This document shows, piece after piece, positions 1 through 64,000 of a stretch of 64,000 nucleotides of DNA (position 1 is its first letter; the number at the start of each line of letters is the position of its first letter). Origin of the DNA: Yuukianura sp. NJ FZ-2021 (taxonomy: Eukaryota). The position numbers were made by a program, and so were the translations under genes. The stretch is taken from positions 992,001 through 1,056,000 of the forward strand of contig CM102286.1 in NCBI GenBank assembly GCA_046563655.1, given 5' to 3'. The notes beneath the pieces were generated by a model. The model made no database searches. It was not told the origin of the DNA and saw only the letters and a list, made by a program, of their open reading frames with translations.

Positions 1-225
1 AATTATTCAAAAAAACGCCCAATTTGCGTTCTAGAAACCTAAAATCCAGCGGAAAACGGAAATAAGTTTGTTAATTTTTAACTTAATTGGGAAAGTTCCC
101 CCGTTTGCGGCTGGTTTTATTTGAATTTAATTTCATGTCCATCGCACTTTTTTAATTGAAGTTTATCATCGACTCATTTTTTGATACAAATTTGAATTGA
201 CTTCAACGGTGGAGCACGCATACGC

Positions 226-943
226 TTAACCCGCTGCAGCAGGATTGAGAGCTGGGTTGACTGCTGGGTTTGTGGCGGGGTTCGTCATGCCTCCAGCGCC
301 ATATGGCCCAGCAGCAGGATTCATCGCAGGATTTGCAGCAGGATTCATCGCATGATTTGCAGCAGGATTCATCGCATGATTTGCAGCAGGATTCATCGCA
401 TGGTTTGCAGCAGGATTCATCGCATGGTTTGCAGCAGGATTCATCGCATGACTTGCAGCAGGATTCATCGCAGCATTTGCAGCAGGATTCATCGCATAAT
501 TTGCAGCAGGATTCATCGCAGCATTTGCAGCAGGATTCATCGCAGAGTTTGCAGCAGGATTCATTGCAGGGTTAGCCATACCAGCACTCATCGCTGGGTT
601 TGCTGCAGGGTTACCCATTCCACTGGCCACTGCAGGGTTGCTGAATACTTGAGCAGCTGATGGATTGGCTCCACCAATAGCAGCAGAAGAAGATGGATTT
701 CCAAATACTTGAGCAGCAGACGGATTGTACATTGCTGGTGGGTTGTACCCTGCATCATCATAAAAGCATAGGAATTAAAAATTTGAACACAAATTTTTAG
801 CAACTTTGTACTTTTAGTACAATTTTTAATTTAGTACAAATTAGTATAAATTTTAGTACAAAATGTTTCCGTTTAGTATTACCTTGTGGAGCCGCTAATC
901 CGGTTCCTACCAGAGCCAAAACCACCAAAACTGCAGTTTGCAT
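226..943 (-). CDS. Secreted Ala/Asn/Pro/Met-rich octapeptide-repeat protein (2 exons: 943-883, 749-226)
   Basis: Exon 1 gives the signal peptide [21 protein letters not shown] phase-1 GT..AG intron joins in frame to [10 protein letters not shown]... and (MNPAANHA)n, ending at TAA 226-228. Confidence 0.8.
306..572. repeat. 24-bp coding tandem repeat, about 11 units (gcagcaggattcatcgcatgattt)
   Basis: Directly visible. It encodes the MNPAANxA octapeptides on the minus strand. Confidence 0.95.
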
Positions 944-1341
944 GATGATTTCTTTTTCTTTTTTTTTGTAGAACTTCCAAAAAATTTTTTAAGAAATATA
1001 TCAAAATTGAAGCCAACTGAAAACGCCGTTCTTTTATAATCCTTAGAATCACGTCACCAGTAACGTCGGAAATTTTTAGTGACAAAGAACTTTATAGAAA
1101 TTGATCCATTGTTGTACGTTTTCAAATTTAATTTTGAAATTAGCGCTCAAAAAAAGCCGCTTCGCTTTCGATTTTTAGGGTATACCGTACAATGAGCAAT
1201 TGTTTCTGCGCGTGTCATCCGATGGCCTTGAACAAGCTTTTACTTATTAGGCAACTTTTTCCAAGCTTTTTATAACTTTTCCAAACAGCATGACAATTTT
1301 TTTAGACAAATTGAGTTTATGAAAGAATTTTTGGTTTAAAA

Positions 1342-2345
1342 CTACTTTTTAGTAAAGTGTGAAGTATCACGTAGAGTGAGTAGCCTAACTTTCACTTTTG
1401 ATTCATCAGTCATCTGAATTTCGAGTTGAGTAAAGGCCGTGTTGCGAGTAGATGCAACATATTCAATTTCTGCTGGTTTTCCATTTGCATCGACAAATTC
1501 ATAGCCTGGTTCAGTGTTAAAAAAGTCAAGCAAATGGCTGAAGCAACTTCCACTTGTTACGACTAACACGGCGGGTTCCACGAAACACTGATTTTTACCA
1601 ACTTCTCGACACAGATCCTTAAAAAAAAACAAAATTTTAGGTTGTCAATGTCATGTTTCACTACTTTTTCAAAATACTGGAGAATTCTGCTCAAATTTTC
1701 AAATTTTGGAAATCAGTGACCTTGAAAAACGAAGCTGCTCGTGCTCTAGCAGATTCATAACTTTCTCCGTCTGGAAATTTGTATCTGAGTGGATCGCCTT
1801 TACTCATAATTGCTGCAACAAATTCTGGGAGTGGTTTTCCCTCCATGGTTTCACCAAAACCCTATTTTCAAAAAAAAAATTGAAATTTTGAAAATTTAAA
1901 AAAAAGTTGTTTTTGGTTGCTACCTTTTCATTGAGTCTTGGATCCTTAGCAAACTGGACCCTGCCCCCGGGGCATAAATTTTCCAAAATGATTTCCAATG
2001 TTTCATGAGTACGAAGTAAACCACTCGCAATGAATTTTGTGTAGCGAGCACGTTTTTCTTTTAAATATTTCCCAAGTAAAGCTGACTGAAAAAAATTCAA
2101 AATTTTGATGTTTTTTTTTGTATAGTTCATGTAAAAATGTTGTTCACATTACTTGTTCTCGTCCTGCATTGTTCAGTCCTTGGTCACTAAAACTTTGAAC
2201 GATTTGGTTTTTATTGGCATCCGTTTCACCGCTAAGAACGCAAAAAATTTTTTTAGTAAAGCAAAGTTGAAGTGTGATTTAAGAAATTGTTCAATTCAAT
2301 ATCATTATAAACTTACTGTCGTACAAGTGTGAGTTGAAATTGCAT
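1342..2345 (-). CDS. TIGAR-like histidine phosphatase (phosphoglycerate mutase family), copy 1, 5 exons
   Basis: Spliced MQFQLTLVRHGETDANK..., ASGLLRTHET, DPRLNEKGFGE.MEGK, PDGES, VLVVTSG, RNTAFT, DTSHF. Collinear with TIGAR/CobC motifs. Confidence 0.85.
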
Positions 2346-2718
2346 TATGAACAAAGATGATGCCAAATCTTCCAAAAGTAAAAGTTTGTTTGGAAATTCA
2401 ATTTTTGAGTCTGCCTAACCTGATCACGTTCACTAAAAGAAGTTTTATCAAAAATTTCATATGGACTAAAACTTGAAGTAAGTGAAATAACTTTCAAGAT
2501 CAAGGGCAGAATCGCCATTGTTTTCAGGTTACAATTCCTGTCACGTCTTTGCAAAAACCGGAATGTTTTGCAAGGCCAATATAAATTGACCAAAAAATTT
2601 CAGAATGTGGATGGACGAAATTTATGGACGAGTTTAAGTTCTCAGCCGGATTTCAATTAAATTTAAATAACATATTTTATTTAAATTTACCGTAGAGTTT
2701 TAGTGTAACAATAATTTT

Positions 2719-3763
2719 CTAAGTTTCTAAAAATAAGTGTGTAGTATTCCGTATGGTGAGCAGCGTAACTTTCACTTTTGATTCCTCAGTCATCTGAATT
2801 TCGAGTTGCGTAAAGGCCGTGTTGTCTGTAGGTGCAACATATTCAATTTGTGCTGGTATTCCATGTGCATTCACAAACTCATAGCCTGGTTCAGTGTTAA
2901 AAAAGTCCAGCAAATGACTCATCCACATTCCACTTGTTACTACTAATACGGCGGGTTCCACGAAAAACTGCTTCCCTGCAAACTCTTGACACAAGTCCTG
3001 AAAAAATCCAAAATTTTAGATTTTCAAGGTACAAAAATTTCTCAAAATACTGAAGTTGCATAATTACGACTTTCATTTTTAGTCAAATTTTAAGATTGTG
3101 AAATCACCAACCTTGAAAAACGAAGCTGCTCGGGCTCTAACAGAGTCGTAACTTTCTCCGCCTGGAAATTCGTACCTAAGAGGGTCACCGGAACTCAAAA
3201 GTGCTGCAACAAATTCCGCTCCTGGCTTTCCCTCCATGGATTCACCAAAACACTATTTTCAAAAAAAAAATTGAAATTTTGAAAACCTTAGAAACAAAAT
3301 TGTTTTTGTTTGCTACCTTTTCATTAAGTCTTGGATCCTTTGCAAATTGGACTTTGCCCCCAGGACATAAATTTTCGCAAATTATTTCCAGCGTTTCATG
3401 AGTACGAAGTAAACCACTGGCGATGAATTTAGTGTAGCGTGCACGTTTTTCTTTTAGATATTTCCCAAGTAAAGCTGACTGAAACAAAATTTCAAAATTT
3501 TGATGTTTTTTTTTTTAGTTTGTGTACAAATGTTATTCACTTTACCTGTTCTCGTCCTGCGTGATTTAGTCGTTGGTCAGTAGAACTCTGAACGATTCTG
3601 TTTTTGTTAGAATCAGTTTCACCGCTACAATCAACCACAATTTTTTAATTACTTAAAAATTGATTGTGATTTAAAAAGTTGTTTAATTCAACATTAGAGT
3701 AAATATATTTTAATATTACAATATGTAAACTTACTGTCGAACAAGTGTGAGTTGAAACTGCAT
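2719..3763 (-). CDS. TIGAR-like histidine phosphatase, copy 2 (tandem paralog)
   Basis: Same exon structure. MQFQLTLVRHGETDSNK..., near-identical middle exon, VLVVTSG, DNTAFT. Confidence 0.85.
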
Positions 3764-4530
3764 TATGAAAAATATGATGTCAAATGCTGAAAAAGTTTAT
3801 TTCAAAATTAAATTTTTGACTCAGTCCTTACACTATCACACTCACTAAAAGGTTTTAGCAAGAGTGTGAAATTTGCAAGTCATCTGGTGATGTGTTCAAT
3901 TCTAATTTTATCTTTTCAAGTTTTCCGGCAGAATCACGTCATCCTTCACCAAAAGTGATCGATACTTGTGTAATCTTATCATGCAACGCCGCATTGGGCA
4001 CCACGTAAACAAAATGTACTTTGGTTTACTAATGTAACTTCGAACTCTGCTGAAGATTTTAATTTGTAAACGTAATTCTGCAAAATTCAAAAATGTCTTA
4101 GAACATTTAATTGTTGCTAATTTTTCAAACTTTTTACTTAAATTACGTCCATGACAAAATTTTCTTTCAGTTTCAGTTTTCAAAGCAGAATGTGACAATA
4201 TGCATCCAATCAAGAAGATTTTAATCACGCGGACTAAAATTTCAAGTAGCTATACAATATCTTTCAAGGCCAATTGCAGAATCGCCATTGTTTTAAGTTT
4301 CAACACGTATGTCTCGTCCTTTCGGCTCACAAAAACTGGACAGTGTACCAAGGCCACTTCAATATAAAATGACACATGAAGATGTCAAAATTATTCATGT
4401 ATTCACATCATTTTCAAAATTCTGTTGGTTTAGAGCTCATAAACCACAACAAAAAACAAAAAATCAGTTTAATTTCGAAAAATTCAAAATTTTAGACATA
4501 CTTGCTCTGAATTCTTATTAACTGCATAAG

Positions 4531-6498
4531 ATGTATCTAGAAAAAATACTTTTTTGTTTAGTCCTAACGTTTTTAAAGTTCCAAAATACAGAAACTGCCA
4601 ATATTTTATTTTACCATGCAGTTTCTTCTTATTCTCACCGTGTCGCTGTGTGGCCATGGGTTGAAGCTTTGGCTGCGCATGGGCATAACGTCACTTTTCT
4701 GCAACCATTTCCCCCGAAAAATCCGAATCCAAAAGTAACCGAATTTTTTCCCAAGGGATTGACCGATGTTTGGTCATTCCAGGACTCTTCTGGACGGAAA
4801 ATTAGTGACAGTGGATTTCTAGAAAAACGACTTCAAGAAGGACAATGGGCCTTTCTTACAGCACTTTTTCAATATCCAGTGGTCGGATATCGATCATGTG
4901 AAGAAATTTTGTCACATCCAGAAGGACTTGAATTTGTTGACTCGAATACATTTGACCTAGTTGTGATTGACTTTTTGTTCAACGAATGTGCTTATGGACT
5001 TGCACATAAATGGGGAGCCAAAACGATTTTGTACTACTCAAATGATCCCGCAGGATCATTTTTACCGGAAGCATTGGGATTTCAAGGCACAGACAATCTA
5101 GATTTCTCTTGGAATTTTGGTTCTGAAACAATCGTTCAAAAAGTGGTGTTGTTTTTTATGAATACGGTGTTTACTTTATTCAGTTGTTTTGGTCATGTAC
5201 TAAAAGTATGGCATTACTATCCCAAAATGGACACATTAATGCGGAACAAACTCAACATGCCTGAAATGCCATCTTTAGCAGAACTTGTACCGAGAACTAA
5301 TTTGGTGTTTTACAATGGCCATTTTACCGAATCGGACGTCAGAACGTTCCCGCCACTGTTTGTTCCCGGTAAAATTCGAAAAAAAAATTGAATTAAAATT
5401 TTATTTGAGTTCAAACATTGCTGAAAATTAAAGAAAAACACGTTTTTCTCATTCGATTTTAGTTCCAGCGATGCACGTCTGGAATAGTGGTAAACAAAAT
5501 TCGTCCAAACCGCTTCCCAAGGTAGGAAATTTTTTGTGTTTACAATTGACTTTTTAAAACTATTTTGAATTGTTTAAAAAAATCTAGCGAATCTTTGTAC
5601 AAAAAAATTTCTGTGTGAAGGACATGGCGAAATTTATTGATGAGAGTGGGGACGATGGATTCATTTACGTCAGTTTTGGAAGCCTGGCGGACATCAACGG
5701 AGCTCCGCGTGAATTCAAAGACATTTTTCTTCGCGCTTTTGAAAAAAGCAAGACGCGGTTTGTTTGGAAAATTGAAGGTGACATTACAAAAGAAATGCCC
5801 AGTAACGTATTCACTGCTCCTTGGATGCCTCAGGGAGATATCCTAGGTAACATTTTAAATTTTACTCATTTTTTTTTTAAATTTTTTAATAAAACTTTTT
5901 TTTTATACAGCTTCTAAAAAGTGCAAAGCGTTCATCAGTCACGGCGGACTGCTGGGTACGCAGGAGGCTGTGATGCATGGCGTACCGATGATCGTTCTTC
6001 CGATTTTCGGTGAACAAGATTTCAACGCAGCCAGAATTCACACTGGAGGCAGAGGAATTGCCCTGGAAGTGAGCACACTCACAGAAAAGCAATTGACAGA
6101 AACCATCCAGGAGATTTTGACAAACAAAAAGTAAAATTTCAGCCAACTTGTGGAAAAGTTATTTCAAAATTTCCAAAATCTTTTTTTTTTCACTTAGGTA
6201 TAAACAGACTACGGAGAAAATTTCTGTGCAGTTGAAAGACCAACAGAACAGTCCAATTGACACTGCCGTGTACTGGACAGAGTATGTCCTTCGTCATGAT
6301 CGCGAAGATTTGGACCGCCTAAGGCCAAAAAAATGGCGTCATTCCTACTGGTTTCAAGTCCAATTGCTTGATGTGTGGATCTTCCTAATTTGTATTTTTC
6401 TAGTTTCTGCTTACACTACTTTTCGAATTTCGAAATTCATTTTAGCCTCAGTGTTTGTCAAGAAGAATACTAGTAATCAAAAATTGAAAACTAACTAA
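4531..6498 (+). CDS. UDP-glycosyltransferase, copy 1 (5 exons)
   Basis: Signal peptide, SYSH motif, FIYVSFGS, UGT signature WMPQ..FISHGGL.G.QEA..GVP..PIFGEQ..NA, AVYWTEYVLRH, C-terminal TM helix and KLKTN tail. Confidence 0.95.
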
Positions 6499-6896
6499 AA
6501 CAAAATAAAACAAAATTTTGTGTGTGTAACTAGCATAATATCATATCATCGGCATTGAACCAATGCAGACTAAGTAAGCGTGTAGTACAAAGTGTGAATA
6601 ATGCTCGTTCTCAGCAAACAGTTTTTTTTTTCAAAAAATAACTCCCTGATAAAAAAAAAACTATTTCAAAACTGTAAATTTTTTGTGCAGATAAAAATGA
6701 AGTGGACACTTTTTTCAAGGTTTCGGAACAAAAAAGTTGTGATTTTATGCAATTGCGTTACACAGTTTTAAATAAAACTTTGGAGAGTAAACCATACCCA
6801 CAGAAAACTAAAACTTAACTTCAGTTGTTTAAATTTAACTTTAGCTAAAATTAACGTTAGTCAGCTATCCTTTAAATTTTAATGTAAAGCACCAAA

Positions 6897-8821
6897 ATGT
6901 TTCGTCATTTTATTTTATTCTGTTCAATTTTGTTGTTTGTACAATTTTACAGTATAGACTGTTCAAATATTTTGTTTTACTGTGCAGTTTCTTCTTATTC
7001 TCACCGTGTCGCCGTGTGGCCATTGGTTGAAGCTTTAGCTGCGCATGGGCACAACGTCACTTTTCTGCAACCTTATCCTCCGAAAAATCCGAATCCAAAC
7101 GTAACCGAATTTTTTCCAAAGGGTTTGTCTGATGTTTACTCATTCCAGGACTCTTCTGGACGGCAAATCAGTGACAGTGGATTTCTAGAAAAGCGAATTG
7201 AGGGAGGACGGTGGGGAGTGTTCAAAACGGTATTCGATTTTCCAGAACTCGGTTTCAATTCTTGTGCGGAATTTTTGGGGCATCCGGATGGACTGAAATT
7301 TGTGAATTCCAATAAATTTGATTTAGTAGTTGTTGATGCTTTCTACAACGAATGTGCTTTTGGACTTGCATATAAATGGGGAGCCAAAACGATTTTGTAC
7401 TACTCAAATGAACCAGGAGGCTCATTTTCTATTGAACCATTGGGATTTCTCGGTTCAGACAACTTTGACTTTGCATGGACATTTAGCACTGACACGATCG
7501 CTGAAAAGATGACGCTGTTTTTGCAGAACACTATGTTCACTGTAATTTGTATCGTCCTACAATCAATTAAAGTGTGGAGCTACTATCCCAAAATGGAAAA
7601 TCTACTAAGAAATGAGCTCCACATTTTAGAAATGCCATCTATGGCGGAATTGACGACACAAACGAATTTGGTTCTGTTCAACGGTCATTTCAGCCACTCG
7701 GATGCCAGAACTTTTCCACCACTTTTTGTTGCAGGTAAAAACTAAAAAAATCTATTCACATTAAAAAAAAACGAACTTTCTGAACTTTTGTTTAAAATTT
7801 TAGTTCCCGCAATGCACGCTTGGGACAATTCTACGCCCAAGCCGCTTCCAAAGGTAAAATTTCCAGCTTTAACCATTGACTTTACAGCTGTTTTTTTTTT
7901 CAAAATTTTTGTGTTTTTTTTTTAAATTTAATTATAAAATTTTTTTTTGGAAGGACATGGAAAAATTTATTGATGAAAGTCCGGATGGATTCATTTACGT
8001 AAGTTTTGGAAGTCTGGCGGACATCAACAGTGCACCGCGGGAGTTTCAAGAAAAATTTATAGCGGCTTTTGGAAAAAGTAACACGCGGTTTATTTGGAAA
8101 ATTGACGGCGACATCACAAAGAAAATGCCGAGTAACGTCTACACTGCTTCATGGATGCCTCAGAAAGATCTTTTATGTAAAATTTCATAATTCTTTACCC
8201 TGATTTTTTTTTTGAAAAACTGTTTTTTTGTGGTAGCTTCAAAAAAGTGCAAAGCGTTTATCAGTCACGGTGGACTTCTTGGGACACAAGAAGCTGTGAT
8301 GCTTGGCGTTCCGACCATTGTGCTGCCAATGTTCGCTGAACAAGATTTGAACGCCGCGAGAATTCAAGCATCAGGCAGAGGAATCATGATTGAACCAAGT
8401 ACTTTGACGGAACATCAGTTGACCGAAGCCATCCATGAAATGTTGACAAACAAAAAGTAAAATTTCTACCAATTAAAAACAGTCTGAAATTTTTGTAGAG
8501 TTACCATTGTTTTCCTTTAGGTACAAACAAACTGTGGAAAAAATTTCTGCGCAGTTGAAAGACCAACAAAACAGTCCAATTGACACTGCTGTGTACTGGA
8601 CAGAGTATGTCCTTCGTCATGACCGCGAAGATTTGGATCGACTAAGGCCTCGAAAATGGCGTCATTCGTACTGGTTTCAAGCTCAATTGCTTGATGTGTG
8701 GATTTTCTTATTTTTTGTTATCTTTGGTTCTATCTATTTCAGTTTTAGAATTTTGAAATTAATGCTGTCGTTACTTTTTGGACAAAAGAAGCATAAAACT
8801 CTCAAATTAAAAACTAACTAA
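6897..8821 (+). CDS. UDP-glycosyltransferase, copy 2 (tandem paralog)
   Basis: Same motifs and intron positions as copy 1. Confidence 0.95.
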
Positions 8822-9241
8822 AATTGCCAAGAAATGTTTTGTCTAAAAACTTTTTGCTTAAAAATAATTAGAACGGAATAAACGCTGCTGCGGCCGATTT
8901 ACTCGTTTATGCTAGTAATTTTTTTTTAAACATTTTTTTAAAGCGATACAAGGATTTTATGAGGGTAAACTTGGAAAATATTCACGTCTCAATCAGATTA
9001 ATGTTTAAACATGACGCATTGGCAACTTTGAAATGGCCAATTATTTTACTAGTTCTAAAATTTACGCCCTACTTGCCCTTCAATTTTTTCTGACTTGGAA
9101 TACACATTCCCGTTGAAAACATTAATTCTTAAATTTGGCGCATTTGCCCAAGAGAACTCGTCACTGGACATAAAATTTGTTTCAGTTTCAACCAAAACTC
9201 ACCACTGAACTCATTCTTTCAAAAAAAAACTTCAAAATAAA

Positions 9242-10616
9242 ATGAATCTTTGGTTTCTAACATTTTGGGTTAATTTTCATGCAAAACTTTGGCTTTCTCC
9301 TTTCGTCTTTACATCAGAATTTCCACCGGTCATAACGACCGTATCTTATACTGGAAAATGGGGCATTGCAAGATCCTACTTGGAAAATTTTTGCAAAATT
9401 TTGGCAGGGGCTCAACTCGTATTTCTTATAATTCGTTTCATTCAATATCTGCTAGGGTCATTGACATTACAAGAACAAGACACGACGGATCTGGCTACAT
9501 CCATCATTAACCTACTGTTGTACTACTTGACAAAACTAATGTTTTTCAAAAAGGAGGAGGATTGGACATACCTGGTAAATTTGTTCCTGCGATTTCAATC
9601 TCAAACTGAACGTAACTGAATTTTATTCTCTTATTAAATACTTTTATTTAATACAAATAATTAATGTTTTGACCTTGTCCGTCTGTCTGCGTCCTGTCTG
9701 TCTGGCGGGCCTTTACCGGCAGTTATGTCGGTGAACTTTCGTTACTGTCATAAATTCTTTTCTAACTAAAACGGAGATTGTTTTTTAAGGTGAATACGGA
9801 CAGCGCTTTCGAAGGATCTGGAAGATTTATAACATTTTTACGTGTTGTGATCGGTCGCTGGACTTTATAAGTCTAGTCATTTTACTTTTGACATATTTTG
9901 AAAATCCGATTCCGAACTATCAGTTGAGCACTTTGGTATTCGGACAACACTATCGGGCAATTGGAATTGCTGAACGACTTATAGATTTTGTAGTCTATGG
10001 ATTTATGCAATGTATGCTCATGCAATTAGACTATATATCGACAATTTACCAACTAGTCACTGCAAAGGCATTCAGACTTCGGCGGCAAACGTAAAAATAA
10101 GATCTAATTTAAATATTTCTTGATTGGATGAAACATGTCTAATTTTTTACTAATTCTAGTCCTCAGACATATGCGGAGTTTGAGCGGGAATACCAACAGA
10201 GGGCTATTCTGAACAGAATCTACAACAATTGGTATCAAAGTCTAGTGATCCCGGTAACTCTTGGACTACAACTTTGTTATTGGATCAGAATCATCTACAT
10301 TGTAGTCCGATCATTTCCCAAAGCCTCATCTACGGACAAACTTGTGTTGTTGTATGCGGCAATCACAAACACAGCACATTGTCTCGCATTTATTCTAATT
10401 CCTGCACAAGTCTACCGTGACAGTTACAATTTACTGGAATTTTGGAAACGAAAAACGGATGGCATAGGAAACGTGTTGATGCGCCGCAGGATTTTACGAA
10501 GTTTAGCACCCTTTGGAGTACGCTGCAGCCACTTCTTTGTAATTCGACCAGAAACGAGAGGAACCTACGTTAGCCTGGCATTTGATAACCTTGTTAACGC
10601 GCTGTTGACGTTCTAG
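9242..10616 (+). CDS. Gustatory-receptor-like multi-TM chemoreceptor, copy 1 (3 exons)
   Basis: Hydrophobic helices. The C-terminus ..ILRSLAPFGVRCSHFFVIRPETRGTYVSLAFDNLVNALLTF is typical of the divergent hexapod GR/OR superfamily. Confidence 0.7.
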
Positions 10617-11370
10617 TTGGTCTGAATACACAAAATTCACTTTTCAATTGTCTCACATTTATCCACACGACGTAAAAATTTACAAAAAATGCATATTTTT
10701 AAAATTTTGGGTTTGGTAGATTCTTAACCTAATTTGGATGTGTAAAGGTCTAAAACACCGTTTAAAACTAACTAAAATTGACAAAAATGTTTTCGCTGCA
10801 AAACTTTTGTGTAGCACTACTAACAACAACGGAATAAATGCAGATACTGCCGCAATCAAGCGTGAATTGATAAATGCAATATTAGCAAGCATGTCAAAAA
10901 TATTTAATAAACAAGCGAAATATTTCAATAAACACAATAAGAATTGAAAAAAGGCGAAGTATTAACGAATTTAACGTGGGAAAATAAATAATTATTTAGT
11001 GACAAAAAGAACCGCAATATTGATTTTGTTAACATTACAGTCATGAGGACTTAAATATTTTTTATGTCTCTGGTTATTAGGGTGAACTTTGAAAATATTG
11101 TCTCAATCTGATCAATTTCTAAGCATGGAGCATTCGAAACAATCAATTATTTAGGTTCTAGAATCTCCGTCCTACATGGTAGACAATGTTATTGTATATT
11201 TTCAAAACGTTCGTTTTGGGTTAGTCTGATTAATTTTTAAATTGAGCGCATTGACCACTTAAATTGGCAGTCAGGGACGTGGAATAGTTGGATGGTTTCC
11301 GCAGTGCTCAATCCTCAATCTTCATCGTTTCAATATCAACTAAAACTCGCGACTCAACTTGTTTAAAAAA

Positions 11371-12938
11371 ATGAATATTTGGTTTCTAACGGCTTGGGTA
11401 AATTTGCACGCAAAACTTTGGATTTCTCCTTTTGTTTTCATATCCGAATTTCCACCAGTCATAGCGAAAGTAACTTATACCAGAAAATGGGATACTGCAA
11501 GATACTTCCTCGCCAGTATTTTCAAAATGCTGGCAATGATCGAATTTGCTTTTGTGGGGTTTCGCTGCATACAGTTTGTCCAAGGTACCTTGACAACCAT
11601 TTCGTCTCCCTAAGAGGTTGTGTACTATTTCCGTTGTTTACCAAAGAAATGAAAATAACAAAAATCTGAGTACCATTGGAACCAATTCAAAAAAATTCGA
11701 CTGCTTAGTACCAATTCGTATGAAAATTTTTAAAAATCGCTTATATTGCTATGGTCAGGATACCCTAAAATGCAACTTAACTTTTTTATCCAATCGAAAA
11801 CATACCTGAGTTAGTACGCAACCTTTTAAGGGAAAATAAATTTACAAATCTTGAAATTTGTCTTAGGATCATTGACCTTGGGGCAACAAGACTCCATGAT
11901 ACTCAATGGCAGCTTCCTTGTCTTCTTGATGCACTTCTTAGTAAAACTTGCGTTTTTCAAGAAGGAAGAAGATTGGGCCTACTTTGTAAATTTGTACCTA
12001 CGATTTCAAGCTGACAGTGAACGTACGTCTATTTTATTATCTTATTAATTTTCTCATAACAGCTACTTATCTTAAACTTTCTACATTGAACTTATCTTTT
12101 AAGGTACCGACCAACACCACTATAAAAGTATATGGAACATATATAACAATATTCTTTGCTGCGCTTGTTCGGTGTTGCACGCAGTTCGAGTTATTATTCT
12201 TTTGACCATGCTCGAAAGACCAATACCAAAGTATGACATGAGCACTTGGGTATTCGGACAACATTTGTGGTGGATTGGAATAGCTGAACGACTTATATAT
12301 CAAGCACTCGACGTCTATTGCGTATGTATACTCGTGCAAGTAGATTTCATTGCAAAAACTTACGAACTGACAACCGGAAAGGCATGCAGGCTCCATCTAC
12401 TCACGTAAAAATATTTACATAACAATTTGCATAGCATCCAAATATTTTTGACATGCTATATGTTTTGAATTGTAGTAACCAGTCAGACGAGGAATTTGAG
12501 CGGGAATACCACCAGAGGGCTATTCTGAACAGGATGTTCAACAACTGGTGTGAAACTCATGTGGTCGCTGCAACTCTTGTACTGCACCATGTTATCTGGG
12601 TCAGGCGGATCTACGTAGCAGTTCGATGGTTGTCCAAAGTCAAAACTCCAGAGAAAATTGTACTGTGTTTTACTGTCTTTTTATATACCGTTATTGGTGT
12701 GGCAATTTGTGCAATCGCTGCACAAGTCTACCGTGACAGTTCGAATTTACTGGAATTTTGGAAAAGAAAAATCGAGGGTGAAAGAGAAAACTTGCTCATG
12801 CGTCACAGGATGTTGCGCAGTTTGGCGCCACTTGGAATTCGCTGCGGCAATTTTTTTGTAATTCAGCCAGAAACGAGAGTAACCTACGTTCGTCTGGCAT
12901 TTGACAACGTTGTTAACGCTCTGGTTAGTCTGCCGTAG
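11371..12938 (+). CDS. Gustatory-receptor-like chemoreceptor, copy 2 (4 exons; extra intron 11585-11866)
   Basis: Paralog of copy 1. The frame is restored by the GT..AG intron 11585-11866. Confidence 0.7.
11581..11853. mobile_element. hAT-like MITE (CAAGGT..ACCTTG family) forming an intron in GR copy 2
   Basis: Ends CAAGGTACCTTGACAAC and ACAAATCTTG. Flanked by CAGTTTGTC/AAATTTGTC. Internal similarity to copies at 50255 and 59984. Confidence 0.8.
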
Positions 12939-12959
12939 TAAACCATTTTTGCAACCAAT

Positions 12960-13085
12960 TTGCGTTGTGTTATGCGGCAATCACAAACACAGCACATTTT
13001 AATTGGATCAGAAACGAGAGGAGCCTACGATAGCCTGGCATTTGAAAGCCTTGTTACCGCGCTGTTGACGTTCTAGTTGGTCTGC
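12960..13085 (+). pseudogene. Deleted relic of the GR copy-1 3' end
   Basis: tatgcggcaatcacaaacacagcacatt and cagaaacgagagg...gacgttctagttggtctg match about 10350-10380 and 10548-10624. Confidence 0.75.
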
Positions 13086-14860
13086 CATCAAACACTAAAC
13101 ACATTTTTCGATTGTCTTACCCGCACCACTTAAAACCTCGCTTTTCGAATTTTGAAACTCATGTGGTCAATACTTTTTGGACAAAAGAAGCATAAAACTC
13201 CAAAATTAAAAATTAACTAAATTTGACTACAAATGTTTTGTCTCAAAAACTTTTTTGTCTAACTACAACGGAATAAATGTTGTTGCTGCTGCAGTACACG
13301 TTTACGTTTCCAATTTTTTTTACGAGGTCTTTTTAAATCGATCAAATGTTTTTAAGTAAACATCGAAGTGGTTTGTTGTCTTAATCTGATCAATTTTTTA
13401 CACATGACGCATTCGATATAGTTGGACTATGTTCTTGTTTACATTCAAAACATATTTCAACTCAAATTGCCAATTGGAGTGATGTATGCACTCGCTTCTA
13501 TACAATCTTCGATTTAGTTTCAACCATAACTAGGAAGACAATTTTTGTTGCTCTTTAAAAAACTGAAGTTTAAAAAATGAATATTTGGTTTTTAACATCT
13601 TGGGTCAATTTGCATGCAAACCTTTGGCTTTCTCCTTTTGTGTTCACATCAGAATTTCCACCAGTGATGGCAACAGTATCTTATAATGGAAAATGGGGCA
13701 TTGCAAGGCAATACCTAGAAAACATTTTCAAAATTCTGGCAGTGACCGAATTTGCATTTGTGGGGCTTCGATACATGCAATATTTGCTCGGATCATTGAC
13801 CTTGGAAACGCAAGATTCGTTGTTGCTTACTGCCAACATCCTTAGCCTGCTCATATACTTCTTGATAAACATTGCGTTTTTCAAGAAAGAGGAAGATTGG
13901 GCCTACTTTGTGAATTTGTTCTTACGATTTCAATCTGAGAGTGAACGTACGTGTGTTTTGATACTTTCAGTTAATTGCGATTATTTTAATTGAATGAAAT
14001 TGAGTTTTTTTTTCTAAGGCGCATATGGAGGACACCACTTTCGAAGAATATGGAAGTTGTATAACAATATTTATTGCTACTTTTCCGTGTCGACCCACGT
14101 AAATGTATTTACTGTTCCACTGTTGGCAATATTCGGAAAACCAATACCAAAGTTTCAGTTGAGCACTTTGATGTTCGGACAACAATTGCGTGGAATCGGA
14201 ATCGCCGAACAACTTTTCAATTTTGCAGTCATTGCGGTGGCCAAGGGTCTACTTGTACATCTAAGTTATATTTCAGGAATTTACCAACTGACTACTCCAA
14301 AGACGTGCAGATTGATGCTACAAACGTAAAAAAAAGTTGACTAAAATGGAAACACGATGACGATTCATAAATGTAGTTTCTTTTTAATTGTAGCGACCAA
14401 TCATATGCGGAGTTTGAGCGGGAATACCAACAGAGGGCTATTCTAAACAGAATTTACAACAATTGGTATCAAACTGTGGTGATCCCGGCATTTCTTGCAG
14501 TACACCATTTTAAGCCTAATTCCCAATGACTGCATCGGACGGACGGACGCTGCATGCGATTGCAGCGCGGACGTACGTCCGTGCAGTGCGAATTCGGAAG
14601 GTGATTCCCAGTGGCTGCTCCAACGCATGCATTTGCATCGCCCGACGTACGTCGGTGCGATGGTACGATTTTCCGCTGCAACCCGGTTCTCACTGCAATC
14701 GCAACGCTGCACCCAAACAAATAATAACATCTGTTGTTGATTTTTTGACTTTCCGTTTTTGTTTTATTGTTCACTGTTTCACTGTTTTAACTATTCTAAC
14801 TATAAAACAAGTCCCCGAAAATTCTAGAACACATTTTATTTTTAATAACTAACCTAGGCA

Positions 14861-16636
14861 ATGAATCTCAGAAACTACAAAAGGTCAGGTTTAGCAAAGG
14901 TTCTGACGTCACTGGTTCTGAGCAGTTGTCTTGAAGCTCTTGAGAAAGCTCATCGTTCTAGAAGAAGATACTGGATCCGTCCATTTCTTCGAATGAGAAA
15001 GAAGAGAGGAGACTTCTATATTGCAGTAAGTGATTGTACAATAACCTAACATAACCTAACTTACAGATAAATCGAGTCTTAATTGTCATAATTTAAAAAC
15101 GAATGAAATTATGTAGGTCCCGGAAATGATGTCCATGGACCCGCAGTTTTATTTTGAGACCTTTAGATTGACACCACAACGATTTGAACATTTGTTGTCG
15201 CTAGTGGGACCAAAGTTGGTTTTTCGTAGCATACGAGAATCGATTTCCGCGTCCGAGAGACTCCAAATGACTTTGGTGTAATTCCATTATGTATAATGAA
15301 CTTAAAATATAACCTATTTTTCCATCACATTAATATTCTACTCTATTATTTATTAGGTATCTTGCAACCGGTGATCAGCAAAAGTCAATCGCGAAAAATT
15401 ACCGCGTGGGACGAAGCACTCTATGTAAAATTATCCACCAAACATGTCAAGCAATCTACGAAGCCCTGTACGACCAATTTCTAGCTGTACCAAAAATGGA
15501 GAATTGGTTAGACATTGCCAACGGATTCCAGGAAGTCTGGCAATTTCCACACTGTCTCGGAGCAATTGATGGCAAGCACTTTGAAATCCCTGCACCACCA
15601 AACTCTTCCAGTCTGTATAGAAACTACAAGGTAAACATTGTCAAAACATGATTATTATTCTTATAACCTATATAATCAAATCAAACAATGCTAACCTAAA
15701 CATAATGAATATGCTAGGGATACTTTTCTGTTGTGATGCTGGCAACTTGTGATGCCTACTACAACTTCACAACTATAACAGTTGGATCATCTGGATCAGA
15801 AAATGATGCTGGCATTTTCCAAAGAAGTACACTTGGCCGAAAGGTAGTAATTCCATCAGTAAAACCAAAAGGAATTCATGACTAACCTACTTAAAACATT
15901 TGAATGATTCTTAGATACTCGCAAACGATCTAGACCTGCCAGAACCCAAGAATGTCACAGGCACTTCATTTATGATGCCGTACGTTTTTGTAGGAGACGA
16001 AGCGTTTCCTCTGCTCAAACACTTAATGCGCCCGTTTCCTGGAGAGGGATTAAATCTTGAACGTCGTGTTTATAACTACAGGTAAACATTAAGTCTTTCT
16101 GAGAATTTAGAATCCTAACCTATGTATCCAAAACTATTCAATAATTAAACAATTTTTATTCTAAAGGCACAGCAGAGCACGACGTGTAATCGAGAATACA
16201 TTTGGTATTCTCGTTTCAAGGTGGAGGCTTTTGTTGTCACTCATGAATATGCTTCCGGAATATGCAATTGAAGCCATTAAATGCTGCGTAGTACTTCACA
16301 ACTACCTCCGGCATGACTCTTTGTGCAATAGGTTAGGAGCAAAACGTACACAGCTAGTACAAACTTAATTCACAATGGGCTAACTATTTATAAGTATGAT
16401 TTGGTTTAAGTTTATACATACCAAATGGATTTGTGGACACCGAGGATCCAATGACTGGCCGAGTTGTTCCAGGCCGGTGGAGAGAAAATGTTGAAAATCA
16501 AGAAAAACAGCAGCTGGAGAGACAAGGATCCAATAACTACACAATTGAGGCTGCCAAGCTACGTCAACAGTTGCTAACATTTTTCAATGAAATAGGAATT
16601 GTACCTTGGCAATACGAGTTCTCTTGGTATCATTAG
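14861..16636 (+). CDS. Harbinger DDE transposase (HARBI1-like), 7 exons
   Basis: YLATG, FPHCLGAIDGKH, NYKGYFSVVMLA.CDA, GSENDAG, VGDEAFP, SRARRVIENTFGILVSRWR, VLHNY. No stops after splicing. Confidence 0.93.
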
Positions 16637-16752
16637 GTTAGGCTAGAACTGTAAACAGAATTTATTTGATCAGTGAATAAGTCTAACCTATGTGTAGTAC
16701 AGGCGTTATTCCGTTAAAATAGAATTACATATACATATCCGATAACTAGAAT

Positions 16753-17781
16753 TTAAGTTTGTGTAACATAAACAAAATCTGGCACTCTTGACGCCTTGAT
16801 GGATTTAATTAAATCCATCACACCGAACTTCAATGTATCTTGTTCTGTCTCAGTCATTTTTGCCATTTCACTGGAAATGTACACAGCAAACGGGTCAACC
16901 TTTTCGTCGGTGGTTGAAGTTTGAAGCATTTTGGTGCATTTATCGATTACGGTTCCCCATTGTCCGGCTGTGGTTTGTTTTTTTGATCTACCCTATCAAA
17001 TCAAAACACGGAATAGAATTAACAAATCATATGGTTTAATTACACAGTAGGATAGCTTAGGGTGATAACCTAGCATACATTAGGTTAGGCTAGCATTATA
17101 ATTGTTAGATTTTACTCGTACCTTTGCATGCTCGGAGTACCAAACATGTGGGCGCTTAAGTTTCGGCGTCGGAGCATTGTTCAAATCCAATGACTGATTG
17201 GAATCATCCTCTTCCGTATTTTCAATTTGTGATGACGCAGGTGATTCCGGGTCCAGCTCTGAAGCAGTTTCGTCAAATGACCTGTCTTCCGTTCCTTGGC
17301 TGTCATCATTGAAATTGTCAGTTGTACTAGATAAAGGTGTTTAGTTTTTTAAGATAGGTTAGGTTTTAAACTTTTGTAGATTCCATTAGTTTTTTGTTAA
17401 CCGATTACCGTTTTGGGATGTTGTGCTCCGCAAGAAACATCAGAGACTCGTACCATTTCCAAATAATTGGAATCCCATCCAGCCCGTCACCACTTTTACC
17501 TCCTTTGCCTCTGTATTTGCGGTAGAACGTGTCTCTCAAGCTCCTCCACCGCTTTTGACAGGTCTGAACTAAAAAACCATGAATTTAAAAGCCAATTAGA
17601 TTAATTTAAGCTTGTTAGGTTAGTATTAGTAAATTTAATTACCCGCCGCTCCTGATTCTTCGCTAACTTCGTTCCAGGCTTGACCAATGATTTTCGACTT
17701 TGAATGGTTTTCGTTACCCTTATCATAGATACAAGGCCGAATGTAAACCGCGGTAATTAACTTCTCCTCGAAGTTAGACAT
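16753..17781 (-). CDS. Harbinger Myb/SANT (MADF) DNA-binding protein, 4 exons
   Basis: MSNFEEKLITAVYIRPCIYD..AWNEV..CQKRWRSLRDTF..WKWYESLMFL, then an acidic linker and a helical C-terminus. Confidence 0.88.
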
Positions 17782-19165
17782 TTCAAACTAATAATCTATA
17801 CACGGAGGATTTTAGGTTAGATTAATAAAACTGAATGTTAATTGTACAATCAAACAAGATCAAACTTCACTTTTTAATTAATTAAAATGAAAACAGCATA
17901 GAATCTATATAATTAAATATTTCCCACAGCTGTTTGAAATTTTGAATTTCCGCGACATTTCATGCAGCGACGGACGCAAAAGTTGAGTTTTTTCAACTCA
18001 TGCGATTTTGCGAAAATCGCATGACGGATCGACGTATCCGATTTTCGCATGCGTCGATCGCATTCCGGTTCACAATTGCTGACTGCAAGAAATCGCATGC
18101 GTCAGCGATTTTCGCATGACGCATGCAGTGGACGCAAACCGGTTCTCACACTTTCAATGCGAATTCGCATGCTGCATGCGAATTCGCATGCGATTGCAGT
18201 CATTGGGAATCAGACTTTACCTGGATCAGAGACATCTCCATTTTAGTTCGCTTCTTCTCCAAAGCCTCAGCTGCGGACAATATTGTACGATGTGTTGTCG
18301 TAACTTCGCAGGCAGTAATTGGTGTGGCACTTTGTGCAATTCCTGCTCAAGTCTACCGTGAAAGTTCAAAGTTACTGGAATTTTGGAAAAGGGAAACGGA
18401 TGGCATAGGAAACGTGTTGAATCGCCGAAGGATCTTGCGCAGTTTGGTACCATTTGGAACACATTGCGGCAACTTCTTTGTAATTCAACCAAAGACGAGA
18501 CTAACCTACCTTCGCATGGTATTTGACAACACTGTTTACGTGCTGTTAACATTCTAACTAAAAGTTGGTTTTTCCATAAAACACTTAAATAGTTTTCGAC
18601 GTCGTAGTTTGCAGGGTTGAAAACTGGACCTCGCAAATTGCGAAGTTTTTATTAGAAATAAAAATATTTTAAAGTGAGTCGTCGATAAAGCCGCATAAAT
18701 TTTGCAGTTTTCCTTGAAAAGGAACGACAGTTTTTTTTATTAGAAATTATGATATTAGTTATTAATTAACAAATAGATATTAGTTTATTAATAAATAAAA
18801 AATATTATAAAAAATATAATAATGTAATAATAATAATATGTGAATAATAATCAATCGCTTTTGTCCATATGTGGTGTGATCGGTTCTAGGTGTGTGTGAG
18901 TAAGCGTTTGTCAAACCTGAAAATTGTTGCTTGTTCTGTTTATGTTATGCTAATTAGGACGATTAACGACAGGAAGAGTTCAACTCGCATTGCAGTCGCA
19001 GTCGGAGAGCCAAGCGCCCTTTGTAAGTTCATAAACAGCTGCTTCCAGATTTTTAACGATTAGTTAGAAAGGTTAGTCTTGCAATTACTTAATATTGTAT
19101 CTGCATGGCTTTAATAATGCTGGTAAAAGATTGTTTTTGTAAATTCTAGATACCGTTTGGGGGTC

Positions 19166-22100
19166 ATGGCACACCGAGAATCAGGCGATGGCAGAGGCAG
19201 ATCAAGAACCACTGGTGACAACGACGGCGATGTAGAAGCAACGTTTCAAGAATACTTGAGACAATGTCAACAACAAGCTGCTGATGATGATACGGTAATT
19301 CGCACTGGAATAACTGTAGTTATTCATGAATACAATTATTATACACTGAATTTGTCTTTCGTAGCACTCTTCTCCTGGAACAAGCGAATCAAACTCTTCA
19401 GCATCTACGGTCATCGATGCATTTGCGAGAATGTCAACAAGAGATGATAATAGAAGCACCTTGCCCAATGAACCATCGCCATTTGCTTCCGGAGTTCCGC
19501 CGAGTCGTGGCAGAGGAAGGGGGAGTGGGAGACCCTTCGACACAGATTCGCACTCAGACTATTCTCCAGGAATGACCCCTCAGCCTAGGTCTCCCTCACA
19601 CATCTCACCGCCGCATGGTGGAGATCGTCCATCGTTTGGAGGTTTGTGATTTAGCATTGTATCATTCAAGGCACCGTGAAACGTGAATCTAACCGTACTT
19701 TTGTTTTACGACCAGGATCAAGTTTGGGCAGAGGTCGTGGTAGAGGCAGCACAGTATTTCCCGAGGCTGTTTTCAGACCAGCAGCGGAAATTCCTATTCC
19801 AGCCTTGAAGCCATCCAAAGGCAGAGGTCGCGGGACAGTTCGACACTTGACCTTGGACGAACCCGGCCCAGGCTTACCAGTAGTAGACCAACTTCCAAAT
19901 CCAGAACAGAGCATGGCACGTTATGATGACGCTCCAGAGCCTGAGCGTGAAACGATTATTCGAAAAGGAGACAAAGGAATAGTGTAAGATTTGTTACTGA
20001 ACAATGACTTTGGATATAATTTCATAGTAACTTTTTAACTTTGTTTTAGAATTCCGGTCACTGCCAACTTCATTCGTCTCGCCGTAGAAAAGGGACGCGG
20101 GCTTTTCATGTACCACGTAGACTTTGAGCCAGAGTTGGCATCAGTTCGTATGAGGCGGTACATGCTACAAGGTCACGATAATATCCTAGGAACAGTGCGA
20201 AACTTTGATGGGGCCAAATTGTACTTGCCGTTTCAGCTTCCTGACTACGAGGTTAACTTAACTCCTGTGATTTTCTTAATATTCCAATAAAGTCATGTTT
20301 ATTTTATTAGACTGTGCTGTACACGACACATCCGACGGAGATTCAACAAACTGTTACGATTACTATTCGTTTCATAAGAGAGAATCGCATGGATGAAAAT
20401 GTTCATTTTTACAACGTCTTATTTAGACGAATCATGGAGAAACTTGGAATGGAGGAAGTCAATCGTAACTTTTACGACTACAGAGCTCGGCATCGACTAC
20501 CAGTTCATAGGTTAGTTAACATCTTACACCAGAATTGACCATTTTCAAATATGATTTCTTATTGTACGAGGCAGACTGGAAATTTGGCCTGGCTATGTTA
20601 CAGCAGTGGATGAATTTGAAGGGGGACTCATGCTTTGCTGCGACGTTTCACACAGAGTGTTACGGACAGCGACTTTGCTGGATGTTTAGTAAGCGATACA
20701 TGACTCAACTCTGCTAAACTTGAATTGTAAAAGGTTGCTGTTGCAAATGTATGTTTAAATTGCTGTAGCAATGACATGCACCATGAAAACAGGGGTAACA
20801 CAGAAAGGTTTCGACAGATGTACCGAGATTATGTAGTGTCCAAAGTCGTCTTGACCAGATACAACCGAAAGAACTACAGAGTGGATGATGTTGATTTTAC
20901 ATTAAACCCACGATCAACGTTTGAATTGGGATCAGGAGAACGGGTAAGCTGCAAAAATACGTTGCAGAATCAAGTACTCTTAAATCTAAGTTGGCGATTG
21001 TTTACTTTTTTAGATTTCGTATGTGGAGTACTACAAAAATCAGTACAATATCACCATCACTGATCTGGACCAACCGCTGATAATTCACAAGCCAAGGCCT
21101 CCCAAAGTGCCTAGAAAAGACAGACGTCCAGTAAGTTCCAACAGAAGTGACTCTTCACTAAACAAAACGTTTTTACATCGATTTTTTGTCATTTCAAATC
21201 GATCTTTGTTTAATTTTAGGTTCTGGAACTTGTTTGTTTGATTCCTGAATGCTGCAATATGACTGGACTCACAGAAGAGTTGAAGAAAGACCACAAAGTG
21301 ATGCGAGATGTCGCCGAGCACACTCGTGTCCCACCGCATCGCAGAACTGTGGCAATCCAAGAGTTTGTCAAAACCGTAAAAGGTAAAGAGTTCAAAATAC
21401 TTTCCCATCTGCATATATTTTAAATCAACTTTGTTGCTTTGCTCTCTGTTTATAGCAAATCCAGAGGCTGCTGAGCTGTTGACAGGATGGGGCTTAGCTT
21501 TAGAAGATGCTACAATTGAATTACCCGCCAGACGTATAGCCCCACCGCACATTGTAATCAACCAAGGCAAAATTCTGACTAAACAGTTCGACTTTACTCG
21601 GGATGCTATGCAAAATCCATGCTTGGAGCCTGTAAGCCCTTCATGATTTTTTTTAAAGTTTAAAGAAATGATGAATTTTTCAATATTTTTTTCAGATTCA
21701 TGTCCGACAATGGGCAATCTTTTGTACTTCCTTTGACAGACCAAAAGCAGAGACATTTGTTGAGCACTACTTCATTGTGTGTCGGAATATTGGAATCAAT
21801 GTACTTGGGAATCCAAAAATTATACCAGTACATGGGCAACAAAGGCGTCTTGTCGAAAGTTTTTCTCGAACCATTATGGAAAACTTGACGAGCAATGTAA
21901 GTCACATGATTAATTTGTCTAAAAATTTTTCAGATTTTGAGAGTTAATTTTTATTTCTCATTTCAGCTCCAATTTGTTGTGGTGATCGTGCCAGCTGAGA
22001 TTGGCGAACTCTACGAATCTATCAAGAGAATTTGTTGCCTTGAACGTCCAATTCCATCTCAAGTTATTCTTGCCAAAACTCTGGGAAATGAACGTCAAGT

Positions 22101-23277
22101 GAGATCAATTGTGTCCAAAATCGCATTGCAAATTAATTGCAAGTTGGGAGGAGCTTTGTGGACAATACGAATTCCCCTGGTCAGTTTAACATCAATTGAA
22201 TCAACAAAATGTAAATTGACTTTCGTGATTGTGTATTTCAGGGTGAGAAGATTATGTTTGTGGGCATGGATGTTTACCACGATCCGAAACGACGGAATCC
22301 ATCGATTCTTGCTCTTGTTGCTTCGTTGAATGAGATGCAAACAAAATACTTTTCTCGAATTGTGTCTCAACGGCGTCACCAAGAAATCGGAGATTCTTTG
22401 AAATCAATTTTTGCTGATTGTCTCAAAACATTTCACAAGGTACAAAGTATTTATTTTGAAATCGACGTGACCTTGACCTTGCAATGTCATTTTGATCTTT
22501 GCAGTGTTCTGGAGTTCTACCAGACAGAATTGTTGTGTTTCGTGATGGAGTTGGGGATGGTCAGTTGGATCTTACAAAAGACACTGAAGTTGTGCAAATG
22601 TTGGACGTTCTGAACAGAATGTACACGGAAATGCCTAAATTCACTTTCACCATTGTCCAAAAACGAATATCGTGCAGGATTTATGGACAAGATGTAAATC
22701 GATTTACGATTTTCCAATTGGTTTGAGTTTTTATGAAAAAATTTTTCAAGAAAATATTGTTGTTTTTTCAACATTTCAGCCCGATACTGGCAGATTCGTG
22801 AACGCTCCTTCTGGAACAGTGCTGGATCACACCGTGACAAGGAAATACTTGTACGATTTCTTTTTGGTGTCACAACTTGTGTTGCAGGTCATTGTCAAAT
22901 GAAAGTATATGCTGTTTAATTATTTAACTTAATTATTTATTATATAATATTTGTTTTTTTTAATCAGGGAACCGTGAATCCTACACATTACATTGTACTA
23001 GAAGATATTGGGAATGTACAGCCAGATTTGATTCAGAAGTTTGCCTTTGCGACGTCCTTTCTGTACTACAATTGGGCAGCGCCAATTCGCGTTCCAGCCG
23101 TGTGTCAGGTAAAAAGTTTGATTTTTGAATTGGCTTGACATTGTACATTTTTTATGATTTTGCGTGACTTATGTTTTCCGAATGTTTCAGTACGCTCACA
23201 AGTTGGCATTCTTGGTTGGGCAGTACATCAAGGAAGCTCCAGCAGACGCTCTCAGTTGTCAACTGTACTACCTTTGA
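19166..23277 (+). CDS. AGO3: PIWI-clade Argonaute, Ago3/Piwil2-like, multi-exon
   Basis: N-terminal GRGRG motifs, WPGYVTAVDEFEGGLML, PAZ (VLTRYNRKNYRVDD), PSQV, QINCKLGGALW, catalytic GMDVYH / QEIGD / FRDGVGDG / YAHKLA, C-terminal LYYL*. Confidence 0.9.
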
Positions 23278-23622
23278 ACCACATTTATTTACTTCTCCAT
23301 GTTTAATGTTAATCTCATTTCAAACTTGATATTTTTTAAAAACTTCTAATTTCTAGAATTTTAAACTCAAGTCTATATTAAAAAAGATGATTTTAAAGTT
23401 ACATTTTACTCACGAAGTATTTGGTGATACTTTTACGAAAATAAAGCCTAAGCCTACTAAATATAAGCTGTTGTAGTGTTGTACCTTTATTTAATAGTAG
23501 CTTGAATAGACGCCAAAAATAATCTCATCTCTGTTCTTGTGAGGAATTTTTTGCTCAATCTTTTATCTCTTTGTGAAAAATAATGTTGTATACAGGTTTT
23601 GCACAGAAGTTCTTCAACAAAG

Positions 23623-23636
23623 GATAGCGTGGCCGA
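23623..23636 (+). pseudogene. 5' fragment (nt 1-14) of an interrupted tRNA-Leu(AAG)
   Basis: GATAGCGTGGCCGA matches the tRNA-Leu 5' end. GATAGCG pairs with CGCTGTC at 26935-26941. Confidence 0.85.
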
Positions 23637-24210
23637 TTGACCACACGCCTGCGCCTCCAAACGCCCTGACACACTATGCGGCCATATTTTTCATTTAAAT
23701 GTATTTATTCTACCAAGACTAGGTTCGGTCATATCTTACCCAAATAAAATAAAAGTATAACAGGAAATGAAATCTAGTTATAACGCTAGTTGTGGATTCT
23801 AAAACAGTCTATAAAGCACTAGTATGGCTAAAACTCTAGGTAAACACTACAATATTGGATTGCAAAACTTATCCGTTCCAGTTCACTTGAGCAATATTCG
23901 TCGCCTAGCAGTCATTGTTCCTGTAACCTATTAGATTTACGGGAATAGTACTACAGAGCTCCACATTAATCTCTGAATTACTTAGGCCGACATAAATTCT
24001 AATATATTGGCTCACTAGAAACTTTAAGTAAATGGAACCATCTAAAGGAGCACGTTAAAGTTTAAGTTGAAGATCGCTACCATCACAAAACATTTAGGAA
24101 ATTAAACATACTAATGAGAAGGTTCGTATGATGTAGGACATCAGACTGTAACGTAACGAAAATCCAAGTTCAAAAAGCGGTCGTATCAACATCAATTGGC
24201 ATTTCCATGT

Positions 24211-26381
24211 TCAACTGCCTTCGAGACCTTCCACTAATGAATAGATTTCATATTCAGCTCCAAATTGATGTGCGTAGAGGTTGTGTACCAAATCCTGGTC
24301 TCGTTCGTTGTCCTTCACGTTGAAAAGATTGTTTATCAGCGAAATTGCGTACCCGCTTCCTTCAATTTCGGATTCTGGAGCTTTTCTTCGGAGGAGAAAA
24401 GCAATCATAGCGCACTGGATGGAGATTGATTCTATGCGGAGTCCGTTCTCTTTGGTCACTTTCAAAATCGGTTTTCTCTTCATTTCCTTCCCTTCGTCAA
24501 TTCCAATGTCGTTGCAATAGATATGAACCGAGTAAACTGGCGACGATGCGAGTGTTGCTGAAGTATGAGTCCTTGCGGAACGGTTAGATAGTTTGGCACC
24601 GATGTAATAACCGTCATATTTTGCTCGACTGTAGACGTACAAATCTTTGGATAAGTCAATCTCTTCAGTATTCCCAATCTTGATAAAAATCGGGTCCAAA
24701 TCAGTTCGAAGTGCAGGAAGTGGCTTTGATCTTAGGCCAACCTCAAATTCCTTCATGTACTTTGTCAATAATTCTCTATTTTTGGAAATGCAAATAGAGG
24801 TCATGAAGTTGATGAATTTTCCCCTCTCCTCGGGAAGATGTGACTTGAGATATGCTGCCGTCTAATATAAATAACCAACCTTGAATATAATCTTTGGCAG
24901 CACAACATATGGTATGAGGAGCTTAAGTTAATGCTAGTTCTTACAGAAATTGCTGCAAATTCACTCATAGCATCCTCCTTTGTCTCAAAAACCTTGACGA
25001 TGGGCGACCTTTGAGCTGCAACAGGACATTTTTGTTGAATAAGATATTTTGTGTTCTTCCACAAAAGTAGACTCTTAGTTTTGATTTCATCTGTAGCATA
25101 GAGTGACGTTGCCGCAAAGGACTGCGTGACCGCCGAGAAGAATGTCTTTCCTCGGTAACGGACAGAAATCCAAGCAACAGTGTAGCACTTGGTTGTGCCA
25201 CAACTTATACAGACAATCCTCTGTCCGTACCACCGCACATTTTTGTCATACGAAAAGCACTCTGCGTAAAAAATAAACAAACAATACATGAGATTGAGAT
25301 TACGTAAACTTAATGTTAACTGTTTAATTTGAGTAACCTTGGCAGAGATTGAAAGAGTGGTTGGATCCCCTGCAGACCAAATGCTTCAAACCCTGATCAC
25401 TCTTGCCAACTTTGAATCGCAGGTTAGGGTATTTCGGAAGAACAAAATTGCCCTTCAAGGCTAGACATTCTCTGTAGTGCCTAGGTTGTAGGACTCCAGT
25501 AAATGGTTGTTGTCGGCTCGCGCGTCTCAACTTAGTCAGAATACCCTTCGCCGCTAACGTGCCGATATGTTTGGTCGAATCTTAAACCAAAAAATGTTTG
25601 ATCTTTTGTTAATATTAATAAACTAGAAGTAAGTTTAATAAAGTTGAAATTATAGCATACTTGGCCTGTCATATTGCATTGAAAAACTCCGTCCTTTCTC
25701 CAAGATGTAGATGTTTGGTTCGTCCGTACTGATATCAAAGAAGTCGACGTCATCCGCCTAGAAATATAACACACCGCGCAGTTGAGTCATACGTATAAGT
25801 GTTATACCTTCAAACAAGAGCGTTTTTCAATAAAATCCAACGAGGTATTTGTTTTATGGTTTGTAGTTGCTGAAGTTAGTACCAATATTGCACAAATTGA
25901 GAGTACAACGCAACACGTTAATAGAAAAACTGGCTTCAAGCAAATGGTATGACTTTAATTAAATTTGTGTTGTCGCTTACCGCTGGCACTGGTGGGACGT
26001 ACCCCAAGGTCTCAGGAGTCTAATTAGAAAAACTTAAAACGTTACTGAGAGTCCATGGAATACCGCCATTTCATTTTTTTTTTGTAATTACCACTTCTAC
26101 CACATTTTGTGTGGCTATGTACTGTTCATCATCGTCCGTGTCTTGTGACACATCATGTTCTGACTGAAATACAAAAAGAAACAAACATATAACGTCATTC
26201 CCACAAGCACATTTAACAACTTTTGCTTAAATTGTATGAATCCCGCAATTAACCTTACCTCAAGAAGCCGACGACCCGACTTGTAAACACAAAACGGAAG
26301 AGTAAGATCTTCTTTTGCATATTCAACGCGGTCATCACTGGAGTCGTTCAATGTCGGATCGTCTTCGGCACTAGAAGACAT
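24211..26381 (-). CDS. Uncharacterised ~500-aa spliced protein inside the tRNA-inserted element
   Basis: In-frame GT..AG exon chain: acidic N-terminus (MSSSAEDD..), Cys/His cluster (LVCRGSNHSFNLCQEC..VCISCGTTKC), and a ~215-codon last exon. Small N-terminal exons are uncertain. Confidence 0.65.
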
Positions 26382-26571
26382 CTTGTTGAGGGATGACAGG
26401 AGAACCAACGGAGAATGACAATGGCAGCTCCGTTTCAAAAAAATGAACTTAAAAATTTAAACTTTAAATGCACTTTAGTTTTAGAAGAGATGAGAAGACG
26501 GAAGTTTTTTATTCGCTTACCATTAGAATTCATCACAGTAGAATCTTTTGAGACCACTTCCAGTACCGAAT

Positions 26572-26652
26572 GGGAGCGTAGCAAAGCGGTTAATGCGCTG
26601 GTTTAAGGCACCAGTCTCTTCGGAGGCGTGGGTTCGAGTCCCACCGCTCTCA
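26572..26652 (+). tRNA. tRNA-Leu(AAG), intact, carried within the element
   Basis: Acceptor GGGAGCG/CGCTCTC-A, A box TAGCAAAGCGG, anticodon arm CTGGT-TTAAGGC-ACCAG, long variable arm, B box GGTTCGAGTCC, downstream T-run terminator. Confidence 0.92.
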
Positions 26653-26875
26653 GTAAATTTTTTTTTTCAATTCTTTCAAACTTTTTTTAGCTCAAAATTG
26701 TTAATTTGTTACCGAAAAATTTTTAAACATTTAATTTAAGTTTGGTTTAATTTAAGTAGGATTTTTTGTTTGCTCCTTCACATTGCACATTCACTCCATA
26801 CTCTGCTTTTCTCATGACAAGGTCAGCATTTCATTTATTACTGAAATTTCATAAAAGTTCCCTGTGGGTCAATTA

Positions 26876-26942
26876 CGGTCTAAGGCGCCAGTTTAAGGCA
26901 CTGGTCTCTTCGGAGGCGTGGGTTCGAATCCCACCGCTGTCA
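26876..26942 (+). pseudogene. 3' portion of the interrupted host tRNA-Leu(AAG)
   Basis: CGGTCTAAGGCGCCAGTTTAAGGCACTGG...GGTTCGAATCCCACCGCTGTCA plus a T-run. The first ~15 nt are missing locally. Confidence 0.9.
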
Positions 26943-27119
26943 CACTTTTTTGCTTTAATTTTTTCATTTTTGATACCCCAGCAGAATTTAAGGTTACCGC
27001 CAAGCGATTTTTCAGAAGAATTTACAAAGCCCGATTTGATTTGATATTTTTCATTCCGGTGCGGAAAAAAAATCTTGCTTCCGTCTACCTCTTTACGCCT
27101 CCATAATTATTGTGAAAGG

Positions 27120-27402
27120 TGAATTAAATTTCCCCGATTAACTTCTCGCCGTTTAAAGTTTCCCCAATTAACTTTTCGCCGTTTAAATTTTCCCCAATTA
27201 ACTTTTCGCCGTTTAAAATCCCCCCAGTTAACTTTTCCCCGTTTAAAATCCCCCCAATTACATTTTCCCCGTTTAAAGTTCCCCCAATTAACTTTTCCCG
27301 TTTTAAATTTTCGCCAATTAAGTATTCGCCAATTGCTAAATTGGCGAAAGTTAAAGTTTTTAATTGGGGAAACTTTAATTGGCGGGGGAAAGTTTAATTA
27401 GT
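27120..27402. repeat. Tandem ~15/30-bp array (ccccaattaacttttcgccgtttaaa) followed by inverted copies; MITE-like
   Basis: About 7 direct 30-bp units, then reverse-complement units (taattggggaaactttaattggcg). Confidence 0.8.
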
Positions 27403-27614
27403 TTTGCTACTAATATCCCTCCATAGCCCATTACGCTTCCGCACGTTTCGGAAGATAAATCGGATTTACGAACCGAAAAAACCCGGCGCGACTCGGAGTG
27501 AAAGTTCTCCCGAAGTCTGCTTCTGCCGGAAGTACAGGTCGATTTTAGGAGAAGGTTTTTGGAAAAGTGTGAAATCTTTGGAATTTAGGTAACTTTCCAA
27601 AAAACAAAACAAAG

Positions 27615-29364
27615 ATGTTTTTCAAAATTTTAATTATTGCTGTTTTCGCAAATTCTGCAAATGGATTTCAGTTGATTCGTGAAGAAATGGTTGTGTCTTC
27701 ATCTGAATTAACAGTTTTTACTCTCTCACCATCGTTGTTTCATTGGGAATGGACTCCAGGTGAAAAGTTTCTTTAAAAAACAACTTTTTAAAAATTTTAA
27801 ACAAAATTTTTAACTTTTTGTCAAAGCAGAAATCGTCAAACAAATTGAATACTTCCCAAGAAAGGCCGAAGCAGCAGATCTTCCAGCATGGCTTCACTAC
27901 ACATACGACGAAGTGACATCCGTTGGACACCTTTATGGCACACCACCACAGGAAACCATGGTCGTGTCCATTGACGTTGTCGCCGTCAATCGAAACTTCA
28001 GTTTTGACGTGCGTCAACTCACTTTGACGTTGAACGTTATTCCTCAACCACCACTGGACTACGTCGTGGAACTCAAAATTGATAACATGGAGCCCAGACA
28101 TTTTTGCAACACCAAAGAAATTTTGCGACTTGCAAAAACTTTTAGCAAATTCCTGGATTGGCACTACAAAGACGGCAGTCCAGCTACGCCTGTATATTTG
28201 GCATCACCAAATGACGTTGGAGAAATTGACTTTTCCCGGTCATATGGAGCTCAAGGGTAAGAATAAATTTTCAATTTTGACAAATTTCAAATTTTCTAAA
28301 ATTTTCAAAAAACTTTTCTTGAAGTGTCATCATTCACCTTGGCTCGGACATGAACTTCAGTACAGAGATGATCAAATTGCAGAATGAGGTTTTGCCACTA
28401 GCAAAACTTCGTCCATGTCCTCAAAATTTGAAACGGACGTCAGTTGAAAAGTATTTCAGAAGTCAGCGCATGATTGTAGACTGGTGTTCGTTCAAATTGA
28501 AATACAATAATGACCTTAACTCAACATCGGGGTCAGAGGTCAATCCAGGTCAAGATGAGCAAGAATTTGGAGACTTTTCTAAACAAATTCCACCACTAAG
28601 GACGTCGCTTCCAGAAAAAAGCTACACGAGCACAGTCCTTTTGGTTACGATTGTTCCAGCGACGCTCGCTTCACTAATCACGGTCATCCTCATTGGAATT
28701 TTTTGGAACGACGAAGATGAGACGCTTCCAGTGTAAGAAAAAAAAATTGACATCAAAAACTTTCAAATTTTTATGCTTTTTAAAAAATTATCTTTGTTTG
28801 CTCAAACAGGAACGGAGACATTTTATTTTTTGAAACCGCGTTTCGAATACTTTTCATTTTGTTCAGGTTTCTCTATTTTTTTTTATTTCTTAATTAATTT
28901 ATTAATTAATTAAGCCACGCGCTGTTAAAAAAAAATTCCCAGAGAAAATTTGATAAAACCTGGATTATATTTTTTGTTTTGAAAACAAGTTTTAATTTTT
29001 GTTTGTGATTGTGTGACGTTAGTTGCAAAAGTGAGACGCAGTACTACAATGACATTGAAGATACCGCATTGGCCAGAAGTGGGCCTGCTGGAACCAGTTA
29101 CCAACCGTATCAAGATGTAACTGTGGGTGATGATGATGACAACTTTTTTCTCATTACTGGAGACGAGTCCAGGCATGACCCTGAGGATGACCTTCGACCT
29201 CAAGCCAGAGAAGATCCACTTCCACAGTACAGGCATGTGGCTCCTCCCGCTGTGCATCCAAAGTAAGCAACAAACATAACTTTTTAGCATAAAAATATAT
29301 ATAAAAAAATTTTATTTTTAAATTATTTCGCAGTGGGAGTCCCGCCCTCACCTACGCCGTTTAA
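27615..29364 (+). CDS. Alpha/epsilon-sarcoglycan
   Basis: Signal peptide, cadherin-like DLPAWLHY..GHLYGTP, CP..DWCSFKL, a single TM helix, and a cytoplasmic tail ending LTYAV*. Confidence 0.85.
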
Positions 29365-29745
29365 AATTTCGACATCTCGGAACATGTTCATCAGATTTTC
29401 CATCAAAATTTCGCTTATAAAAGCATGAATAGTATAATCAAGTTGAGTTTACAATGAAAACCTAACAAAACCTTAACTCAAACTAATTAAATTTAACATT
29501 AACAGTACTTTAGTATTTTAGCTTTAGTTACAGAGATCATTCACGATGAAGACATGCAAATTTGTCACGCAACGTTTCAACTGCCTACAAGGCAAAGTCA
29601 CTAAACAAGTTGCACACGGGAGACCAAAAACTAAATTTTGTGAACAAAAATTAGTGTCACTCCGTTCGAATATTTGCTTTCAATTGATCACAAAACTTTT
29701 TTTTCTTTGAATTTCACAAATTTTCAAAATTTTACTTCCATCGCC

Positions 29746-30252
29746 ATGAGGCTACTGAAGGGAATTGTCGAATTTGCTACTATTCTGGTGGTAGTACTGC
29801 ACAGGCGTCAAGTTTCTGCAGCAGCTACAGTTACAGTTACAAGAACTGTAACAACAACAGTAACATCTACTTCACGTTACACCACAACAGTAACGCAACC
29901 ACTGCCACATGGCTACACTTCCAAGTTGACCTCTTGTACTAACAGGCTCAGCTCATGTTCCAGAACACTCTCGTCATCGGCGCATGACCTCTCGACCTTG
30001 TCCAGAACACTTTCGTCATTGTCCAGCACCCTGCTCACAGTCAAGCAACATAGCTGTGTCACTTCGCTCAACGCTGCAGAGTGTTCTCAGAATTTGGCTG
30101 CCCGTTCGATTCAAGCTAGCCGCTGCTCAAGCAAAACAATTCCAACGCCACTTCCTACCGTATGCCAAGGACCGGGCTTTGAAAGTGTTAAAACAGCGCC
30201 AAATCCAAATCAAAATGCAACAGGAATAGAAGTTCTGGAACCATCATTTTGA
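29746..30252 (+). CDS. Small secreted Thr/Ser-rich protein of unknown function
   Basis: Single exon with gccATG context, hydrophobic leader, TVTVT.. tract, Leu heptads and several Cys. Confidence 0.55.
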   Translation: MRLLKGIVEFATILVVVLHRRQVSAAATVTVTRTVTTTVTSTSRYTTTVTQPLPHGYTSKLTSCTNRLSSCSRTLSSSAHDLSTLSRTLSSLSSTLLTVKQHSCVTSLNAAECSQNLAARSIQASRCSSKTIPTPLPTVCQGPGFESVKTAPNPNQNATGIEVLEPSF

Positions 30253-30509
30253 ATTAACTCTTAATTAACTCGGTTAATTAATTACGTAACTAATTAATTA
30301 TAACTGGGAATGTCTTAATTAATAAACAGGTTTTAGGTGTAAAGGTCACCGTAACACTGTTTTTGCTTTAATTTTTTTTCATCGAAAATATAAAAGGAAA
30401 ATTTCAATTCGAAGGAAAACATATTTTCCAATTGCCACTAAATTCATTTTCTGCACATTTTGAAGTTTGACGTGAGTTTTTGCTGTATTGCATTTGCGTT
30501 TTGCCTGAC

Positions 30510-31726
30510 ATGATTGCAGAAGCGTTTTTCACCACTCCATTGACTAATACAACGACAAAGAGAAAAAGTAAGCAAACCTTCAAAATTTTGGCAACTTATT
30601 CAACAAAAAGCATTAAAAAGTTGTGTATTTAGAAAAGGAAAACGGAAATATCCAGAAAAAACCTGTGCTTGGAGTCGTTGCTTTTGATTTCGGAGAATTA
30701 AGGGATCCAAAATTTGGAATGTTGCGAATTAGTGGCAAGTTTCCGCGAATTTACTCAAAATTTAAACGCGAGACTTTAGCGGAAGAAGATTTGAAGGAAA
30801 TGAGTGCCAAATTGATGAAATGGTTTAATCCGTTTTTCAAATACTATTTTGAAGGAGACGCTCTACAAGAATTAAGTGAAACTGCTTTCCAGTATGCAGC
30901 ATTCATCTATCCACAAGCGGAAATCGGCAGTACTCAACTCACTTTGGCAACAAAACTTTTTTTCTGGATGTGGATTTCGGACAATGTTGTAGAATTGGCA
31001 GTATCCAAGAAAGTTTCATTTGAAACCCTAAATTCCGGATTTCGTCAGATACACAAACTTTTCAAAAATGGCGACACGAAATTTGTTGAAGTCGAAAATT
31101 TCGCGGGATTTCGCGTCCTGTTTGAATCTCTTATTAATTTACGCGCCGAATTTGTGCAAAATGTACCAAATTTTGAAAGTAGAATTGAACATTTTTGTTA
31201 CTATTTTAAGAATTACTCAAATGCTCTACGCTGGTATGCTGTTGACCACATTGACCACAAATACTCGGAAGAAACTTTTTTGAATTTTCGACGCCATGAC
31301 AGTTTTGCACTTGGATCGTGTGAGTTGCTTTGGATTTTGGAAGGAGGTTGTCTTCCTGAAGATATTTTTGGTGCGCCGTCTCTTCGGCGTCTTCTGGAAC
31401 TTGCAAGTTCCTATTTTGTTTATGTTAACGATTTAGTTGGAGTGAAAAAGGAATTGAAAAATGGTGATTTTGATAGTTTTGTGATGTTTAAAGTTATTCA
31501 AAAGGGCAAGTCACTGACTGAAGCCACCGAAGAAGTGGTGGAAGCCATGAGACGTGACCTTACAGAGTACCTGATACTGCGCAGTACTGTTCTTCAAGAG
31601 TTCAACTCTGACATAAGCTTAACAAAATATTTAGAAGTAGTTGACGCAGTTCTAGAAGGAACAGTCAGATTTCATATCAGTTCAAAGCGGTATCACGCCG
31701 TTGGACTTTCACAAGTGACAGAATGA
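30510..31726 (+). CDS. Microbial-type class I terpene synthase (short 5' exon 30510-30567 plus a long exon from 30633)
   Basis: Asp-rich motif variant SDNVVE, FRRHDS sensor Arg, NSE-like NDLVGVKKE and C-terminal SKRY, in the correct spacing within ~370 aa. Confidence 0.85.
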
Positions 31727-32068
31727 CTAAAAAAAAATAAACACTTCAACTTTTGAAACGAAAAATTCACCTGATTAATGCGTACCTTAGTTAAATCTAA
31801 TTGAAAGTATTGATTTTGAAGCAAAAGCTGAATAAAAAATAATACGACATAAAAACGACTTGAAAAATTTGTTGTTGGACATTTAGAATTCTTTTTTTTT
31901 TTTACTAAAGAAGTGAAATCTACTTTGTAAAGCTCTCTGTCCGTCCGTCCGTCAGTCACTCAACAGTTCTGTAGAATAAACTGCAGATTTTCTTTCGCTA
32001 CTCAAGTTACTTTGGTTTTATAAATGGGGTGTAAAGGTATAATTTATTTGTATACATTGCTTCATAAC

Positions 32069-32246
32069 CAAGGTTGTCAAAAATATGTGCCAAATGACAA
32101 GAGATATTTTTATAAATCGCCCAAATATTTACTTATTTAACGTTAACGGAATGGGCAAACAAGTAAATATTTTGCAACAAAAACCCTCAAATATTTCTTT
32201 GTATCAACATTACGGGCATGGAGACTAAATATGTTTGACATCCCTG
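32069..32246. mobile_element. hAT-like MITE
   Basis: TIR CAAGGTTGTCAAAAATAT / ATATGTTTGACATCCCTG, with a perfect 8-bp TSD TTCATAAC. Confidence 0.85.
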
Positions 32247-32297
32247 TTCATAACTATATTAACTTCAAGGCTATGTTTTGAGCAACTCGTTTCTCAT

Positions 32298-33561
32298 TTA
32301 GCGAAATGAGAGGAGAACGTTGATCAAATTTCCAAGGACGACGTCAAAGGTCACAAGCAGAGTTCCGGGGTCAACAAAATAAAATCCACCAATGTGGATC
32401 CGAATGTCACGAACTGGATTCAAAATTGACTTTTTCTTATGTACGTCAGGGAGTTCTGGACTATGTTTCAGTTTGAGGAGAATGTCAGCCGCTGTTTCTG
32501 TCAAGATGCTTGAAGCTTTTGTTAACATTGTAATTACAAAGATATTGAAAAAGATGATGGTAGTGGAAACGTAGGCATTCAGAAATCCAATTTTAGAGTA
32601 AAATAAAAGTGTAAGAGCAGAGAGCATGATGATTGTGATTTGGGCTAAAGTGATTCCAACTGGTAAGAAAATTTTCGAAAACGCTACGCTGTACATGACG
32701 TTCATGTATCTCAAACTCTTGTAGAGCTGCAATGTTTGGTCAAAATTTATCTTTCCCGCATCAAATTTTTTCCTAAAGAGAAAAAAAATTTCTTCAGAAA
32801 CTTTTTGTGGCAAAATTTTTTTGGAAATTTTTTTTGCAACTTACAATAAATTTTTGAGCCAGAGACAAGTGCTAATGAGGTAGAGTAAGTTCAGAGCCAC
32901 AAAATACGTAAAAGTGCGCCAATTCCAAAAAATCCACCAAAATGTAAAAACGGAATAAAAGTGTCGTAGTGGCGTCATGCCAAAGATGTAAATAAATCCA
33001 TTGACCTGTAGCAAGTCCATGGCCCACACTATGCTTGGTTAGTACAATTGTACAAAATTTGTTGTAATGTTTGTACAAAATTGTACAATTGTACCTAACA
33101 ATTGTACAAAAGACCGTGGTCATGTCCATGACCATCATGAGGAAGGTCAAAGGTCGTTGACCTGGCAGTTTGTCCATGTCTACTCCCATCTTTGCTCCCA
33201 ATGAATAGTTCATTGCAAAAAAGTGGCTTAGGAATTGCTCAACTTCGGACTGTTGAGCAAACGAAACGTAGCGAATAAGTGTACACCAATTGATTGCACA
33301 CAAGTACATAACAGGCATCAGGGCTGTCATGACAGTATCAGGATTCAGGAGTCTCCTAAATGTCATGTACCCGTATACAACATTGCACCAACTTCGTGCC
33401 AAAATATCCAAAAATAGTACAATGTTGACCAACATTTTACGGTTAGCAACTTCCGACTCGAATTGGCGTGTTTTTGAATTCCAATTGCTTGGAATCAAGT
33501 ATAATTTTGTATTCCAAGAGATAAATCGACTGAAAGTTTTCAAATTCCGTTCAGACAACAT
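32298..33561 (-). CDS. Gustatory-receptor-like chemoreceptor (3 exons)
   Basis: Multiple TM helices. C-terminus IRIHIGGFYFVDPGTLLVTFDVVLGNLINVLLSF. Introns at 33094-33034 and about 32843-32775. Confidence 0.72.
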
Positions 33562-34820
33562 TTTTTACTGTTCAAAGTTCCCTTCCAATTTTCCAAAACT
33601 GTTCAAATTTTCTAAAATTTTTGATTTTCTGAAATGCGTTGTGTTGAACTAAGCAGTTCTTGAGGGCAAATGAGTCGTCGCAAGTCAAAGGTCTTGATAG
33701 AAATAGGAGACAAACGATAAAGACACAAAAATTTTTGTTGAAAGATTGTTCGTGAACTCCTCGTTTTTATCGTAAAATCTAACATTTTCATTTAAAATAA
33801 TGAAAATTTTGGAAATCGGGCATGGCATAAGTAGTAATAAATTTTGATTACTTTGATTAACATGGGAGTTACAGAAGTTAAGTGTTTTAATTAAAAAAAA
33901 CTGCAGGAGTCCAGTCTGATTAAAACAGTTTGGAAGGGCGGGTGGAAAAAAAAACGGAAAAAATTTTGATTTTGGAAGCTATTTTCCGAAAATGAGATTT
34001 GAATAACTTTTAATTACGTTCACTCTAACTGTTTTAGATAAGTTAATCAAACTGGAATAATCCTGATGAGTGTGTATTAAGTCAGAGTTCCAGTTAGCCT
34101 TGACTCACTCGTGCTGTAAAAGTGAATCAAAATGCTAAATAAAAAAAAATTCAAATTTTGAAAAAATAAATTACATGGTCTCCAAATCGCTTCTTTTGCA
34201 TCACATAACATCCCTAAGTTAGCAGCAACGTCGTCGCATAAAATTGACACAAGGGAATCCCTCTATTAAAAAAATGAAAAACTAAAAAATTTTTTGATTT
34301 TGGAAGACGACGATTATTACTTTTACCTTTGTTTCCACAACATTTATTGCACATTTTGTCATTGCAGCCGAAACCGTCTTTTCCTTAAAAAAATGAAATG
34401 TTGAATCAATTTTTTGGACGATATTCACCAAAGCTAAGAAAATTTGAGTTAAAATTACCACATGATTTCGCCAGTGTTTCCATAAAAATTGTCAACAGGA
34501 ATAGCAGGAGCAGCAGCGTTATAAATTTTGTGTACTTCATATTTGATTAATATTGCAATGATTACTGATTTTAAACTTTATTTATTCTTAAGAAATGAAG
34601 GTTGGCGCTACGGAATGCGAAACGTTGAAAAGCGACAGTTTTTGCAATGACGCAACTCTGAACATAAAATTTTTGGTTGATTTGTGCTTTACTGTTTTAT
34701 TAATGTGACCTTTACATTGACTTGAGGAACAAAGGAATATTTTCAATTCTATTCCGCCGCAAATTGTTTTATGATGACATTCTACCTTGATTTTTTATGG
34801 CGTTGTTCCGACTGTTAATG

Positions 34821-35846
34821 TATGGAGGGAGTTTGGTAGCAAAATTATTTTAAAGTTTCGCGCGTTAAAACATGTTCCGCCAAATAAAAACTAACGTTTT
34901 CGCGTATTACTTTAATGCGCGAAAACTTTTTTTAATTGCAGTAATTTTAATTGCAGAAAAATTTTAACGCGCGAAAAAGTCTAAGCGTACGGTAACGGAA
35001 CGTACGCTTAGGAACCGTACGCTTATGAAACGTACGCTTAGAAAACGTACGCTTAGGAAACGTACGCTTAGAGAACGTACACTTAGAAAACTTACGCTTA
35101 GAATGCATGTCCAATAGAAATCACATTGCCAGAACTGATCAGAATTAGTATTCTGTAAATTATTATTTATTGTCTATTATTATTTATTATCTATTGTAAA
35201 CTATAAAACACTTCTTTTCTCATATGCTTTGTAAGGTTTTCAAAAATGTGTAGCCTCATCCAGTTGTGACGGCGGTGTATTTCCCCACCGTCAGAGGAGT
35301 AGGGGGACCCGCGCAGAGCCGCAGAGGAGGAGGAGCCCTTTGCTCCACCCCTTTGGATTCGTCCATTTCTTCCTGTGGATATCCAGCCGTGGACGAAATG
35401 TCAAAAAAGTGGATATCCAGCAACACTGGATGAGGCTACACATTTTTGAAAACCTTACAAAGCATATGAGAAAAGAAGTGTTTTATAGTTTACAATAGAT
35501 AATAAATAATAAATAATAATAGACAATAAATAATAATTTACAGAATACTAATTCTGATCAGTTCTGGCAATGTTATTTCTATTGGACATGCATTCTAAAG
35601 CGTAAGTTTTCTAAGCGTACGTTCCCTAAGCGTACGTTTCCTAAGCGTACGTTCCTAAGCGTACGTTCCGTTAACGTACGCTTAGACTTTTTCGCGCGTT
35701 AAAATTTTTCTGCAATTTAAAATTACTGCAATTAAAAAAAGTTTTCGCGCATTAAAGTAATACGCGAAAACGTTAGTTTTTAATTGGCGGAACATGTTTT
35801 AACGCGCGAAACTTAAAAATAATTTTGCCACTCAACTCCCTCCATA
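34821..35846. mobile_element. Foldback-type element: ~430-bp near-perfect inverted arms, internal 16-bp tandem repeats, GC-rich ~160-bp spacer
   Basis: 34821-35264 is the reverse complement of 35425-35846. TTAATG is directly repeated outside both ends. Confidence 0.9.
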
Positions 35847-36749
35847 TTAATGGGAATAGTCGCCTCCAACTTTTCAAAACTGAGAGTTTGAGATTTCAGA
35901 AACGAAATCCGCGGGAATCTGACTCTGTTTCAAATTTTGAATTTATGAATTACCTATGATGTTGTGGGTTGACGTAAACTTTATTACTAGTAGTTGTGAT
36001 CGAAGTAAGCATCACAAGTGTAAACCCATATTGTAGACTCGCCGAACTCAAAAACCTAAAATTGACATTATTGTACCTCCAGGACCCCCTAGGTTAGGCT
36101 TTGTTGGGTGTACACATGACGGAACACAGCTTTGGGTATGCAGGTCAAATTCAAGATTTTGAATTCCCGACTTAGAATGTCAATCCGATGAAAATACAAT
36201 AATACAATGCTACACCCTTATAAAAGTGTACTATAATGCTAACTTATGTGGAGGTACAATACAATGCTAACTTGTTAAGAGAGACACAATACGTTGTTGC
36301 TAACTGATGGGTACAATTATTTGTAGTAATGCTTACTGCAACCTTGTTTTGCTGTGGTGCGCTAATTTTTTTTTTTGCATGGAAGCATCATCGTGTGTTT
36401 GTTAGGATTGGTTTAATTTAACAGCGCACCGCAATTATTTTTTGTTCTTGGAATTAATTGCGTTTGCATTTACCTTAGGAGGAATGGGATTTCAATTGAT
36501 TCTTCGCTACTCTTCTACACATGAGCTGGATCGTCCTGTTCTAACACACGGTGGATTTATTTACGCAAAGGACAAACGGTACGTTCATTAACATTACGAT
36601 TGATTTACGTTTTATGTAAATATATTTACTTAAAGTTAATTACAAGTTATTAATTTCTGGTTTTGCTCAATTTATCATGTTTTAGGAGTTGAAGGTATCG
36701 CTGTTGACGACTTCAGGAATCGTTACAGTTTTGCATTAAACTGGTTCAA

Positions 36750-39175
36750 ATGGAGGACTCCGCCGTTGCTACTTCTGCGTCGACCCTAAGTACTACTAAT
36801 GCTAACGGTAGCACTGCCAGTGGAATTGGGCTACCATTGATATTGGATGGGAACTTCTTCAAAGTCATTGCCGAAGATGGGCTCAAAGTTACAGGTCAAT
36901 GTACTTTGTGTCCTTCTCGAATCATGGGACTCAAAACTACCACTTCTAACTTCAACACACATTTAAAGGTATGTAGAACTATCCCGAATAATCTAATAAA
37001 CACTATCCAACATCCAGTTTAGGTTCCCATTTGTTACGTAATTGAATCGATTTTCAGAAAATGCATCCAGAGAGACACAGAATTTACGAAGAGTACAAAC
37101 TGGAAAAGGGACAGAACGTCAAGAAACGTCGAACGAGTCATGAGGCTCGAAGTGTGATTCAGTATGCTGGATCAAGCAACCGATCCGTTCCTGCCGATCC
37201 AACAACCGTTCCTACTCAGAGAAACGGGTCAACAGACGATTCTGGTAATGCTGAGGAGCCGTTGAGAGACGAAGAAGGATTTCTACAAAATATTAACGCT
37301 GAACCACCGCTGAAGCGAAAGCTAAGTGCTGCTCCTACCAATACTTCCAGCGGCGCAATACGACCAGGAATACCTCTACCACATCGTCTGAAACAAGGCA
37401 GTATCCCAGCCGCTTCTCTCCCACCTACAATTAAAGCCAGAAGGAAGGAGACGGACGACGTCGTATTTGCCTTTATAATCAAAAGTCTGAGTCCCCCATC
37501 GCTCGTGGAGTCTCCACATTTCACAAGTCTTGTTTCAGGTAAACTTTCGCTTAAATTCGATTGTTAAACGTTTGTCTCGATGGGCCACAGTCAACTTTTT
37601 CTCTTGTCAGGTCTATGTGCCACTCCAAGACGGGTTATGTCTCGAAGCACTTTGGAAAGCCGAATCAACATGCAGTCATTAGTCAAAAGAACAAAAATCG
37701 TGAGAAGTATGGACACTGCCGAAGTCATTTGCGTTACAGTTGATGCTTGGACTCTTTGGAACGACACTTTGAACACCTTCATTGCAATGACAGCCCACTG
37801 GATGGGCCCTTCACTCAACATCCAATCGGCCTTACTTAGCTGTCAACGGTTTCAACAAGATCTCACGTACAACAAACTAGTTGACATCATCTGTGATGTT
37901 TTGACTGTGTACAGTATCCCTTCAGAAAAAATCGGTTGCATTGTTACCAACAACGCTTCAAGTCTCCTACCAACTCGAATTTACCAAATTCATACTTGGG
38001 AAAATGAAGATTCTGGTGATGGCCAAGACAATTTCAGTACACTTTTCGGTCTTAGCAATGTCGTAACAAATGAAGACTTGTCATTCTACAATATCAGCTC
38101 CATATTTTCAGAAGCCAAGAGCAGTGGCGATGCTCCGCCAGATTTTCCTTCACATTATGACTGTCCCACTCAAACGCTTATCGGTGTCCTGGCTACTTCG
38201 ACGTTCGAAACCATGAGTAATCCGGATCACCCGAGTTCATACATTTTCCAACTGGCTGTTGCTAAATGTCAAGCTCTATGGAGTGCCTGTGCAAACAAAG
38301 AAGCTGGAGAACGAATTCAACAAGTTTTTGGCCTCGAAATTCTTATTCCAAATCGTCTCAATTGGGGCTCATTTTTGGAAGCAATGGACTGTCTCCTGGC
38401 TGGTCGTGATGTACTGGATGCAATTTTCAAGTTTTTCGAACTACCGATTCTGGGCAAAAAGGAAATTGAATTTTTGGAAGAGTATGTCAAAACAATGGAT
38501 CCTATTACAGATGCACTCAGTTTACTCCAAGATGTAAACAGTGACTCTTATATGGGCTCATTCGTACCAACAATTCTCACGGTCAAGGAAAAGCTGGAAG
38601 AATTGAAAACTATGAACTTGAAATACACGGAACCATTAGTAGAAAGTTTACTTTCTGGACTGGATGGACCATTTCTGGATATCATCACTCTGGATGAAAA
38701 TGCTCGTCCACTAATTCTTGCTTCCATGCTGCATCCACTGTACAAAGTGACTTGGATCCCTGCTGATAAGCTGGAGGAACTCAAAGGCTGGTACTTGGAA
38801 GAAGCCGGAAATTTTGGGCGCATGATGGAGTCTAATTCAACCAAGTCAATTACTGCTCAAACTTCATCAAAATCGGATGAATCCGAGTCGGAATCGGACA
38901 TTTACGGTACAAATGGCGAATCTTCTAAAGAAGATGTGTCGTCTATTTTGGTTGAGTTTTTAGACTATTTGGAAGCACCAGTAGAACCAGTTGATGGAGG
39001 TCAACTAGACCTGTTTCCCAATGTCAAGAAATTGTTCATCACTTTTAATACTGCAATTGCCTCGTCGGTCCATGTTGAAAAAATTATCAACTTCTCTGAA
39101 GTTAGTTTTGCACCGTCAAGTGCCATTCTTTCTAATGAGTTATTGGAGAAAATGTTAATTCTTAAGTGTAATTAG
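36750..39175 (+). CDS. hAT transposase-derived BED zinc-finger protein (ZBED-like), 3 exons
   Basis: BED finger CTLC..TTSNFNTHLKKMHP, VTVDAWT, MTAHW, ASMLHP, and hAT dimerisation-like FPNVKKLFITFNTAIASSVHVEK. Confidence 0.85.
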
Positions 39176-39859
39176 ATTAATAACTAATATTTAATTAACG
39201 ATAATGTTAAGTTATTCTCAAAGTATTTTTTGGTTCACTTTATAATGCTTTTGATGTACTCTTCTGCACTGTACTAATTTGGAAACTTTTTCGGATTTCT
39301 AGAACAAGTTCAAACCGGATTTTGAATTGGCATTGTTTAAAAATTGTGTTTTTCTTCTTTTTCCTCTTTTTTCGAGTATAATTTAATTCCTTCTTGACCT
39401 TTACTGATTTTTTTTGAATTAGTTTTTCGAAAACTGATGATTTGTTCAGAGGCCTGTTTAATTATGTACTTTGAAGTCAATTTTGCTTGCCAAAATCATA
39501 CAGAGTTTATAGTTTTCATGAGACAATTTTACTTGCTCAGTTATCATTACTAAAATCGTAGTAAAAAGTTGAAAAAAAATGTTATGGTTGTACAATCGTT
39601 TTTTTGTTTTAGTGTTAGAGATGAAAATGATTTTGGTTGTTGGAATACCCGGATGTCTAACCGGAACATTGCGGTACTTTTCCCAATAGGGATTTGTGTT
39701 TTGTTGCTGGTTTTTAGATTATTGTGTGGATTAAGGTGTGCAAGTGCACAAAGGTGTATGAAAGATACAGTAAGGGGTAGCATTTCTTTTGTTTTGTTAT
39801 GTTTAGGTTAGGATTGGTGGGTTAGTTAGGTAAGGGGGTGGAAAAAAACAGTAACCCGA

Positions 39860-40021
39860 CACTGTGGTACGGCAATCCATTTGCGTCAAACTTATGGACG
39901 GCAGCTGATGCGCGTTACACTTGTGTACGTTCCGCTTATGGACGGAAAATAATGGACGTTAAGCGTATGGACGGCAACCGATAGACGTTTCCCATGTGGA
40001 CAGCAAATGACGGACGTTACC
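39860..40021. repeat. Degenerate ~15-bp tandem array (atggacg core), probable transposon end
   Basis: Periodic tggacg/ggacgtt units. Confidence 0.55.
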
Positions 40022-40243
40022 CACGGTTTGTTGATTTTAATTTTCTTTAACAGGTTGGGTATTGCCTCACGTTATTTTGATTTTCCAACTTTTCATTTTC
40101 GGACATCTTAGTCAGTCATAACAATACAGCATTTTTCTTGCATACGAATTGGTACCAATTTTATTTATTTATTTATTTTATTTATTTTGTCAACAAGCGA
40201 AGTAATACCCAACCTGTTAAAGAAAATTAACGTTTAGTTGTCA
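40022..40243. mobile_element. Degenerate copy of the CAAGGT MITE family
   Basis: ggtttgttgattttaattttctttaacaggttgggta ... tacccaacctgttaaagaaaattaa. Confidence 0.75.
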
Positions 40244-40807
40244 ATGTCTATACAAATAGTTGTGCATAAGTGTTCGTTCAGAAGTGAGCGTACATGAGTG
40301 TCAGGGAATCGGAGAAGCACTTATAGCTTCAAGGGGTGTTAAGAGGGCTGTGAAAATATTTACAAGGTTTAACAAGTTACAATGGAGACTATAGGTAAAA
40401 TTTAATGACAAACCGTGTGGACTCCTTTTGAAATTCAGTTTGTAAAAACTTCTTGGAATATGAACAGCCTCAACAAAGAAACAAGTCTGCAGTAATTAAT
40501 TCAATTGTGATCAATTGAATATAGTCAACTCTTAAATTTCCATTTTTTATAATCAACTTTCAAGGCCGGGTCACTTTTCCTGGAAAAATTTCCACTTAAG
40601 ATAAACATCTTGTGCAGAGATCACCTAAGAATCTGCAAAAACTTCTCTAGCACACACGAAATTAAGATTTTATGGTGATCAACATTTACAAAATCTTGTT
40701 GGTTAAGTGTCGTACTTGAAATCAAAAAGTTTACAAAAAGTTGGTGCTCCACTGATACATTTGTTGGTGCCAAATTTTCAACATTTCACATTTAATTTTT
40801 GTGGATA

Positions 40808-43800
40808 ATGATGAAGAACAACGGGCTGCTAAAATGGAGTCTACATAAAAACAAAAACAGTGTTGCAAATGGTATTTTACGAAATTATTTTTTTTACCAA
40901 AAATTTGAAAAAAAAATGTTTTTCATAAATTTCGTAGACGTCAAAGCTGGTTTGACTTCATTTTGTTGTGGAATTTGAATCATCAAGTTTTTGTTTTCAT
41001 TTAGAATTTTTTTTATTTTCAGGGAAAAACTGGGTACATCCAGCAGAATCCTTGACGTCAGGGCACATCGCATATCTTGTCAAGGTAAAAACAAAAACTT
41101 TGAATTTCAATTCATCATTTCTGTAGTTTTTTTAAGCCTGAATTGTGCTTAGACATACTTTTTTGGTGATTGACGTCAAAAAATCAAAATTAAATTCAAA
41201 TTAATTCTACATCAAACTAAAATTATGCAGCTACACAACAAAAAGTTTCACCTTGAACTCCTAGAAATAAAGAAATTCCGGTAGTCACAGGAAAAAAAAA
41301 AATTTCAACAACCTTCAAATACAAAAGAAACCACGACAAGATTTTTGATTTTCTCAAATTTTCATGTCATTTCAAAATTTCAAACTTTCAGTTCATTTTG
41401 TCAAATTCATATCATGCCAAAGTAACAAATTTTCTAAAATACTAATTTCTTTCAGTTTTTTTTTCTCAAAAACTCGTTTCATTTCCGTAGTTTTGTTTTC
41501 GACACATTAATCATGATCAATTAGGTTGAAATTTGATCCCTCACAAGTATAATACTAATTGACACTTTCTTTTTGAATTGGGAATTCGTGATTTTGAGTC
41601 TATGTTGTAACAATTTCACTGATTATTATAAATTTTCCTTTAATTATATCATAATTCAAAGTCTCTCATTTTCTCTTTTTGTTTTTCCCAGACATTGTCA
41701 AAGGTTGTGCTACACCAATCGTTTCCCTTTAGGTTAGATTTGTTAATATATAAAAAGTATGGTTGAAGTTGCTGAGGGGGTTTTCTCGTGTATCCACCCC
41801 TTGATAAGAGTCGTACCAGTCACCACGAGGTCAACCCAAACCATTTATGTACTCAAGGAGCAGGAAAAAGGCGTTTGGGAATTCAGTTTTTAGTTTTGCA
41901 AGATCATGGGGTTGCTTCCTTGGAGGAGTTTTTACGTTTTATGCTTGCCTTATTGGAAGATACATTGTTAAACTAACGTTATACTGAACAGAGATGAACA
42001 GTTTTTTTGAAAGATGCTTTGTCTGAATCTGTTACATAGTGTGTACTGCTTCCCATGCACAGTCTTTGGCAGTCAACCGAAAATATCCTTTGGTTTTTGA
42101 AACTCCAAATGGAAATGACAAAGAAAGTGGAACAGGAATTGAACAAGTTGCTTTGATTAAAAAATTTCAATTGTCTTTGTGGCAGTTGAAAGTTTCAACT
42201 TGAAACTAGGGAATTAGGCGTTGATAATTTTGAAAAAGTCATGAACGTGGCAGGATGTCAAAACTGTTGAGGAAATGACGTCAAGTATCTTTTTTGAAAA
42301 GAAAAAAATCTCAAGTTCCTCTGCCAAGAAACTTTTTGAATGCCAAAAATGGAAAAATTGAGTATATCCTAGTGTAACTAATTCGAAAACGACAAAGTTT
42401 TATTTTTGTAAATGTTCACTCAAGTTGTAAAAAGTAACTACAATAAACAATTTAACTACTAACTACTGCTTAACTACGTGTAACATTATGACTTTGCATT
42501 TTGCAACGTTTAAAAAGTATGCTGAGAATAAGCAATTTAAGGGATGATTCATCCATTCATAATTTTTTATTATACTTTATAATTTTCACATTGTACACAG
42601 TACAAAGAAAGTTAAACGCCGCTCTTTAAAAGTTTTTGAGAAAGAAAATGTTCGCAAATCAAAAAAAATTGACAAATTCGTTAAAAATTGACAACTTTTT
42701 CTCATTTTCTCGTATTTCTAAAAACCAAAGTTTTACAATTATATAAATTAAAAAATATTAAGTAATAATTACTATAATTTATAAAATATGTTATAATATG
42801 TTATGTTATTTCAGTTTCTTGGAGTGTCAGAAGTCCATCTACCAAGAGGAATTGAAGTAGTGAAGGAGTGTATTCAAAAATTAAAACTCGATGAAGAAAT
42901 TCGCAGAGCAGAAGGTGGAACGACGCCAAAGGTATAAAAATATCGCACGGTTTTTGGATTGCAAAATTCATGAATCATGCTCACTTTTTATAGGTTAACA
43001 TTTTCATAATCTTGGTTGTCACCACTTCAAATGATTCTTAATCAAGTACTTTCAATTTTCATAACTTCATGTTGACACAGTTTGCTGACTTTTTAATTTC
43101 TTCTTACACACTTGATCTTTTAAACATTTTTTAATTTTAAAATTTTGACTTTGTAGGCCGAGTTGACAATTTCCGTAGAGGGCGTTGCAGTTCAAGAGCC
43201 AAAAGACAAGAAAATCCTACACCAGTTTCCACTTCATCAAATTTCTTACTGTGCCGATGACAAGGAGGACAAGAAGTTCTTTTCTTTTATTGCCAAAGAT
43301 GGAGAAGTTCATCGCTGTTTCGTTTTTGCTTCAGAAAAATTGGTAAAGTCCATTTCAAAAAAAAAGTTAAAATCCCGTACGTTTTTTCATAAATATTTTA
43401 TTTCAAATTTTCTGTTAGGCTGAGAAAATTACACTAACAATTGGGCAAGCCTTCGATTTGGCCTACAAGCGATTTCAAGAGTCATCAGGACGTGAGTTGG
43501 AGCTGAAAAAGGAAATTTCTGCCCTTCAAAAAAGAGTGGCAGAATTAGAAGTTGAAAATTCTGAACTTCGTGGCATGATTAGTTTGCGCTCGGTAGATGG
43601 CAATTCTAATTCTAGCTTATCCACTTCCGGATCAAACATTGCTGACTTGTTAAGTCTTCCTTTGACCCAGGAAGACACATCGGCACGTTTAGCACATCAA
43701 ACTATCGCGTAAGTACTAAAAGTCAATGACCTTTCGAAAAATTGACCTTTGACCTTTTGTTTCAGTGAATTTGCAATGACAGCAAACGAAATTGAAAAAC

Positions 43801-44393
43801 GATCTCATGTTACTCCAAAGAAACTGGATATTTTTGATGACGATCTGTTTGGATCCAAACCGAGAGGAATTCCAGATGGAATCGAAGACCCGCCAAAATG
43901 TGAGATTTGAAAATTTTGAAATTTGAACTTTCTTGAAAATTTTTTCGTTTTTCAGTGTCTCCACCTCCACCTAAAGGAAAAAAGTCTACAGACGATGTGT
44001 TTAGTACTGTGAACTCCAAAAATGCCTTTGGCTCTGACCCATTCTTCACTTCTTCTTCATCTGCAGATCCATTTGGCATGTCTGCATTCACACTTCCGAA
44101 CAGGATCCCAGTAGTTTCAAATGGTCACTCCAAAGTGACTAACAGTTCAAATCAATTTGGACTTGATATTTTTAGTACTGCGCAGAAGCAGGACCAACCC
44201 AAGCCACCAAGTACGCAACTCCCGGATGACGTTTTTAGCACATTAGGTGGGTTGGTGATAAATGACTTTGCGTTTTCATTTCATTTGCACTTTGTAACAG
44301 GATTTGTCATTAGTCTAAATTTTTTTTGCAGAAATGTTGGACCCATTACGACATGATGACTCTACCACCGCCAAATTCAACTCATACTTTTAA
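40808..44393 (+). CDS. ced-6: PTB-domain engulfment adaptor CED-6/GULP1
   Basis: NWVHPAESL..GHIAYLVKFLG..PRGIEVVKE, HQISYCADDKEDKKFFSFIAK, ITLTIGQAFDLAYKRF, then a leucine zipper and DPF motifs. Confidence 0.92.
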
Positions 44394-47300
44394 GTTTTTA
44401 ACACCACAATTTCCAAATTGAAACTGAATTTTCTTAAGACAAAAAATTTCCATAACTTTTTTTCACTTGAAATCCCATTTTTGACTTTGACAGACTTTTC
44501 GCTTCTTTTGACGAATGTAAACGCTAAATGATTAACGCTTTTGACACACATTTTTCTAAATGAGAAATTAAACTTTCAGTATTAATCAAAAAGTAATCAA
44601 ACAGAGAAGCTTCTCGATAAATCCGGTTTTAGTACCGGTTTGACCGGAATCCGAAGAGAAACTCGAACTTTATGTGTTTTTAGTCGATTGTCAATATGTT
44701 CTAGGTTAGAAAGTTTTAGCATAAATTGAGTTTTAAAATTTGGATAGCAAAAGTAAGAGCAGGCGGTAAATTTAGCTTGTTTTCAAATATTTGAACACCG
44801 CTACTCATCTTACGAGCACTTGGACGTTTCCAAATGGAAAATTAAATTTTGAAGAGGCCTCCTGTTGGAACTTTCGTCATTTGAATTCAATTAACCGCTT
44901 TCACGTCATTACCAACCACGAGTGCCACGGTGCCACTTCGAGCATGTGGAGCCACCAAGAGCCCCACCAAACAAGCTTCAACGTAATTGGTGGAGCACTT
45001 ATGTTTCCATTAACCTCAAATTCAATTTGAAGGCAGCTAAAACGCTCCAAATGGAGCAGCACAATAAAAAGCCAAAAAGCCATGGAGCAATTTTGGCTCG
45101 AATCGAAGCAAGGTTCAAAAATTTGAATTTTTGCATTTTGGTGTATAAGGATAGTTCGACATTTCATGACAAAGTAAGTTTAAACTTCTAATAGCACAAG
45201 CACGCAATCAAAAAAAAATGTCACAAGGTGTGTCTAGTGACATTCAAAAACACATCGTGAAATTTAACAAAAAAAAAGTTATACCAGAAAATTATACCGG
45301 GCAAACCATCGATATACAGTTGATCATGAAACAGCTTCAAGTTTTTTAAATATTTTAGAAAAAGTATTTTTTAGTTTGGATTTTCATTTTTCTTTAAATC
45401 ACAGCTAACTTTCGTTTTTCAATGCAACAGGAACGTCTGCGCTTGTATTCTTCCGCAGTGGTTTGCATCGTTGCTTGTTTTAAAACTCAGCGTTCCTTTC
45501 TCCACCTCCACCAGTATGGTTTCCGCCGTCCCTGCGCTGCAACGTGCTTCGCTCATCGCTGATTCAAAGATCAGCGCCAGGCGCTTTTCTTTAGAAAAAA
45601 AAAACTGTTTCAAAACAATAACAAACGCAGACCAATTCCAAGAGTCCAGTTTTACGACTTTCAATTCAAAAAAGGGCAGAGTTTAACTGCCTCTCGTAAA
45701 TTGGACAATTTTGTGTCGTCTCTGCTTACACACCAAATTACAAAAACAACAACGGAGAAAGTCAACATAAGCGAAATTACGAACTTTATTGGCCAACTAT
45801 CCACAACATCCACAAATCGTAAAATATCTAATTTACTTTTACAATTTAAAAAAATGTTGACTTCTGGAACAAATTTCTCTAATTTCAAAAGTCATAAAAT
45901 TTTTGTTTTTGTTTTTGCGTTTGAGTAAATATTTTGATCCGATGCCACAAGCGTTTTTTTTTAAATATGACGGAAAATTTTCTCTGACCAGAGGAAATTA
46001 ATTGCTGAGGGATTTGCGGATTTTGCCTGGGACCGTTTAATTATTCAAAATTCTCCTCAAGGGAATCAAAATGCCAAATTTAGCAAAATTGGAAATTTTT
46101 CATAAAAGGATTCATCATTGCAAAATCCTGTTTCAACTTACCCGCGCGGAATGTCATTGTTCAGGGTATTTTGTTAGACTATTAACAAAAACGCGAAATG
46201 CTACAAGGCAAACTATAAGTGCATCAATTTTGAAAAAGTTTACTTTAAAAAATGTCTTTTAAAAAGTGTAGTGTAGTTCAAAAAATTTGCTCAGATTAAA
46301 CTGATATACCGGAAAGTGCCTTGAGGGCATGGATGAAAGCATTACAAACTTTGTCATTCTAGTATCCACACAATTTTGAAAATTTTGAAAAGAGAAATAT
46401 TAACTTTCTCCTGGCTCACTTTTCTCTATTCTGCTAACTTTTTTTTCTTCAAAAAACTATTTTTTCCCTTTGAACTTCTCTTCATTACTGAAGATACATT
46501 TATTCAGTATGTCGTGAATCGTAAAATCTAATTTGTAAAAAATCAGCAAAGGAATAGCAAGGTTCGTTAACTTTTGATTTAGGTTGATTAAACTCAAGCT
46601 TTTTTGTACGTTAATACGTTAGTAGGATTTAAGGTTAGGCTTAGTTACTTTTCCTGTTAGGTTTTTCTGAATTTCATGTTAGGTTTTACGTTTCATGTTA
46701 GGTTTAGGCAGCTTAGGTCAAAAGTTCGTAGGCGTCGTACACACTTTTTTGTTGGTAAAAAGACGCTTAGGAGATGTATGGTCCTTCTAAAAGAGATTTC
46801 CAAGTGTAAGTCTTCTATTAAGTTAATTAATTAGGTTTTGGTCCAGAAGTTGATTCCATTAGGACAGAACACGTCCTTTGGATTTGGATTCTCATAGAAA
46901 CTATGGTTGAAGTAAGGAAACCGCAGCAGTGGGAACGTCAGTCTCGTCAGCCTGTTTTCAACCAAAGACAAGGCACGTGTTTTCTACTAAAGAGAAAGTT
47001 CTGATCTTTTTATACTTTTTTTTTGCTCCTGATGGGATTCGCACCGGAGTTGTAAAAATGACACCAAAAAACACTAGGCGTCCACAAAAATTTTTTGTGC
47101 AAACTTTTACTAGTCTTAGGAAGCTTTAGTGACATTTTGAAAAACGCGCCTCATTTCCTCCAGTGTCCATAAACTGTTTCTAAAAACTTTTTTTTCCGTT
47201 CCGTAGAGTCCAACTGTGGATTCCGAATTCAAATCTTTGTGCTGTTTCAAATGGTATAACTTTTTATATGTAGTACATTGTGCAAAAAAGAGTGGGGGAG

Positions 47301-50254
47301 TGAAAAGAGCTACAAATTTACGACATGTCGTCAACATGTCACCACACCATTATGCACCAAAAAGTGTTTCGAAGCGGAAACGGAAGCGTTTCTTTTTAAC
47401 TTTTTCAAACTCCTTCAAAGTGAACAGAAAAGAGAAGCTCAAGAGTTCTTTTTTCAAAGTCAAGCGATTTCTTTAGAAAAAAAGAGTGGAGAAAGTGACT
47501 TTCACTTTTTATGAAATCAGTATTCTACCGTGGAAAACTTTTTGAGAGTTTTCAAAATTGAAATCGAAATTTGATTTCAAGAGCTCCCACATGTCAGTCA
47601 TGGAAAAAATCATAAAGGTTTTCTGTTTTTGGAAAATTCGAGATTCTGTTTCAAAATCACGGAAAAAATTGAAGTTTGAAGTCGAAGGTCGTGAGTTTCA
47701 TGTCTGGACGAAACAAAACTAAGATAAATGGATTGTGTCTAAAATTTCATTTTGTTTGTTTTGTCTGGTTTTTTAGGTTTTTGGTGTTGGGGGATTGTGA
47801 CGGCTTTGGATCCGCGCTACTTAAAAGAAGAAAAATCACTTTCTCCTACTAAAGTCCGAAAATCCTTCAAAATCGGAAACACTATTCCACTGAATCCGCT
47901 GAAACACTGAAACTGGTTCGTTTTCTCTCTACTACTTTTCTTTTACTTGTGAAAGGTGAATGGCGCTTACTATCTTGGGCGATATTGGACACCAGACGGA
48001 GCAGGAGATTTTGGGAGTCTAAATCCGTAAATCCTTTCTCCGTTTTCCACTGAAGTCGAAGAGGAATAGAGATCAAACCAAAATTCCTTCTGTTCAGAAT
48101 ACCAAACAGTGAGAAAAAGAATCCAAATCTGCATGGATTTATGTCTAAAAAAAAGTAAAACCCGAAATCCAAAAATCTCACCTTCTCCTCCTCCTGTCAC
48201 TCTTGTAGAAAAAAAAACAGAGGAAATGTAGAAAACGTTGAGATAAAAAAAATTTCATTTTCAAATTCCTCAGTGGGGATCCGAGAAGAATTTTTTGTGG
48301 CTTAGAAAATTCGCATTGCTTAAATTTTCTATTCCATTTTGAAATTGTACCCAACTGGGTTTTAGGAAAAATATGTCAATTTCGATTTTTACGGAAATTT
48401 CTTTCTTTGGAATTTTAAAAACGATGATGTGATGCAATAATGAAATTTTTGTGTAGAAGGTAGGTTTTTTTTTGTTAGCAATTTTAGTGTAATAGCTTTT
48501 TGCATTGTATGGATTTTTTGATGTTTTGAATTTTTTGCTTTTGCTTTTTGTGCTTTTGCAGCTCGAATTTGTGTTCAAACACAATGTGTCGTGTCAACCT
48601 TTGTCCTTTTTTTGGATTAAAGTGGTTTGCCAATTTCCATTAAATTCCTTGTAGATTTTAACTTTTTTAGTCTCTTTTGCGTGTGTTTCCAAAATCCTTG
48701 AAGTAGTCTCCGGTCGTAAATCTGAGTCAGTGAAAAGTAGTTTCCCCAGCAGAAATCGTTGGAGATGATCATTGCCAAGGAAGGTGTGAAAATTGATAAG
48801 TGGCTCATCTTTCTTGTTGAAATGTCTGCTCTTCCGCTAGATAAGTTCCTCTAGGGTTCGACCAAGATTCATACAATCATGTCGCTCCTGGAAACGTCGT
48901 CAATCATCTTCAAACTTCAAAGAACCTCCACTCAAGAGTGAGCAAGTGGCTAGGAAATACTGCTGCTGAATATGACATGAAAACTCAAGTGGAAAAACAC
49001 TTTTAGCACAACACTGTCTTTCCCTTATTACCCAACCAACAACACGTTCCCAGGAATTTTCTCGTCTAGTTTCCAATTTCACAATTTTCAACATATGAAT
49101 TGGAATTCGGGTATTCAAAATTAAATTTCATGCCCAAACGACCTTGTTTGGATCAAAGCGTGTTCAAAACGGCAAGAAATTGAAGCCAATTAGAACGTGC
49201 AACTTACAATTTTGTGTTGCCACAATCGAACCCACATTTCAAGGTTTTGCATTTTGCAACATTTGAAGTGGAAATTTTTCATTCAAAAGTTAAATTTTTA
49301 CAAAAAAGTTGCTATTGATTAAGTTTACCTAAAGTTTTATTGATATTTTATAGTCTTGTAGGTTTAAGGTGATCAAAGGGGTTTAACATTTGGCTTAAAA
49401 AAATTTGAAAACCTTTTGATGTTCTTATAAAAAAATGAGAATTTGAAAAACCCTTCTGCTTTTGGCATCAAAAGCGTTTTTGAAACTCAAAATGTTGAAA
49501 GTTGATCTATTCAAAGTGAAAGTGGCTTGATTCCATCTTGCGCTCCTTTCTTTGCCTAATTTTCATCAAATATTTGCACTTGCCAGGAGTAAATTGATGC
49601 TCTCCTCCTCTTAGATCTGAAAAAAGTTTTCATTTTCAAAATTTGTCTGCCACGTCCTTCGTGTGTCATTCTTCCTTGTTTACTCTTCAACTTTCCATAA
49701 TAAGACAACGGAAGAGATGAAGTGTCAACAAAGCGTCGTTCCAGAAACTGTGTCACCCGCCTTACAAAAAACGCGAAAAAGTTTCAGAGTGCCATTTTTT
49801 CCAAAATTGATGACGCACTGAACTGCTGCCAACATTTGAGCCACTATTCATGAACCAAAATGATAAACCATCATCTTTCCACTTTCACTCTGCTCCATCT
49901 CAATTTGTGGTGAGAGTTCTCAGCAACTTCTCAACAGAACGGCAACTTTCAAAAAAATTTTAAAGCTCGTGCGTGGTTTTGTGGTGAAAGTGGTTTCACG
50001 TTTCACCAAATTTGAAAACAGACCCATAGAATTCCATAATTTGAAGGTTTTGACAAAAACGTGTGGCGGGAAAATGTTCTTTGTGTCTTGATCTTGTGTG
50101 AGGTTGATGAAGGTTTTGTTTGAAGTTGATCCTGCTCTTACTCCTCCATTTCCATTTCCTTTTACCACTAATGAGAAATTTCTGTGCTTTCTCCTTGGTT
50201 TAGGTTCAACTTACCGTAAAACTTCTAATAAGCGCCGTTCCTCCATAGAATTCG

Positions 50255-50526
50255 CAAGGTTCCATGACAACGAGAAATAAATTTTCTTTAAGAGGCTGAG
50301 TAATACCTGGCTTGTTGACAAAATACAAATTAACAAAAAACAAAAATTGGTATCACTTTTAGTACCAATCCAAAAAATTGGTATAAATTCGTATGCAAAA
50401 ATAAAAAAATTCATCTGTTTGTCATGACTAGGAAGCCCTGATATGAAAAGACACTTTTTTTGCTAAATTAAAAAAACACGAGGTATTACCCAACCTTTTA
50501 AAGAAAATCAACGTCAACAAACCTTG
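50255..50526. mobile_element. hAT-like MITE (CAAGGT family)
   Basis: CAAGGTT...AACCTTG ends, 8-bp TSD AGAATTCG/AGACTTCG. Confidence 0.85.
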
Positions 50527-52390
50527 AGACTTCGGGTTTTTCCAGGGTTAGAGGTACAAAAAATAGAAGCCCGGGCGTCTTTTAGAAGCTTTACGGTAAC
50601 CTAACCAGCTCAATGCTGTTGTGCTGCTTGTGTAATACAAAGAACAACCTCAAGGCGGGAATGTTTGACTCTAGAAAGTTGCGGAGAGGCTTTCAAGACA
50701 ATTATTTTGTGCTATGCTGCTTTTCCTTCTTACTTAAGAGCTAAACCCAGCTCTCTCTGGACTTTTAGTACAAAAACTGTTTCCTCTCATAACCAGGTTT
50801 TGTTATTATTATTAAGTTACTTTGGGAGGAGGTTGGAAGAAAGCAGAGGGAGTAACTACTTTCTCTTTGGTTCACTTTATGGTTAGTATTTTGTGCTTTT
50901 GGGAGAGAAAGGAAAGTGAAAGCCGGAATTAGGGAATCCATTTGAGCGGAGAAACAAAGCGAATCTCGTGGGAGATCATCCATTTAACCTCATATTTCCT
51001 GTTTCCCGTCACCATCATAATTCAATCCAAGGCTAAACTTTAACAACTCAACTGAAAAAAAGATTTTTTTTTAGAAGTTGGGCAAATATTTGTGAAATTT
51101 TGTGAATTCCTGGATTCTCTAATTTGATTTTTGAGTAATACGCACAGCGAGTGGTGTAAATAATGAAAATATTTTCTTGGAATTACATAGTACAGCGGAA
51201 TTTGTTTTTGAAAATCAAGCGGAACAAATAAGCAGGGACGTTCAAAATGCTATGTACATTCTGTATTTGTCTGTGTGTTTATCATTTTGGCTTTTGTTAT
51301 GTTGATTTTTTTTCTTTAGAAAACTTCAATTTTGAAAAGAAGCGGAGAAAGTAGTATGTACATTGCATACTTGAAAAAATATTTATGACAATGGAAGCAG
51401 AAAGCCATGGATGTCGTATCCTTTAACATAAACCAACTTTATTCAAGTGAAAGCAAAAGTTGAGCAAAGTTTTGTACGATGCAAAAATTTCCATTTTCGA
51501 TTTTTCTATATAAAAGACTGAAGCTACAGGAAATGACTGATTTTTTTTACGATTTTTGACCTTTGACCTTGGAAAATTCGTCAGATTTTTTTTTAACAAC
51601 ATTGTCTTTTGTTAGGTTATGTTAACCTTTACGTCAGGCTTACGCGTAAAAGGAGCAAACCAATTAAGTTCATCATTGTCCAATAACAAATGAAAGTTGG
51701 TTGACATTTTCGAAACTCAAATGTCAACAAATATTGTTTCTGGATGTTCACAAATTTTGTCCAATTTAATTAACTTCCTGAATCGTACAATGGCAGCTAA
51801 AGTACAACATTGAGTATGTTGGTTTTCGGCCAAAACTGAGCAAAACAGAGACAAAACTTAATTAGTTTTAAGTGTAAACTTAGGTAACAACAACTTATTA
51901 AAAAACTCTTTTTTTAAACTTTTTTTTAGGTCAAACTTCCCAGGCTCGCAATTTCTTCAAAACTTTTTCCCTGTCTGGATTTTTACTTGAAAAACTTCCA
52001 AAAAATTTCAATCATTCCGAGGAACAAGGCGTCTATTTTTTTTTATAAAGCTCCAAAAAAAAGTTTTTGTGGATTTAATGGACAAAAAGTTTAATCAAGT
52101 GAAAAGGACAGACAAAAAACTTAAACTTGACCTGTATATCTTCCAGACAAAGAAAAAGCTTGACTGTCTTTGTGCCACGAGTGATTGACCTTCTTTTTCC
52201 CAAGGCGTCTCGACATTGTCCCATAAAAAGTGCGTAACTGCAGACTTTCACCGAAAAACTCTGGAAAAAGTCGCTTTTGAGCAATTTTAAAAAAAAGTCA
52301 CATGAGCTCACAAAGTACCCAGGTTTTCCAATTTCAAAAACACAGCCACAAATTCTCACAGTGACAAGTGACCTAGAAGCAAAATCCAAA

Positions 52391-55300
52391 ATGGGGTCAA
52401 TGACCTTTGACACAATTCCAACAACCACGGCGATTGAAGATGAAAAAACGATCATGCGCAAACTGAACTTTACTGAAGACATGTACGAGTTTATAAGAAA
52501 CGACGAAGTTGCTGAAATCGCGACGCCATGTATGGATTCCTTTTACGTCATTGGTCAACGCTACAAACTTGCGCATGGCTATATAGCTCTCGTCGTCTGT
52601 TTTTTCGGAACATTTGCGAACATATTCAACCTACTCATTCTAACACGAAAAGAAATGCGAACACCGATTAATCGAATGCTAACAGCACTAGCATTCGTGG
52701 ACATGCTGGTTATGATCGAGTACGTTCCGTTTGCTCTGCGCATGTACATTTTGAATTCACCCGGGAACGGATCTCACTTTACCCGGAACTGGTCGTGGTT
52801 CGTCCTATTCCATTCTCACTTTACTCAAATTCTGCACACAATTTCAATTCAACTAACACTGACCATGGCCATTTGGCGGTTTGTGGTAATCAAATTCCCA
52901 AGCAAATCTGGAGTTTACTGCACTTTTCAAAGATGCTACTTTGCCATTGGAGCAAGTTTTGTCGTTCCGATTTTCATTTGCATTCCAAACTACTTGACTT
53001 TTGCCATCTACCACCGACATCAATTTTACTTTGACGTTCCGTTTGGAGCCATTTTTAAAGGAGAAGCAGACAATGCGCAGACGCTGAAGTGGTTTTGCTA
53101 CCTTCTGGAAGATGATTCTGGAGCAATGGCCATGGATTGCATAGATGCCATTCGAGAAAGAGATGAGTTTTATGTTGACCTGAGTGACCTCGCCAAGGCC
53201 AACAACGGACTTCTCCATGGATTCCATTTCTGGACGTTCTCTGTCGTTGTCAAGCTGTTTCCATGCTTCATCCTCTCCTTTTTCATGAGCTACTTGGTGA
53301 AAGTAAGTCAAAAAAATTTATGACCAATTTGCTGTACCACGCCATTTCTCCGAATGAAATGCTCCGAAGCGAATTATTCCGAATAAATTGCTACGAAACC
53401 AGTTGCTCCGAAAGGGACATTGCTCCGACAGACATATTTTTTCGAAATGGGATTTGGTGTACATTAAGGGGCTTAGAGTTGTAGGATAGGTCGAAAATCG
53501 TAACGTTATAGGCTAACAATCATAATATTCCACTGGTTTGAGTTATAAGTCATTAGGTAAGGTCTTAGTTTATAAAACTATTTTTGGAGCAATTTGCCGT
53601 TCGGAGCAATTCTTTCGAAACAATGGCATGGAACCCACAGTTGCAGACCCCTTGACGAGATTAGTTAAAAACATTGTAAAATCTACCCACGCTAAAAGAT
53701 TTTGAGCCCGTGAGGCATCATTTGAGCAAGTATCAACAATTGAAGCTTCGAAGCGTGTCCAAAACAAAGCAAAAGTGAAATTGGGTTCCACGTGGATTGT
53801 CTCAAAATTTCGATTCATTCCCTCTCTTCTGTTTACTTTGAAAACAGGCCGAAAGTTTGGGAAAAGTTGAGTGAAAGCGGAGAAAGTGCCATTTCAGCTT
53901 AGGCTAATCCAAAACTCTTCTTTGCCCCACTGTCTGTTATTTTGACCTCGTTATCTCACCTCCCGCACTAACAACCCGCCCCCTTCTAACACCCCCCCCC
54001 TATACGAAAGTGGGTGAAGGTGGGGGGGGGGTTAGTGACGATGATGAGGTCAGAGGGGCCTCGCGTGAACAACTTAAGTGGAAGACAAAGACGCCGTCGG
54101 GAGGAATTAGAGGGGAACATGCCAGAAAATGACTTTCTCCCGCCTTTTCCTTCCAAAATCCCCGCGTAAAACATTAGCCCACTTTCTCAACTCGTACTTT
54201 TGAGTCACCCGGTAGTTACGAGGCAAAAAACATGCAATGCATTCGGAATTTGATCAGACGGGACCTAACAATACGTTGTTAAAAACGGAAGTTTTCTAAA
54301 AAAAAAAATAAGTACTAGGTTGAAAAAGTTCATTTCATTTTCAGTTGAGCTCTACAAGATTGAATTTTTGGCACACTTTTTACAAATCAAATTTTGGCAA
54401 ATTTTTTTTCTTGGCAAGAACAGAGTCTTGCATCAGTGAATTGGAAAGCAATCAAATAAATTCAAGGTTTAACGAATCCGTATTGTCCAGAAATTGGAAT
54501 ATGTCACACGCTACCTGGATACAAGGCTGATTTATGGCTCAGTTACCCTAGTAGCAATAAATCTTCAACCGAAATTGATTTGCCATGTCACAGATCACAG
54601 GTCACTGGGTCACTCCAATTACTTTTTCACAGAAACAGCTACTGTATTGATTTTTGAGAAAAAAACATGACATGGAACTTTAATTGACATTGCAAGGGAA
54701 AGTTTTCAGAACTTTAAAAACATTGGACTTTTGATGTTTCGCGAAATGATACAATCTTTGATGAAATTGTTAAAGAAAAACATGAAATGTGTTTCTGTAA
54801 AAACATAAAAAGTTGTAAAAACGGAAAAACTAAAAATAAAAAACAAGTTTTTCCTTTGAACATGTCCGTTAATTTGAACAAGAAAAGTTTGAACATACAG
54901 ATGGATGGTTCTCATCTAGTGGCTCATGAAAAATTACTATACTAATAACAAAAGTTTCAAAGTTTTTCAAATTGGATGTTAAAACTGGATCGTTGTGTGG
55001 TTTCAATTCAAAAATACTCATTTTTGTGGAAGAAAGGCAATTTTGTGCTTTTCTACAAAATCTCAAAACTTCCAAAAAATTGTAAAAGTTTACATTTTTA
55101 AGTTATTTTTGAACGAGATTTCTGGCAATCCAGTCTGGCATGCTGCAAAGCTAATTTTCATTTTTTCAAAAAAAAATTCCGTCGCATCTGCAACTCGCCA
55201 CTGAAATTCTCAGGGACGAGAAAACTTTTTTTTAAACGCAATTTGCTTTGTCTACTTGCACTTAACTTTTTCAAAGAAAAAGAACAGAACAAAAGTTTTT

Positions 55301-58300
55301 TCTGTCTAACATGTTGAAGTTTTTCCTAAAAAGAGAAACTTTTAAAGTTAATTTACACTAAAACGCTCACTTGCTCTTCCTTTCTAAGGTTTCTATTTTT
55401 CACGCAAGAGTTTCTACTTTAAAAATTGCAGCAATTTGCCACTTTTTCAAAATTTTGTGAGTTTTTTAACCTTCGTTGTCAAGGACAAAATCAAGTTCCG
55501 TTTCATCAAGGTTACCTTGGTTTCATTAAAATGTCACACCACATTTCCATTACCTTTGAAATGACCTCGTGGGTGGACAGATTTCACTTATTGGCACTTT
55601 CTCCCCGGATACAAAAATTTAGCCCCGGAAACCGGATTTTAACCTGAAAAAAAAACGCGCTAAAACCGCCACTGTTCAAAGTGCTTCTAAGAAAAACTAA
55701 TTTCAAAAATCCCTCCTCGCCCACACGCTCATCACTGAAGTATCTGTCTAGTCCCTCCGAAATAGAAATCTCATTAAACTTTTTGTTTCAAAATAAAAAT
55801 TTTTCAAAAAACTCAATTTCATCTACTAGTTTTACTCTCTAAAAACTAAAACTCAAACTCAAAAACTTCAAACTTTAATTGCACTTTGAGATGACGTGGA
55901 CCACTTTTCCTTGGTTTTTCTAAGAAATCTTACTTAAATCGAAACTTTGGAAACGCGTCATTTTCAAAATTGAGCCAATTTTGTTCCAAAATTAGAGAAA
56001 TGTTTTTTCAAAATTTGAAACACGTAGTAGTAGTACGACACTTAAAGTGAAACGACAAGTTAAGAAAGTGTTAAAGACGTAGTTGTGAAGGACATGTTAG
56101 CCAAGTCCATCACGTCCAGAACCAGATGGGGACATTGGAGTGAATTGAAATCTCTCGTCGAAACAATTCCGAGTGCCAAGGCTAAGTACATTGATTAACA
56201 ATTTGTAAAGAGCGGAGGCTACAGAATGACGTTAGAACAAAATGGACTTCCTGGAACGTTGACGTAGGCCAAGATGAGGATGGGCTCAGATGGACTTAAA
56301 AGCTAAATAGTATGAATGGACGTCATTGACGTTACTTCGTTGGAAAATAATTATAGTGGAACTCAAACCTAACATTACATCATAACCTACCCTGATATTA
56401 AACTAACCAACATATAATTTGAAACATTTCGCAACTGAAATAAACAAAAGTTAACACGTTTTTCGCACATAACACACAACCTCTACCTAACATAAACAAC
56501 TTTCATAATTATACAACATTTTGGTTCACATTGGAAAAAGAAGTTTTCAGAAATTTTCCAATTGGAAAATTTAAGGATTTGGTATAATTAGAAAATGTTC
56601 CGATTTTGATAAGTTTTCGTTTCAAAAGAAATGAAATCCAAAGTAGGTTTTTGAAAACTAGGTTTTCTGAAAAACCTAATTTCAGTCAAAAAGAAAAAAC
56701 TTTGTTGGGATCAAACTCTGGTTCACTCAAAAACTTTCTCCTTATTTTAGCACCTCCTAATCCGAACTGAGTAGAAAGTTTTTGAAAATGCTTAGACGAG
56801 GTTCTGACTTCATCAAAAAATCCTTAATTTCCAAATTAGTTCTGCACGCGTACTTTTTTCAAAGTAAATCAAAAGTAACTTATCCGAAATTTTTCTTCCG
56901 CTGCTCAAAATTGGGTTAAACTCAACAAAATCTTGACTTATTTGAATATTCTTCTTTGTTTTTTATACTTGGCGTACCGTATAACCTTTGTTAAAGTTGG
57001 ATTAAGTTAGGTTTGTTATGTTAGCTTTAGGTTAGGCTTTGAAGAGACCAGAAAAGGCATTAGTATTATTAGTATTCCTAAAGGTCACGGAACTACTCCT
57101 TTCATCTTGAGTCTTAATAAGAGTTTTTGCAATTGGGAAATCAAGCACGATGCCTTTGATGAGACTTGGACTCACTCGAGGCAAAGGAGAAATGTTTGAT
57201 TCGTCTTTTGTTCCTCGGAGGTCGCTAAAACAAATGAAAATGTTTGATCTGTCGCAGTACAGTACGACGCAGGCGCAGTTGAAAAAAAAAACTCGTCAGA
57301 ACTTGATTTTTCAAATTAAAGTTCGTTGAGGGACAAAGTTCGATTTTAATTTAATTTCGACTACGCAGTGTTAAGTTAAGGTACAAAACGCGTTGTTTCC
57401 TTAGTTAAAATTAAATAGCATATGAAATATTTAGTTAAACTCAAATAAAGTGGGATCCAGTTTCCTAAGGGCCCTCCATAAATGGTAGCCCCTTCCATGG
57501 AAAACGAGAGGCAGTAACCCCTTGTTGTCAGGGTGAGTGGATTTACAAGCTTCATCTCCCCAAACTGTTTTTGAGAGGGCGCGATCTCTTTTGGCGCTAA
57601 AATTTGATTCAACTTCTGGTTTCAAATGACATTCCTTTGATCCCGTTTCCATCATGTGTTTTAGAACTTTAACGATGAAGTTAACCTGACACTCAATTCC
57701 AAGCAGGGCTGAATTGTGCAGGAAAATCTAAAAAAAATACAATTTAGTCAAATGAGAACCAAATTAACGAAGGTCTATGATTCCGTCCGTCGTAGCAAGT
57801 CATTAGCACGAAAACCATAAGCGCGAATCAGCCAAGTTGGCAACAATGGAACTAGATGACTTTGGGTTTAAGTGATAGTACAACTCAATGTTGCCAAGTT
57901 GGCGATTCGCGGTTATTGTTTTCGTCAGAATGACCTAAAATAGATTCCGTAAAAAATTATTTCATTCGAACGTACGGATTGTGGAGCCAAAGTAAAGAAT
58001 AAATTTTTGGCACTCGTGGTACAAACACCGTAGTAGTTGCGAGGTTGATCAGTCATCCAAGCCTTTTGAACGTCAATTCCATCTTGTCCGAGTACCGTAA
58101 TTGGTCCAAAATATTCTTGAGATTTGAATCCAGTTGCCAAAATCAAAACCTAATTTCAAATAACAATAAGAATTAGTTAATTTTAATATTAATTTAATGA
58201 TTTAGATAATTTAGGTTTACATCCAGCTGGACTTTTGTTCCGTCACCGAGGATTAAACTGTCTTCTGTTACATGTGTAATGTCGTCTCTGTAAATGTGAA

Positions 58301-61101
58301 CTTTTTTTGAACAAAGCGCCTGAAAATATTTATTGGAAGTTCCGAAATTTCTGCACAGCATTGGGCTGTTTTTTGACGGTTTTGTCAGTGTCATAATTTC
58401 CTGGTTTCCTCTTGTTGATACTCGGGCGAAGATGCTCCTTATAGATTTCACTAAGGTGTAAAACATTTGTGTTTTTACTTTTGTAGGTCAAGGTCAAAGG
58501 TCAAGTGAATGCCTAGACTTACATATCGCAGCTCTGACTCCAGTAGCTTGTGAAATTCCAAAGGTCAAGGACGTGTCAAAAGTTGCAAGTCCAAGTTTTC
58601 TTTGCATTTTAGAAAATACTGGAACTCTTCTTGTAAAACCGCGAGTGCAACTGCTGTATTTGAAGTTTCCAAATTTCGGACCCACCCAAATCGGCGTCCT
58701 TTGAACATAGTGTAGTTTCCCAACATCTTTTACAATTGCCGGAATAACTTGAATTGCACTCAGTCCGGATCCGATTACGCCGACGCGTTGACCTTTGAGG
58801 TCAACCGAATCGTCCCACTGAGCTGTGTGCATCATTGGGCCTTGAAAAGCCTCAAACATCTTAGGAATGTTGGGGTTCCACAAATGACCAACGCTGATGA
58901 TTCTGCGAATATAAATTTCAGATTTTCAAAATCCAAAATTCTCATTTTTCCGAAAATTTTACTCACACAAAGTCAAAATCGATAGAGGTGGCTTGTTGCG
59001 TTTCCATGTCTGTGTATGTAACTTTCCAATTTTGAAGTTTTTCGTTCCAAATGGCAGAAGTGACCTGCGTCTTTGTTTTCAAGTGGCTGTACAAGTCATA
59101 CTTTCTTGCAGTACTGCGCATGTACTCAAGTATTTCATGCTGTTTGGCATAGGCATGTGACCATTCTGTTTGAGGACAAATTTCAAATCCAAAGTTCTAA
59201 ATATTTGAATTTTGCTGTTGTTCAATTTTCATAAAAGTAAAATTTTGAAATTTTACCTAAGTTTACTTCAAATGACCAACTGTACATTGCCGACGGGATG
59301 TCACAGGCTGCTCCGGGATAAGTATTTACTAACCAAGCTCCGCCCACATCGCAATTTTTTTCAAAAATTGTGAACGTTTCCAATCCCAACTTCCGTTTAA
59401 GTTGAATTGCAGTCGTGAGACCACCAAATCCAGCTCCAATTATACAAATAGTTGGTGTGCTTCCGTCACTAAAGGTTGCTGCAACCATTGCGCCTCCTCA
59501 GAAGCCAAAATTTTATGATTTTGTTTGAACTAAATTAAACCTTTTTAAAATTTCGCTTTTTCAAAATTTAACACTGTTCACTTTGCCTTCAGTCGTTCAA
59601 ATGGACAAAATTTGCAAGGTGGAGACCAGTTTAATAAGAATTCGAAAACAAAGGGAATTCCACTTCATTTTGTTCCACTGCAATTTTGAATGTTACGTGA
59701 CTGACGTCTATATTCTTCAAAATTATTTACATACGACGCAAGGCAGTTTTTATGGCGTCAGTTTTTGGGAAATTTCATAACAAAAGTTCCGATAAAAAAT
59801 GGAATAAGAAGTTTTTTATTCACAAAAGATTTCCAGGATTGAGAGTTCATAATTTGTGGTTGGGAGCAAAAAACTTGAACTTTAAAGTGGATCACCTTAG
59901 ATTTCAGTTTGTAAAAAAATGATAAGATACATGACACCGCTAATTAAAATCAGATTAATATTAGAAACTACGGCTACAACCAGCAAGGTTTGTTGATTTT
60001 GATTTTCTTTAACAGGTTGGGTAATACCTCATGTTTTTTTTTTTGATTTTGCCAAAAAGTGTCTTTTCATTTCAGGGTAACATAGCCATAAAGAGCGGAG
60101 TTTTTTAAATTTTGAATACGAATTGGTAGCATTTTTTCGGATTGGTAGTTAAGTTGGTACTATTTTTTTTTCCGTCAACAAGCTAGGGAGTACCCAACCT
60201 GTTAAAGAAAATTAACTTTTCGTTGTCGAGGAACCTTGACAACCAGTTTCACACACATAATGATTTATCTCAGACGGAAAATACAGAAAAAGTTCCAAAG
60301 CGTGTAGAAGTTCCCTTTTCTTTTCCTCCAGGAAAACACAGTTTCCAAAAAAATTTTAAACTTGAGAGTATTTCCAGTTTTTCAAACAAAATTTTATTTT
60401 GATTTCAGACGTTGTACAAAGCCAAGAAACGGCATCACAAACTCCTCCAAGGAACAAGTTCAATTCCACGTGGAGCTGGTACCAGCAAAACTATTTTTGT
60501 GGAAGGACCGAGTTCAGTCGTCGCAGAAGACGCATGCGCATGTGACGAAAAGAAATCCAACGGAAGTTTGGTTCATGCTGGAAGGTTGTCTCCTGCCCAA
60601 AGTCAAAAGTCAAGGTCACAAGGTCAATGTCACTCTCCGCCAACTCCATCGTCCCACAACTCACAGGAAGACAAAAGTCACTCCAAAGGGGGCCCAATTT
60701 TGGCAGAATTTCGAAAATTGTCTCATCTTGGCACGCAACCAGGCCCACCTCAGAGAAAAAGTTCGCGCCGAAGTGATCGGACGAGCAAAATGTTGCTGGC
60801 AGTTTTAGCTTTATTTTTAATTACGGAGTTCCCACAAGGAATTATGGCTTTCCTCTCGGGTTTGTACGGCCAAGAATTTTTTAGAAAATGTTATAACTCA
60901 TTCGCAGAGGTGTGGGATATCCTGGCTCTCATTAACTCTGCTATTAATTTCATCCTCTACTGCTTCATGAGCAAGCAATTTAGAACGCAGTTTAGGACAG
61001 TGTTTAAGGTCAACCAATTTCTCTCAGGTCAAAGGTCAAAGGCAGTCCATGTCTCTTGCTTTCAAAGGAAACGGACAGAAGAGATGACCGCAGTAGTGTA
61101 A
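52391..61101 (+). CDS. Class A peptide GPCR, myosuppressin-receptor/dmsr-like (exons 52391-53302 and 60409-61101)
   Basis: [39 protein letters not shown], then a phase-0 splice to [43 protein letters not shown]. Start codon uncertain. Confidence 0.9.
53334..53635. mobile_element. MITE with 15-bp subterminal repeats (ttgctccgaa)
   Basis: Ends gtaccacgccatt / aatggcatggaac. Direct units on the left, inverted units on the right. Confidence 0.6.
57431..59488 (-). CDS. Type I Baeyer-Villiger monooxygenase-like flavoprotein, 6 exons, nested in the GPCR intron
   Basis: [23 protein letters not shown], fingerprint [31 protein letters not shown]. Confidence 0.9.
57808..57925. repeat. Small inverted-repeat element in the last BVMO intron
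   Basis: cgaaaaccataagcgcgaatcagccaagttggcaaca pairs with tgttgccaagttggcgattcgcggttattgttttcg. Confidence 0.7.
59984..60238. mobile_element. hAT-like MITE (CAAGGT family)
   Basis: CAAGGTT...AACCTTG ends, perfect 8-bp TSD ACAACCAG. Confidence 0.88.
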
Positions 61102-62469
61102 TATTAAACTGTGGAAGCGTGAAAGGGCCAACCATGAAATATTTTTTGATAAGTAGCCCCTTGAATTATTAAATTTGAGTTTCAAACTTCAAAATTTGAA
61201 AAAGCCGCTTCAAACGAAACCACAACTTTGCATCCCCACACAACACTCAACCTGATGTCCTTGAAAAAGTAGCAGGGTATTTGTTTTAGCCTTCTCCAAC
61301 TAGGGTCCAACTTAAACCGCTAGTAATTAGCACTAACTATGAAGTTAATTACGAAAATGACATGGAAAAGGCGCGGTATGGATGGTTAGAAACGTTTTCA
61401 AAAAATAAAGACTTTCGAACAGAAGAGCTCTAAAAAAAAACCAAAGTTACATTCTTAAAAAAAAACTATATTCATAATTTATATAATATTTACAAAAATT
61501 AAAAAAAATATACAATGTGTTTGTAGTTGTGTAAACGTAGTCGTAAAACTAGTTAAAAAAAAGTTGTCTCTAGTTTTTTGATGAGGTTGGTTGCGTAAGC
61601 GGAAACTCCGAACTTCTTCAAAATTCCATTTTATTGAGAAATCCACCGAAAGAAGAAACATAATTCAATTTAAGTTAGTTACTGAGAAAACACAAATTTT
61701 TAATTACGGTGATTTAGAATCGTAGTTATATCTTTAGATTTCAGTTAAGACGTAATTGGTGTAAATTCCATAAGTTCAGAAAATTATGCACACCTCTTGA
61801 TTTTAAGTAATAAATAAAATTGCGCCAGTTTGTAAGTTGGAACTTCCTCAAATTATTACCTGGAACAATAATTTGGAAAAACAACTTTTAGAAAAAAAAA
61901 GGATAGAAGTCCTTGCACCAAAGGTATTACAAATTACATGCAATAGGGAAATCCAACTAAAGAGATTGTTCCGTCTCACGTCCACCAATTAGAATAACCT
62001 CTAGCAACGAGGTTTTAGAGTTCGACAGCATGATTTGTAGGTTGTTGTATACAAAATTTCCAAGAATTTAAATTTTTTTTATTAAAATCTTGCACCGCAA
62101 GGACATCGACTTGTAGAAACTGCGAACAAAAGGAACGTTGAAAATGGATGTCTCACACTATACTCAAAACATGCAATTTTATATTATAACGCTAAAACTG
62201 CGCATGAGCTGAGAATTAAGACTCAACAAAACTGTTTAGACTCGCAATTGCAACTCAACCTGTGACTATGAATGGCTCGATTTTTTAATTTTTGTTGTAA
62301 AAAAATCACAATTTGTTGTTCAGTTTCAACTTTAATGGTTTTAATTTTGTTGGAAAAAAAGTTGCTCAAGTGCAGCTATAAATTTCCAAAAAAAAAAAAT
62401 CCTTACGTATGTCTATGAAAATTCACGTGTTTGAATTTTGGTACAACTTTTGAAAACCTAAATTCAGCA

Positions 62470-62850
62470 AAACTCCAGTGGTTCTGGAGTTATAGACGCG
62501 AATATCATGACCGATGCCATTAATTCAACTTCTAAGGTGTATATCTCCAGAACCCCAGGTCAAAGGTCAAGGTAACTTATACAAAAGTTGTTCGTCTTGA
62601 TAAGATGAACAATTTTTGTAGGAGTCATTTTTTCGATTTCCGTCAAAATGTATATGACCTTGACCTTTGACCCTTAAGGGGTCTACTTCCGGTCAAAGCC
62701 GTCACTGTTTGTACACCCCCAGACCACGTCAAGGTCATCTGTGAAGACGGACTGAAAATCTGTCCAGCGGTTCCAGAGCTAGCTTGACCAGCAGACGGAC
62801 AGACAGACAGACTGGAGGAAAAACATAAAGTAGCTCCTACTTTCGCTACT
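62470..62850. mobile_element. Possible non-autonomous Helentron/DINE-like element
   Basis: cagacggacagacagacagac microsatellite after aaaatctgtccagcggttccagag, and tgaccttgacctttgacc motifs. Confidence 0.4.
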
Positions 62851-63440
62851 TAATAATCAAATATGCTATGCTATGGAGTCAACCCTATAAATGTTGTGTA
62901 TTGCAATCGTTTTCTCGGGAATATACAAGTATTAGATATTGACATTACAAAAATTTTGCCAAACAAACCTTTCGTTGCCTACAAAAAAGAAAAGAAACAG
63001 GTACCAACTAATTAAATTACTGAATGAGTTTAATTTCCTCCACTGAATTTAACAACAAAATTACTTGGCACTTCAATGTTTAATTTTCCAGAGGTCATCT
63101 GCAAAAGAATGTTTGTTCATCCGCTCAGAAAACATTTCGTCGGCTCGTATTCCTCGACAAGTAATTCTTTTTAAAATTCAACTCTGGCTTGTTTAGTAAT
63201 GTAAATGTTCTGTAAGTGTGAATGAAAACGAAAAAGTAGTTCGCCAGAGGCTGCTCAAAAGCATTTCTAGTGAAAGTTCAGCACGTTGAAATTCATCAGG
63301 CTTTTCCTGCGACTTCCCATTTCCAATGTTGGAAATCTTAAGAAGTAGCTGAATTCCCGCATAAGGTGACGTTGTAGGAATTCTATTTTGCTGGCTGTAG
63401 TGTGATATTGTCTTAATTAAATTGACAACATATAACATAT

Positions 63441-64000
63441 TTATTTAAAATCAAACAAAGTTGGATCCACTTTTCTGAGGGCTTTCCACATGTCGTAGCC
63501 ACTTCCGTGGAAAAGGAGAGGCTCCATTCCCTTGTTGTCGGAGAAAGTAGATGTACAAACTTCGTCTGTCCAAACTGTTTTTGAGAGACCACGCTCTCTT
63601 TCGGCGCTAAATTTTGATTCAGCTTCTGGTTTCAAATGAAATTCCTTTGAACCAGTTTCCATCATGTGCTTTAAAAGTTTAACGATGAAGTTAACTTGAG
63701 ACTCAAGAGGAAAGAGGGCTGAATTGTGCAGAACATGCTAAAAAGAAAAATTAAAATAAACAATTTAGCAAGAACCACCAGTGTGCCACCTTGCTGATTT
63801 CGCGCTTTATTCTTTTTGTCACAATGACATGTGACGGATTCCGTAAGAAATTATTTCAAATTAATTAATGAAATTTCAAATTATTTCAAATTAATGAAAC
63901 TTACGGATTGTGGTGCCAAAGTAAAAAATAAATTTTTGGCACTAGTGGTACAAACACCGTAGTAGTTTCGTGGATGGTCAGTTGTCCAAGCCTTCCAAAT
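63441..64000 (-). CDS. Second BVMO-like paralog, 3' end only (runs off the window)
   Basis: The last two exons closely match 57431-58060 ([30 protein letters not shown]). Confidence 0.88.

Follow-up and report, generated by a model that had tools for sequence, protein, structure and literature searches.

A hAT-like miniature transposon that probably forms an in-frame GT-AG intron in one of three tandem receptor-like genes

Introduction

Has the miniature transposon that interrupts exon 1 of the middle one of three tandem receptor-like genes become an intron, or has it disrupted the gene? There is ample documentation of transposon-driven intron gain, chiefly from aquatic protists, algae and fungi and from a few animals. 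To our knowledge, single, datable cases are scarce in terrestrial arthropods. The locus lies in a stretch of 64,000 nucleotides, the whole of which was analyzed and is called the window below. It is AT-rich animal DNA (GC 34-42%), and Piwi, sarcoglycan, an Srw-type GPCR and a microbial-type terpene synthase are among its genes. The array provides a clean before/after comparison, as two paralogs are without the insert and one carries it, and at least two further diverged insert-bearing versions allow post-insertion change to be measured. Overall, the insert is probably a fixed, transposon-derived, working GT-AG intron; splicing is here deduced from genomic DNA.

Results

Three tandem paralogs with a common exon structure

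Based on tblastn, the first exons of the three tandem paralogs start at 9242, 11371 and 13577, all on the + strand. Copy 1 (9242..10616, +) is intact, with three exons encoding 375 aa, and has no insert at the homologous site. Copy 3 (13577..18557, +) likewise has no insert at that site, and carries a Harbinger-type insertion that divides exon 3. In copy 2 an open frame begins at ATG 11371, and exon 1a, from the ATG to the proposed donor (11371..11584, +), shares 79-82% nucleotide identity with the beginnings of copies 1 and 3. Exon 1b (11867..12022, +) is followed by exon 2 (12104..12404, +), whose boundaries are conserved in 3/3 paralogs, and by exon 3 (12476..12938, +), which includes the stop codon. 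Once 11585-11866 is removed, copy 2 encodes 377 residues with a start codon. Its identity to the window's own paralogs is only 69-82%.

Two ordinary GT-AG introns occupy identical positions in all three paralogs; in copy 2 they flank exon 2 at 12023-12103 and 12405-12475 (+). Their donors read GAAC/GTAACT or GAAC/GTACGT, and AAC or CAC/GTAAAA (slashes mark splice junctions), and their acceptors TTTAAG/G, TCTAAG/G, TTCTAG/T and TTGTAG/. All of the paralogs' ordinary introns (6/6) begin with GTA and end with AAG or TAG.

Directly after copy 2, at 12942-13084, lies a short remnant of another paralog that is 89-91% identical to pieces of the last exon of copy 1 (10336-10380 and 10537-10624). It points to birth-and-death turnover among the tandem genes. 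Upstream of the array, two further tandem paralogous genes (4522-6498 and 6888-8821, +) have similar first exons of 285-289 aa and similar last exons. Their first exon has no Pfam match, and their motif GHNVTFL presumably resembles that of UDP-glycosyltransferases. Low-complexity repeats at 196-774 leave several frames open on each strand (NPAAN-AM-type on the - strand and SRIHR-type on the + strand).

Identity of the receptor-like genes

The sequence-only reading that first drew attention to this locus had labelled the genes 'GR'. Domain searches did not bear this out: no Pfam 7tm_7 match was obtained in any exon piece (E up to 1, or 0.01), a search of single pieces that leaves room for a full-length match, and the language-model leads are sub-threshold. 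The nearest language-model neighbours are unnamed arthropod clusters (0.96-0.97), and the nearest named clusters, which are partly 7tm_7 (16% and 40% of members) or Trehalose_recp, reach 0.89 and 0.86, below the lead line of 0.9. A homologous-protein search with exon 3 in large protein libraries returned no match, and a profile of four exon-3 pieces had 0 matches to PDB sequences. AlphaFold modelled exon 3 alone with a pLDDT of 57, and Foldseek found no match to it at E 0.001 or better. The sole match of copy 3 exon 1, a bacterial FG-GAP repeat protein, was rejected as spurious, as it covers only a 23-residue repeat.

Hydropathy shows about six clear segments and a weaker C-terminal one, and the C-terminus reads TYVRLAFDN, with the TY but without QF. 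We take the hallmark of arthropod gustatory receptors to be seven membrane helices, the last of them at the extreme C-terminus with a TYxxxxxQF motif. The hydropathy profile and the C-terminal TY...F helix would fit a seven-helix chemoreceptor-like channel, and 'GR-like' seems a reasonable label for the three paralogs. Elsewhere in the window, a single-exon ORF of a microbial-type terpene synthase (30617-31726, +; Pfam Terpene_syn_C_2, E 9e-18) is adjoined by a distant relative of the receptor-like family (32298-33564, -) whose C-terminus aligns with the C-termini of copies 1-3.

The interruption of copy 3 is of another kind. A PIF/Harbinger-type element of 3707 nt (14513-18219), with a TTA duplication and inverted ends AGYCTRATTCCCAATGACTGC, splits exon 3 and contains a DDE_Tnp_4 match at 16165-16368. 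With the element removed, copy 3 has an intact 377-codon frame, and the Harbinger insertion thus looks recent.

A miniature element in exon 1 of copy 2

At the site in question copies 1 and 3 read through uninterrupted (IQYLLGSLTL and MQYLLGSLTL, respectively), as had been stated from the sequence alone. The description of copy 2 held as well: its frame runs ...ATA CAG TTT GTC and then CAAG/GTACCT, where the insert begins, and without splicing it meets an in-frame stop at 11611-11613. The DNA added to exon 1 amounts to 282 nt (11581-11862), a 274-nt element plus an 8-nt target repeat. The element (11581..11854, +) is a MITE, or non-autonomous DNA transposon, recognized by BLAST to three window copies and by its TIR pattern match. 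It begins with CAAGGTACCTTGACAAC (CAAGGT), ends in ...ACAAATCTTG plus one extra A at 11854, between the usual CTTG end and the target duplication, and carries stops in the reading frame of copy 2. The insertion site coincides with the end of the first hydrophobic segment, based on hydropathy.

The downstream copy of the target-site duplication (11855..11862, +) reads AATTTGTC, and the upstream copy (11573..11580, +) reads AGTTTGTC in the window, equal in 7/8 places. In diverged contigs the upstream copy is also AATTTGTC, as position 11574 is A there and G in the window, so the original duplication was perfect (8/8). The window's G is a later synonymous change from CAA to CAG. Inside the element, 11608-11627 and 11812-11831 form an inverted repeat of 20 nt that is 85% complementary, and the two segments pair in the predicted RNA fold (z -2.1; 4/100 shuffles fold equally well). 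Such a stem would bring the two ends of the insert together.

The MITE family in the window

Three further family copies had been claimed at 40022, 50255 and 59984, and 8-bp target duplications for the latter two. All are genuine (window searched with the insert by BLAST, E 1e-10 and 1.7e-8), with the last one placed at 59985 in our analysis. The copy at 59985..60237 is flanked by a perfect 8-bp duplication (8/8; ACAACCAG and ACAACCAG) and that at 50255..50527 by one with 7/8 identical places (AGAATTCG and AGACTTCG); in both of them, both ends read CAAGGTT. The copy at 40022..40250 has degraded ends and begins with CACGGTTTG. These three copies are 66-74% identical among themselves, and inverted self-matches were found by BLAST within family copies. 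Terminal inverted repeats of the CAAGGTTYSTYGACAAC type have 5 matches in the window versus 1.6 expected, and 4/100 shuffles reach 5. An 8-bp duplication and short inverted ends fit a hAT-type element.

In read data from run X1, depth reaches up to 4829 in bins of the element interior and is roughly 90-470 in most exon bins; a number of exon bins, to which contigs of other family members mapped as well, go up to 1,000-1,800. The high interior depth indicates that the run contains many more element copies at an identity of at least 85%.

A search of the window for an autonomous partner sharing these ends found none. Two long ORFs of 173 and 535 aa at 37046-39175 (+) look to us like a hAT-type transposase, an assumption drawn from a C-terminal dimerisation-like end. 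Pfam searches of both, the longer at 37568-39175, gave nothing at E 0.01, and the sequence upstream of the pair is free of MITE-family ends; MITE copy 40022 sits 850 nt downstream. Two halves of an Srw/FMRFamide-receptor-type GPCR lie ~7 kb apart at 52238-53323 and 60403-61101 (+). If both halves belong to one gene, the MITE copy at 59985-60237 would be within its long intron.

A candidate splice-site pair with zero length change

The proposed intron (11585..11866, +) is 282 nt long, in phase 1, and reads AAG/GTACCT ... TTTGTCTTAG/GA. We envisage that a hAT-like miniature transposon inserted in exon 1 of the middle paralog, making the 8-bp target duplication, and that the pre-mRNA would be spliced from the GT at 11585, most likely to the host AG at 11865-11866. 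As the sequence-only reading had it, this donor is inside the element terminus, 4 nt in, and this acceptor is host sequence 4 nt past the duplication. Removal of the 282 added bases would swap host TTAG for element CAAG and change Leu71 to Gln in frame (IQFVQGSLTL), also as described before; precise excision of the insert would read IQFVLGSLTL. The proposed intron equals the added DNA in length, and the net length change is zero. Its donor AAG/GTACCT and acceptor TTTGTCTTAG/G resemble those of copy 2's own ordinary introns.

The frequency of such pairs by chance was assessed by simulated insertion of the element (in both orientations) and of the 59985 copy at each of 3276 positions in the three coding sequences. 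We scored in-frame, stop-free GT-AG pairs at most 9 nt from both junctions; strict rules required GTR, YAG and a pyrimidine-rich tract. In-frame pairs arose at 23-35% of simulated sites under loose and 0.6-5% under strict rules, and pairs with zero length change at 4-7% and 0-0.9%, respectively. At the actual site the strict filter leaves a single pair at most 9 nt from the junctions, 11585/11866. In copy 3, used as a negative control, the junctions of the Harbinger insertion have no in-frame GT-AG pair at a distance of up to 9 nt. The locus had been selected by the earlier reader on the GT-AG pair itself. Thus, the in-frame pair at the insert is suggestive and falls short of proof.

These frequencies bear on the reading that copy 2 is a disrupted gene, in which the element is unspliced or too poorly spliced and the message is cut short by the stop at 11611-11613. 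Copy 2, as a member of a receptor array with birth-and-death turnover, would then be a pseudogene or null allele, and its GT-AG pair coincidental. Chance in-frame pairs are common enough under loose rules to agree with this; against it, the observed pair is one that passes the strict rules with zero length change, as 0-0.9% of simulated sites do.

A second in-frame acceptor, TTTTAAG/GG (11824..11830, +), would give a 246-nt intron with the same donor. Splicing to this AG at 11830, alone or alternating with 11866, would retain 36 nt of element end and duplication and so add 12 residues of the GKINLQILKFVL type after the first hydrophobic segment. The product would be in frame, stop-free and 389 aa long, and TTTTAAG/G is the acceptor word of the first ordinary intron in copies 1 and 2. 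On the other hand, 11824-11830 falls within the paired inverted repeat at 11812-11831, where it may be hidden in the predicted fold, and a branch-point-like TTTAC (11841-11845) lies downstream of 11830 and upstream of 11866. The zero-length outcome also fits the paralog alignment better. We consider use of the acceptor at 11830 improbable.

The insert is shared by diverged versions of copy 2

Four DNA contig sets were compared over 11200-13000, based on summary tables that show part of the differences. In a second labelled organism, organism B, which is 2-4% different and has a contig depth of ~28-30, record 11 (11374-11678; 8 other letters, 0 gaps) crosses the 5' junction and record 13 (11684-12037; 14 other letters, 20 gap letters) crosses the 3' junction. 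Since these contigs bridge both junctions, organism B has the same insert at the same site. Some of the 20 gap letters of record 13 may lie in exon 1b. Over 12104-12998 the contigs of organism B have 14 other letters and 8 gap letters, and in place of the first ordinary intron they have 74 unalignable letters.

A version that is ~10% diverged, either a haplotype or a locus, is present in runs X1, X3 and X4. Record 25 of X4, 579 nt long, spans 11397-11977 unbroken and has 63 other letters and 6 gaps (~89% identity). Record 24 spans 12092-13000; its differences amount to 79 other letters and 24 gaps. The diverged version resumes 589 letters later in a copy-3-like gene start, which indicates a collinear array. 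As its contigs are ~89% identical to copy 2, compared with 69-82% for the paralogs, it is a third form of copy 2, be it an allele, a duplicate or a relative, and the insertion is common to both. Judged from these contigs, the insertion predates the ~10% sequence divergence.

No empty-site joint from 11580 to 11863 was found among the contig joints listed. Joints from 11488 or 11501 to 11948 or 11954 were considered as empty alleles and rejected, as they fit the insert-less paralogs instead. A 20-nt degenerate probe for the spliced join and the empty site matched 11 loci in metagenome contigs, all of one unrelated gene. This gene has 50-52% GC and is otherwise without similarity to copy 2, and the match was set aside as due to chance.

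Constraint on copy 2

An old insertion in a broken gene should have been accompanied by decay of the frame. In simulation, a neutral frame of 1131 nt that has undergone 5% change on its own lineage is free of stops with P = 0.09; with indels added at one tenth of the rate of substitution, it is intact with P ~0.001. Given that the insertion is old and yet the 377-codon frame, the start codon and both ordinary introns of copy 2 are intact, neutral survival is unlikely. This argues against a disrupted gene, in which an insert common to the 2-4% and ~10% versions would have to coexist with such a frame.

The located indels between versions, among the 12 of 48 listed, also speak against disruption, as they fall in introns and not in exons: seven are at 12051-12091 in intron 1, others are at 12423 and 12460 in intron 2, and one is at 11364, before the ATG. 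The sole coding-touching indel among those 12 is one of 3 nt at 12935. In X3, record 21 (12119-12385, 267 nt of exon 2) has 0 gaps and differs at 13/267 positions (4.9%), and record 19 (11814-11970, 157 nt, 104 nt of them in exon 1b) has 0 gaps and is 11.5% different. If records 16, 19 and 25 represent one haplotype, the six gap letters of record 25 fall within 11538-11813.

Rates of substitution point the other way. By record subtraction, the part of exon 1a at 11397-11537 is about 11-12% different from the ~10% version. The insert-dominated record 16 is 9.9% different, and only exon 2 is lower. Exon 1 therefore diverges no slower than the insert, which counts against function and is what a disrupted gene would show, the more so as most of the changes alter amino acids (10 of the 13 exon-1 differences listed, each taken singly). 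R38, D41 and F46 in the window replace residues that organism B has in common with copies 1 and 3. Branch dN/dS is highest for copy 2 (0.58, versus 0.37 and 0.46 for the other two paralogs), again in the direction of disruption, and a pseudogene model expects ~0.52 for this branch. The three-paralog dN/dS cannot separate the functional and pseudogene hypotheses.

The neighbourhood is also one in which a dead gene would not be out of place: copy 3 is broken by the 3.7-kb transposon, the fragment at 12942-13084 follows copy 2, and the array evidently tolerates broken members. We regard a disrupted copy 2 as unlikely, though by no means negligible. The protein appears to be evolving fast, and the case for function would be one of frame preservation, not of slow change. 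Taken together, an insert shared between versions and a window gene that is still intact favour a working intron over a dead gene, to judge from the contigs compared here.

Discussion

The claim that a MITE made an intron in copy 2 is upheld in part, namely for the insertion, the in-frame splice-site pair and, beyond the original claim, the sharing of the insert by diverged versions while the window's gene is intact; the acceptor is not unique. In the reading we prefer, an old and fixed insertion in a still-functional gene would now serve as an ordinary phase-1 GT-AG intron. If it is spliced, an ordinary MITE with a near-donor end can become an intron, and the locus is a test case for the maturation of splice signals. 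If the insert is retained in RNA, it marks one more dead receptor gene.

It had also been proposed that both CAAGGT ends provide a donor, so that the family could seed introns genome-wide. This is not supported: elsewhere in the window 5/5 intact termini read CAAG/GTT, and further family copies, seen in the reads as loose ends, have AAGGTC or AAGCTT. U2 donors almost always carry a purine at position +3. Among the window copies, only the one in copy 2 has GTA at the would-be donor, and only 1/4 lies in a coding exon. The GTA would fit a change, either later or by luck, through which this copy became spliceable, and the A at intron position +3 may have arisen, or been selected, as making a usable donor. 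If this reading of +3 is true, it traces a step-wise route from insertion to intron. A wider scenario is that hAT-like MITEs have repeatedly turned into introns in this arthropod-like, probably springtail, genome, within a terrestrial hexapod lineage for which a large survey recorded no introners, and that this locus is an old fixed example with a T or C to A change at +3. We think this doubtful. Multiple copies forming introns, as expected of an introner family, were not found in the window, and the family's consensus end, GTT, is a poor donor.

Several known systems resemble the locus in part. Wessler and colleagues reportedly found that maize Ds/Ds1 elements (hAT) in exons are spliced out via donors in the element end. 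As here, these are non-autonomous hAT-type exon inserts with a terminal donor, and the allele keeps some function. The maize alleles are recent mutants whose splicing is partial and imprecise, whereas the insert in copy 2 is old and shared, and its removal would be in frame.

In the tunicate Fritillaria borealis, MITE-derived introns are described as having paired ends that bring the splice sites together (PMC11282704). The predicted pairing of 11608-11627 with 11812-11831 would be a counterpart in copy 2. The Fritillaria introns differ in having non-canonical ends and an adapted spliceosome, whereas the ends here are canonical GT-AG (PMC11282704).

A literature search on introners and intron gain in Collembola (springtails) returned only unrelated papers, and the words hAT, MITE, springtail and arthropod are absent from a 2025 PNAS introner paper (PMC12130899). 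Introners are DNA transposons of the non-autonomous type that turn into spliceosomal introns when they insert, as set out by Gozashti et al. 2022 (PMC9860276), and a review puts the mechanism in the same light (PMC11282704). The two springtails in Supplementary Table 4 of that paper, Folsomia candida and Orchesella cincta, are scored there as without introners.

Compared with introners as portrayed in that paper, the locus has the same basic features: a short inverted-end element with a target duplication in a coding exon, removable in frame as a GT-AG intron (PMC9860276). Likewise, in the type drawn in its Fig. 2C the element supplies the 5' splice site and a 3' site beyond the element is recruited, and in the family of its Fig. 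2F 4 nt of element are left in the message beside an 8-bp duplication. The acceptor differs, being host sequence 4 nt past the duplication and not the duplication itself as in the introners described there, and the net length change is zero, unlike the +12 nt there (PMC9860276). Also unlike introners, a single copy (1/4 in the window) would act in this way, and the usual end of the family is GTT, a poor donor. By analogy, the mechanism at this locus would be that of introners and of an already known kind, with copy 2 as one more case.

Follow-up and report, generated by a model that had tools for sequence, protein, structure and literature searches.

The locus

The window analyzed here is a 64,000-nt (64-kb) stretch of contig CM102286.1 of Yuukianura sp. 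NJ FZ-2021 (assembly GCA_046563655.1, positions 992,001 to 1,056,000 of the forward strand), and all coordinates below refer to this window. Within it, a tRNA-Leu(AAG) gene lies on the plus strand in two pieces, a 5' fragment (23623..23636) and a 3' part (26876..26942), which are separated by an insert of 3,239 bp as delimited by junction mapping (23637..26875; 3,238 bp if A26875 is tRNA nt 15). The insert carries a second, complete tRNA-Leu(AAG) gene on the plus strand (26572..26652; hereafter, the cargo tRNA) and a 7-exon protein-coding gene on the minus strand (24211..26381). The GC content is 0.389 in the insert and 0.374 in each of the 3-kb flanks. On either side, the locus is bordered by a Piwi gene and a sarcoglycan gene.

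The two halves of the interrupted tRNA-Leu gene

The 3' part of the interrupted gene extends from nt 16 to the discriminator with all stems intact and comprises the D loop from CGGTCTAAGG, the anticodon AAG, the variable arm, the T arm GGTTCGAATCC and the acceptor strand; it is followed by a T6 run (26946..26951, plus strand), the Pol III terminator of the interrupted tRNA. As the preliminary description of this DNA pointed out, this tRNA body lacks its 5' end, and, taken alone, it is not called as a tRNA by either ARAGORN or Rfam. The missing piece was placed by that description at 23623-23636, and this placement holds. The sequence at this position reads GATAGCGTGGCCGA and corresponds to tRNA nt 1-14, that is, the acceptor strand GATAGCG, T8 and G9, the D-stem GCC, and G13 and A14. 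A search pattern, GRYRGYGTRGCCGA, for which only the acceptor strand of the 3' part, CGCTGTC (with G.U pairs permitted), and the invariant T8-R9-GCC-GA were used, has exactly one match in the 64 kb, namely, 23623-23636. An exact match is found in none of 100 shuffles, and a match with 1 mismatch permitted in 7 of the 100.

The halves were joined in 12 ways, with the start of the 3' part varied over 26868-26879, and analyzed with a tRNA finder, a check that the preliminary description itself proposed. ARAGORN calls tRNA-Leu(AAG) in 7 of the 12 joins (3' starts 26873-26879); the other five give one spurious tRNA-Gly and, in four cases, no call at all. All 7 pairs of the acceptor stem form in the rejoined tRNA, and our recomputation of the pairing with CGCTGTC gives the same 6 Watson-Crick pairs and one U.G pair that were originally counted. 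The 5' fragment is matched to the 3' strand of its own gene (A2-U, U3.G) and does not pair with the corresponding strand of the cargo tRNA, CGCTCTC. Because of this specific pairing, and because the 5' fragment ends at nt 14 whereas the 3' fragment begins at nt 15/16 (nt 15 being either absent or supplied by A26875), a single event appears to be involved rather than two. Taken as a whole, the evidence supports one tRNA-Leu(AAG) gene that is cut at a single point by an insert of about 3.2 kb.

The A box and the B box of the interrupted gene are now 3.2 kb apart, and a T5 run located 51 nt into the insert (23687..23691, plus strand) would stop a Pol III transcript from the orphaned A box, so that the interrupted gene should be dead. 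Pairing persists in every stem of the broken tRNA, which suggests a recent event.

The termini of the insert

The 3' fragment is homologous to the cargo tRNA exactly as far as 26876 in the one and 26587 in the other. Alignment of the end pair delineates a left terminal inverted repeat, TTGACCACAC (23637..23646, plus strand), and a right one, GTGGGTCAA (26864..26872, plus strand). The inverted ends reported in the preliminary description are thus present at both sides of the insert, but they are imperfect, with 9 matches and one indel over 9-10 nt (TTGA-CCACA vs TTGACCCACA), and the right arm stops 3 nt before the tRNA resumes. The intervening trinucleotide TTA (26873..26875, plus strand) could represent filler, belong to the element or, in the case of A26875, be tRNA nt 15. 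The left end, TTGACCACAC, is also an inverted near-copy (7/10) of the tRNA flank GCGTGGCCGA, and an 8-pair hairpin can be drawn across the left junction. Both end statistics are modest and were calculated after the pattern had been noticed: the score of the end alignment, 7.5, is reached by 112 of 20,000 random end pairs from the window (p ~0.006), and the 7/10 level by 516 of 63,960 window positions (0.8%; p ~0.008). In addition, YTGAC motifs occur twice at each end, at +2 and +31 on the left, and at +5 and +51 on the right.

No target-site duplication is readable at either junction, where the left flank is TGGCCGA and the right one is TGGGTCAATTA followed by nt 16. Duplications of 1 bp (A), 2 bp (AT), 3 bp (ATT/TTA) and 6-8 bp were considered by eye and rejected because none of these yields both symmetric ends and a D loop of normal length. 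Folding of the junction region is no stronger than that of shuffled sequences (z = -0.5). A resemblance of the left end of the insert to U6 or a snoRNA was also considered and dismissed, the only Rfam match being snoU105B with E = 1 and the fold having the same z = -0.5.

The protein-coding gene and the cargo tRNA

The gene on the minus strand of the insert consists, in our splice reading, of exons 26381-26259, 26163-26092, 26019-25981, 25757-25661, 25580-25338, 25261-24945 and 24861-24211, which together make 513 codons and a stop codon, with all six introns GT..AG and the frame open throughout. Its codon usage correlates with that of the neighboring genes at r = 0.785, the out-of-frame values being 0.34 and 0.32, and the value for 216 open codons arising by chance is 2.6e-7. 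The spliced ORF that had been sketched in the intervening DNA is therefore real; the gene is intact and really coding. The host-like composition and codon usage of the insert speak against a mobile element. The sole minus-strand AATAAA between the stop codon and the left end is located at 23704..23709, 502 nt past the stop codon and about 70 nt from the left terminus, and the ATG lies 190 bp from the cargo tRNA gene, in divergent orientation. The whole transcription unit fits within the insert.

The 513-aa protein has an acidic N-terminus and, in its middle, over the border between exons 5 and 6, a CxxC-x16-CxxC zinc ribbon, for which a sub-threshold match to Zn_ribbon_IS1595 (PF12760) was obtained (E = 0.0035, 17.7 bits vs the Pfam cut-off of 25.4). 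Searches of Pfam, NCBIfam and PHROGs detected no transposase, integrase or nuclease domain in this protein, the latter two databases returning only noise matches. An AF2 model of the last exon, built without an alignment, has a pLDDT of 33.3 and is unusable.

The cargo tRNA, which the preliminary description listed as a second, complete tRNA-Leu(AAG) with a Pol III terminator, is called Leu(aag) by ARAGORN and scores 57.7 bits with the Rfam tRNA model (RF00005; gathering threshold 29). It contains the A box TAGCAAAGCGG and the B box GGTTCGAGTCC and is followed by a T10 run that is its terminator (26658..26667, plus strand), so that this part of the description stands in full. The cargo and the broken tRNA differ at 14 of 82 columns. 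Among the differences are two fully compensated pairs in the anticodon stem and one compensated pair in the D-stem, implying that the cargo tRNA is a separate, structurally maintained lineage. The D arm reads TAGCAAA in the cargo tRNA and TGGCCGA in the broken one; clustering of the differences around the break (5 of the 14 within 7 nt on either side) is not significant (p = 0.075).

Search for copies and relatives

The insert is present in one copy in the 64-kb window, with neither a second copy nor a paralogue there; the 15-mer at 47031-47045 resembles a T arm but does not belong to a tRNA. The 216-aa product of the last exon has no homologue among 1.84 billion representative proteins, and word-indexed protein searches found none for exon 6 or exon 7. 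A sequence search of the PDB gives 0 matches for the last exon and one noise match for exon 6, and no relative was detected when viral contigs were queried with the last exon. The 20-mer from the D arm of the cargo tRNA hits one locus in viral contigs, which is unrelated, being a tRNA-Cys(GCA) in a cluster of 6 tRNA genes.

A metagenome scan with the left-junction 14-mer retrieves 120 loci, of which three extend to a 17-mer; in all three of these, the base before GCG is G, vs A in the tRNA. The 12 of the 120 loci that were viewed in context (the 3 extended ones and 9 of low GC content) were taken as chance matches. Five sequencing runs are listed for the stretch, and none of the five is an RNA run that contains it. 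Four come from a single sample (word shares 0.90, 0.74, 0.72 and 0.33) and may be the assembly's own data; the fifth, from another organism, has a word share of 0.06.

Comparison with known elements and insertions

Prokaryotic integrative elements rebuild the target tRNA gene via the 3' portion contained in attP and leave direct repeats. The locus described here resembles these elements and prophages in that the DNA has landed in a tRNA gene and the host retains a functional tRNA of the same type. It differs in that the target stays broken, with no part of it duplicated, and a separate, complete and divergent tRNA gene is supplied instead. No tyrosine or serine recombinase domain was found in the insert protein in Pfam, NCBIfam and PHROGs, and the tRNA sequence is not directly repeated where the insert begins and ends.

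The sub-threshold zinc ribbon (PF12760, 17.7 vs 25.4 bits) is a point of similarity to the IS1595/Merlin group, but this zinc ribbon is below the cut-off, and no DDE_Tnp_IS1595 catalytic domain is detectable in the last exon at E up to 10. Merlin elements generate duplications of 8-9 bp, and such a duplication is absent from the insert; membership in this group was accordingly rejected. Helitrons have the termini 5'-TC ... CTRR-3' and insert between A and T; here, one strand has the termini TTGACC ... GGTCAATTA and the opposite strand TAATTG ... GGTCAA, which does not fit. PIF/Harbinger and Spy elements duplicate TTA/TAA or insert between AAA and TTT, and were rejected as well, given that TTA is found solely at the right junction, the left flank being CGA. 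A tRNA intron must be transcribed through and excised; a non-canonical intron is discounted by the T5 (23687-23691) and T10 (26658-26667) runs within the insert and by the junction fold (z = -0.5). Finally, as in insertion-broken tRNA pseudogenes, the inserted DNA inactivates a tRNA gene. What sets the present insert apart is that it bears a gene, has inverted ends and includes a tRNA with the same anticodon, and is not simple repeat DNA.

The insert as a candidate mobile element

The inverted ends, the target-like left end, the self-contained unit and the position of the break make it plausible that the insert is a mobile element. According to a survey of Dada transposons, many lineages of this superfamily, including five fish lineages and several Perkinsus families, target tRNA nt 8-13 in the A box (PMC8869645), and the break described here is 1 nt past this hot spot. 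On balance, we lean slightly toward the interpretation of the insert as an unclassified, tRNA-targeting DNA mobile element with a cargo tRNA. The preliminary description had gone as far as to propose a tRNA-targeting element that compensates the host; of this, the tRNA gene split by 3.2 kb of DNA that carries a same-anticodon tRNA and an intact gene is borne out, whereas mobility is only plausible.

Under the mobile element interpretation, the element would have landed in a tRNA-Leu(AAG) gene just behind nt 14, in its A-box/D-loop region, and the 9-10-nt inverted ends, TTGACCACAC and GTGGGTCAA, would be its termini. The zinc-ribbon protein would then be the transposase or recombinase of the element and might recognize GTGGnnnA, a motif common to the element ends and the tRNA flank GTGGCCGA; such recognition would account for the specificity for tRNA genes, in the way suggested for Dada-U6 and its sub-terminal repeats. 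The cargo tRNA could offset the loss of the target gene and might also hold the adjacent promoter open. The altered D arm of the cargo (TAGCAAA for TGGCCGA) would guard it against self-insertion, being changed precisely at the attacked site. That no homologue of exon 6 or exon 7 was found speaks against a transposase, since members of transposase families usually have a wide distribution. The single copy in the 64 kb, the lack of a readable target-site duplication and the lack of a recognized transposase domain also count against a mobile element.

A more specific proposition is that the insert represents an undescribed family of eukaryotic DNA transposons that home to the A-box/D-loop region of tRNA-Leu, with a transposase without detectable relatives, target-mimicking ends and a replacement Pol III tRNA-Leu(AAG) whose D arm is changed at the attacked site. 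We advance this only tentatively and consider it rather doubtful at present. If true, such a family would be the eukaryotic counterpart of the bacterial integrative elements that spare their tRNA target, by a different route, and, should the 513-aa protein be the enzyme, it would represent a transposase lineage that is new and inherently directed to a very specific DNA target. Our literature search found no eukaryotic element that provides a same-anticodon replacement for a broken tRNA. Target-specific DNA transposons in small-RNA genes are rare, with Dada the sole superfamily described in the accessible sections of the relevant reports (PMC3706591, PMC8869645). Transposons specific to small-RNA genes are of interest as natural safe-harbor integration systems.

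Alternative origins of the insert

The main rival to the mobile element, which we judge to be unlikely, is a one-off, non-mobile capture, in which a double-strand break in a tRNA gene under heavy transcription was mended by end joining that took up a 3.2-kb piece of ordinary host DNA that consisted of an orphan gene and a neighboring tRNA-Leu gene, the inverted ends being due to chance. The lack of a duplication, the loss of one tRNA base and the 3-nt TTA at the right junction are in line with this scenario, a missing duplication, base loss and short filler being typical scars of end joining. So are the single copy in the 64-kb window, the host-like GC content and codon usage, and a protein without a transposase domain or homologue, given that lineage-specific host genes often have no known domain or homologue. 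However, capture requires coincidence for both the inverted ends (112/20,000) and the palindrome at the junction (0.8%), the fragment, although random, must span a whole transcription unit and a whole tRNA gene with little to spare, and the break would have fallen at a position in tRNA genes that is a hot spot already known for transposons (PMC8869645). Should the insert consist of host DNA that was captured, the locus would be no more than a curiosity, namely, a tRNA gene that was broken.

An improbable alternative is that the insert belongs, in a short or degenerate form, to the Dada superfamily of DDE transposons with a DxxH motif that insert into tRNA and snRNA genes (PMC3706591). Several traits fit such a relationship. 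Both Dada and the insert are DNA inside a multicopy Pol III gene. The target of Dada-tS is TGGCCG followed by AG, a hexamer that is also found in tRNA-Leu (PMC8869645), and here TGGCCG, followed by A, is directly to the left of the break. The duplications of Dada, which are 6-7 bp long (PMC3706591), are at times replaced or missing on one side (PMC8869645). Dada-U6 has short sub-terminal inverted repeats that are present also in its target and are the proposed basis of its target specificity (PMC3706591), which is paralleled by the similarity between the short inverted repeats at the ends of the insert and the target. Dada genes contain introns and encode a CCCC zinc finger at the N-terminus and a CCHC one at the C-terminus (PMC3706591), and the gene in the insert likewise has introns and encodes a zinc finger.

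The differences, however, are considerable. The insert, at 3,239 bp and with a protein of 513 aa, is smaller than the complete Dada elements, which range from 4,666 to 10,979 bp (PMC3706591), lacks the 6-7-bp duplication, and has terminal inverted repeats, whereas Dada is reported to have none, its repeats being only sub-terminal (PMC3706591). The 513-aa protein has no DDE or DxxH motif detectable in sequence and domain searches, and no C-terminal CCHC finger, with only 3 Cys in the whole last exon and the CxxC-x16-CxxC ribbon in mid-protein. Furthermore, the protein has no sequence match to any protein, including any Dada proteins in the libraries. A complete tRNA gene such as that carried by the insert is not described for Dada in the available portions of PMC3706591 and PMC8869645.

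It is highly improbable that the configuration is an assembly artefact, that is, a chimeric join or a collapsed haplotype that put foreign sequence into a normal tRNA gene. Although the runs that contain the stretch have a single sample as their source and could be the very data used for the assembly, the two junctions coincide at one tRNA nucleotide, unlike random misjoins, and three runs contain 0.72-0.90 of the sampled words of the stretch. The idea that the upstream 14-mer is a chance resemblance, unrelated to what would then be a 5'-truncated tRNA pseudogene, can be given next to no credence: short motifs do recur, as the 7 of 100 shuffles at 1-2 mismatches illustrate, but no shuffle matches exactly the pattern that was set in advance by the 3' strand, and the 14-mer is upstream, on the right strand, stops exactly where the 3' part starts and covaries with its own acceptor strand.

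A single cut through a tRNA-Leu gene

The tRNA-Leu(AAG) body at 26876-26942, which the preliminary description took to lack its 5' end, corresponds to the 3' four-fifths of a second, complete tRNA-Leu(AAG) that lies about 220 bp upstream and is hereafter called the cargo tRNA (89% identity over 62 nt in a repeat comparison within the window). The D loop is the precise point where the homology begins (26876 vs 26587), and by itself the 3' piece elicits no tRNA call from ARAGORN. The missing 14 nt, GATAGCGTGGCCGA, are found on the same strand at 23623-23636, where they had been placed previously. A search pattern dictated by the 3' acceptor strand CGCTGTC (G.U allowed) and the invariant T8-R9-GCC-GA has this site as its single match in 64 kb and matches 0 of 100 shuffles, or 7 of 100 when one mismatch is tolerated.

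When the two pieces were joined computationally at 12 join points, ARAGORN called tRNA-Leu(AAG) in 7 of the joins, namely those whose 3' part begins at 26873-26879; the remaining joins gave one spurious tRNA-Gly and, in four cases, no call. With the join at 26875, the tRNA measures 82 nt, its anticodon occupies position 35 as in the cargo tRNA, and its acceptor stem consists of 6 Watson-Crick pairs and 1 U.G pair, exactly the pairing claimed earlier. The acceptor strand that suits the 5' piece is its own, CGCTGTC, and not that of the cargo tRNA, CGCTCTC, so the two pieces are halves of one gene that was cut once. The cut falls after nt 14; nt 15 is either missing or represented by A26875. Base pairing is preserved in every stem of the broken tRNA, suggesting that the break is recent. 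The split-tRNA structure is confirmed, and the two halves can reasonably be explained only by one insertion event.

The insert, its gene and the cargo tRNA

The DNA that separates the two pieces (23637-26875) is 3,239 bp long and differs little in GC content (0.389) from its flanks (0.374). On the minus strand, it carries the spliced ORF reported earlier, now resolved into seven exons (24211..26381; 513 codons) and six GT..AG introns of 72-223 nt, with codon usage resembling that of the neighbouring genes (r = 0.785, vs 0.34 and 0.32 out of frame). At this composition, the 216 open codons of the last exon, exon 7, would arise by chance with a probability of 2.6e-7. The left end of the insert is roughly 70 nt away from the only minus-strand AATAAA, so the entire transcription unit fits within the insert.

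The exons were searched singly, and the Pfam match to Zn_ribbon_IS1595 in exon 6 (E = 0.0035; 17.7 bits, below the cut-off of 25.4) accordingly scores only the exon 6 part of a zinc ribbon that is split by an intron. Pfam otherwise returned a noise-level DNase_II match, with nothing in exons 1, 2, 4 and 7 up to E = 10 or in exon 5 up to E = 1, and NCBIfam and PHROGs gave noise only. The last exon has no match at E <= 0.001 among 1.84 billion representative proteins; word-indexed searches found no homologue of exon 7 among longer proteins or of exon 6 among longer and similar-length proteins, and PDB sequence searches returned 0 matches for the last exon and 1 noise match for exon 6. The structure of the last exon predicted without an alignment is unusable (pLDDT 33.3).

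The cargo tRNA (26571/2-26652/3; ARAGORN, Rfam) is the only tRNA gene that standard callers find in the window, and it is divergent to the insert gene, 190 bp from the ATG. It is complete and followed by a T10 run, in keeping with the Pol III terminator ascribed to it, and scores 57.7 bits in Rfam (gathering score 29). It differs from the broken tRNA at 14 of 82 columns, with full compensation in two pairs of the anticodon stem and one of the D stem; it is a separately maintained isodecoder and no recent tandem copy. Its D arm shares an unbroken stretch of 20 nt with that of a tRNA-Cys(GCA) at 1451-1526 (minus strand) of L121, a viral contig with 6 clustered tRNA genes including this one, and is thus of the common class-I type, which we take to be unusual for eukaryotic tRNA-Leu.

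Junctions

The left end of the insert begins with TTGACCACAC, and GTGGGTCAA is located 3 nt before the right end. The inverted ends proposed earlier are therefore present but imperfect, aligning with 9 matches and one indel, and the right arm stops short of the insert end; among 20,000 end pairs drawn at random from the window, 112 equal or beat their score. Each end contains two YTGAC motifs. Read in inverted orientation, the left end moreover nearly copies the neighbouring tRNA flank GCGTGGCCGA (7 of 10 positions, a likeness reached at 516 of 63,960 window positions), and the two form an imperfect palindrome over the left junction (23627-23646) with an 8-pair hairpin. No target-site duplication is readable at the junctions; readings of 1, 2, 3 and 6-8 bp each fail somewhere.

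Origin of the insert

The insert is best explained, with somewhat better than even probability, as a mobile element of an unclassified family, because of its inverted ends, target mimicry, self-contained layout and location at a known hot spot. Of the original proposal of a tRNA split by a mobile element, the single cut by one insert stands; mobility is opposed by the single copy seen and by the lack of a duplication, a recognisable enzyme and a homologue. A serious rival, though less probable, is that host DNA was captured once at a tRNA gene that had broken.

A relationship of the putative mobile element to Dada is highly doubtful. As described in the sources cited, Dada comprises DDE transposons, 4.7-11 kb in length, residing in tRNA and snRNA genes and making 6-7-bp duplications (PMC3706591, PMC8869645), which are at times replaced or absent on one side (PMC8869645). 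The A-box positions nt 8-13 of tRNA genes serve as the target of many lineages, and Dada-tS, one member, targets TGGCCG followed by AG, a hexamer that also occurs in tRNA-Leu (PMC8869645); in another, Dada-U6, the sub-terminal inverted repeats are also found in its own target (PMC3706591). The insert resembles the former in its breakpoint, one base past the hexamer, and the latter in that its end mimics the target. Unlike Dada as published, however, it lacks the size, the duplication and the C-terminal CCHC finger, and the protein searches brought up no sequence similarity, so it is not filed there. The titles and abstract openings returned by literature searches mention no eukaryotic DNA transposon with a same-anticodon tRNA. 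For Helitron, PIF/Harbinger/Spy and Merlin elements, and likewise for recombinase-type integration and a giant tRNA intron, a diagnostic feature does not fit in each case.

Genomic surroundings

The region is ordinary gene-rich animal DNA. Between the end of a Piwi-domain gene (20800-23277, plus strand; "Ago3" of the preliminary description) and the 5' tRNA piece downstream of it there are about 345 bp, so that a possible transposon lies right beside a transposon-silencing gene. About 180 bp past the terminator of the broken tRNA begins a 15/30-bp tandem array (27122-27334; ~7 copies of the 30-mer, 86% matches), and a sarcoglycan gene starts near 27814. Farther genes encode a UDP-glucuronosyltransferase, a flavin monooxygenase, Srw-like receptors and a protein with a family-2 terpene synthase terminal domain. 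A 535-aa open frame (37568-39175, plus strand) matches no Pfam family at E <= 0.01 and shows no relationship to the insert protein. Pfam assigns two plus-strand open frames (52238-53323, 60403-61101) to Srw-like/rhodopsin-family receptors. The terpene synthase domain (family 2, C-terminal; Pfam E = 9e-18) belongs to one 369-aa open frame (30617-31726, plus strand) that has animal-type genes all around it and terpene synthases, e.g., pentalenene synthase, as its nearest solved structures (E ~1e-5).

Follow-up and report, generated by a model that had tools for sequence, protein, structure and literature searches.

A predicted 513-residue orphan protein encoded in an insertion that splits a tRNA-Leu gene of Yuukianura sp.

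Analysis of a 64,000-nucleotide stretch of Yuukianura sp. NJ FZ-2021 (contig CM102286.1, positions 992,001 to 1,056,000; hereafter the window, to which all coordinates refer) revealed a tRNA-Leu(AAG) gene which is split in its D-loop, after A14, by an insertion of approximately 3,236 bp. Between its inverted ends the insertion carries an intact gene for a predicted protein of 513 amino acids, as well as an intact cargo tRNA. On this basis we tentatively propose, at somewhat less than an even chance, that the protein is the element's own site-specific enzyme, of a catalytic type that we do not recognise, which moves the ~3.2-kb element bounded by terminal inverted repeats (TIRs) into tRNA-Leu genes at the segment coding for the D-loop.

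The 5' fragment of the target tRNA-Leu(AAG) gene (nucleotides 1–14, GATAGCGTGGCCGA) lies on the plus strand at 23623..23636, the sole site in the window at which an acceptor 5' strand complementing 26936–26942 is followed by TGGCCGA. The 3' portion, which starts at C16 and ends with the discriminator base, was placed at 26876..26942 on the same strand by blastn and by an excision test; over 62 nt it shares 89% identity with the cargo tRNA. When the insertion was excised in silico, joining the 5' fragment to position 26876 onwards, ARAGORN regained a tRNA-Leu(aag) in all five of the five variants submitted. Direct reading of the junctions places TTA (26873..26875) where tRNA G15 would stand. 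The left TIR, TTGACCACACG (23637..23647), matches the reverse complement of the right TIR, CTGTGGGTCAA (26862..26872), with one indel. These inverted ends are imperfect and 10–11 bp in length, their score being reached by 23 of 20,000 random pairs of 12-mers from the window. Read directly, the TIR (TGTGGGTCAA) looks like the D-arm of the target (GTGG-CCGAGCG-GTCTAA) minus its middle.

No target-site duplication (TSD) is visible at the junctions, the flanks reading ...GGCCGA / element / TTA-CGGTC... with no repeated 6- or 7-mer. Readings with a duplication of 2, 3, 4 or 6 bp, among them TA, TTAA and TWA, were rejected on inspection since none suits both junctions. A missing duplication is unusual for DDE transposition. 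Neither a second copy of the element nor a paralogue of its gene occurs within the 64-kb window. An 18-nt sequence across the left junction had six matches among metagenome contigs, none of them beside a tRNA or encoding a relative, and these are therefore regarded as chance matches. With one insertion seen and no relatives found, mobility and autonomy are argued here from a single insertion. The context, that is the split tRNA-Leu gene and the inverted ends, supports the assignment of the gene to a mobile element with tRNA cargo, which was the premise of an earlier note on this DNA.

The cargo tRNA-Leu(AAG) was located by ARAGORN at 26571..26653 on the plus strand and is followed by a run of T. 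It scores 57.7 bits against Rfam RF00005 (gathering score 29); Rfam revealed tRNA only, and no intron ribozyme. Between the cargo and target tRNAs the stems differ by compensatory changes, and the differences between the two are greatest around the insertion site. By direct reading, a divergent spacer of 189 bp (26382..26570) separates the cargo tRNA from the start of the protein-coding gene. Downstream of the latter, the minus strand of 23648..24210 is a non-coding tail (longest internal stop-to-stop frame, 49 amino acids) and probably a 3' UTR, with AATAAA read directly at 23709–23704.

The predicted ORF, the only long one between the inverted ends, occupies 26381..24211 on the minus strand, from an ATG at 26381–26379 to a TGA at 24213–24211. 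Joining its seven exons by script gave a spliced ORF of 1542 nt without internal stops; in the computed model the six introns measure 72–223 nt and every one is of the GT..AG type. The ORF of about 500 amino acids noticed earlier at 24211..26381 is confirmed, and those coordinates are exact, for a splicing pattern predicted by computation. A look-up of sequencing runs containing this stretch listed four DNA runs, all of one study, and no RNA run. Exons 1 (26259..26381, with the start codon), 2 (26092..26163) and 4 (25661..25757) are acidic and, with exon 3 (25981..26019), precede exon 5; residues 1–110 comprise 27 D/E versus 8 K/R. Exon 5 (25338..25580, residues 111–191) contains a basic stretch together with H145, C149, H177, C180, H185 and C190, and exon 6 (24945..25261, residues 192–297) adds C193, C209, C212 and C217, completing a Cys/His cluster at residues 145–217, and shows a weak zinc-ribbon match of the IS1595 type. 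Exon 7 (24211..24861, residues 298–513 and the stop) specifies a C-terminal domain without detectable relatives. Composition backs the predicted reading frame: codon use correlates with that of 798 neighbouring Pfam-supported codons at r=0.73 in frame compared with 0.24 and 0.29 off frame, and the GC content is 0.44 in exons versus 0.30 in introns.

The acidic N-terminus and the Cys/His cluster had both been pointed out in the earlier note, and each could be located in the 513-residue protein. Motif inspection of the whole protein revealed no YxDD, no HxxR and no CxxH, and no Cys beyond residue 447. The statement that it lacks the YxDD of reverse transcriptases (RT) is thus borne out, and Pfam detected no RT family. 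The companion statement, that neither DDE nor DxxH is present, holds for the former; there is a single DxxH (DLVH, residues 487–490), which has no DDE context.

The predicted protein is an orphan in the collections searched, which hold few animal genomes. Exon 7 gave no hits among 1.84 billion representatives, nor among metagenome contigs or viral contigs, and exons 5, 6 and 7, each compared with longer proteins, likewise gave none; with so few animal genomes covered, such empty results are weak evidence of uniqueness. With five exon translations as queries, Pfam at E≤1 gave no domain of a transposase, RT, recombinase or ligase and returned one match, the sub-threshold zinc ribbon PF12760. NCBIfam, PHROGs and PDB sequences yielded noise only (CT584, E=0.07; a PHROG, 0.47; a nanobody and 3C-like proteases, E~1), and exon 5 matched no family or PDB entry. 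The view that no transposase or RT can be recognised has therefore stood up to the family libraries (Pfam, NCBIfam, PHROGs), to PDB sequences and to homologue searches on a very large scale. Structure prediction and fold comparison, recommended in the earlier note, brought no fold match: the AF2 models were of too low a quality for use, that of exon 7, made without an alignment, having a pLDDT of 33, and that of exon 6 (pLDDT 59) had no Foldseek hits against the PDB at E≤0.001 and a best Z of 4.8 in a wide VIA-align search, against a stated noise level of 7–8. In a separate observation, a terpene-synthase ORF had no close relative in prokaryote genome contigs.

The only signal that recurred, a weak one obtained on the same stretch with three methods, is an apparent sub-threshold match to the N-terminal zinc ribbon of IS1595/Merlin transposases. 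It consists of Pfam PF12760 on exon 6 (E=0.028; 14.8 bits, the cut-off being 25.4), a custom HMM of 31 bacterial IS1595 transposases (4.5 bits over residues 187–227, reached by one of 1,000 shuffles) and an hhalign comparison with the IS1595 zinc ribbon (P=0.0063 over 36 columns), all of which lie below curated thresholds and concern a sequence that lacks the family's second CxxC knuckle. CxxC ribbons readily match one another. This signal had not been mentioned in the earlier note. The catalytic domain of such an enzyme was not detected: Pfam gave no match to DDE_Tnp_IS1595 (PF12762) at E≤1, and the hhalign score of exon 7 against the 31 IS1595 transposases, 14.5, was reached by 78 of 200 shuffles. 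An alignment made by hand between exon 7 and the DDE domain of IS1595 (EID... / CND... / IES) was discarded for the same reason, hhalign doing no better than with shuffled sequences. The present element thus resembles IS1595/Merlin in its short TIRs and in the weak, repeated similarity of residues ~187–228 to the zinc ribbon. It differs in the lack of a detectable DDE_Tnp_IS1595 domain in the 513-residue protein, in the greater length of that protein (270–380 amino acids in the bacterial transposases of the custom HMM), and in the absence of the 8–9-bp TSD of the family.

As to what the protein may be, its being the element's own enzyme is favoured by its gene, which is the only long ORF in the insertion, is intact and has canonical splice sites and host-like codon use, and also by the sub-threshold zinc-ribbon signal; against this, no catalytic domain of any kind was detected with Pfam, NCBIfam, PHROGs or PDB sequences. 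The same lack of any catalytic motif or domain speaks for a non-autonomous element moved by an enzyme encoded elsewhere in the genome, the ORF being a passenger without a part in movement, such as a captured or lineage-specific host gene for, perhaps, a zinc-binding regulatory protein. The six introns, the codon use resembling that of neighbouring host genes (r=0.73) and the single copy visible in the 64-kb window are also consistent with a passenger, but the gene is the sole long ORF between the inverted ends and its weak similarity is to a zinc ribbon of the transposase type. A captured host gene should in addition have left a parent copy or relatives, none of which were found, although this argument is a weak one, no eukaryotic genome collection being among those searched. 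We consider a passenger unlikely, if worth keeping in mind. Very unlikely, in our estimation, is a His-Me-finger nuclease of the His-Cys-box (I-PpoI-like) kind, which would cut the D-arm of intact tRNA-Leu(AAG) genes; the element would then spread by repair-mediated copying (homing), and the cargo tRNA, with its differing D-arm, would be a cleavage-immune rescue copy in a natural 'cleave and rescue' arrangement. Its appeal lies in the series H177-x2-C180-x4-H185-x4-C190-x8-N199, which mirrors the spacing C100-x4-C105-x4-H110-x8-N119 of I-PpoI, in which we take the cysteines to be C100 and C105. The spacing occurred in one of 20,000 whole-protein shuffles and in two of 20,000 shuffles of residues 140–240, counts which are flattering since the pattern was set after the sequence had been viewed. 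At least eight Cys/His residues are available for two zinc sites, no TSD is visible, and it is around the insertion site that the two tRNAs, cargo and target, diverge most. PMC9587614 names residues H98, H110 and N119 of I-PpoI and describes His-Me nucleases within animal DNA transposons. On the other side, the equivalent of the conserved E114 is out of line in our own alignment, and with exons 5 and 6 taken singly, the motif spanning the junction of the two, no His-Me family (PF05551 included) was matched in Pfam. For classical HNH (PF01844), a custom HMM of 26 bacterial domains was negative at -2.2 bits, a score reached by 483 of 1,000 shuffles. Homing would, moreover, leave the inverted ends unexplained. 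The I-PpoI group and the KolobokP His-Me nucleases do share with our protein a Cys/His cluster of similar ligand spacing, a possible His...Asn pair (the numbering being in part our assumption) and a tie to site-specific insertion in a multicopy RNA gene; according to PMC9587614 they are small and occur either within rDNA group I introns or next to a DDE transposase. Unlike those enzymes, the present protein has 513 residues and a large extra C-terminal domain, with no intron ribozyme and no profile-level match.

Two further readings grew out of motifs in exon 7. The sequence SNRSARTHTSATLA, beginning at residue 389, had been likened in the earlier note to box II of the Crypton tyrosine recombinases. 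An enzyme of that type would insert the element, in circular form, into the tRNA gene and leave no TSD; none is seen here, and by direct reading the joined ends would make a palindromic site. Nevertheless we judge this highly improbable. Pfam Phage_integrase (PF00589) had no match at E≤1 on any exon, an HMM of 28 bacterial catalytic domains returned no reported score on the spliced protein even once its filters were disabled, and the hhalign alignment (P=0.41) fell on an unrelated stretch; this profile is one of bacterial domains. HxxR occurs nowhere in the protein, and the supposed box II lies about 10 residues past a segment resembling a beta-hairpin, which is too close. The likeness to box II has accordingly found no counterpart in Pfam, the custom profile or the motifs. 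A similar fate met the suggestion that AKYDG, at residue 377, recalls ligase motif I. With KYDG at residues 378–381, a nucleotidyltransferase or ligase would have its remaining motifs III–V in the ~135 residues that follow, which is a short stretch for them. Neither Pfam at E≤1 nor the PDB sequence search found a ligase, capping-enzyme or RNA-ligase family, leaving KYDG without companion motifs by Pfam, and we find this identity scarcely credible.

A literature search for eukaryotic site-specific DNA transposons of small-RNA genes yielded nothing besides Dada. According to Kojima and Jurka (2013; PMC3706591) and Kojima (2022; PMC8869645), Dada is a DNA element with an intron-containing single ORF, inserts site-specifically within multicopy small-RNA genes including those of tRNA-Leu, and has short inverted sequences near its ends that resemble the target sequence, in all of which the present element is like it. 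Dada-tS targets TGGCCG (nucleotides 8–13, with AG after it) in tRNA-Ser and tRNA-Leu (PMC8869645). Here this site directly adjoins the insertion point, past A14, so that this part of the tRNA gene is already a known target of DNA transposons (PMC8869645). Dada elements measure 4.7–11 kb and have 6–7-bp TSDs (PMC3706591, PMC8869645), and their transposases are described as long (1402 amino acids in Dada-U6_DR), with DDE and DxxH and with two fingers, CCCC at the N-terminus and CCHC at the C-terminus (PMC3706591). In contrast, the present element is 3.2 kb with true TIRs and no visible TSD, and its 513-residue protein lacks both CxxH and any Cys past residue 447 and contains DxxH once, in isolation. 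By motif inspection, its Cys spacing is C-x2-C...C-x2-C with a gap of 15, versus Cx4C-x34-CxxC in Dada. Insertion inside a multicopy small-RNA gene, the tRNA-Leu(AAG) gene split past A14, is thus common to both; neither a 6–7-bp TSD at the junctions nor, by motif inspection, a transposase with DDE, DxxH, CCCC and CCHC was found, a separation drawn from motif inspection and published descriptions. The available parts of PMC3706591 and PMC8869645 make no mention of an intact replacement tRNA for Dada.

Prokaryotic integrative elements also enter tRNA genes and make provision for keeping a working tRNA. They have a tyrosine integrase that can be recognised, and a partial copy at the junction serves to rebuild their tRNA. 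The present element instead contains a tRNA gene that is whole and separate, with diverged stems of its own, and it has no detectable integrase.

Returning to the proposal that the protein is the element's own site-specific enzyme, we infer DNA binding, catalysis, autonomy and any current activity, and envisage the following. The Cys-rich zinc-ribbon region (residues ~177–227) would bind the 10–11-bp TIRs and also the similar GTGG...GGTCTAA of the tRNA D-arm, the C-terminal domain of exon 7 would supply catalysis of a type not yet recognisable, and the acidic N-terminus would be a disordered tail. The element-borne tRNA-Leu(AAG) may stand in for the gene destroyed by the insertion. Bolder, and in our opinion quite unlikely, is the possibility that the protein is the first member of a eukaryotic class of mobilising enzymes not described before, a zinc-structured site-specific nuclease or transposase for the tRNA-Leu D-arm, paired with a target-immune tRNA-Leu(AAG) whose D-arm has diverged.

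Should the protein prove to be a passenger, the case would be a modest one, of an orphan gene within a non-autonomous element. If it is an enzyme, it would represent an integrase or nuclease for a safe-harbour locus that is compact, sequence-specific and seemingly programmable, and a natural precedent for cleave-and-rescue gene-drive designs. Were it to define a new class, the element would be a natural selfish element of the 'cut essential gene, bring rescue copy' type in an animal genome. An independent invasion of this niche would be suggested by an element that lives as Dada does, yet has an unrelated and unrecognisable protein, ends that are true inverted repeats, a replacement tRNA of its own and no visible duplication.

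The element lies within a tRNA-Leu(AAG) gene, parts of which can be recognised on both of its sides. At nucleotides 23623–23636, GATAGCGTGGCCGA supplies the opening 14 nt of a tRNA-Leu, and its acceptor strand is complementary to the 3' strand carried by a partial tRNA copy at 26876–26942; nowhere else in the window do the two sub-motifs occur together. When approximately 3.24 kb were removed in silico, ARAGORN reported a tRNA-Leu(aag) for each of five slightly different cuts. The left end (TTGACCACACG) and the right end (CTGTGGGTCAA) of the element form an inverted repeat, a match equalled by only 23 of 20,000 random pairs drawn from the window. No target-site duplication was seen at the junctions; three bases, TTA, occupy the position expected for G15 of the split tRNA. 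The element carries an intact tRNA-Leu(AAG) cargo (26571–26653, plus strand) 189 bp upstream of the ATG of the divergent ORF, as well as a non-coding tail of about 570 nt containing AATAAA. Its target, likewise a tRNA gene, has the anticodon of the cargo. The split tRNA, its restoration on in-silico excision, the inverted ends and the intact cargo uphold the earlier note's premise that the element carries a tRNA as cargo. Within the 64-kb window, neither the element nor its protein occurs a second time.

Compensatory changes in three stems (acceptor, D and anticodon) set the cargo apart from the split tRNA, the differences being greatest around the insertion site. The cargo region matches the 3' part of the split tRNA at 82.8% over 93 nt. 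Since this likeness (26587–26678 versus 26876–26966) extends some 25 nt beyond the tRNA end into a T-rich trailer, cargo and target may have arisen, together with their trailers, from tRNA-Leu genes that were neighbours or duplicates of each other. Read directly, the terminal repeat TGTGG(G)TCAA (23637–23647 and 26862–26872) resembles the target D-arm GTGG-CCGAGCG-GTCTAA minus its central 7 nt. About 150 bp past the 3' tRNA fragment, beyond the inverted ends, a tandem array of 15/30-nt units (27096–27400; about 12 registers, consensus around AATTAACTTTTCGCCGTTTAAA) flips into its own inverted copy at 27336–27384.

The window looks like part of an animal-type genome, judging by its GC content (32–42%), short GT-AG introns, and Piwi and sarcoglycan-like neighbours. 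The gene at 27617–28260 (plus strand), whose start resembles a signal peptide and which encodes a Sarcoglycan_2 domain (alpha/epsilon sarcoglycan N-terminal; Pfam E=3e-12), supports a metazoan origin. A multi-exon Piwi-clade Argonaute gene (~19100–23280, plus strand) encodes a protein with an RG-rich N-terminus plus Piwi_N and Piwi domains, whose best PDB relatives are Piwi-A/Piwi chains; about 350 bp separate the gene's 3' limit from the split tRNA, and a transposon-silencing gene therefore directly adjoins the insertion. At 30617–31726 (plus strand) an intronless open frame of 369 aa matches Terpene_syn_C_2 (Pfam E=9e-18), a microbial-type terpene synthase family. Its setting is otherwise animal-like, and no close relative turned up among prokaryote genome contigs; it could be a terpene cyclase of the animal itself or one acquired horizontally long ago.

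The ORF is predicted to be a seven-exon gene on the minus strand (26381–26259, 26163–26092, 26019–25981, 25757–25661, 25580–25338, 25261–24945 and 24861–24211). Joined by script, these exons give a computed reading frame of 1542 nt (513 codons) with no internal stops, and all six predicted introns (72–223 nt) have GT/AG ends. Codon use supports the frame: against 798 neighbouring codons with Pfam support, the correlation is r=0.73 in frame, compared with 0.24 and 0.29 off frame. GC content supports it too (44% in predicted exons versus 30% in introns); the splicing is a computational prediction. The protein has the acidic N-terminus previously described (27 acidic versus 8 basic residues within 1–110), the Cys/His cluster (ten Cys/His between residues 145 and 217) and both of the strings quoted from it. 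YxDD is absent, as had been stated; a single DxxH does occur (DLVH at 487), in isolation.

Family, PDB sequence and homologue searches revealed no known catalytic domain in the protein. For exon 7 (216 aa), a search of 1.84 billion representative proteins gave no match at E≤0.001, and word-indexed homologue searches, locus scans, NCBIfam, PHROGs and PDB sequences returned nothing or noise only. AlphaFold models from single sequences were poor, exon 7 reaching pLDDT 33 and exon 6 pLDDT 59; the exon 6 model gave no Foldseek match at E≤0.001 and a best VIA-align Z of 4.8. Since the collections searched are poor in animal genomes and do not include the source genome, "orphan" here says that no relative could be reached, and makes no claim to uniqueness in nature. 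Pfam detected no integrase domain in the exon translations, and a profile of 28 bacterial tyrosine recombinase catalytic domains (two loci left out, one because its genome is unpublished and the other because it lay at a contig start) reported no score for the spliced protein even with filters off. With hhalign this profile aligned to an unrelated stretch (P=0.41), and the protein has no HxxR. KYDG is present, yet neither a nucleotidyltransferase family nor a PDB relative was found. Tyrosine recombinase and ligase identities were dropped as far as the tools used reach. The earlier note's observation is confirmed, and its interpretation finds partial support: the setting within an element and the absence of known catalytic domains stand, while the recombinase and ligase hints do not.

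Across the five exon translations Pfam gave a single match, to Zn_ribbon_IS1595, which fell on exon 6 (E=0.028; 14.8 bits, cut-off 25.4). An IS1595 HMM, built from 31 full-length proteins from loci in 607 bacterial genomes (loci of two unpublished genomes left out), scored the spliced protein at 4.5 bits, equalled by 1 of 1000 shuffles. Residues 187–227 align to the ribbon with Glu-Cys, Arg-Trp, Gly and CxxCG positions in common, and hhalign placed its match at the same stretch (P=0.0063, 36 columns); no counterpart of the second CxxC knuckle of the family is present. This signal is suggestive rather than significant. A hand alignment of exon 7 to the IS1595 DDE domain was rejected by hhalign (score 14.5, equalled by 78 of 200 shuffles). 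The protein therefore falls outside IS1595/Merlin, though its DNA-binding ribbon may be of the type found in that family.

The sequence shows the insertion with its ends, the split target, and an ORF and a cargo that are both intact. Of the readings considered, we tentatively favour the ORF as the element's own enzyme, the likeliest of them though short of probable. In the working that we infer, binding, catalysis and autonomy included, the zinc-ribbon region would recognise the inverted ends and also the look-alike GTGG...GGTCTAA in the tRNA D-arm, the terminal repeat resembling a D-arm without its central seven bases. The cutting and joining of DNA would fall to a catalytic domain of unrecognised type within exon 7 or the Cys/His cluster, and the cargo tRNA would render the insertion harmless. 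The main rival, which we consider rather unlikely, makes the ORF the passenger of a non-autonomous element.

The protein also contains H177-x2-C180-x4-H185-x4-C190-x8-N199, a ligand spacing like that of the His-Cys-box homing endonuclease I-PpoI. This pattern, defined after the sequence had been seen, arose in 1 of 20,000 protein shuffles and 2 of 20,000 shuffles of the Cys-rich region. In I-PpoI the residues H98, H110 and N119 are documented (PMC9587614). The conserved Glu does not line up, intron 5 splits the motif, and a profile built from 26 bacterial domains of the classical HNH type scored -2.2 bits, equalled by 483 of 1000 shuffles. A His-Me homing or "cleave and rescue" variant would account for the missing duplication and the cargo's diverged D-arm, but leaves the inverted ends unexplained; among the readings compatible with the data it is the most interesting, and an improbable one.

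Closest to the element in lifestyle are the Dada transposons. The Dada-tS lineage targets TGGCCG, nucleotides 8–13 of tRNA-Ser and tRNA-Leu (PMC8869645), a site directly adjoining the insertion point here, and in Dada-U1 a sub-terminal repeat recurs in the target (Kojima and Jurka, PMC3706591), paralleled by our D-arm-like terminal repeat. Unlike Dada, the element has no 6–7-bp duplication and falls below the size range, and its protein lacks a DDE/DxxH context, has different zinc fingers and is about one-third as long as the 1402-aa Dada-U6_DR example; Dada's defining features are thus wanting wherever they could be compared. The literature searched offered no further family of eukaryotic DNA transposons that targets tRNA genes, nor one that carries a full replacement tRNA, which is an absence there and not proof. 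Judged from a single copy, this is a small-RNA-gene-specific DNA element, an already-known kind of system, built here around an unrecognisable protein.

Follow-up and report, generated by a model that had tools for sequence, protein, structure and literature searches.

Among published elements, the nearest kind to the insertion described here is the Dada transposons, at least as they appear in the portions of the primary reports on which we draw. There they are cut-and-paste elements directed at multicopy small-RNA genes (Kojima & Jurka 2013, PMC3706591; Kojima 2022, PMC8869645). They insert within snRNA genes and tRNA genes, tRNA-Leu among the latter, and for one lineage the target is TGGCCG at tRNA positions 8-13 (PMC3706591, PMC8869645). 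The same portions describe duplications of 6-7 bp, a large transposase of the DDE type bearing a C/DxxH signature and no terminal inverted repeats (PMC3706591, PMC8869645), and one of them mentions the target-specific CryptonV (PMC8869645). Elements that sit inside multicopy RNA genes are of wider use as models for safe-harbour insertion. In prokaryotes, integration into tRNA genes, which are restored in the process, is the work of elements that rely on a tyrosine or serine integrase, carry only the duplicated part of the tRNA at attP and leave direct repeats. Homing endonuclease genes form a further point of reference, as do engineered homing drives whose rescue copies are recoded to be resistant, and tRNA genes themselves are known fragile sites. 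Full-text searches, which did not extend to subscription-only papers or Repbase reports, turned up no eukaryotic element that both targets tRNA genes and carries a tRNA of its own.

Here we analyzed a 64-kb stretch of animal nuclear DNA (the window; approximately 36-39% GC), in which ARAGORN recognized one intact tRNA, a tRNA-Leu(AAG). This tRNA lies inside a 3239-bp unit that separates the two halves of another tRNA-Leu(AAG) gene; we refer to the intact copy as the cargo tRNA and to the split one as the host tRNA. The locus is arranged as follows:

About 19000-23140, plus strand: multi-exon PIWI-clade Argonaute gene (last exon against solved Piwi proteins, E down to 7e-11)
23623-23636, plus strand: 5' fragment of the host tRNA-Leu(AAG), GATAGCGTGGCCGA, located by word search and comprising the 5' strand of the acceptor stem, U8 and the 5' strand of the D-stem to A14
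23637-26875, no strand assigned: inserted unit of 3239 bp, whose removal restores the host tRNA
26876-26942, plus strand: 3' fragment of the host tRNA-Leu(AAG), which opens with CGGTCTAAGGC and runs from the D-loop CGG to discriminator A73
27814-28736, plus strand: exons of an alpha/epsilon-sarcoglycan gene (Pfam Sarcoglycan_2 and Sarcoglycan_2_C, E 3e-12 and 2e-12)

The 3239-bp unit precisely interrupts a canonical animal tRNA-Leu(AAG) gene within its D-loop. The 5' half of this gene did not figure in the original prediction. The word TGGCCGA occurs four times on the two strands of the window, and only at 23623-23636 do all seven of the preceding bases pair with the 3' strand of the acceptor stem in 26876-26942 (7/7), a match that we estimate would arise by chance with a probability of about 5e-4. 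When the two halves were joined in a script, the product was an 81-nt tRNA-Leu(AAG) that ARAGORN accepted. The insertion point falls between A14 and CGG, inside the near-palindrome GGCCGA/CGGTC, and the GC content of the insert (0.389) is similar to that of its flanks (0.374 and 0.377). Every stem of the host 3' fragment is still perfectly paired, and the fragment is followed by a T6 run at 26946-26951. Because this dead half keeps every stem paired, the insertion event appears to be recent. The original prediction, that the intact tRNA is the cargo of an element lodged within a host tRNA, is thus supported at this one locus by the precise interruption. A split or permuted tRNA gene and homology-driven gene conversion from a paralogous tRNA were both considered and rejected, given that both 3' parts are present and that the cargo tRNA lies within the insert, 223 bp from its right end.

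On the left, the exons of the PIWI-clade gene stop near 23138, which leaves about 480 bp to the split tRNA; the proximity of a piRNA-pathway gene to a possible mobile element is probably a coincidence. On the right, the host gene next to the tRNA locus is that for alpha/epsilon-sarcoglycan. Between it and the interrupted tRNA, beginning 180 bp downstream of the latter, lies a tandem array (27122-27334) of 6.8 copies of a 30-nt unit with 86% matches, a sub-period of 15 nt and the consensus AAATTTCCCCAATTAACTTTTCGCCGTTTA; an inverted 25-nt copy of the unit is found just past the array, at 27360-27384.

The insert is bordered by GGCCGA on its left and by CGGTCT on its right, and we found no target-site duplication of 6-8 bp at these junctions, where an overlap of at most 1-3 nt (A or ATT) is possible. 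Compared to the canonical eukaryotic Leu D-loop, which we take to be GCCGAGCGG, the host halves lack one G (G15). The original prediction had placed a G between GCCGA and CGG in the host sequence, and in this respect it has to be corrected, as the host halves in the window contain no G there. The missing duplication is unusual for a DDE transposon and, together with the lost G15, also fits capture by end joining. Nor do tRNA-derived direct repeats of the attL/attR core type flank the insert, its junctions sharing at most the possible 3-nt ATT. If this ATT is instead taken as a 3-nt overlap or duplication at an alternative border, the circular junction becomes a perfect palindrome, GGTCAATTGACC, and the restored tRNA is still accepted by ARAGORN, with an oddly long D-loop. 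The ends of the insert read:

23637-23646, plus strand: left terminus, TTGACCACAC, related to the right terminus as a short, imperfect inverted repeat
26863-26875, plus strand: right terminus, TGTGGGTCAATTA, whose GGTCAA complements the left TTGACC exactly

Aligned with the reverse complement of the right terminus (TTGACCCACA), the left terminus TTGACCACAC matches at 9 of 10 positions with one gap, a score that was equalled by 1.5% of 20000 random 16-mer pairs drawn from the window (p about 0.015). With a length of only about 10 nt, this apparent inverted repeat is suggestive, not strong. The last three nucleotides of the right terminus (TTA) may be filler or part of the 3-nt ATT overlap.

Most of the insert is taken up by a single gene that runs opposite to both tRNAs:

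24211-26381, minus strand: seven-exon gene with a CDS of 1542 nt encoding 513 aa (gene model; six introns, all GT-AG, with the frame kept)
26381-26259, 26163-26092, 26019-25981 and 25757-25661, minus strand: exons 1-4 of this gene (gene model)
25580-25338, 25261-24945 and 24861-24211, minus strand: exons 5-7, stop codon included (gene model)
23704-23709, minus strand: candidate AATAAA poly(A) signal, picked out by eye, about 70 nt from the left end of the insert

The gene is intact: its introns measure 72-223 nt and its CDS holds no internal stop, with 574 nt of non-coding sequence between the stop codon and the left end of the insert. The first 100 residues of the protein are strongly acidic (net charge -20), and a CxxC-17-CxxC zinc ribbon lies at aa 190-212. 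This ribbon region accounts for the sole feature seen by any library, a weak Pfam match to Zn_ribbon_IS1595 that scored 17.8 bits and thus fell below the cut-off of 25.4 bits.

Homology searches were carried out with parts of the 513-aa protein, namely the three large exons, the ORF holding exon 6, the 216-aa last exon and the long ORFs. In these exon-wise queries, no transposase, recombinase or nuclease domain was found in Pfam, PHROGs, NCBIfam or the sequences of the PDB. Among Pfam families, the three large exons matched no DDE or tyrosine/serine recombinase family at E values up to 10, and none of the long ORFs matched a tyrosine/serine recombinase family at E values up to 0.1. For the last exon, LAGLIDADG, GIY-YIG, HNH, His-Cys and PD-(D/E)xK nucleases were likewise absent from the matches in Pfam, PHROGs, NCBIfam, PDB sequences and phage tblastn; the tblastn search of phage genomes gave one match at E=2, to a hypothetical protein. 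When the 194-aa ORF that holds exon 6 was compared with 1.84 billion representatives by phmmer, there were no hits; the 216-aa last exon had no relatives among longer and similar-length proteins in word-indexed searches, and a scan of viral-contig proteins for relatives of the 513-aa protein was negative as well. This absence of homologues makes the gene unlike a conserved host gene and is typical of lineage-restricted selfish genes. An AlphaFold model of the last exon alone was unusable (pLDDT 33). Several motifs noticed by eye in that exon (GIY..YIG-like at aa 373-387, DDE-like, GIDxG-like and PD-(D/E)xK-like) were dismissed, being mutually exclusive and lacking support from any tool. We also rejected a guide or structured RNA of the TnpB/Fanzor type in the non-coding ends, which fold no better than shuffled sequences (z=+0.66 for the 574-nt left end and z=+0.64 for the 223-nt right end) and go with a domain order that does not fit.

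The cargo tRNA lies next to this gene, 190 bp away and divergent from it, and has the same orientation as the host tRNA:

26572-26652 (26571-26653 in ARAGORN), plus strand: intact cargo tRNA-Leu(AAG) (ARAGORN; Rfam tRNA)
26658-26667, plus strand: T10 run of the Pol III terminator type, after the cargo tRNA

The presence of an intact tRNA-Leu(AAG) at this position, as originally predicted, was confirmed by ARAGORN and by the Rfam tRNA model (57.7 bits against a gathering score of 29). Its cloverleaf is fully paired, with seven pairs in the acceptor stem (one of them G.U), three in the D-stem and five each in the anticodon and T-stems. The D-arm reads GTAGCAAAGCGGTTAATGC, just as had been stated, and the claim that the A-box is kept also stands: the box words TAGCAAAGCGG (A-box) and GGTTCGAGTCC (B-box) are both present. 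Oligo-T is the rule for Pol III termination, and the T10 run follows the tRNA. In silico, the paired stems, the Rfam score, the box words and the T10 run together support the earlier suggestion that the cargo tRNA is functional.

In an exact-word scan of metagenome contigs, the 19-mer of the cargo D-arm occurred in 10 stretches, six of which carried tRNAs according to ARAGORN. These tRNAs have other identities (e.g. Asn-GTT, Leu-TAA and Leu-CAA) and resemble the cargo in the D-arm only; none of the 10 stretches contained a tRNA-Leu(AAG). To judge from these matches, the cargo D-arm is a generic, workable arm and not an exotic one in tRNA space. Two of the contigs (L004, 1055-2068, and L007, 1215-2228) share a dense, partly overlapping cluster of six short tRNA genes (Pro, Gln, Asn, Leu-TAG, Ala and Leu-TAA), in which the Leu-TAA has the exact 19-nt D-arm and whose layout looks organellar or phage-like. 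On another contig, L003 (155 kb), ARAGORN called a 93-nt tRNA with a four-base anticodon (aagg) at 1637-1729, within a viral-type array of eight tRNAs.

Aligned with the host tRNA, the cargo differs in 14 of 82 columns, made up of 12 substitutions and two single-base indels. Nine of the substitutions lie in stems, at the following pairs:

Pair 2-71: G.U in the cargo, A-U in the host, changed on one side
Pair 3-70: G-C in the cargo, U.G in the host, changed on both sides
Pair 12-23: A-U in the cargo, C-G in the host, changed on both sides
Pair 28-42: U-A in the cargo, C-G in the host, changed on both sides
Pair 29-41: G-C in the cargo, A-U in the host, changed on both sides

Pairing survives every one of these substitutions, and at four pairs, including two of the anticodon stem, a change on one side is compensated by a change on the other. 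The alignment thereby bears out the predicted change of pair 12-23 from C-G to A-U, and the changes in the acceptor stem are paired as had been proposed (G.U against A-U at 2-71, G-C against U.G at 3-70). Of the remaining three substitutions, one affects position 9, one position 13, which is unpaired in either tRNA, and one a base of the T-loop. Near-identity from the anticodon loop to the T arm, another element of the original prediction, applies to the anticodon loop, the variable arm and the T-stem, in which the two tRNAs are identical, and does not extend to pairs 28-42 and 29-41 or to the T-loop base. Since the changes keep all stems paired, we provisionally regard the cargo as a working tRNA gene, and the overall pattern looks like that of two functional tRNA lineages, not that of a gene and its decaying copy.

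At the target itself, the left half-site GGCCGA reads AGCAAA in the cargo. The CCG..CGG palindrome had been described as destroyed in the cargo copy; this holds for its left arm, which is gone (AGCAAAGCGG), while the right half CGGT is kept. Of the 13 columns that lie no more than 6 nt from the insertion point, 5 differ between cargo and host, compared to 9 of 69 elsewhere (Fisher p=0.04), and for the D-arm as a whole the enrichment has p=0.09. The proposal that the cargo was recoded exactly at the insertion target is accordingly not sustained: the 12 substitutions and two indels are distributed across the tRNA, with weak enrichment near the target. Because this divergence is spread over four stems, the cargo has the look of an isodecoder that has long evolved on its own, and not that of a product of target-only recoding. 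In summary, the observation behind the original prediction is confirmed with corrections, and its interpretation is partly supported; the proposed immunity of the cargo to self-insertion, in the manner of recoded homing targets, would be one way to read the altered half-site.

We give about an even chance to the reading that the insert is a low-copy, site-specific mobile element that carries a replacement tRNA free of the target. This reading is favoured because of the precise interruption, the undecayed host halves, the compact content of one gene plus one tRNA, the inverted termini and the anticodon match; for an arbitrary tRNA gene, we estimate that a cargo anticodon equal to that of the split gene would be expected in a few per cent of cases. 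From this combination we infer mobility, a role for the protein, compensation and immunity, as follows. A compact 3.24-kb unit would insert into the D-loop of tRNA-Leu(AAG), within the near-palindrome GGCCGA/CGGTC, and the 513-aa zinc-ribbon protein would be the enzyme that recognizes the palindrome and cuts or joins there. The cargo tRNA would replace the decoding capacity of the tRNA gene that the element destroys, and would itself presumably not be a substrate for the enzyme, having exchanged GGCCGA for AGCAAA in the left half-site with pair 12-23 compensated. Provided that the enzyme does recognize the palindrome, the element would in time destroy any cargo that is susceptible to it, and by this selection argument a cargo that persists must lack the site. 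The complete mechanism, self-immune and self-compensating, with an orphan zinc-ribbon enzyme, a D-loop palindrome as target, no duplication and a rewritten replacement tRNA, we put forward only tentatively. Within the 64-kb window, blastn and tblastn found no second copy of the insert, and there were no further copies of the element in the metagenome, viral-contig and protein collections searched. In the viral contigs, one of the two junction words had no match and the other had six, all without a tRNA and hence attributable to chance. Sequencing runs that contain the stretch comprised four runs of one sample and one small-share run of another organism, with no RNA run among them.

The main rival is a one-off capture, in which end-joining repair of a broken tRNA gene trapped 3.2 kb of host DNA with a lineage-specific gene and a neighbouring isodecoder, and in which neither mobility nor immunity plays a part. 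We consider this possible but unlikely. It would account for the lack of a target duplication, the one base that was apparently lost and the three possibly untemplated bases (TTA) at the right junction, and it agrees with the single copy in the window, with the failure to find a mobile-element domain in the protein and with the established fragility of tRNA genes. However, it would make the shared isoacceptor identity of insert and target a coincidence of a few per cent, and it sits poorly with the inverted-repeat termini (p about 0.015), with the neat bounds around a complete gene, including its 5' and 3' regions, and a complete tRNA gene, and with a protein that has no homologues, as is often the case for selfish genes.

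Two further readings keep the element mobile and differ in what they make of its parts. One is that the tRNA is a passenger or has some other role, for example an insulator or Pol III function that serves the element gene, so that the change in the D-arm has nothing to do with immunity. The divergence, which extends across the acceptor, D and anticodon stems and into the T-loop with only weak enrichment near the target, is consistent with such a passenger, as is the generic nature of an arm whose 19 nt recur in unrelated microbial or phage-type tRNAs. The identity of the cargo and target anticodons argues against it, and so does the argument from selection given above, by which susceptible cargo would be lost; we therefore regard this reading as quite improbable. 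The other is that the insert belongs to a divergent Dada or another DDE family, with a transposase too diverged to detect and a target duplication that was lost or replaced. In its favour, Dada elements insert in tRNA genes including tRNA-Leu, one lineage at TGGCCG (both from the portions of PMC3706591 and PMC8869645 on which we draw), and odd junctions have a precedent there in Dada-tA, whose flanks mismatch the original target. A beta-beta-beta-alpha-beta order, D..D..E candidates and one DxxH can also be picked out in the last exon, by visual pattern matching only. On the other hand, the junctions have no 6-7 bp duplication, no similar protein was found and no Pfam DDE family matched at E values up to 10; Dada elements lack terminal inverted repeats, and the same portions of the two papers do not state that they carry tRNA cargo (PMC3706591, PMC8869645). 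Taken together, this makes the Dada or DDE reading very unlikely, and membership in Dada proper was rejected on the absent 6-7 bp duplication and on the lack of a DDE transposase detectable in the exon-wise queries.

If the insert was captured once, the locus records an ordinary rearrangement. If the reading as a self-compensating mobile element is true, it represents a previously undescribed selfish element of animals and a natural counterpart of the engineered-drive principle of cleaving a target and rescuing it with a recoded copy. Should further copies confirm it, the locus would be a natural example, in the nuclear genome of an animal, of disruption coupled to rescue, and would bring to light a new DNA enzyme specific for a defined tRNA site of 12 bp, for which the cargo D-arm is a ready negative control. 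Confirmed copies would also point to a route for the origin and spread of odd tRNA isodecoders.

Compared to the known systems, the insert resembles Dada in being a eukaryotic DNA element in a multicopy small-RNA gene, and in both the coding strand can oppose the RNA gene; it differs from Dada, as far as the available portions of those reports describe it, in having no 6-7 bp duplication, a 513-aa orphan protein, short inverted termini and a tRNA of its own. With Cryptons, DNA transposons that use a tyrosine recombinase, it shares the lack of a target duplication and, for some families, site specificity. Unlike them, no tyrosine recombinase was detected in the insert, and Cryptons have no terminal inverted repeats and reported targets that are microsatellites and not tRNA genes. 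The integrative elements and prophages of prokaryotes also insert into tRNA genes with element sequence that keeps the function of the tRNA available, whereas no integrase domain was found in the insert, which has no flanking direct repeats derived from the tRNA and carries a whole, separate tRNA gene. Homing elements are similar in their precise, duplication-free insertion at a conserved, partly palindromic site and in a carried copy of the target without the recognition sequence, and here, too, the occupied host site is necessarily destroyed by the insertion. The insert differs from them in that no homing-nuclease domain was detected in it and that it is neither an intron nor an intein and would have homology arms of only 14 and 67 nt between dispersed tRNA genes. 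If it is mobile, the insert is a new variant among RNA-gene-specific elements, one that carries its own target-free replacement tRNA.
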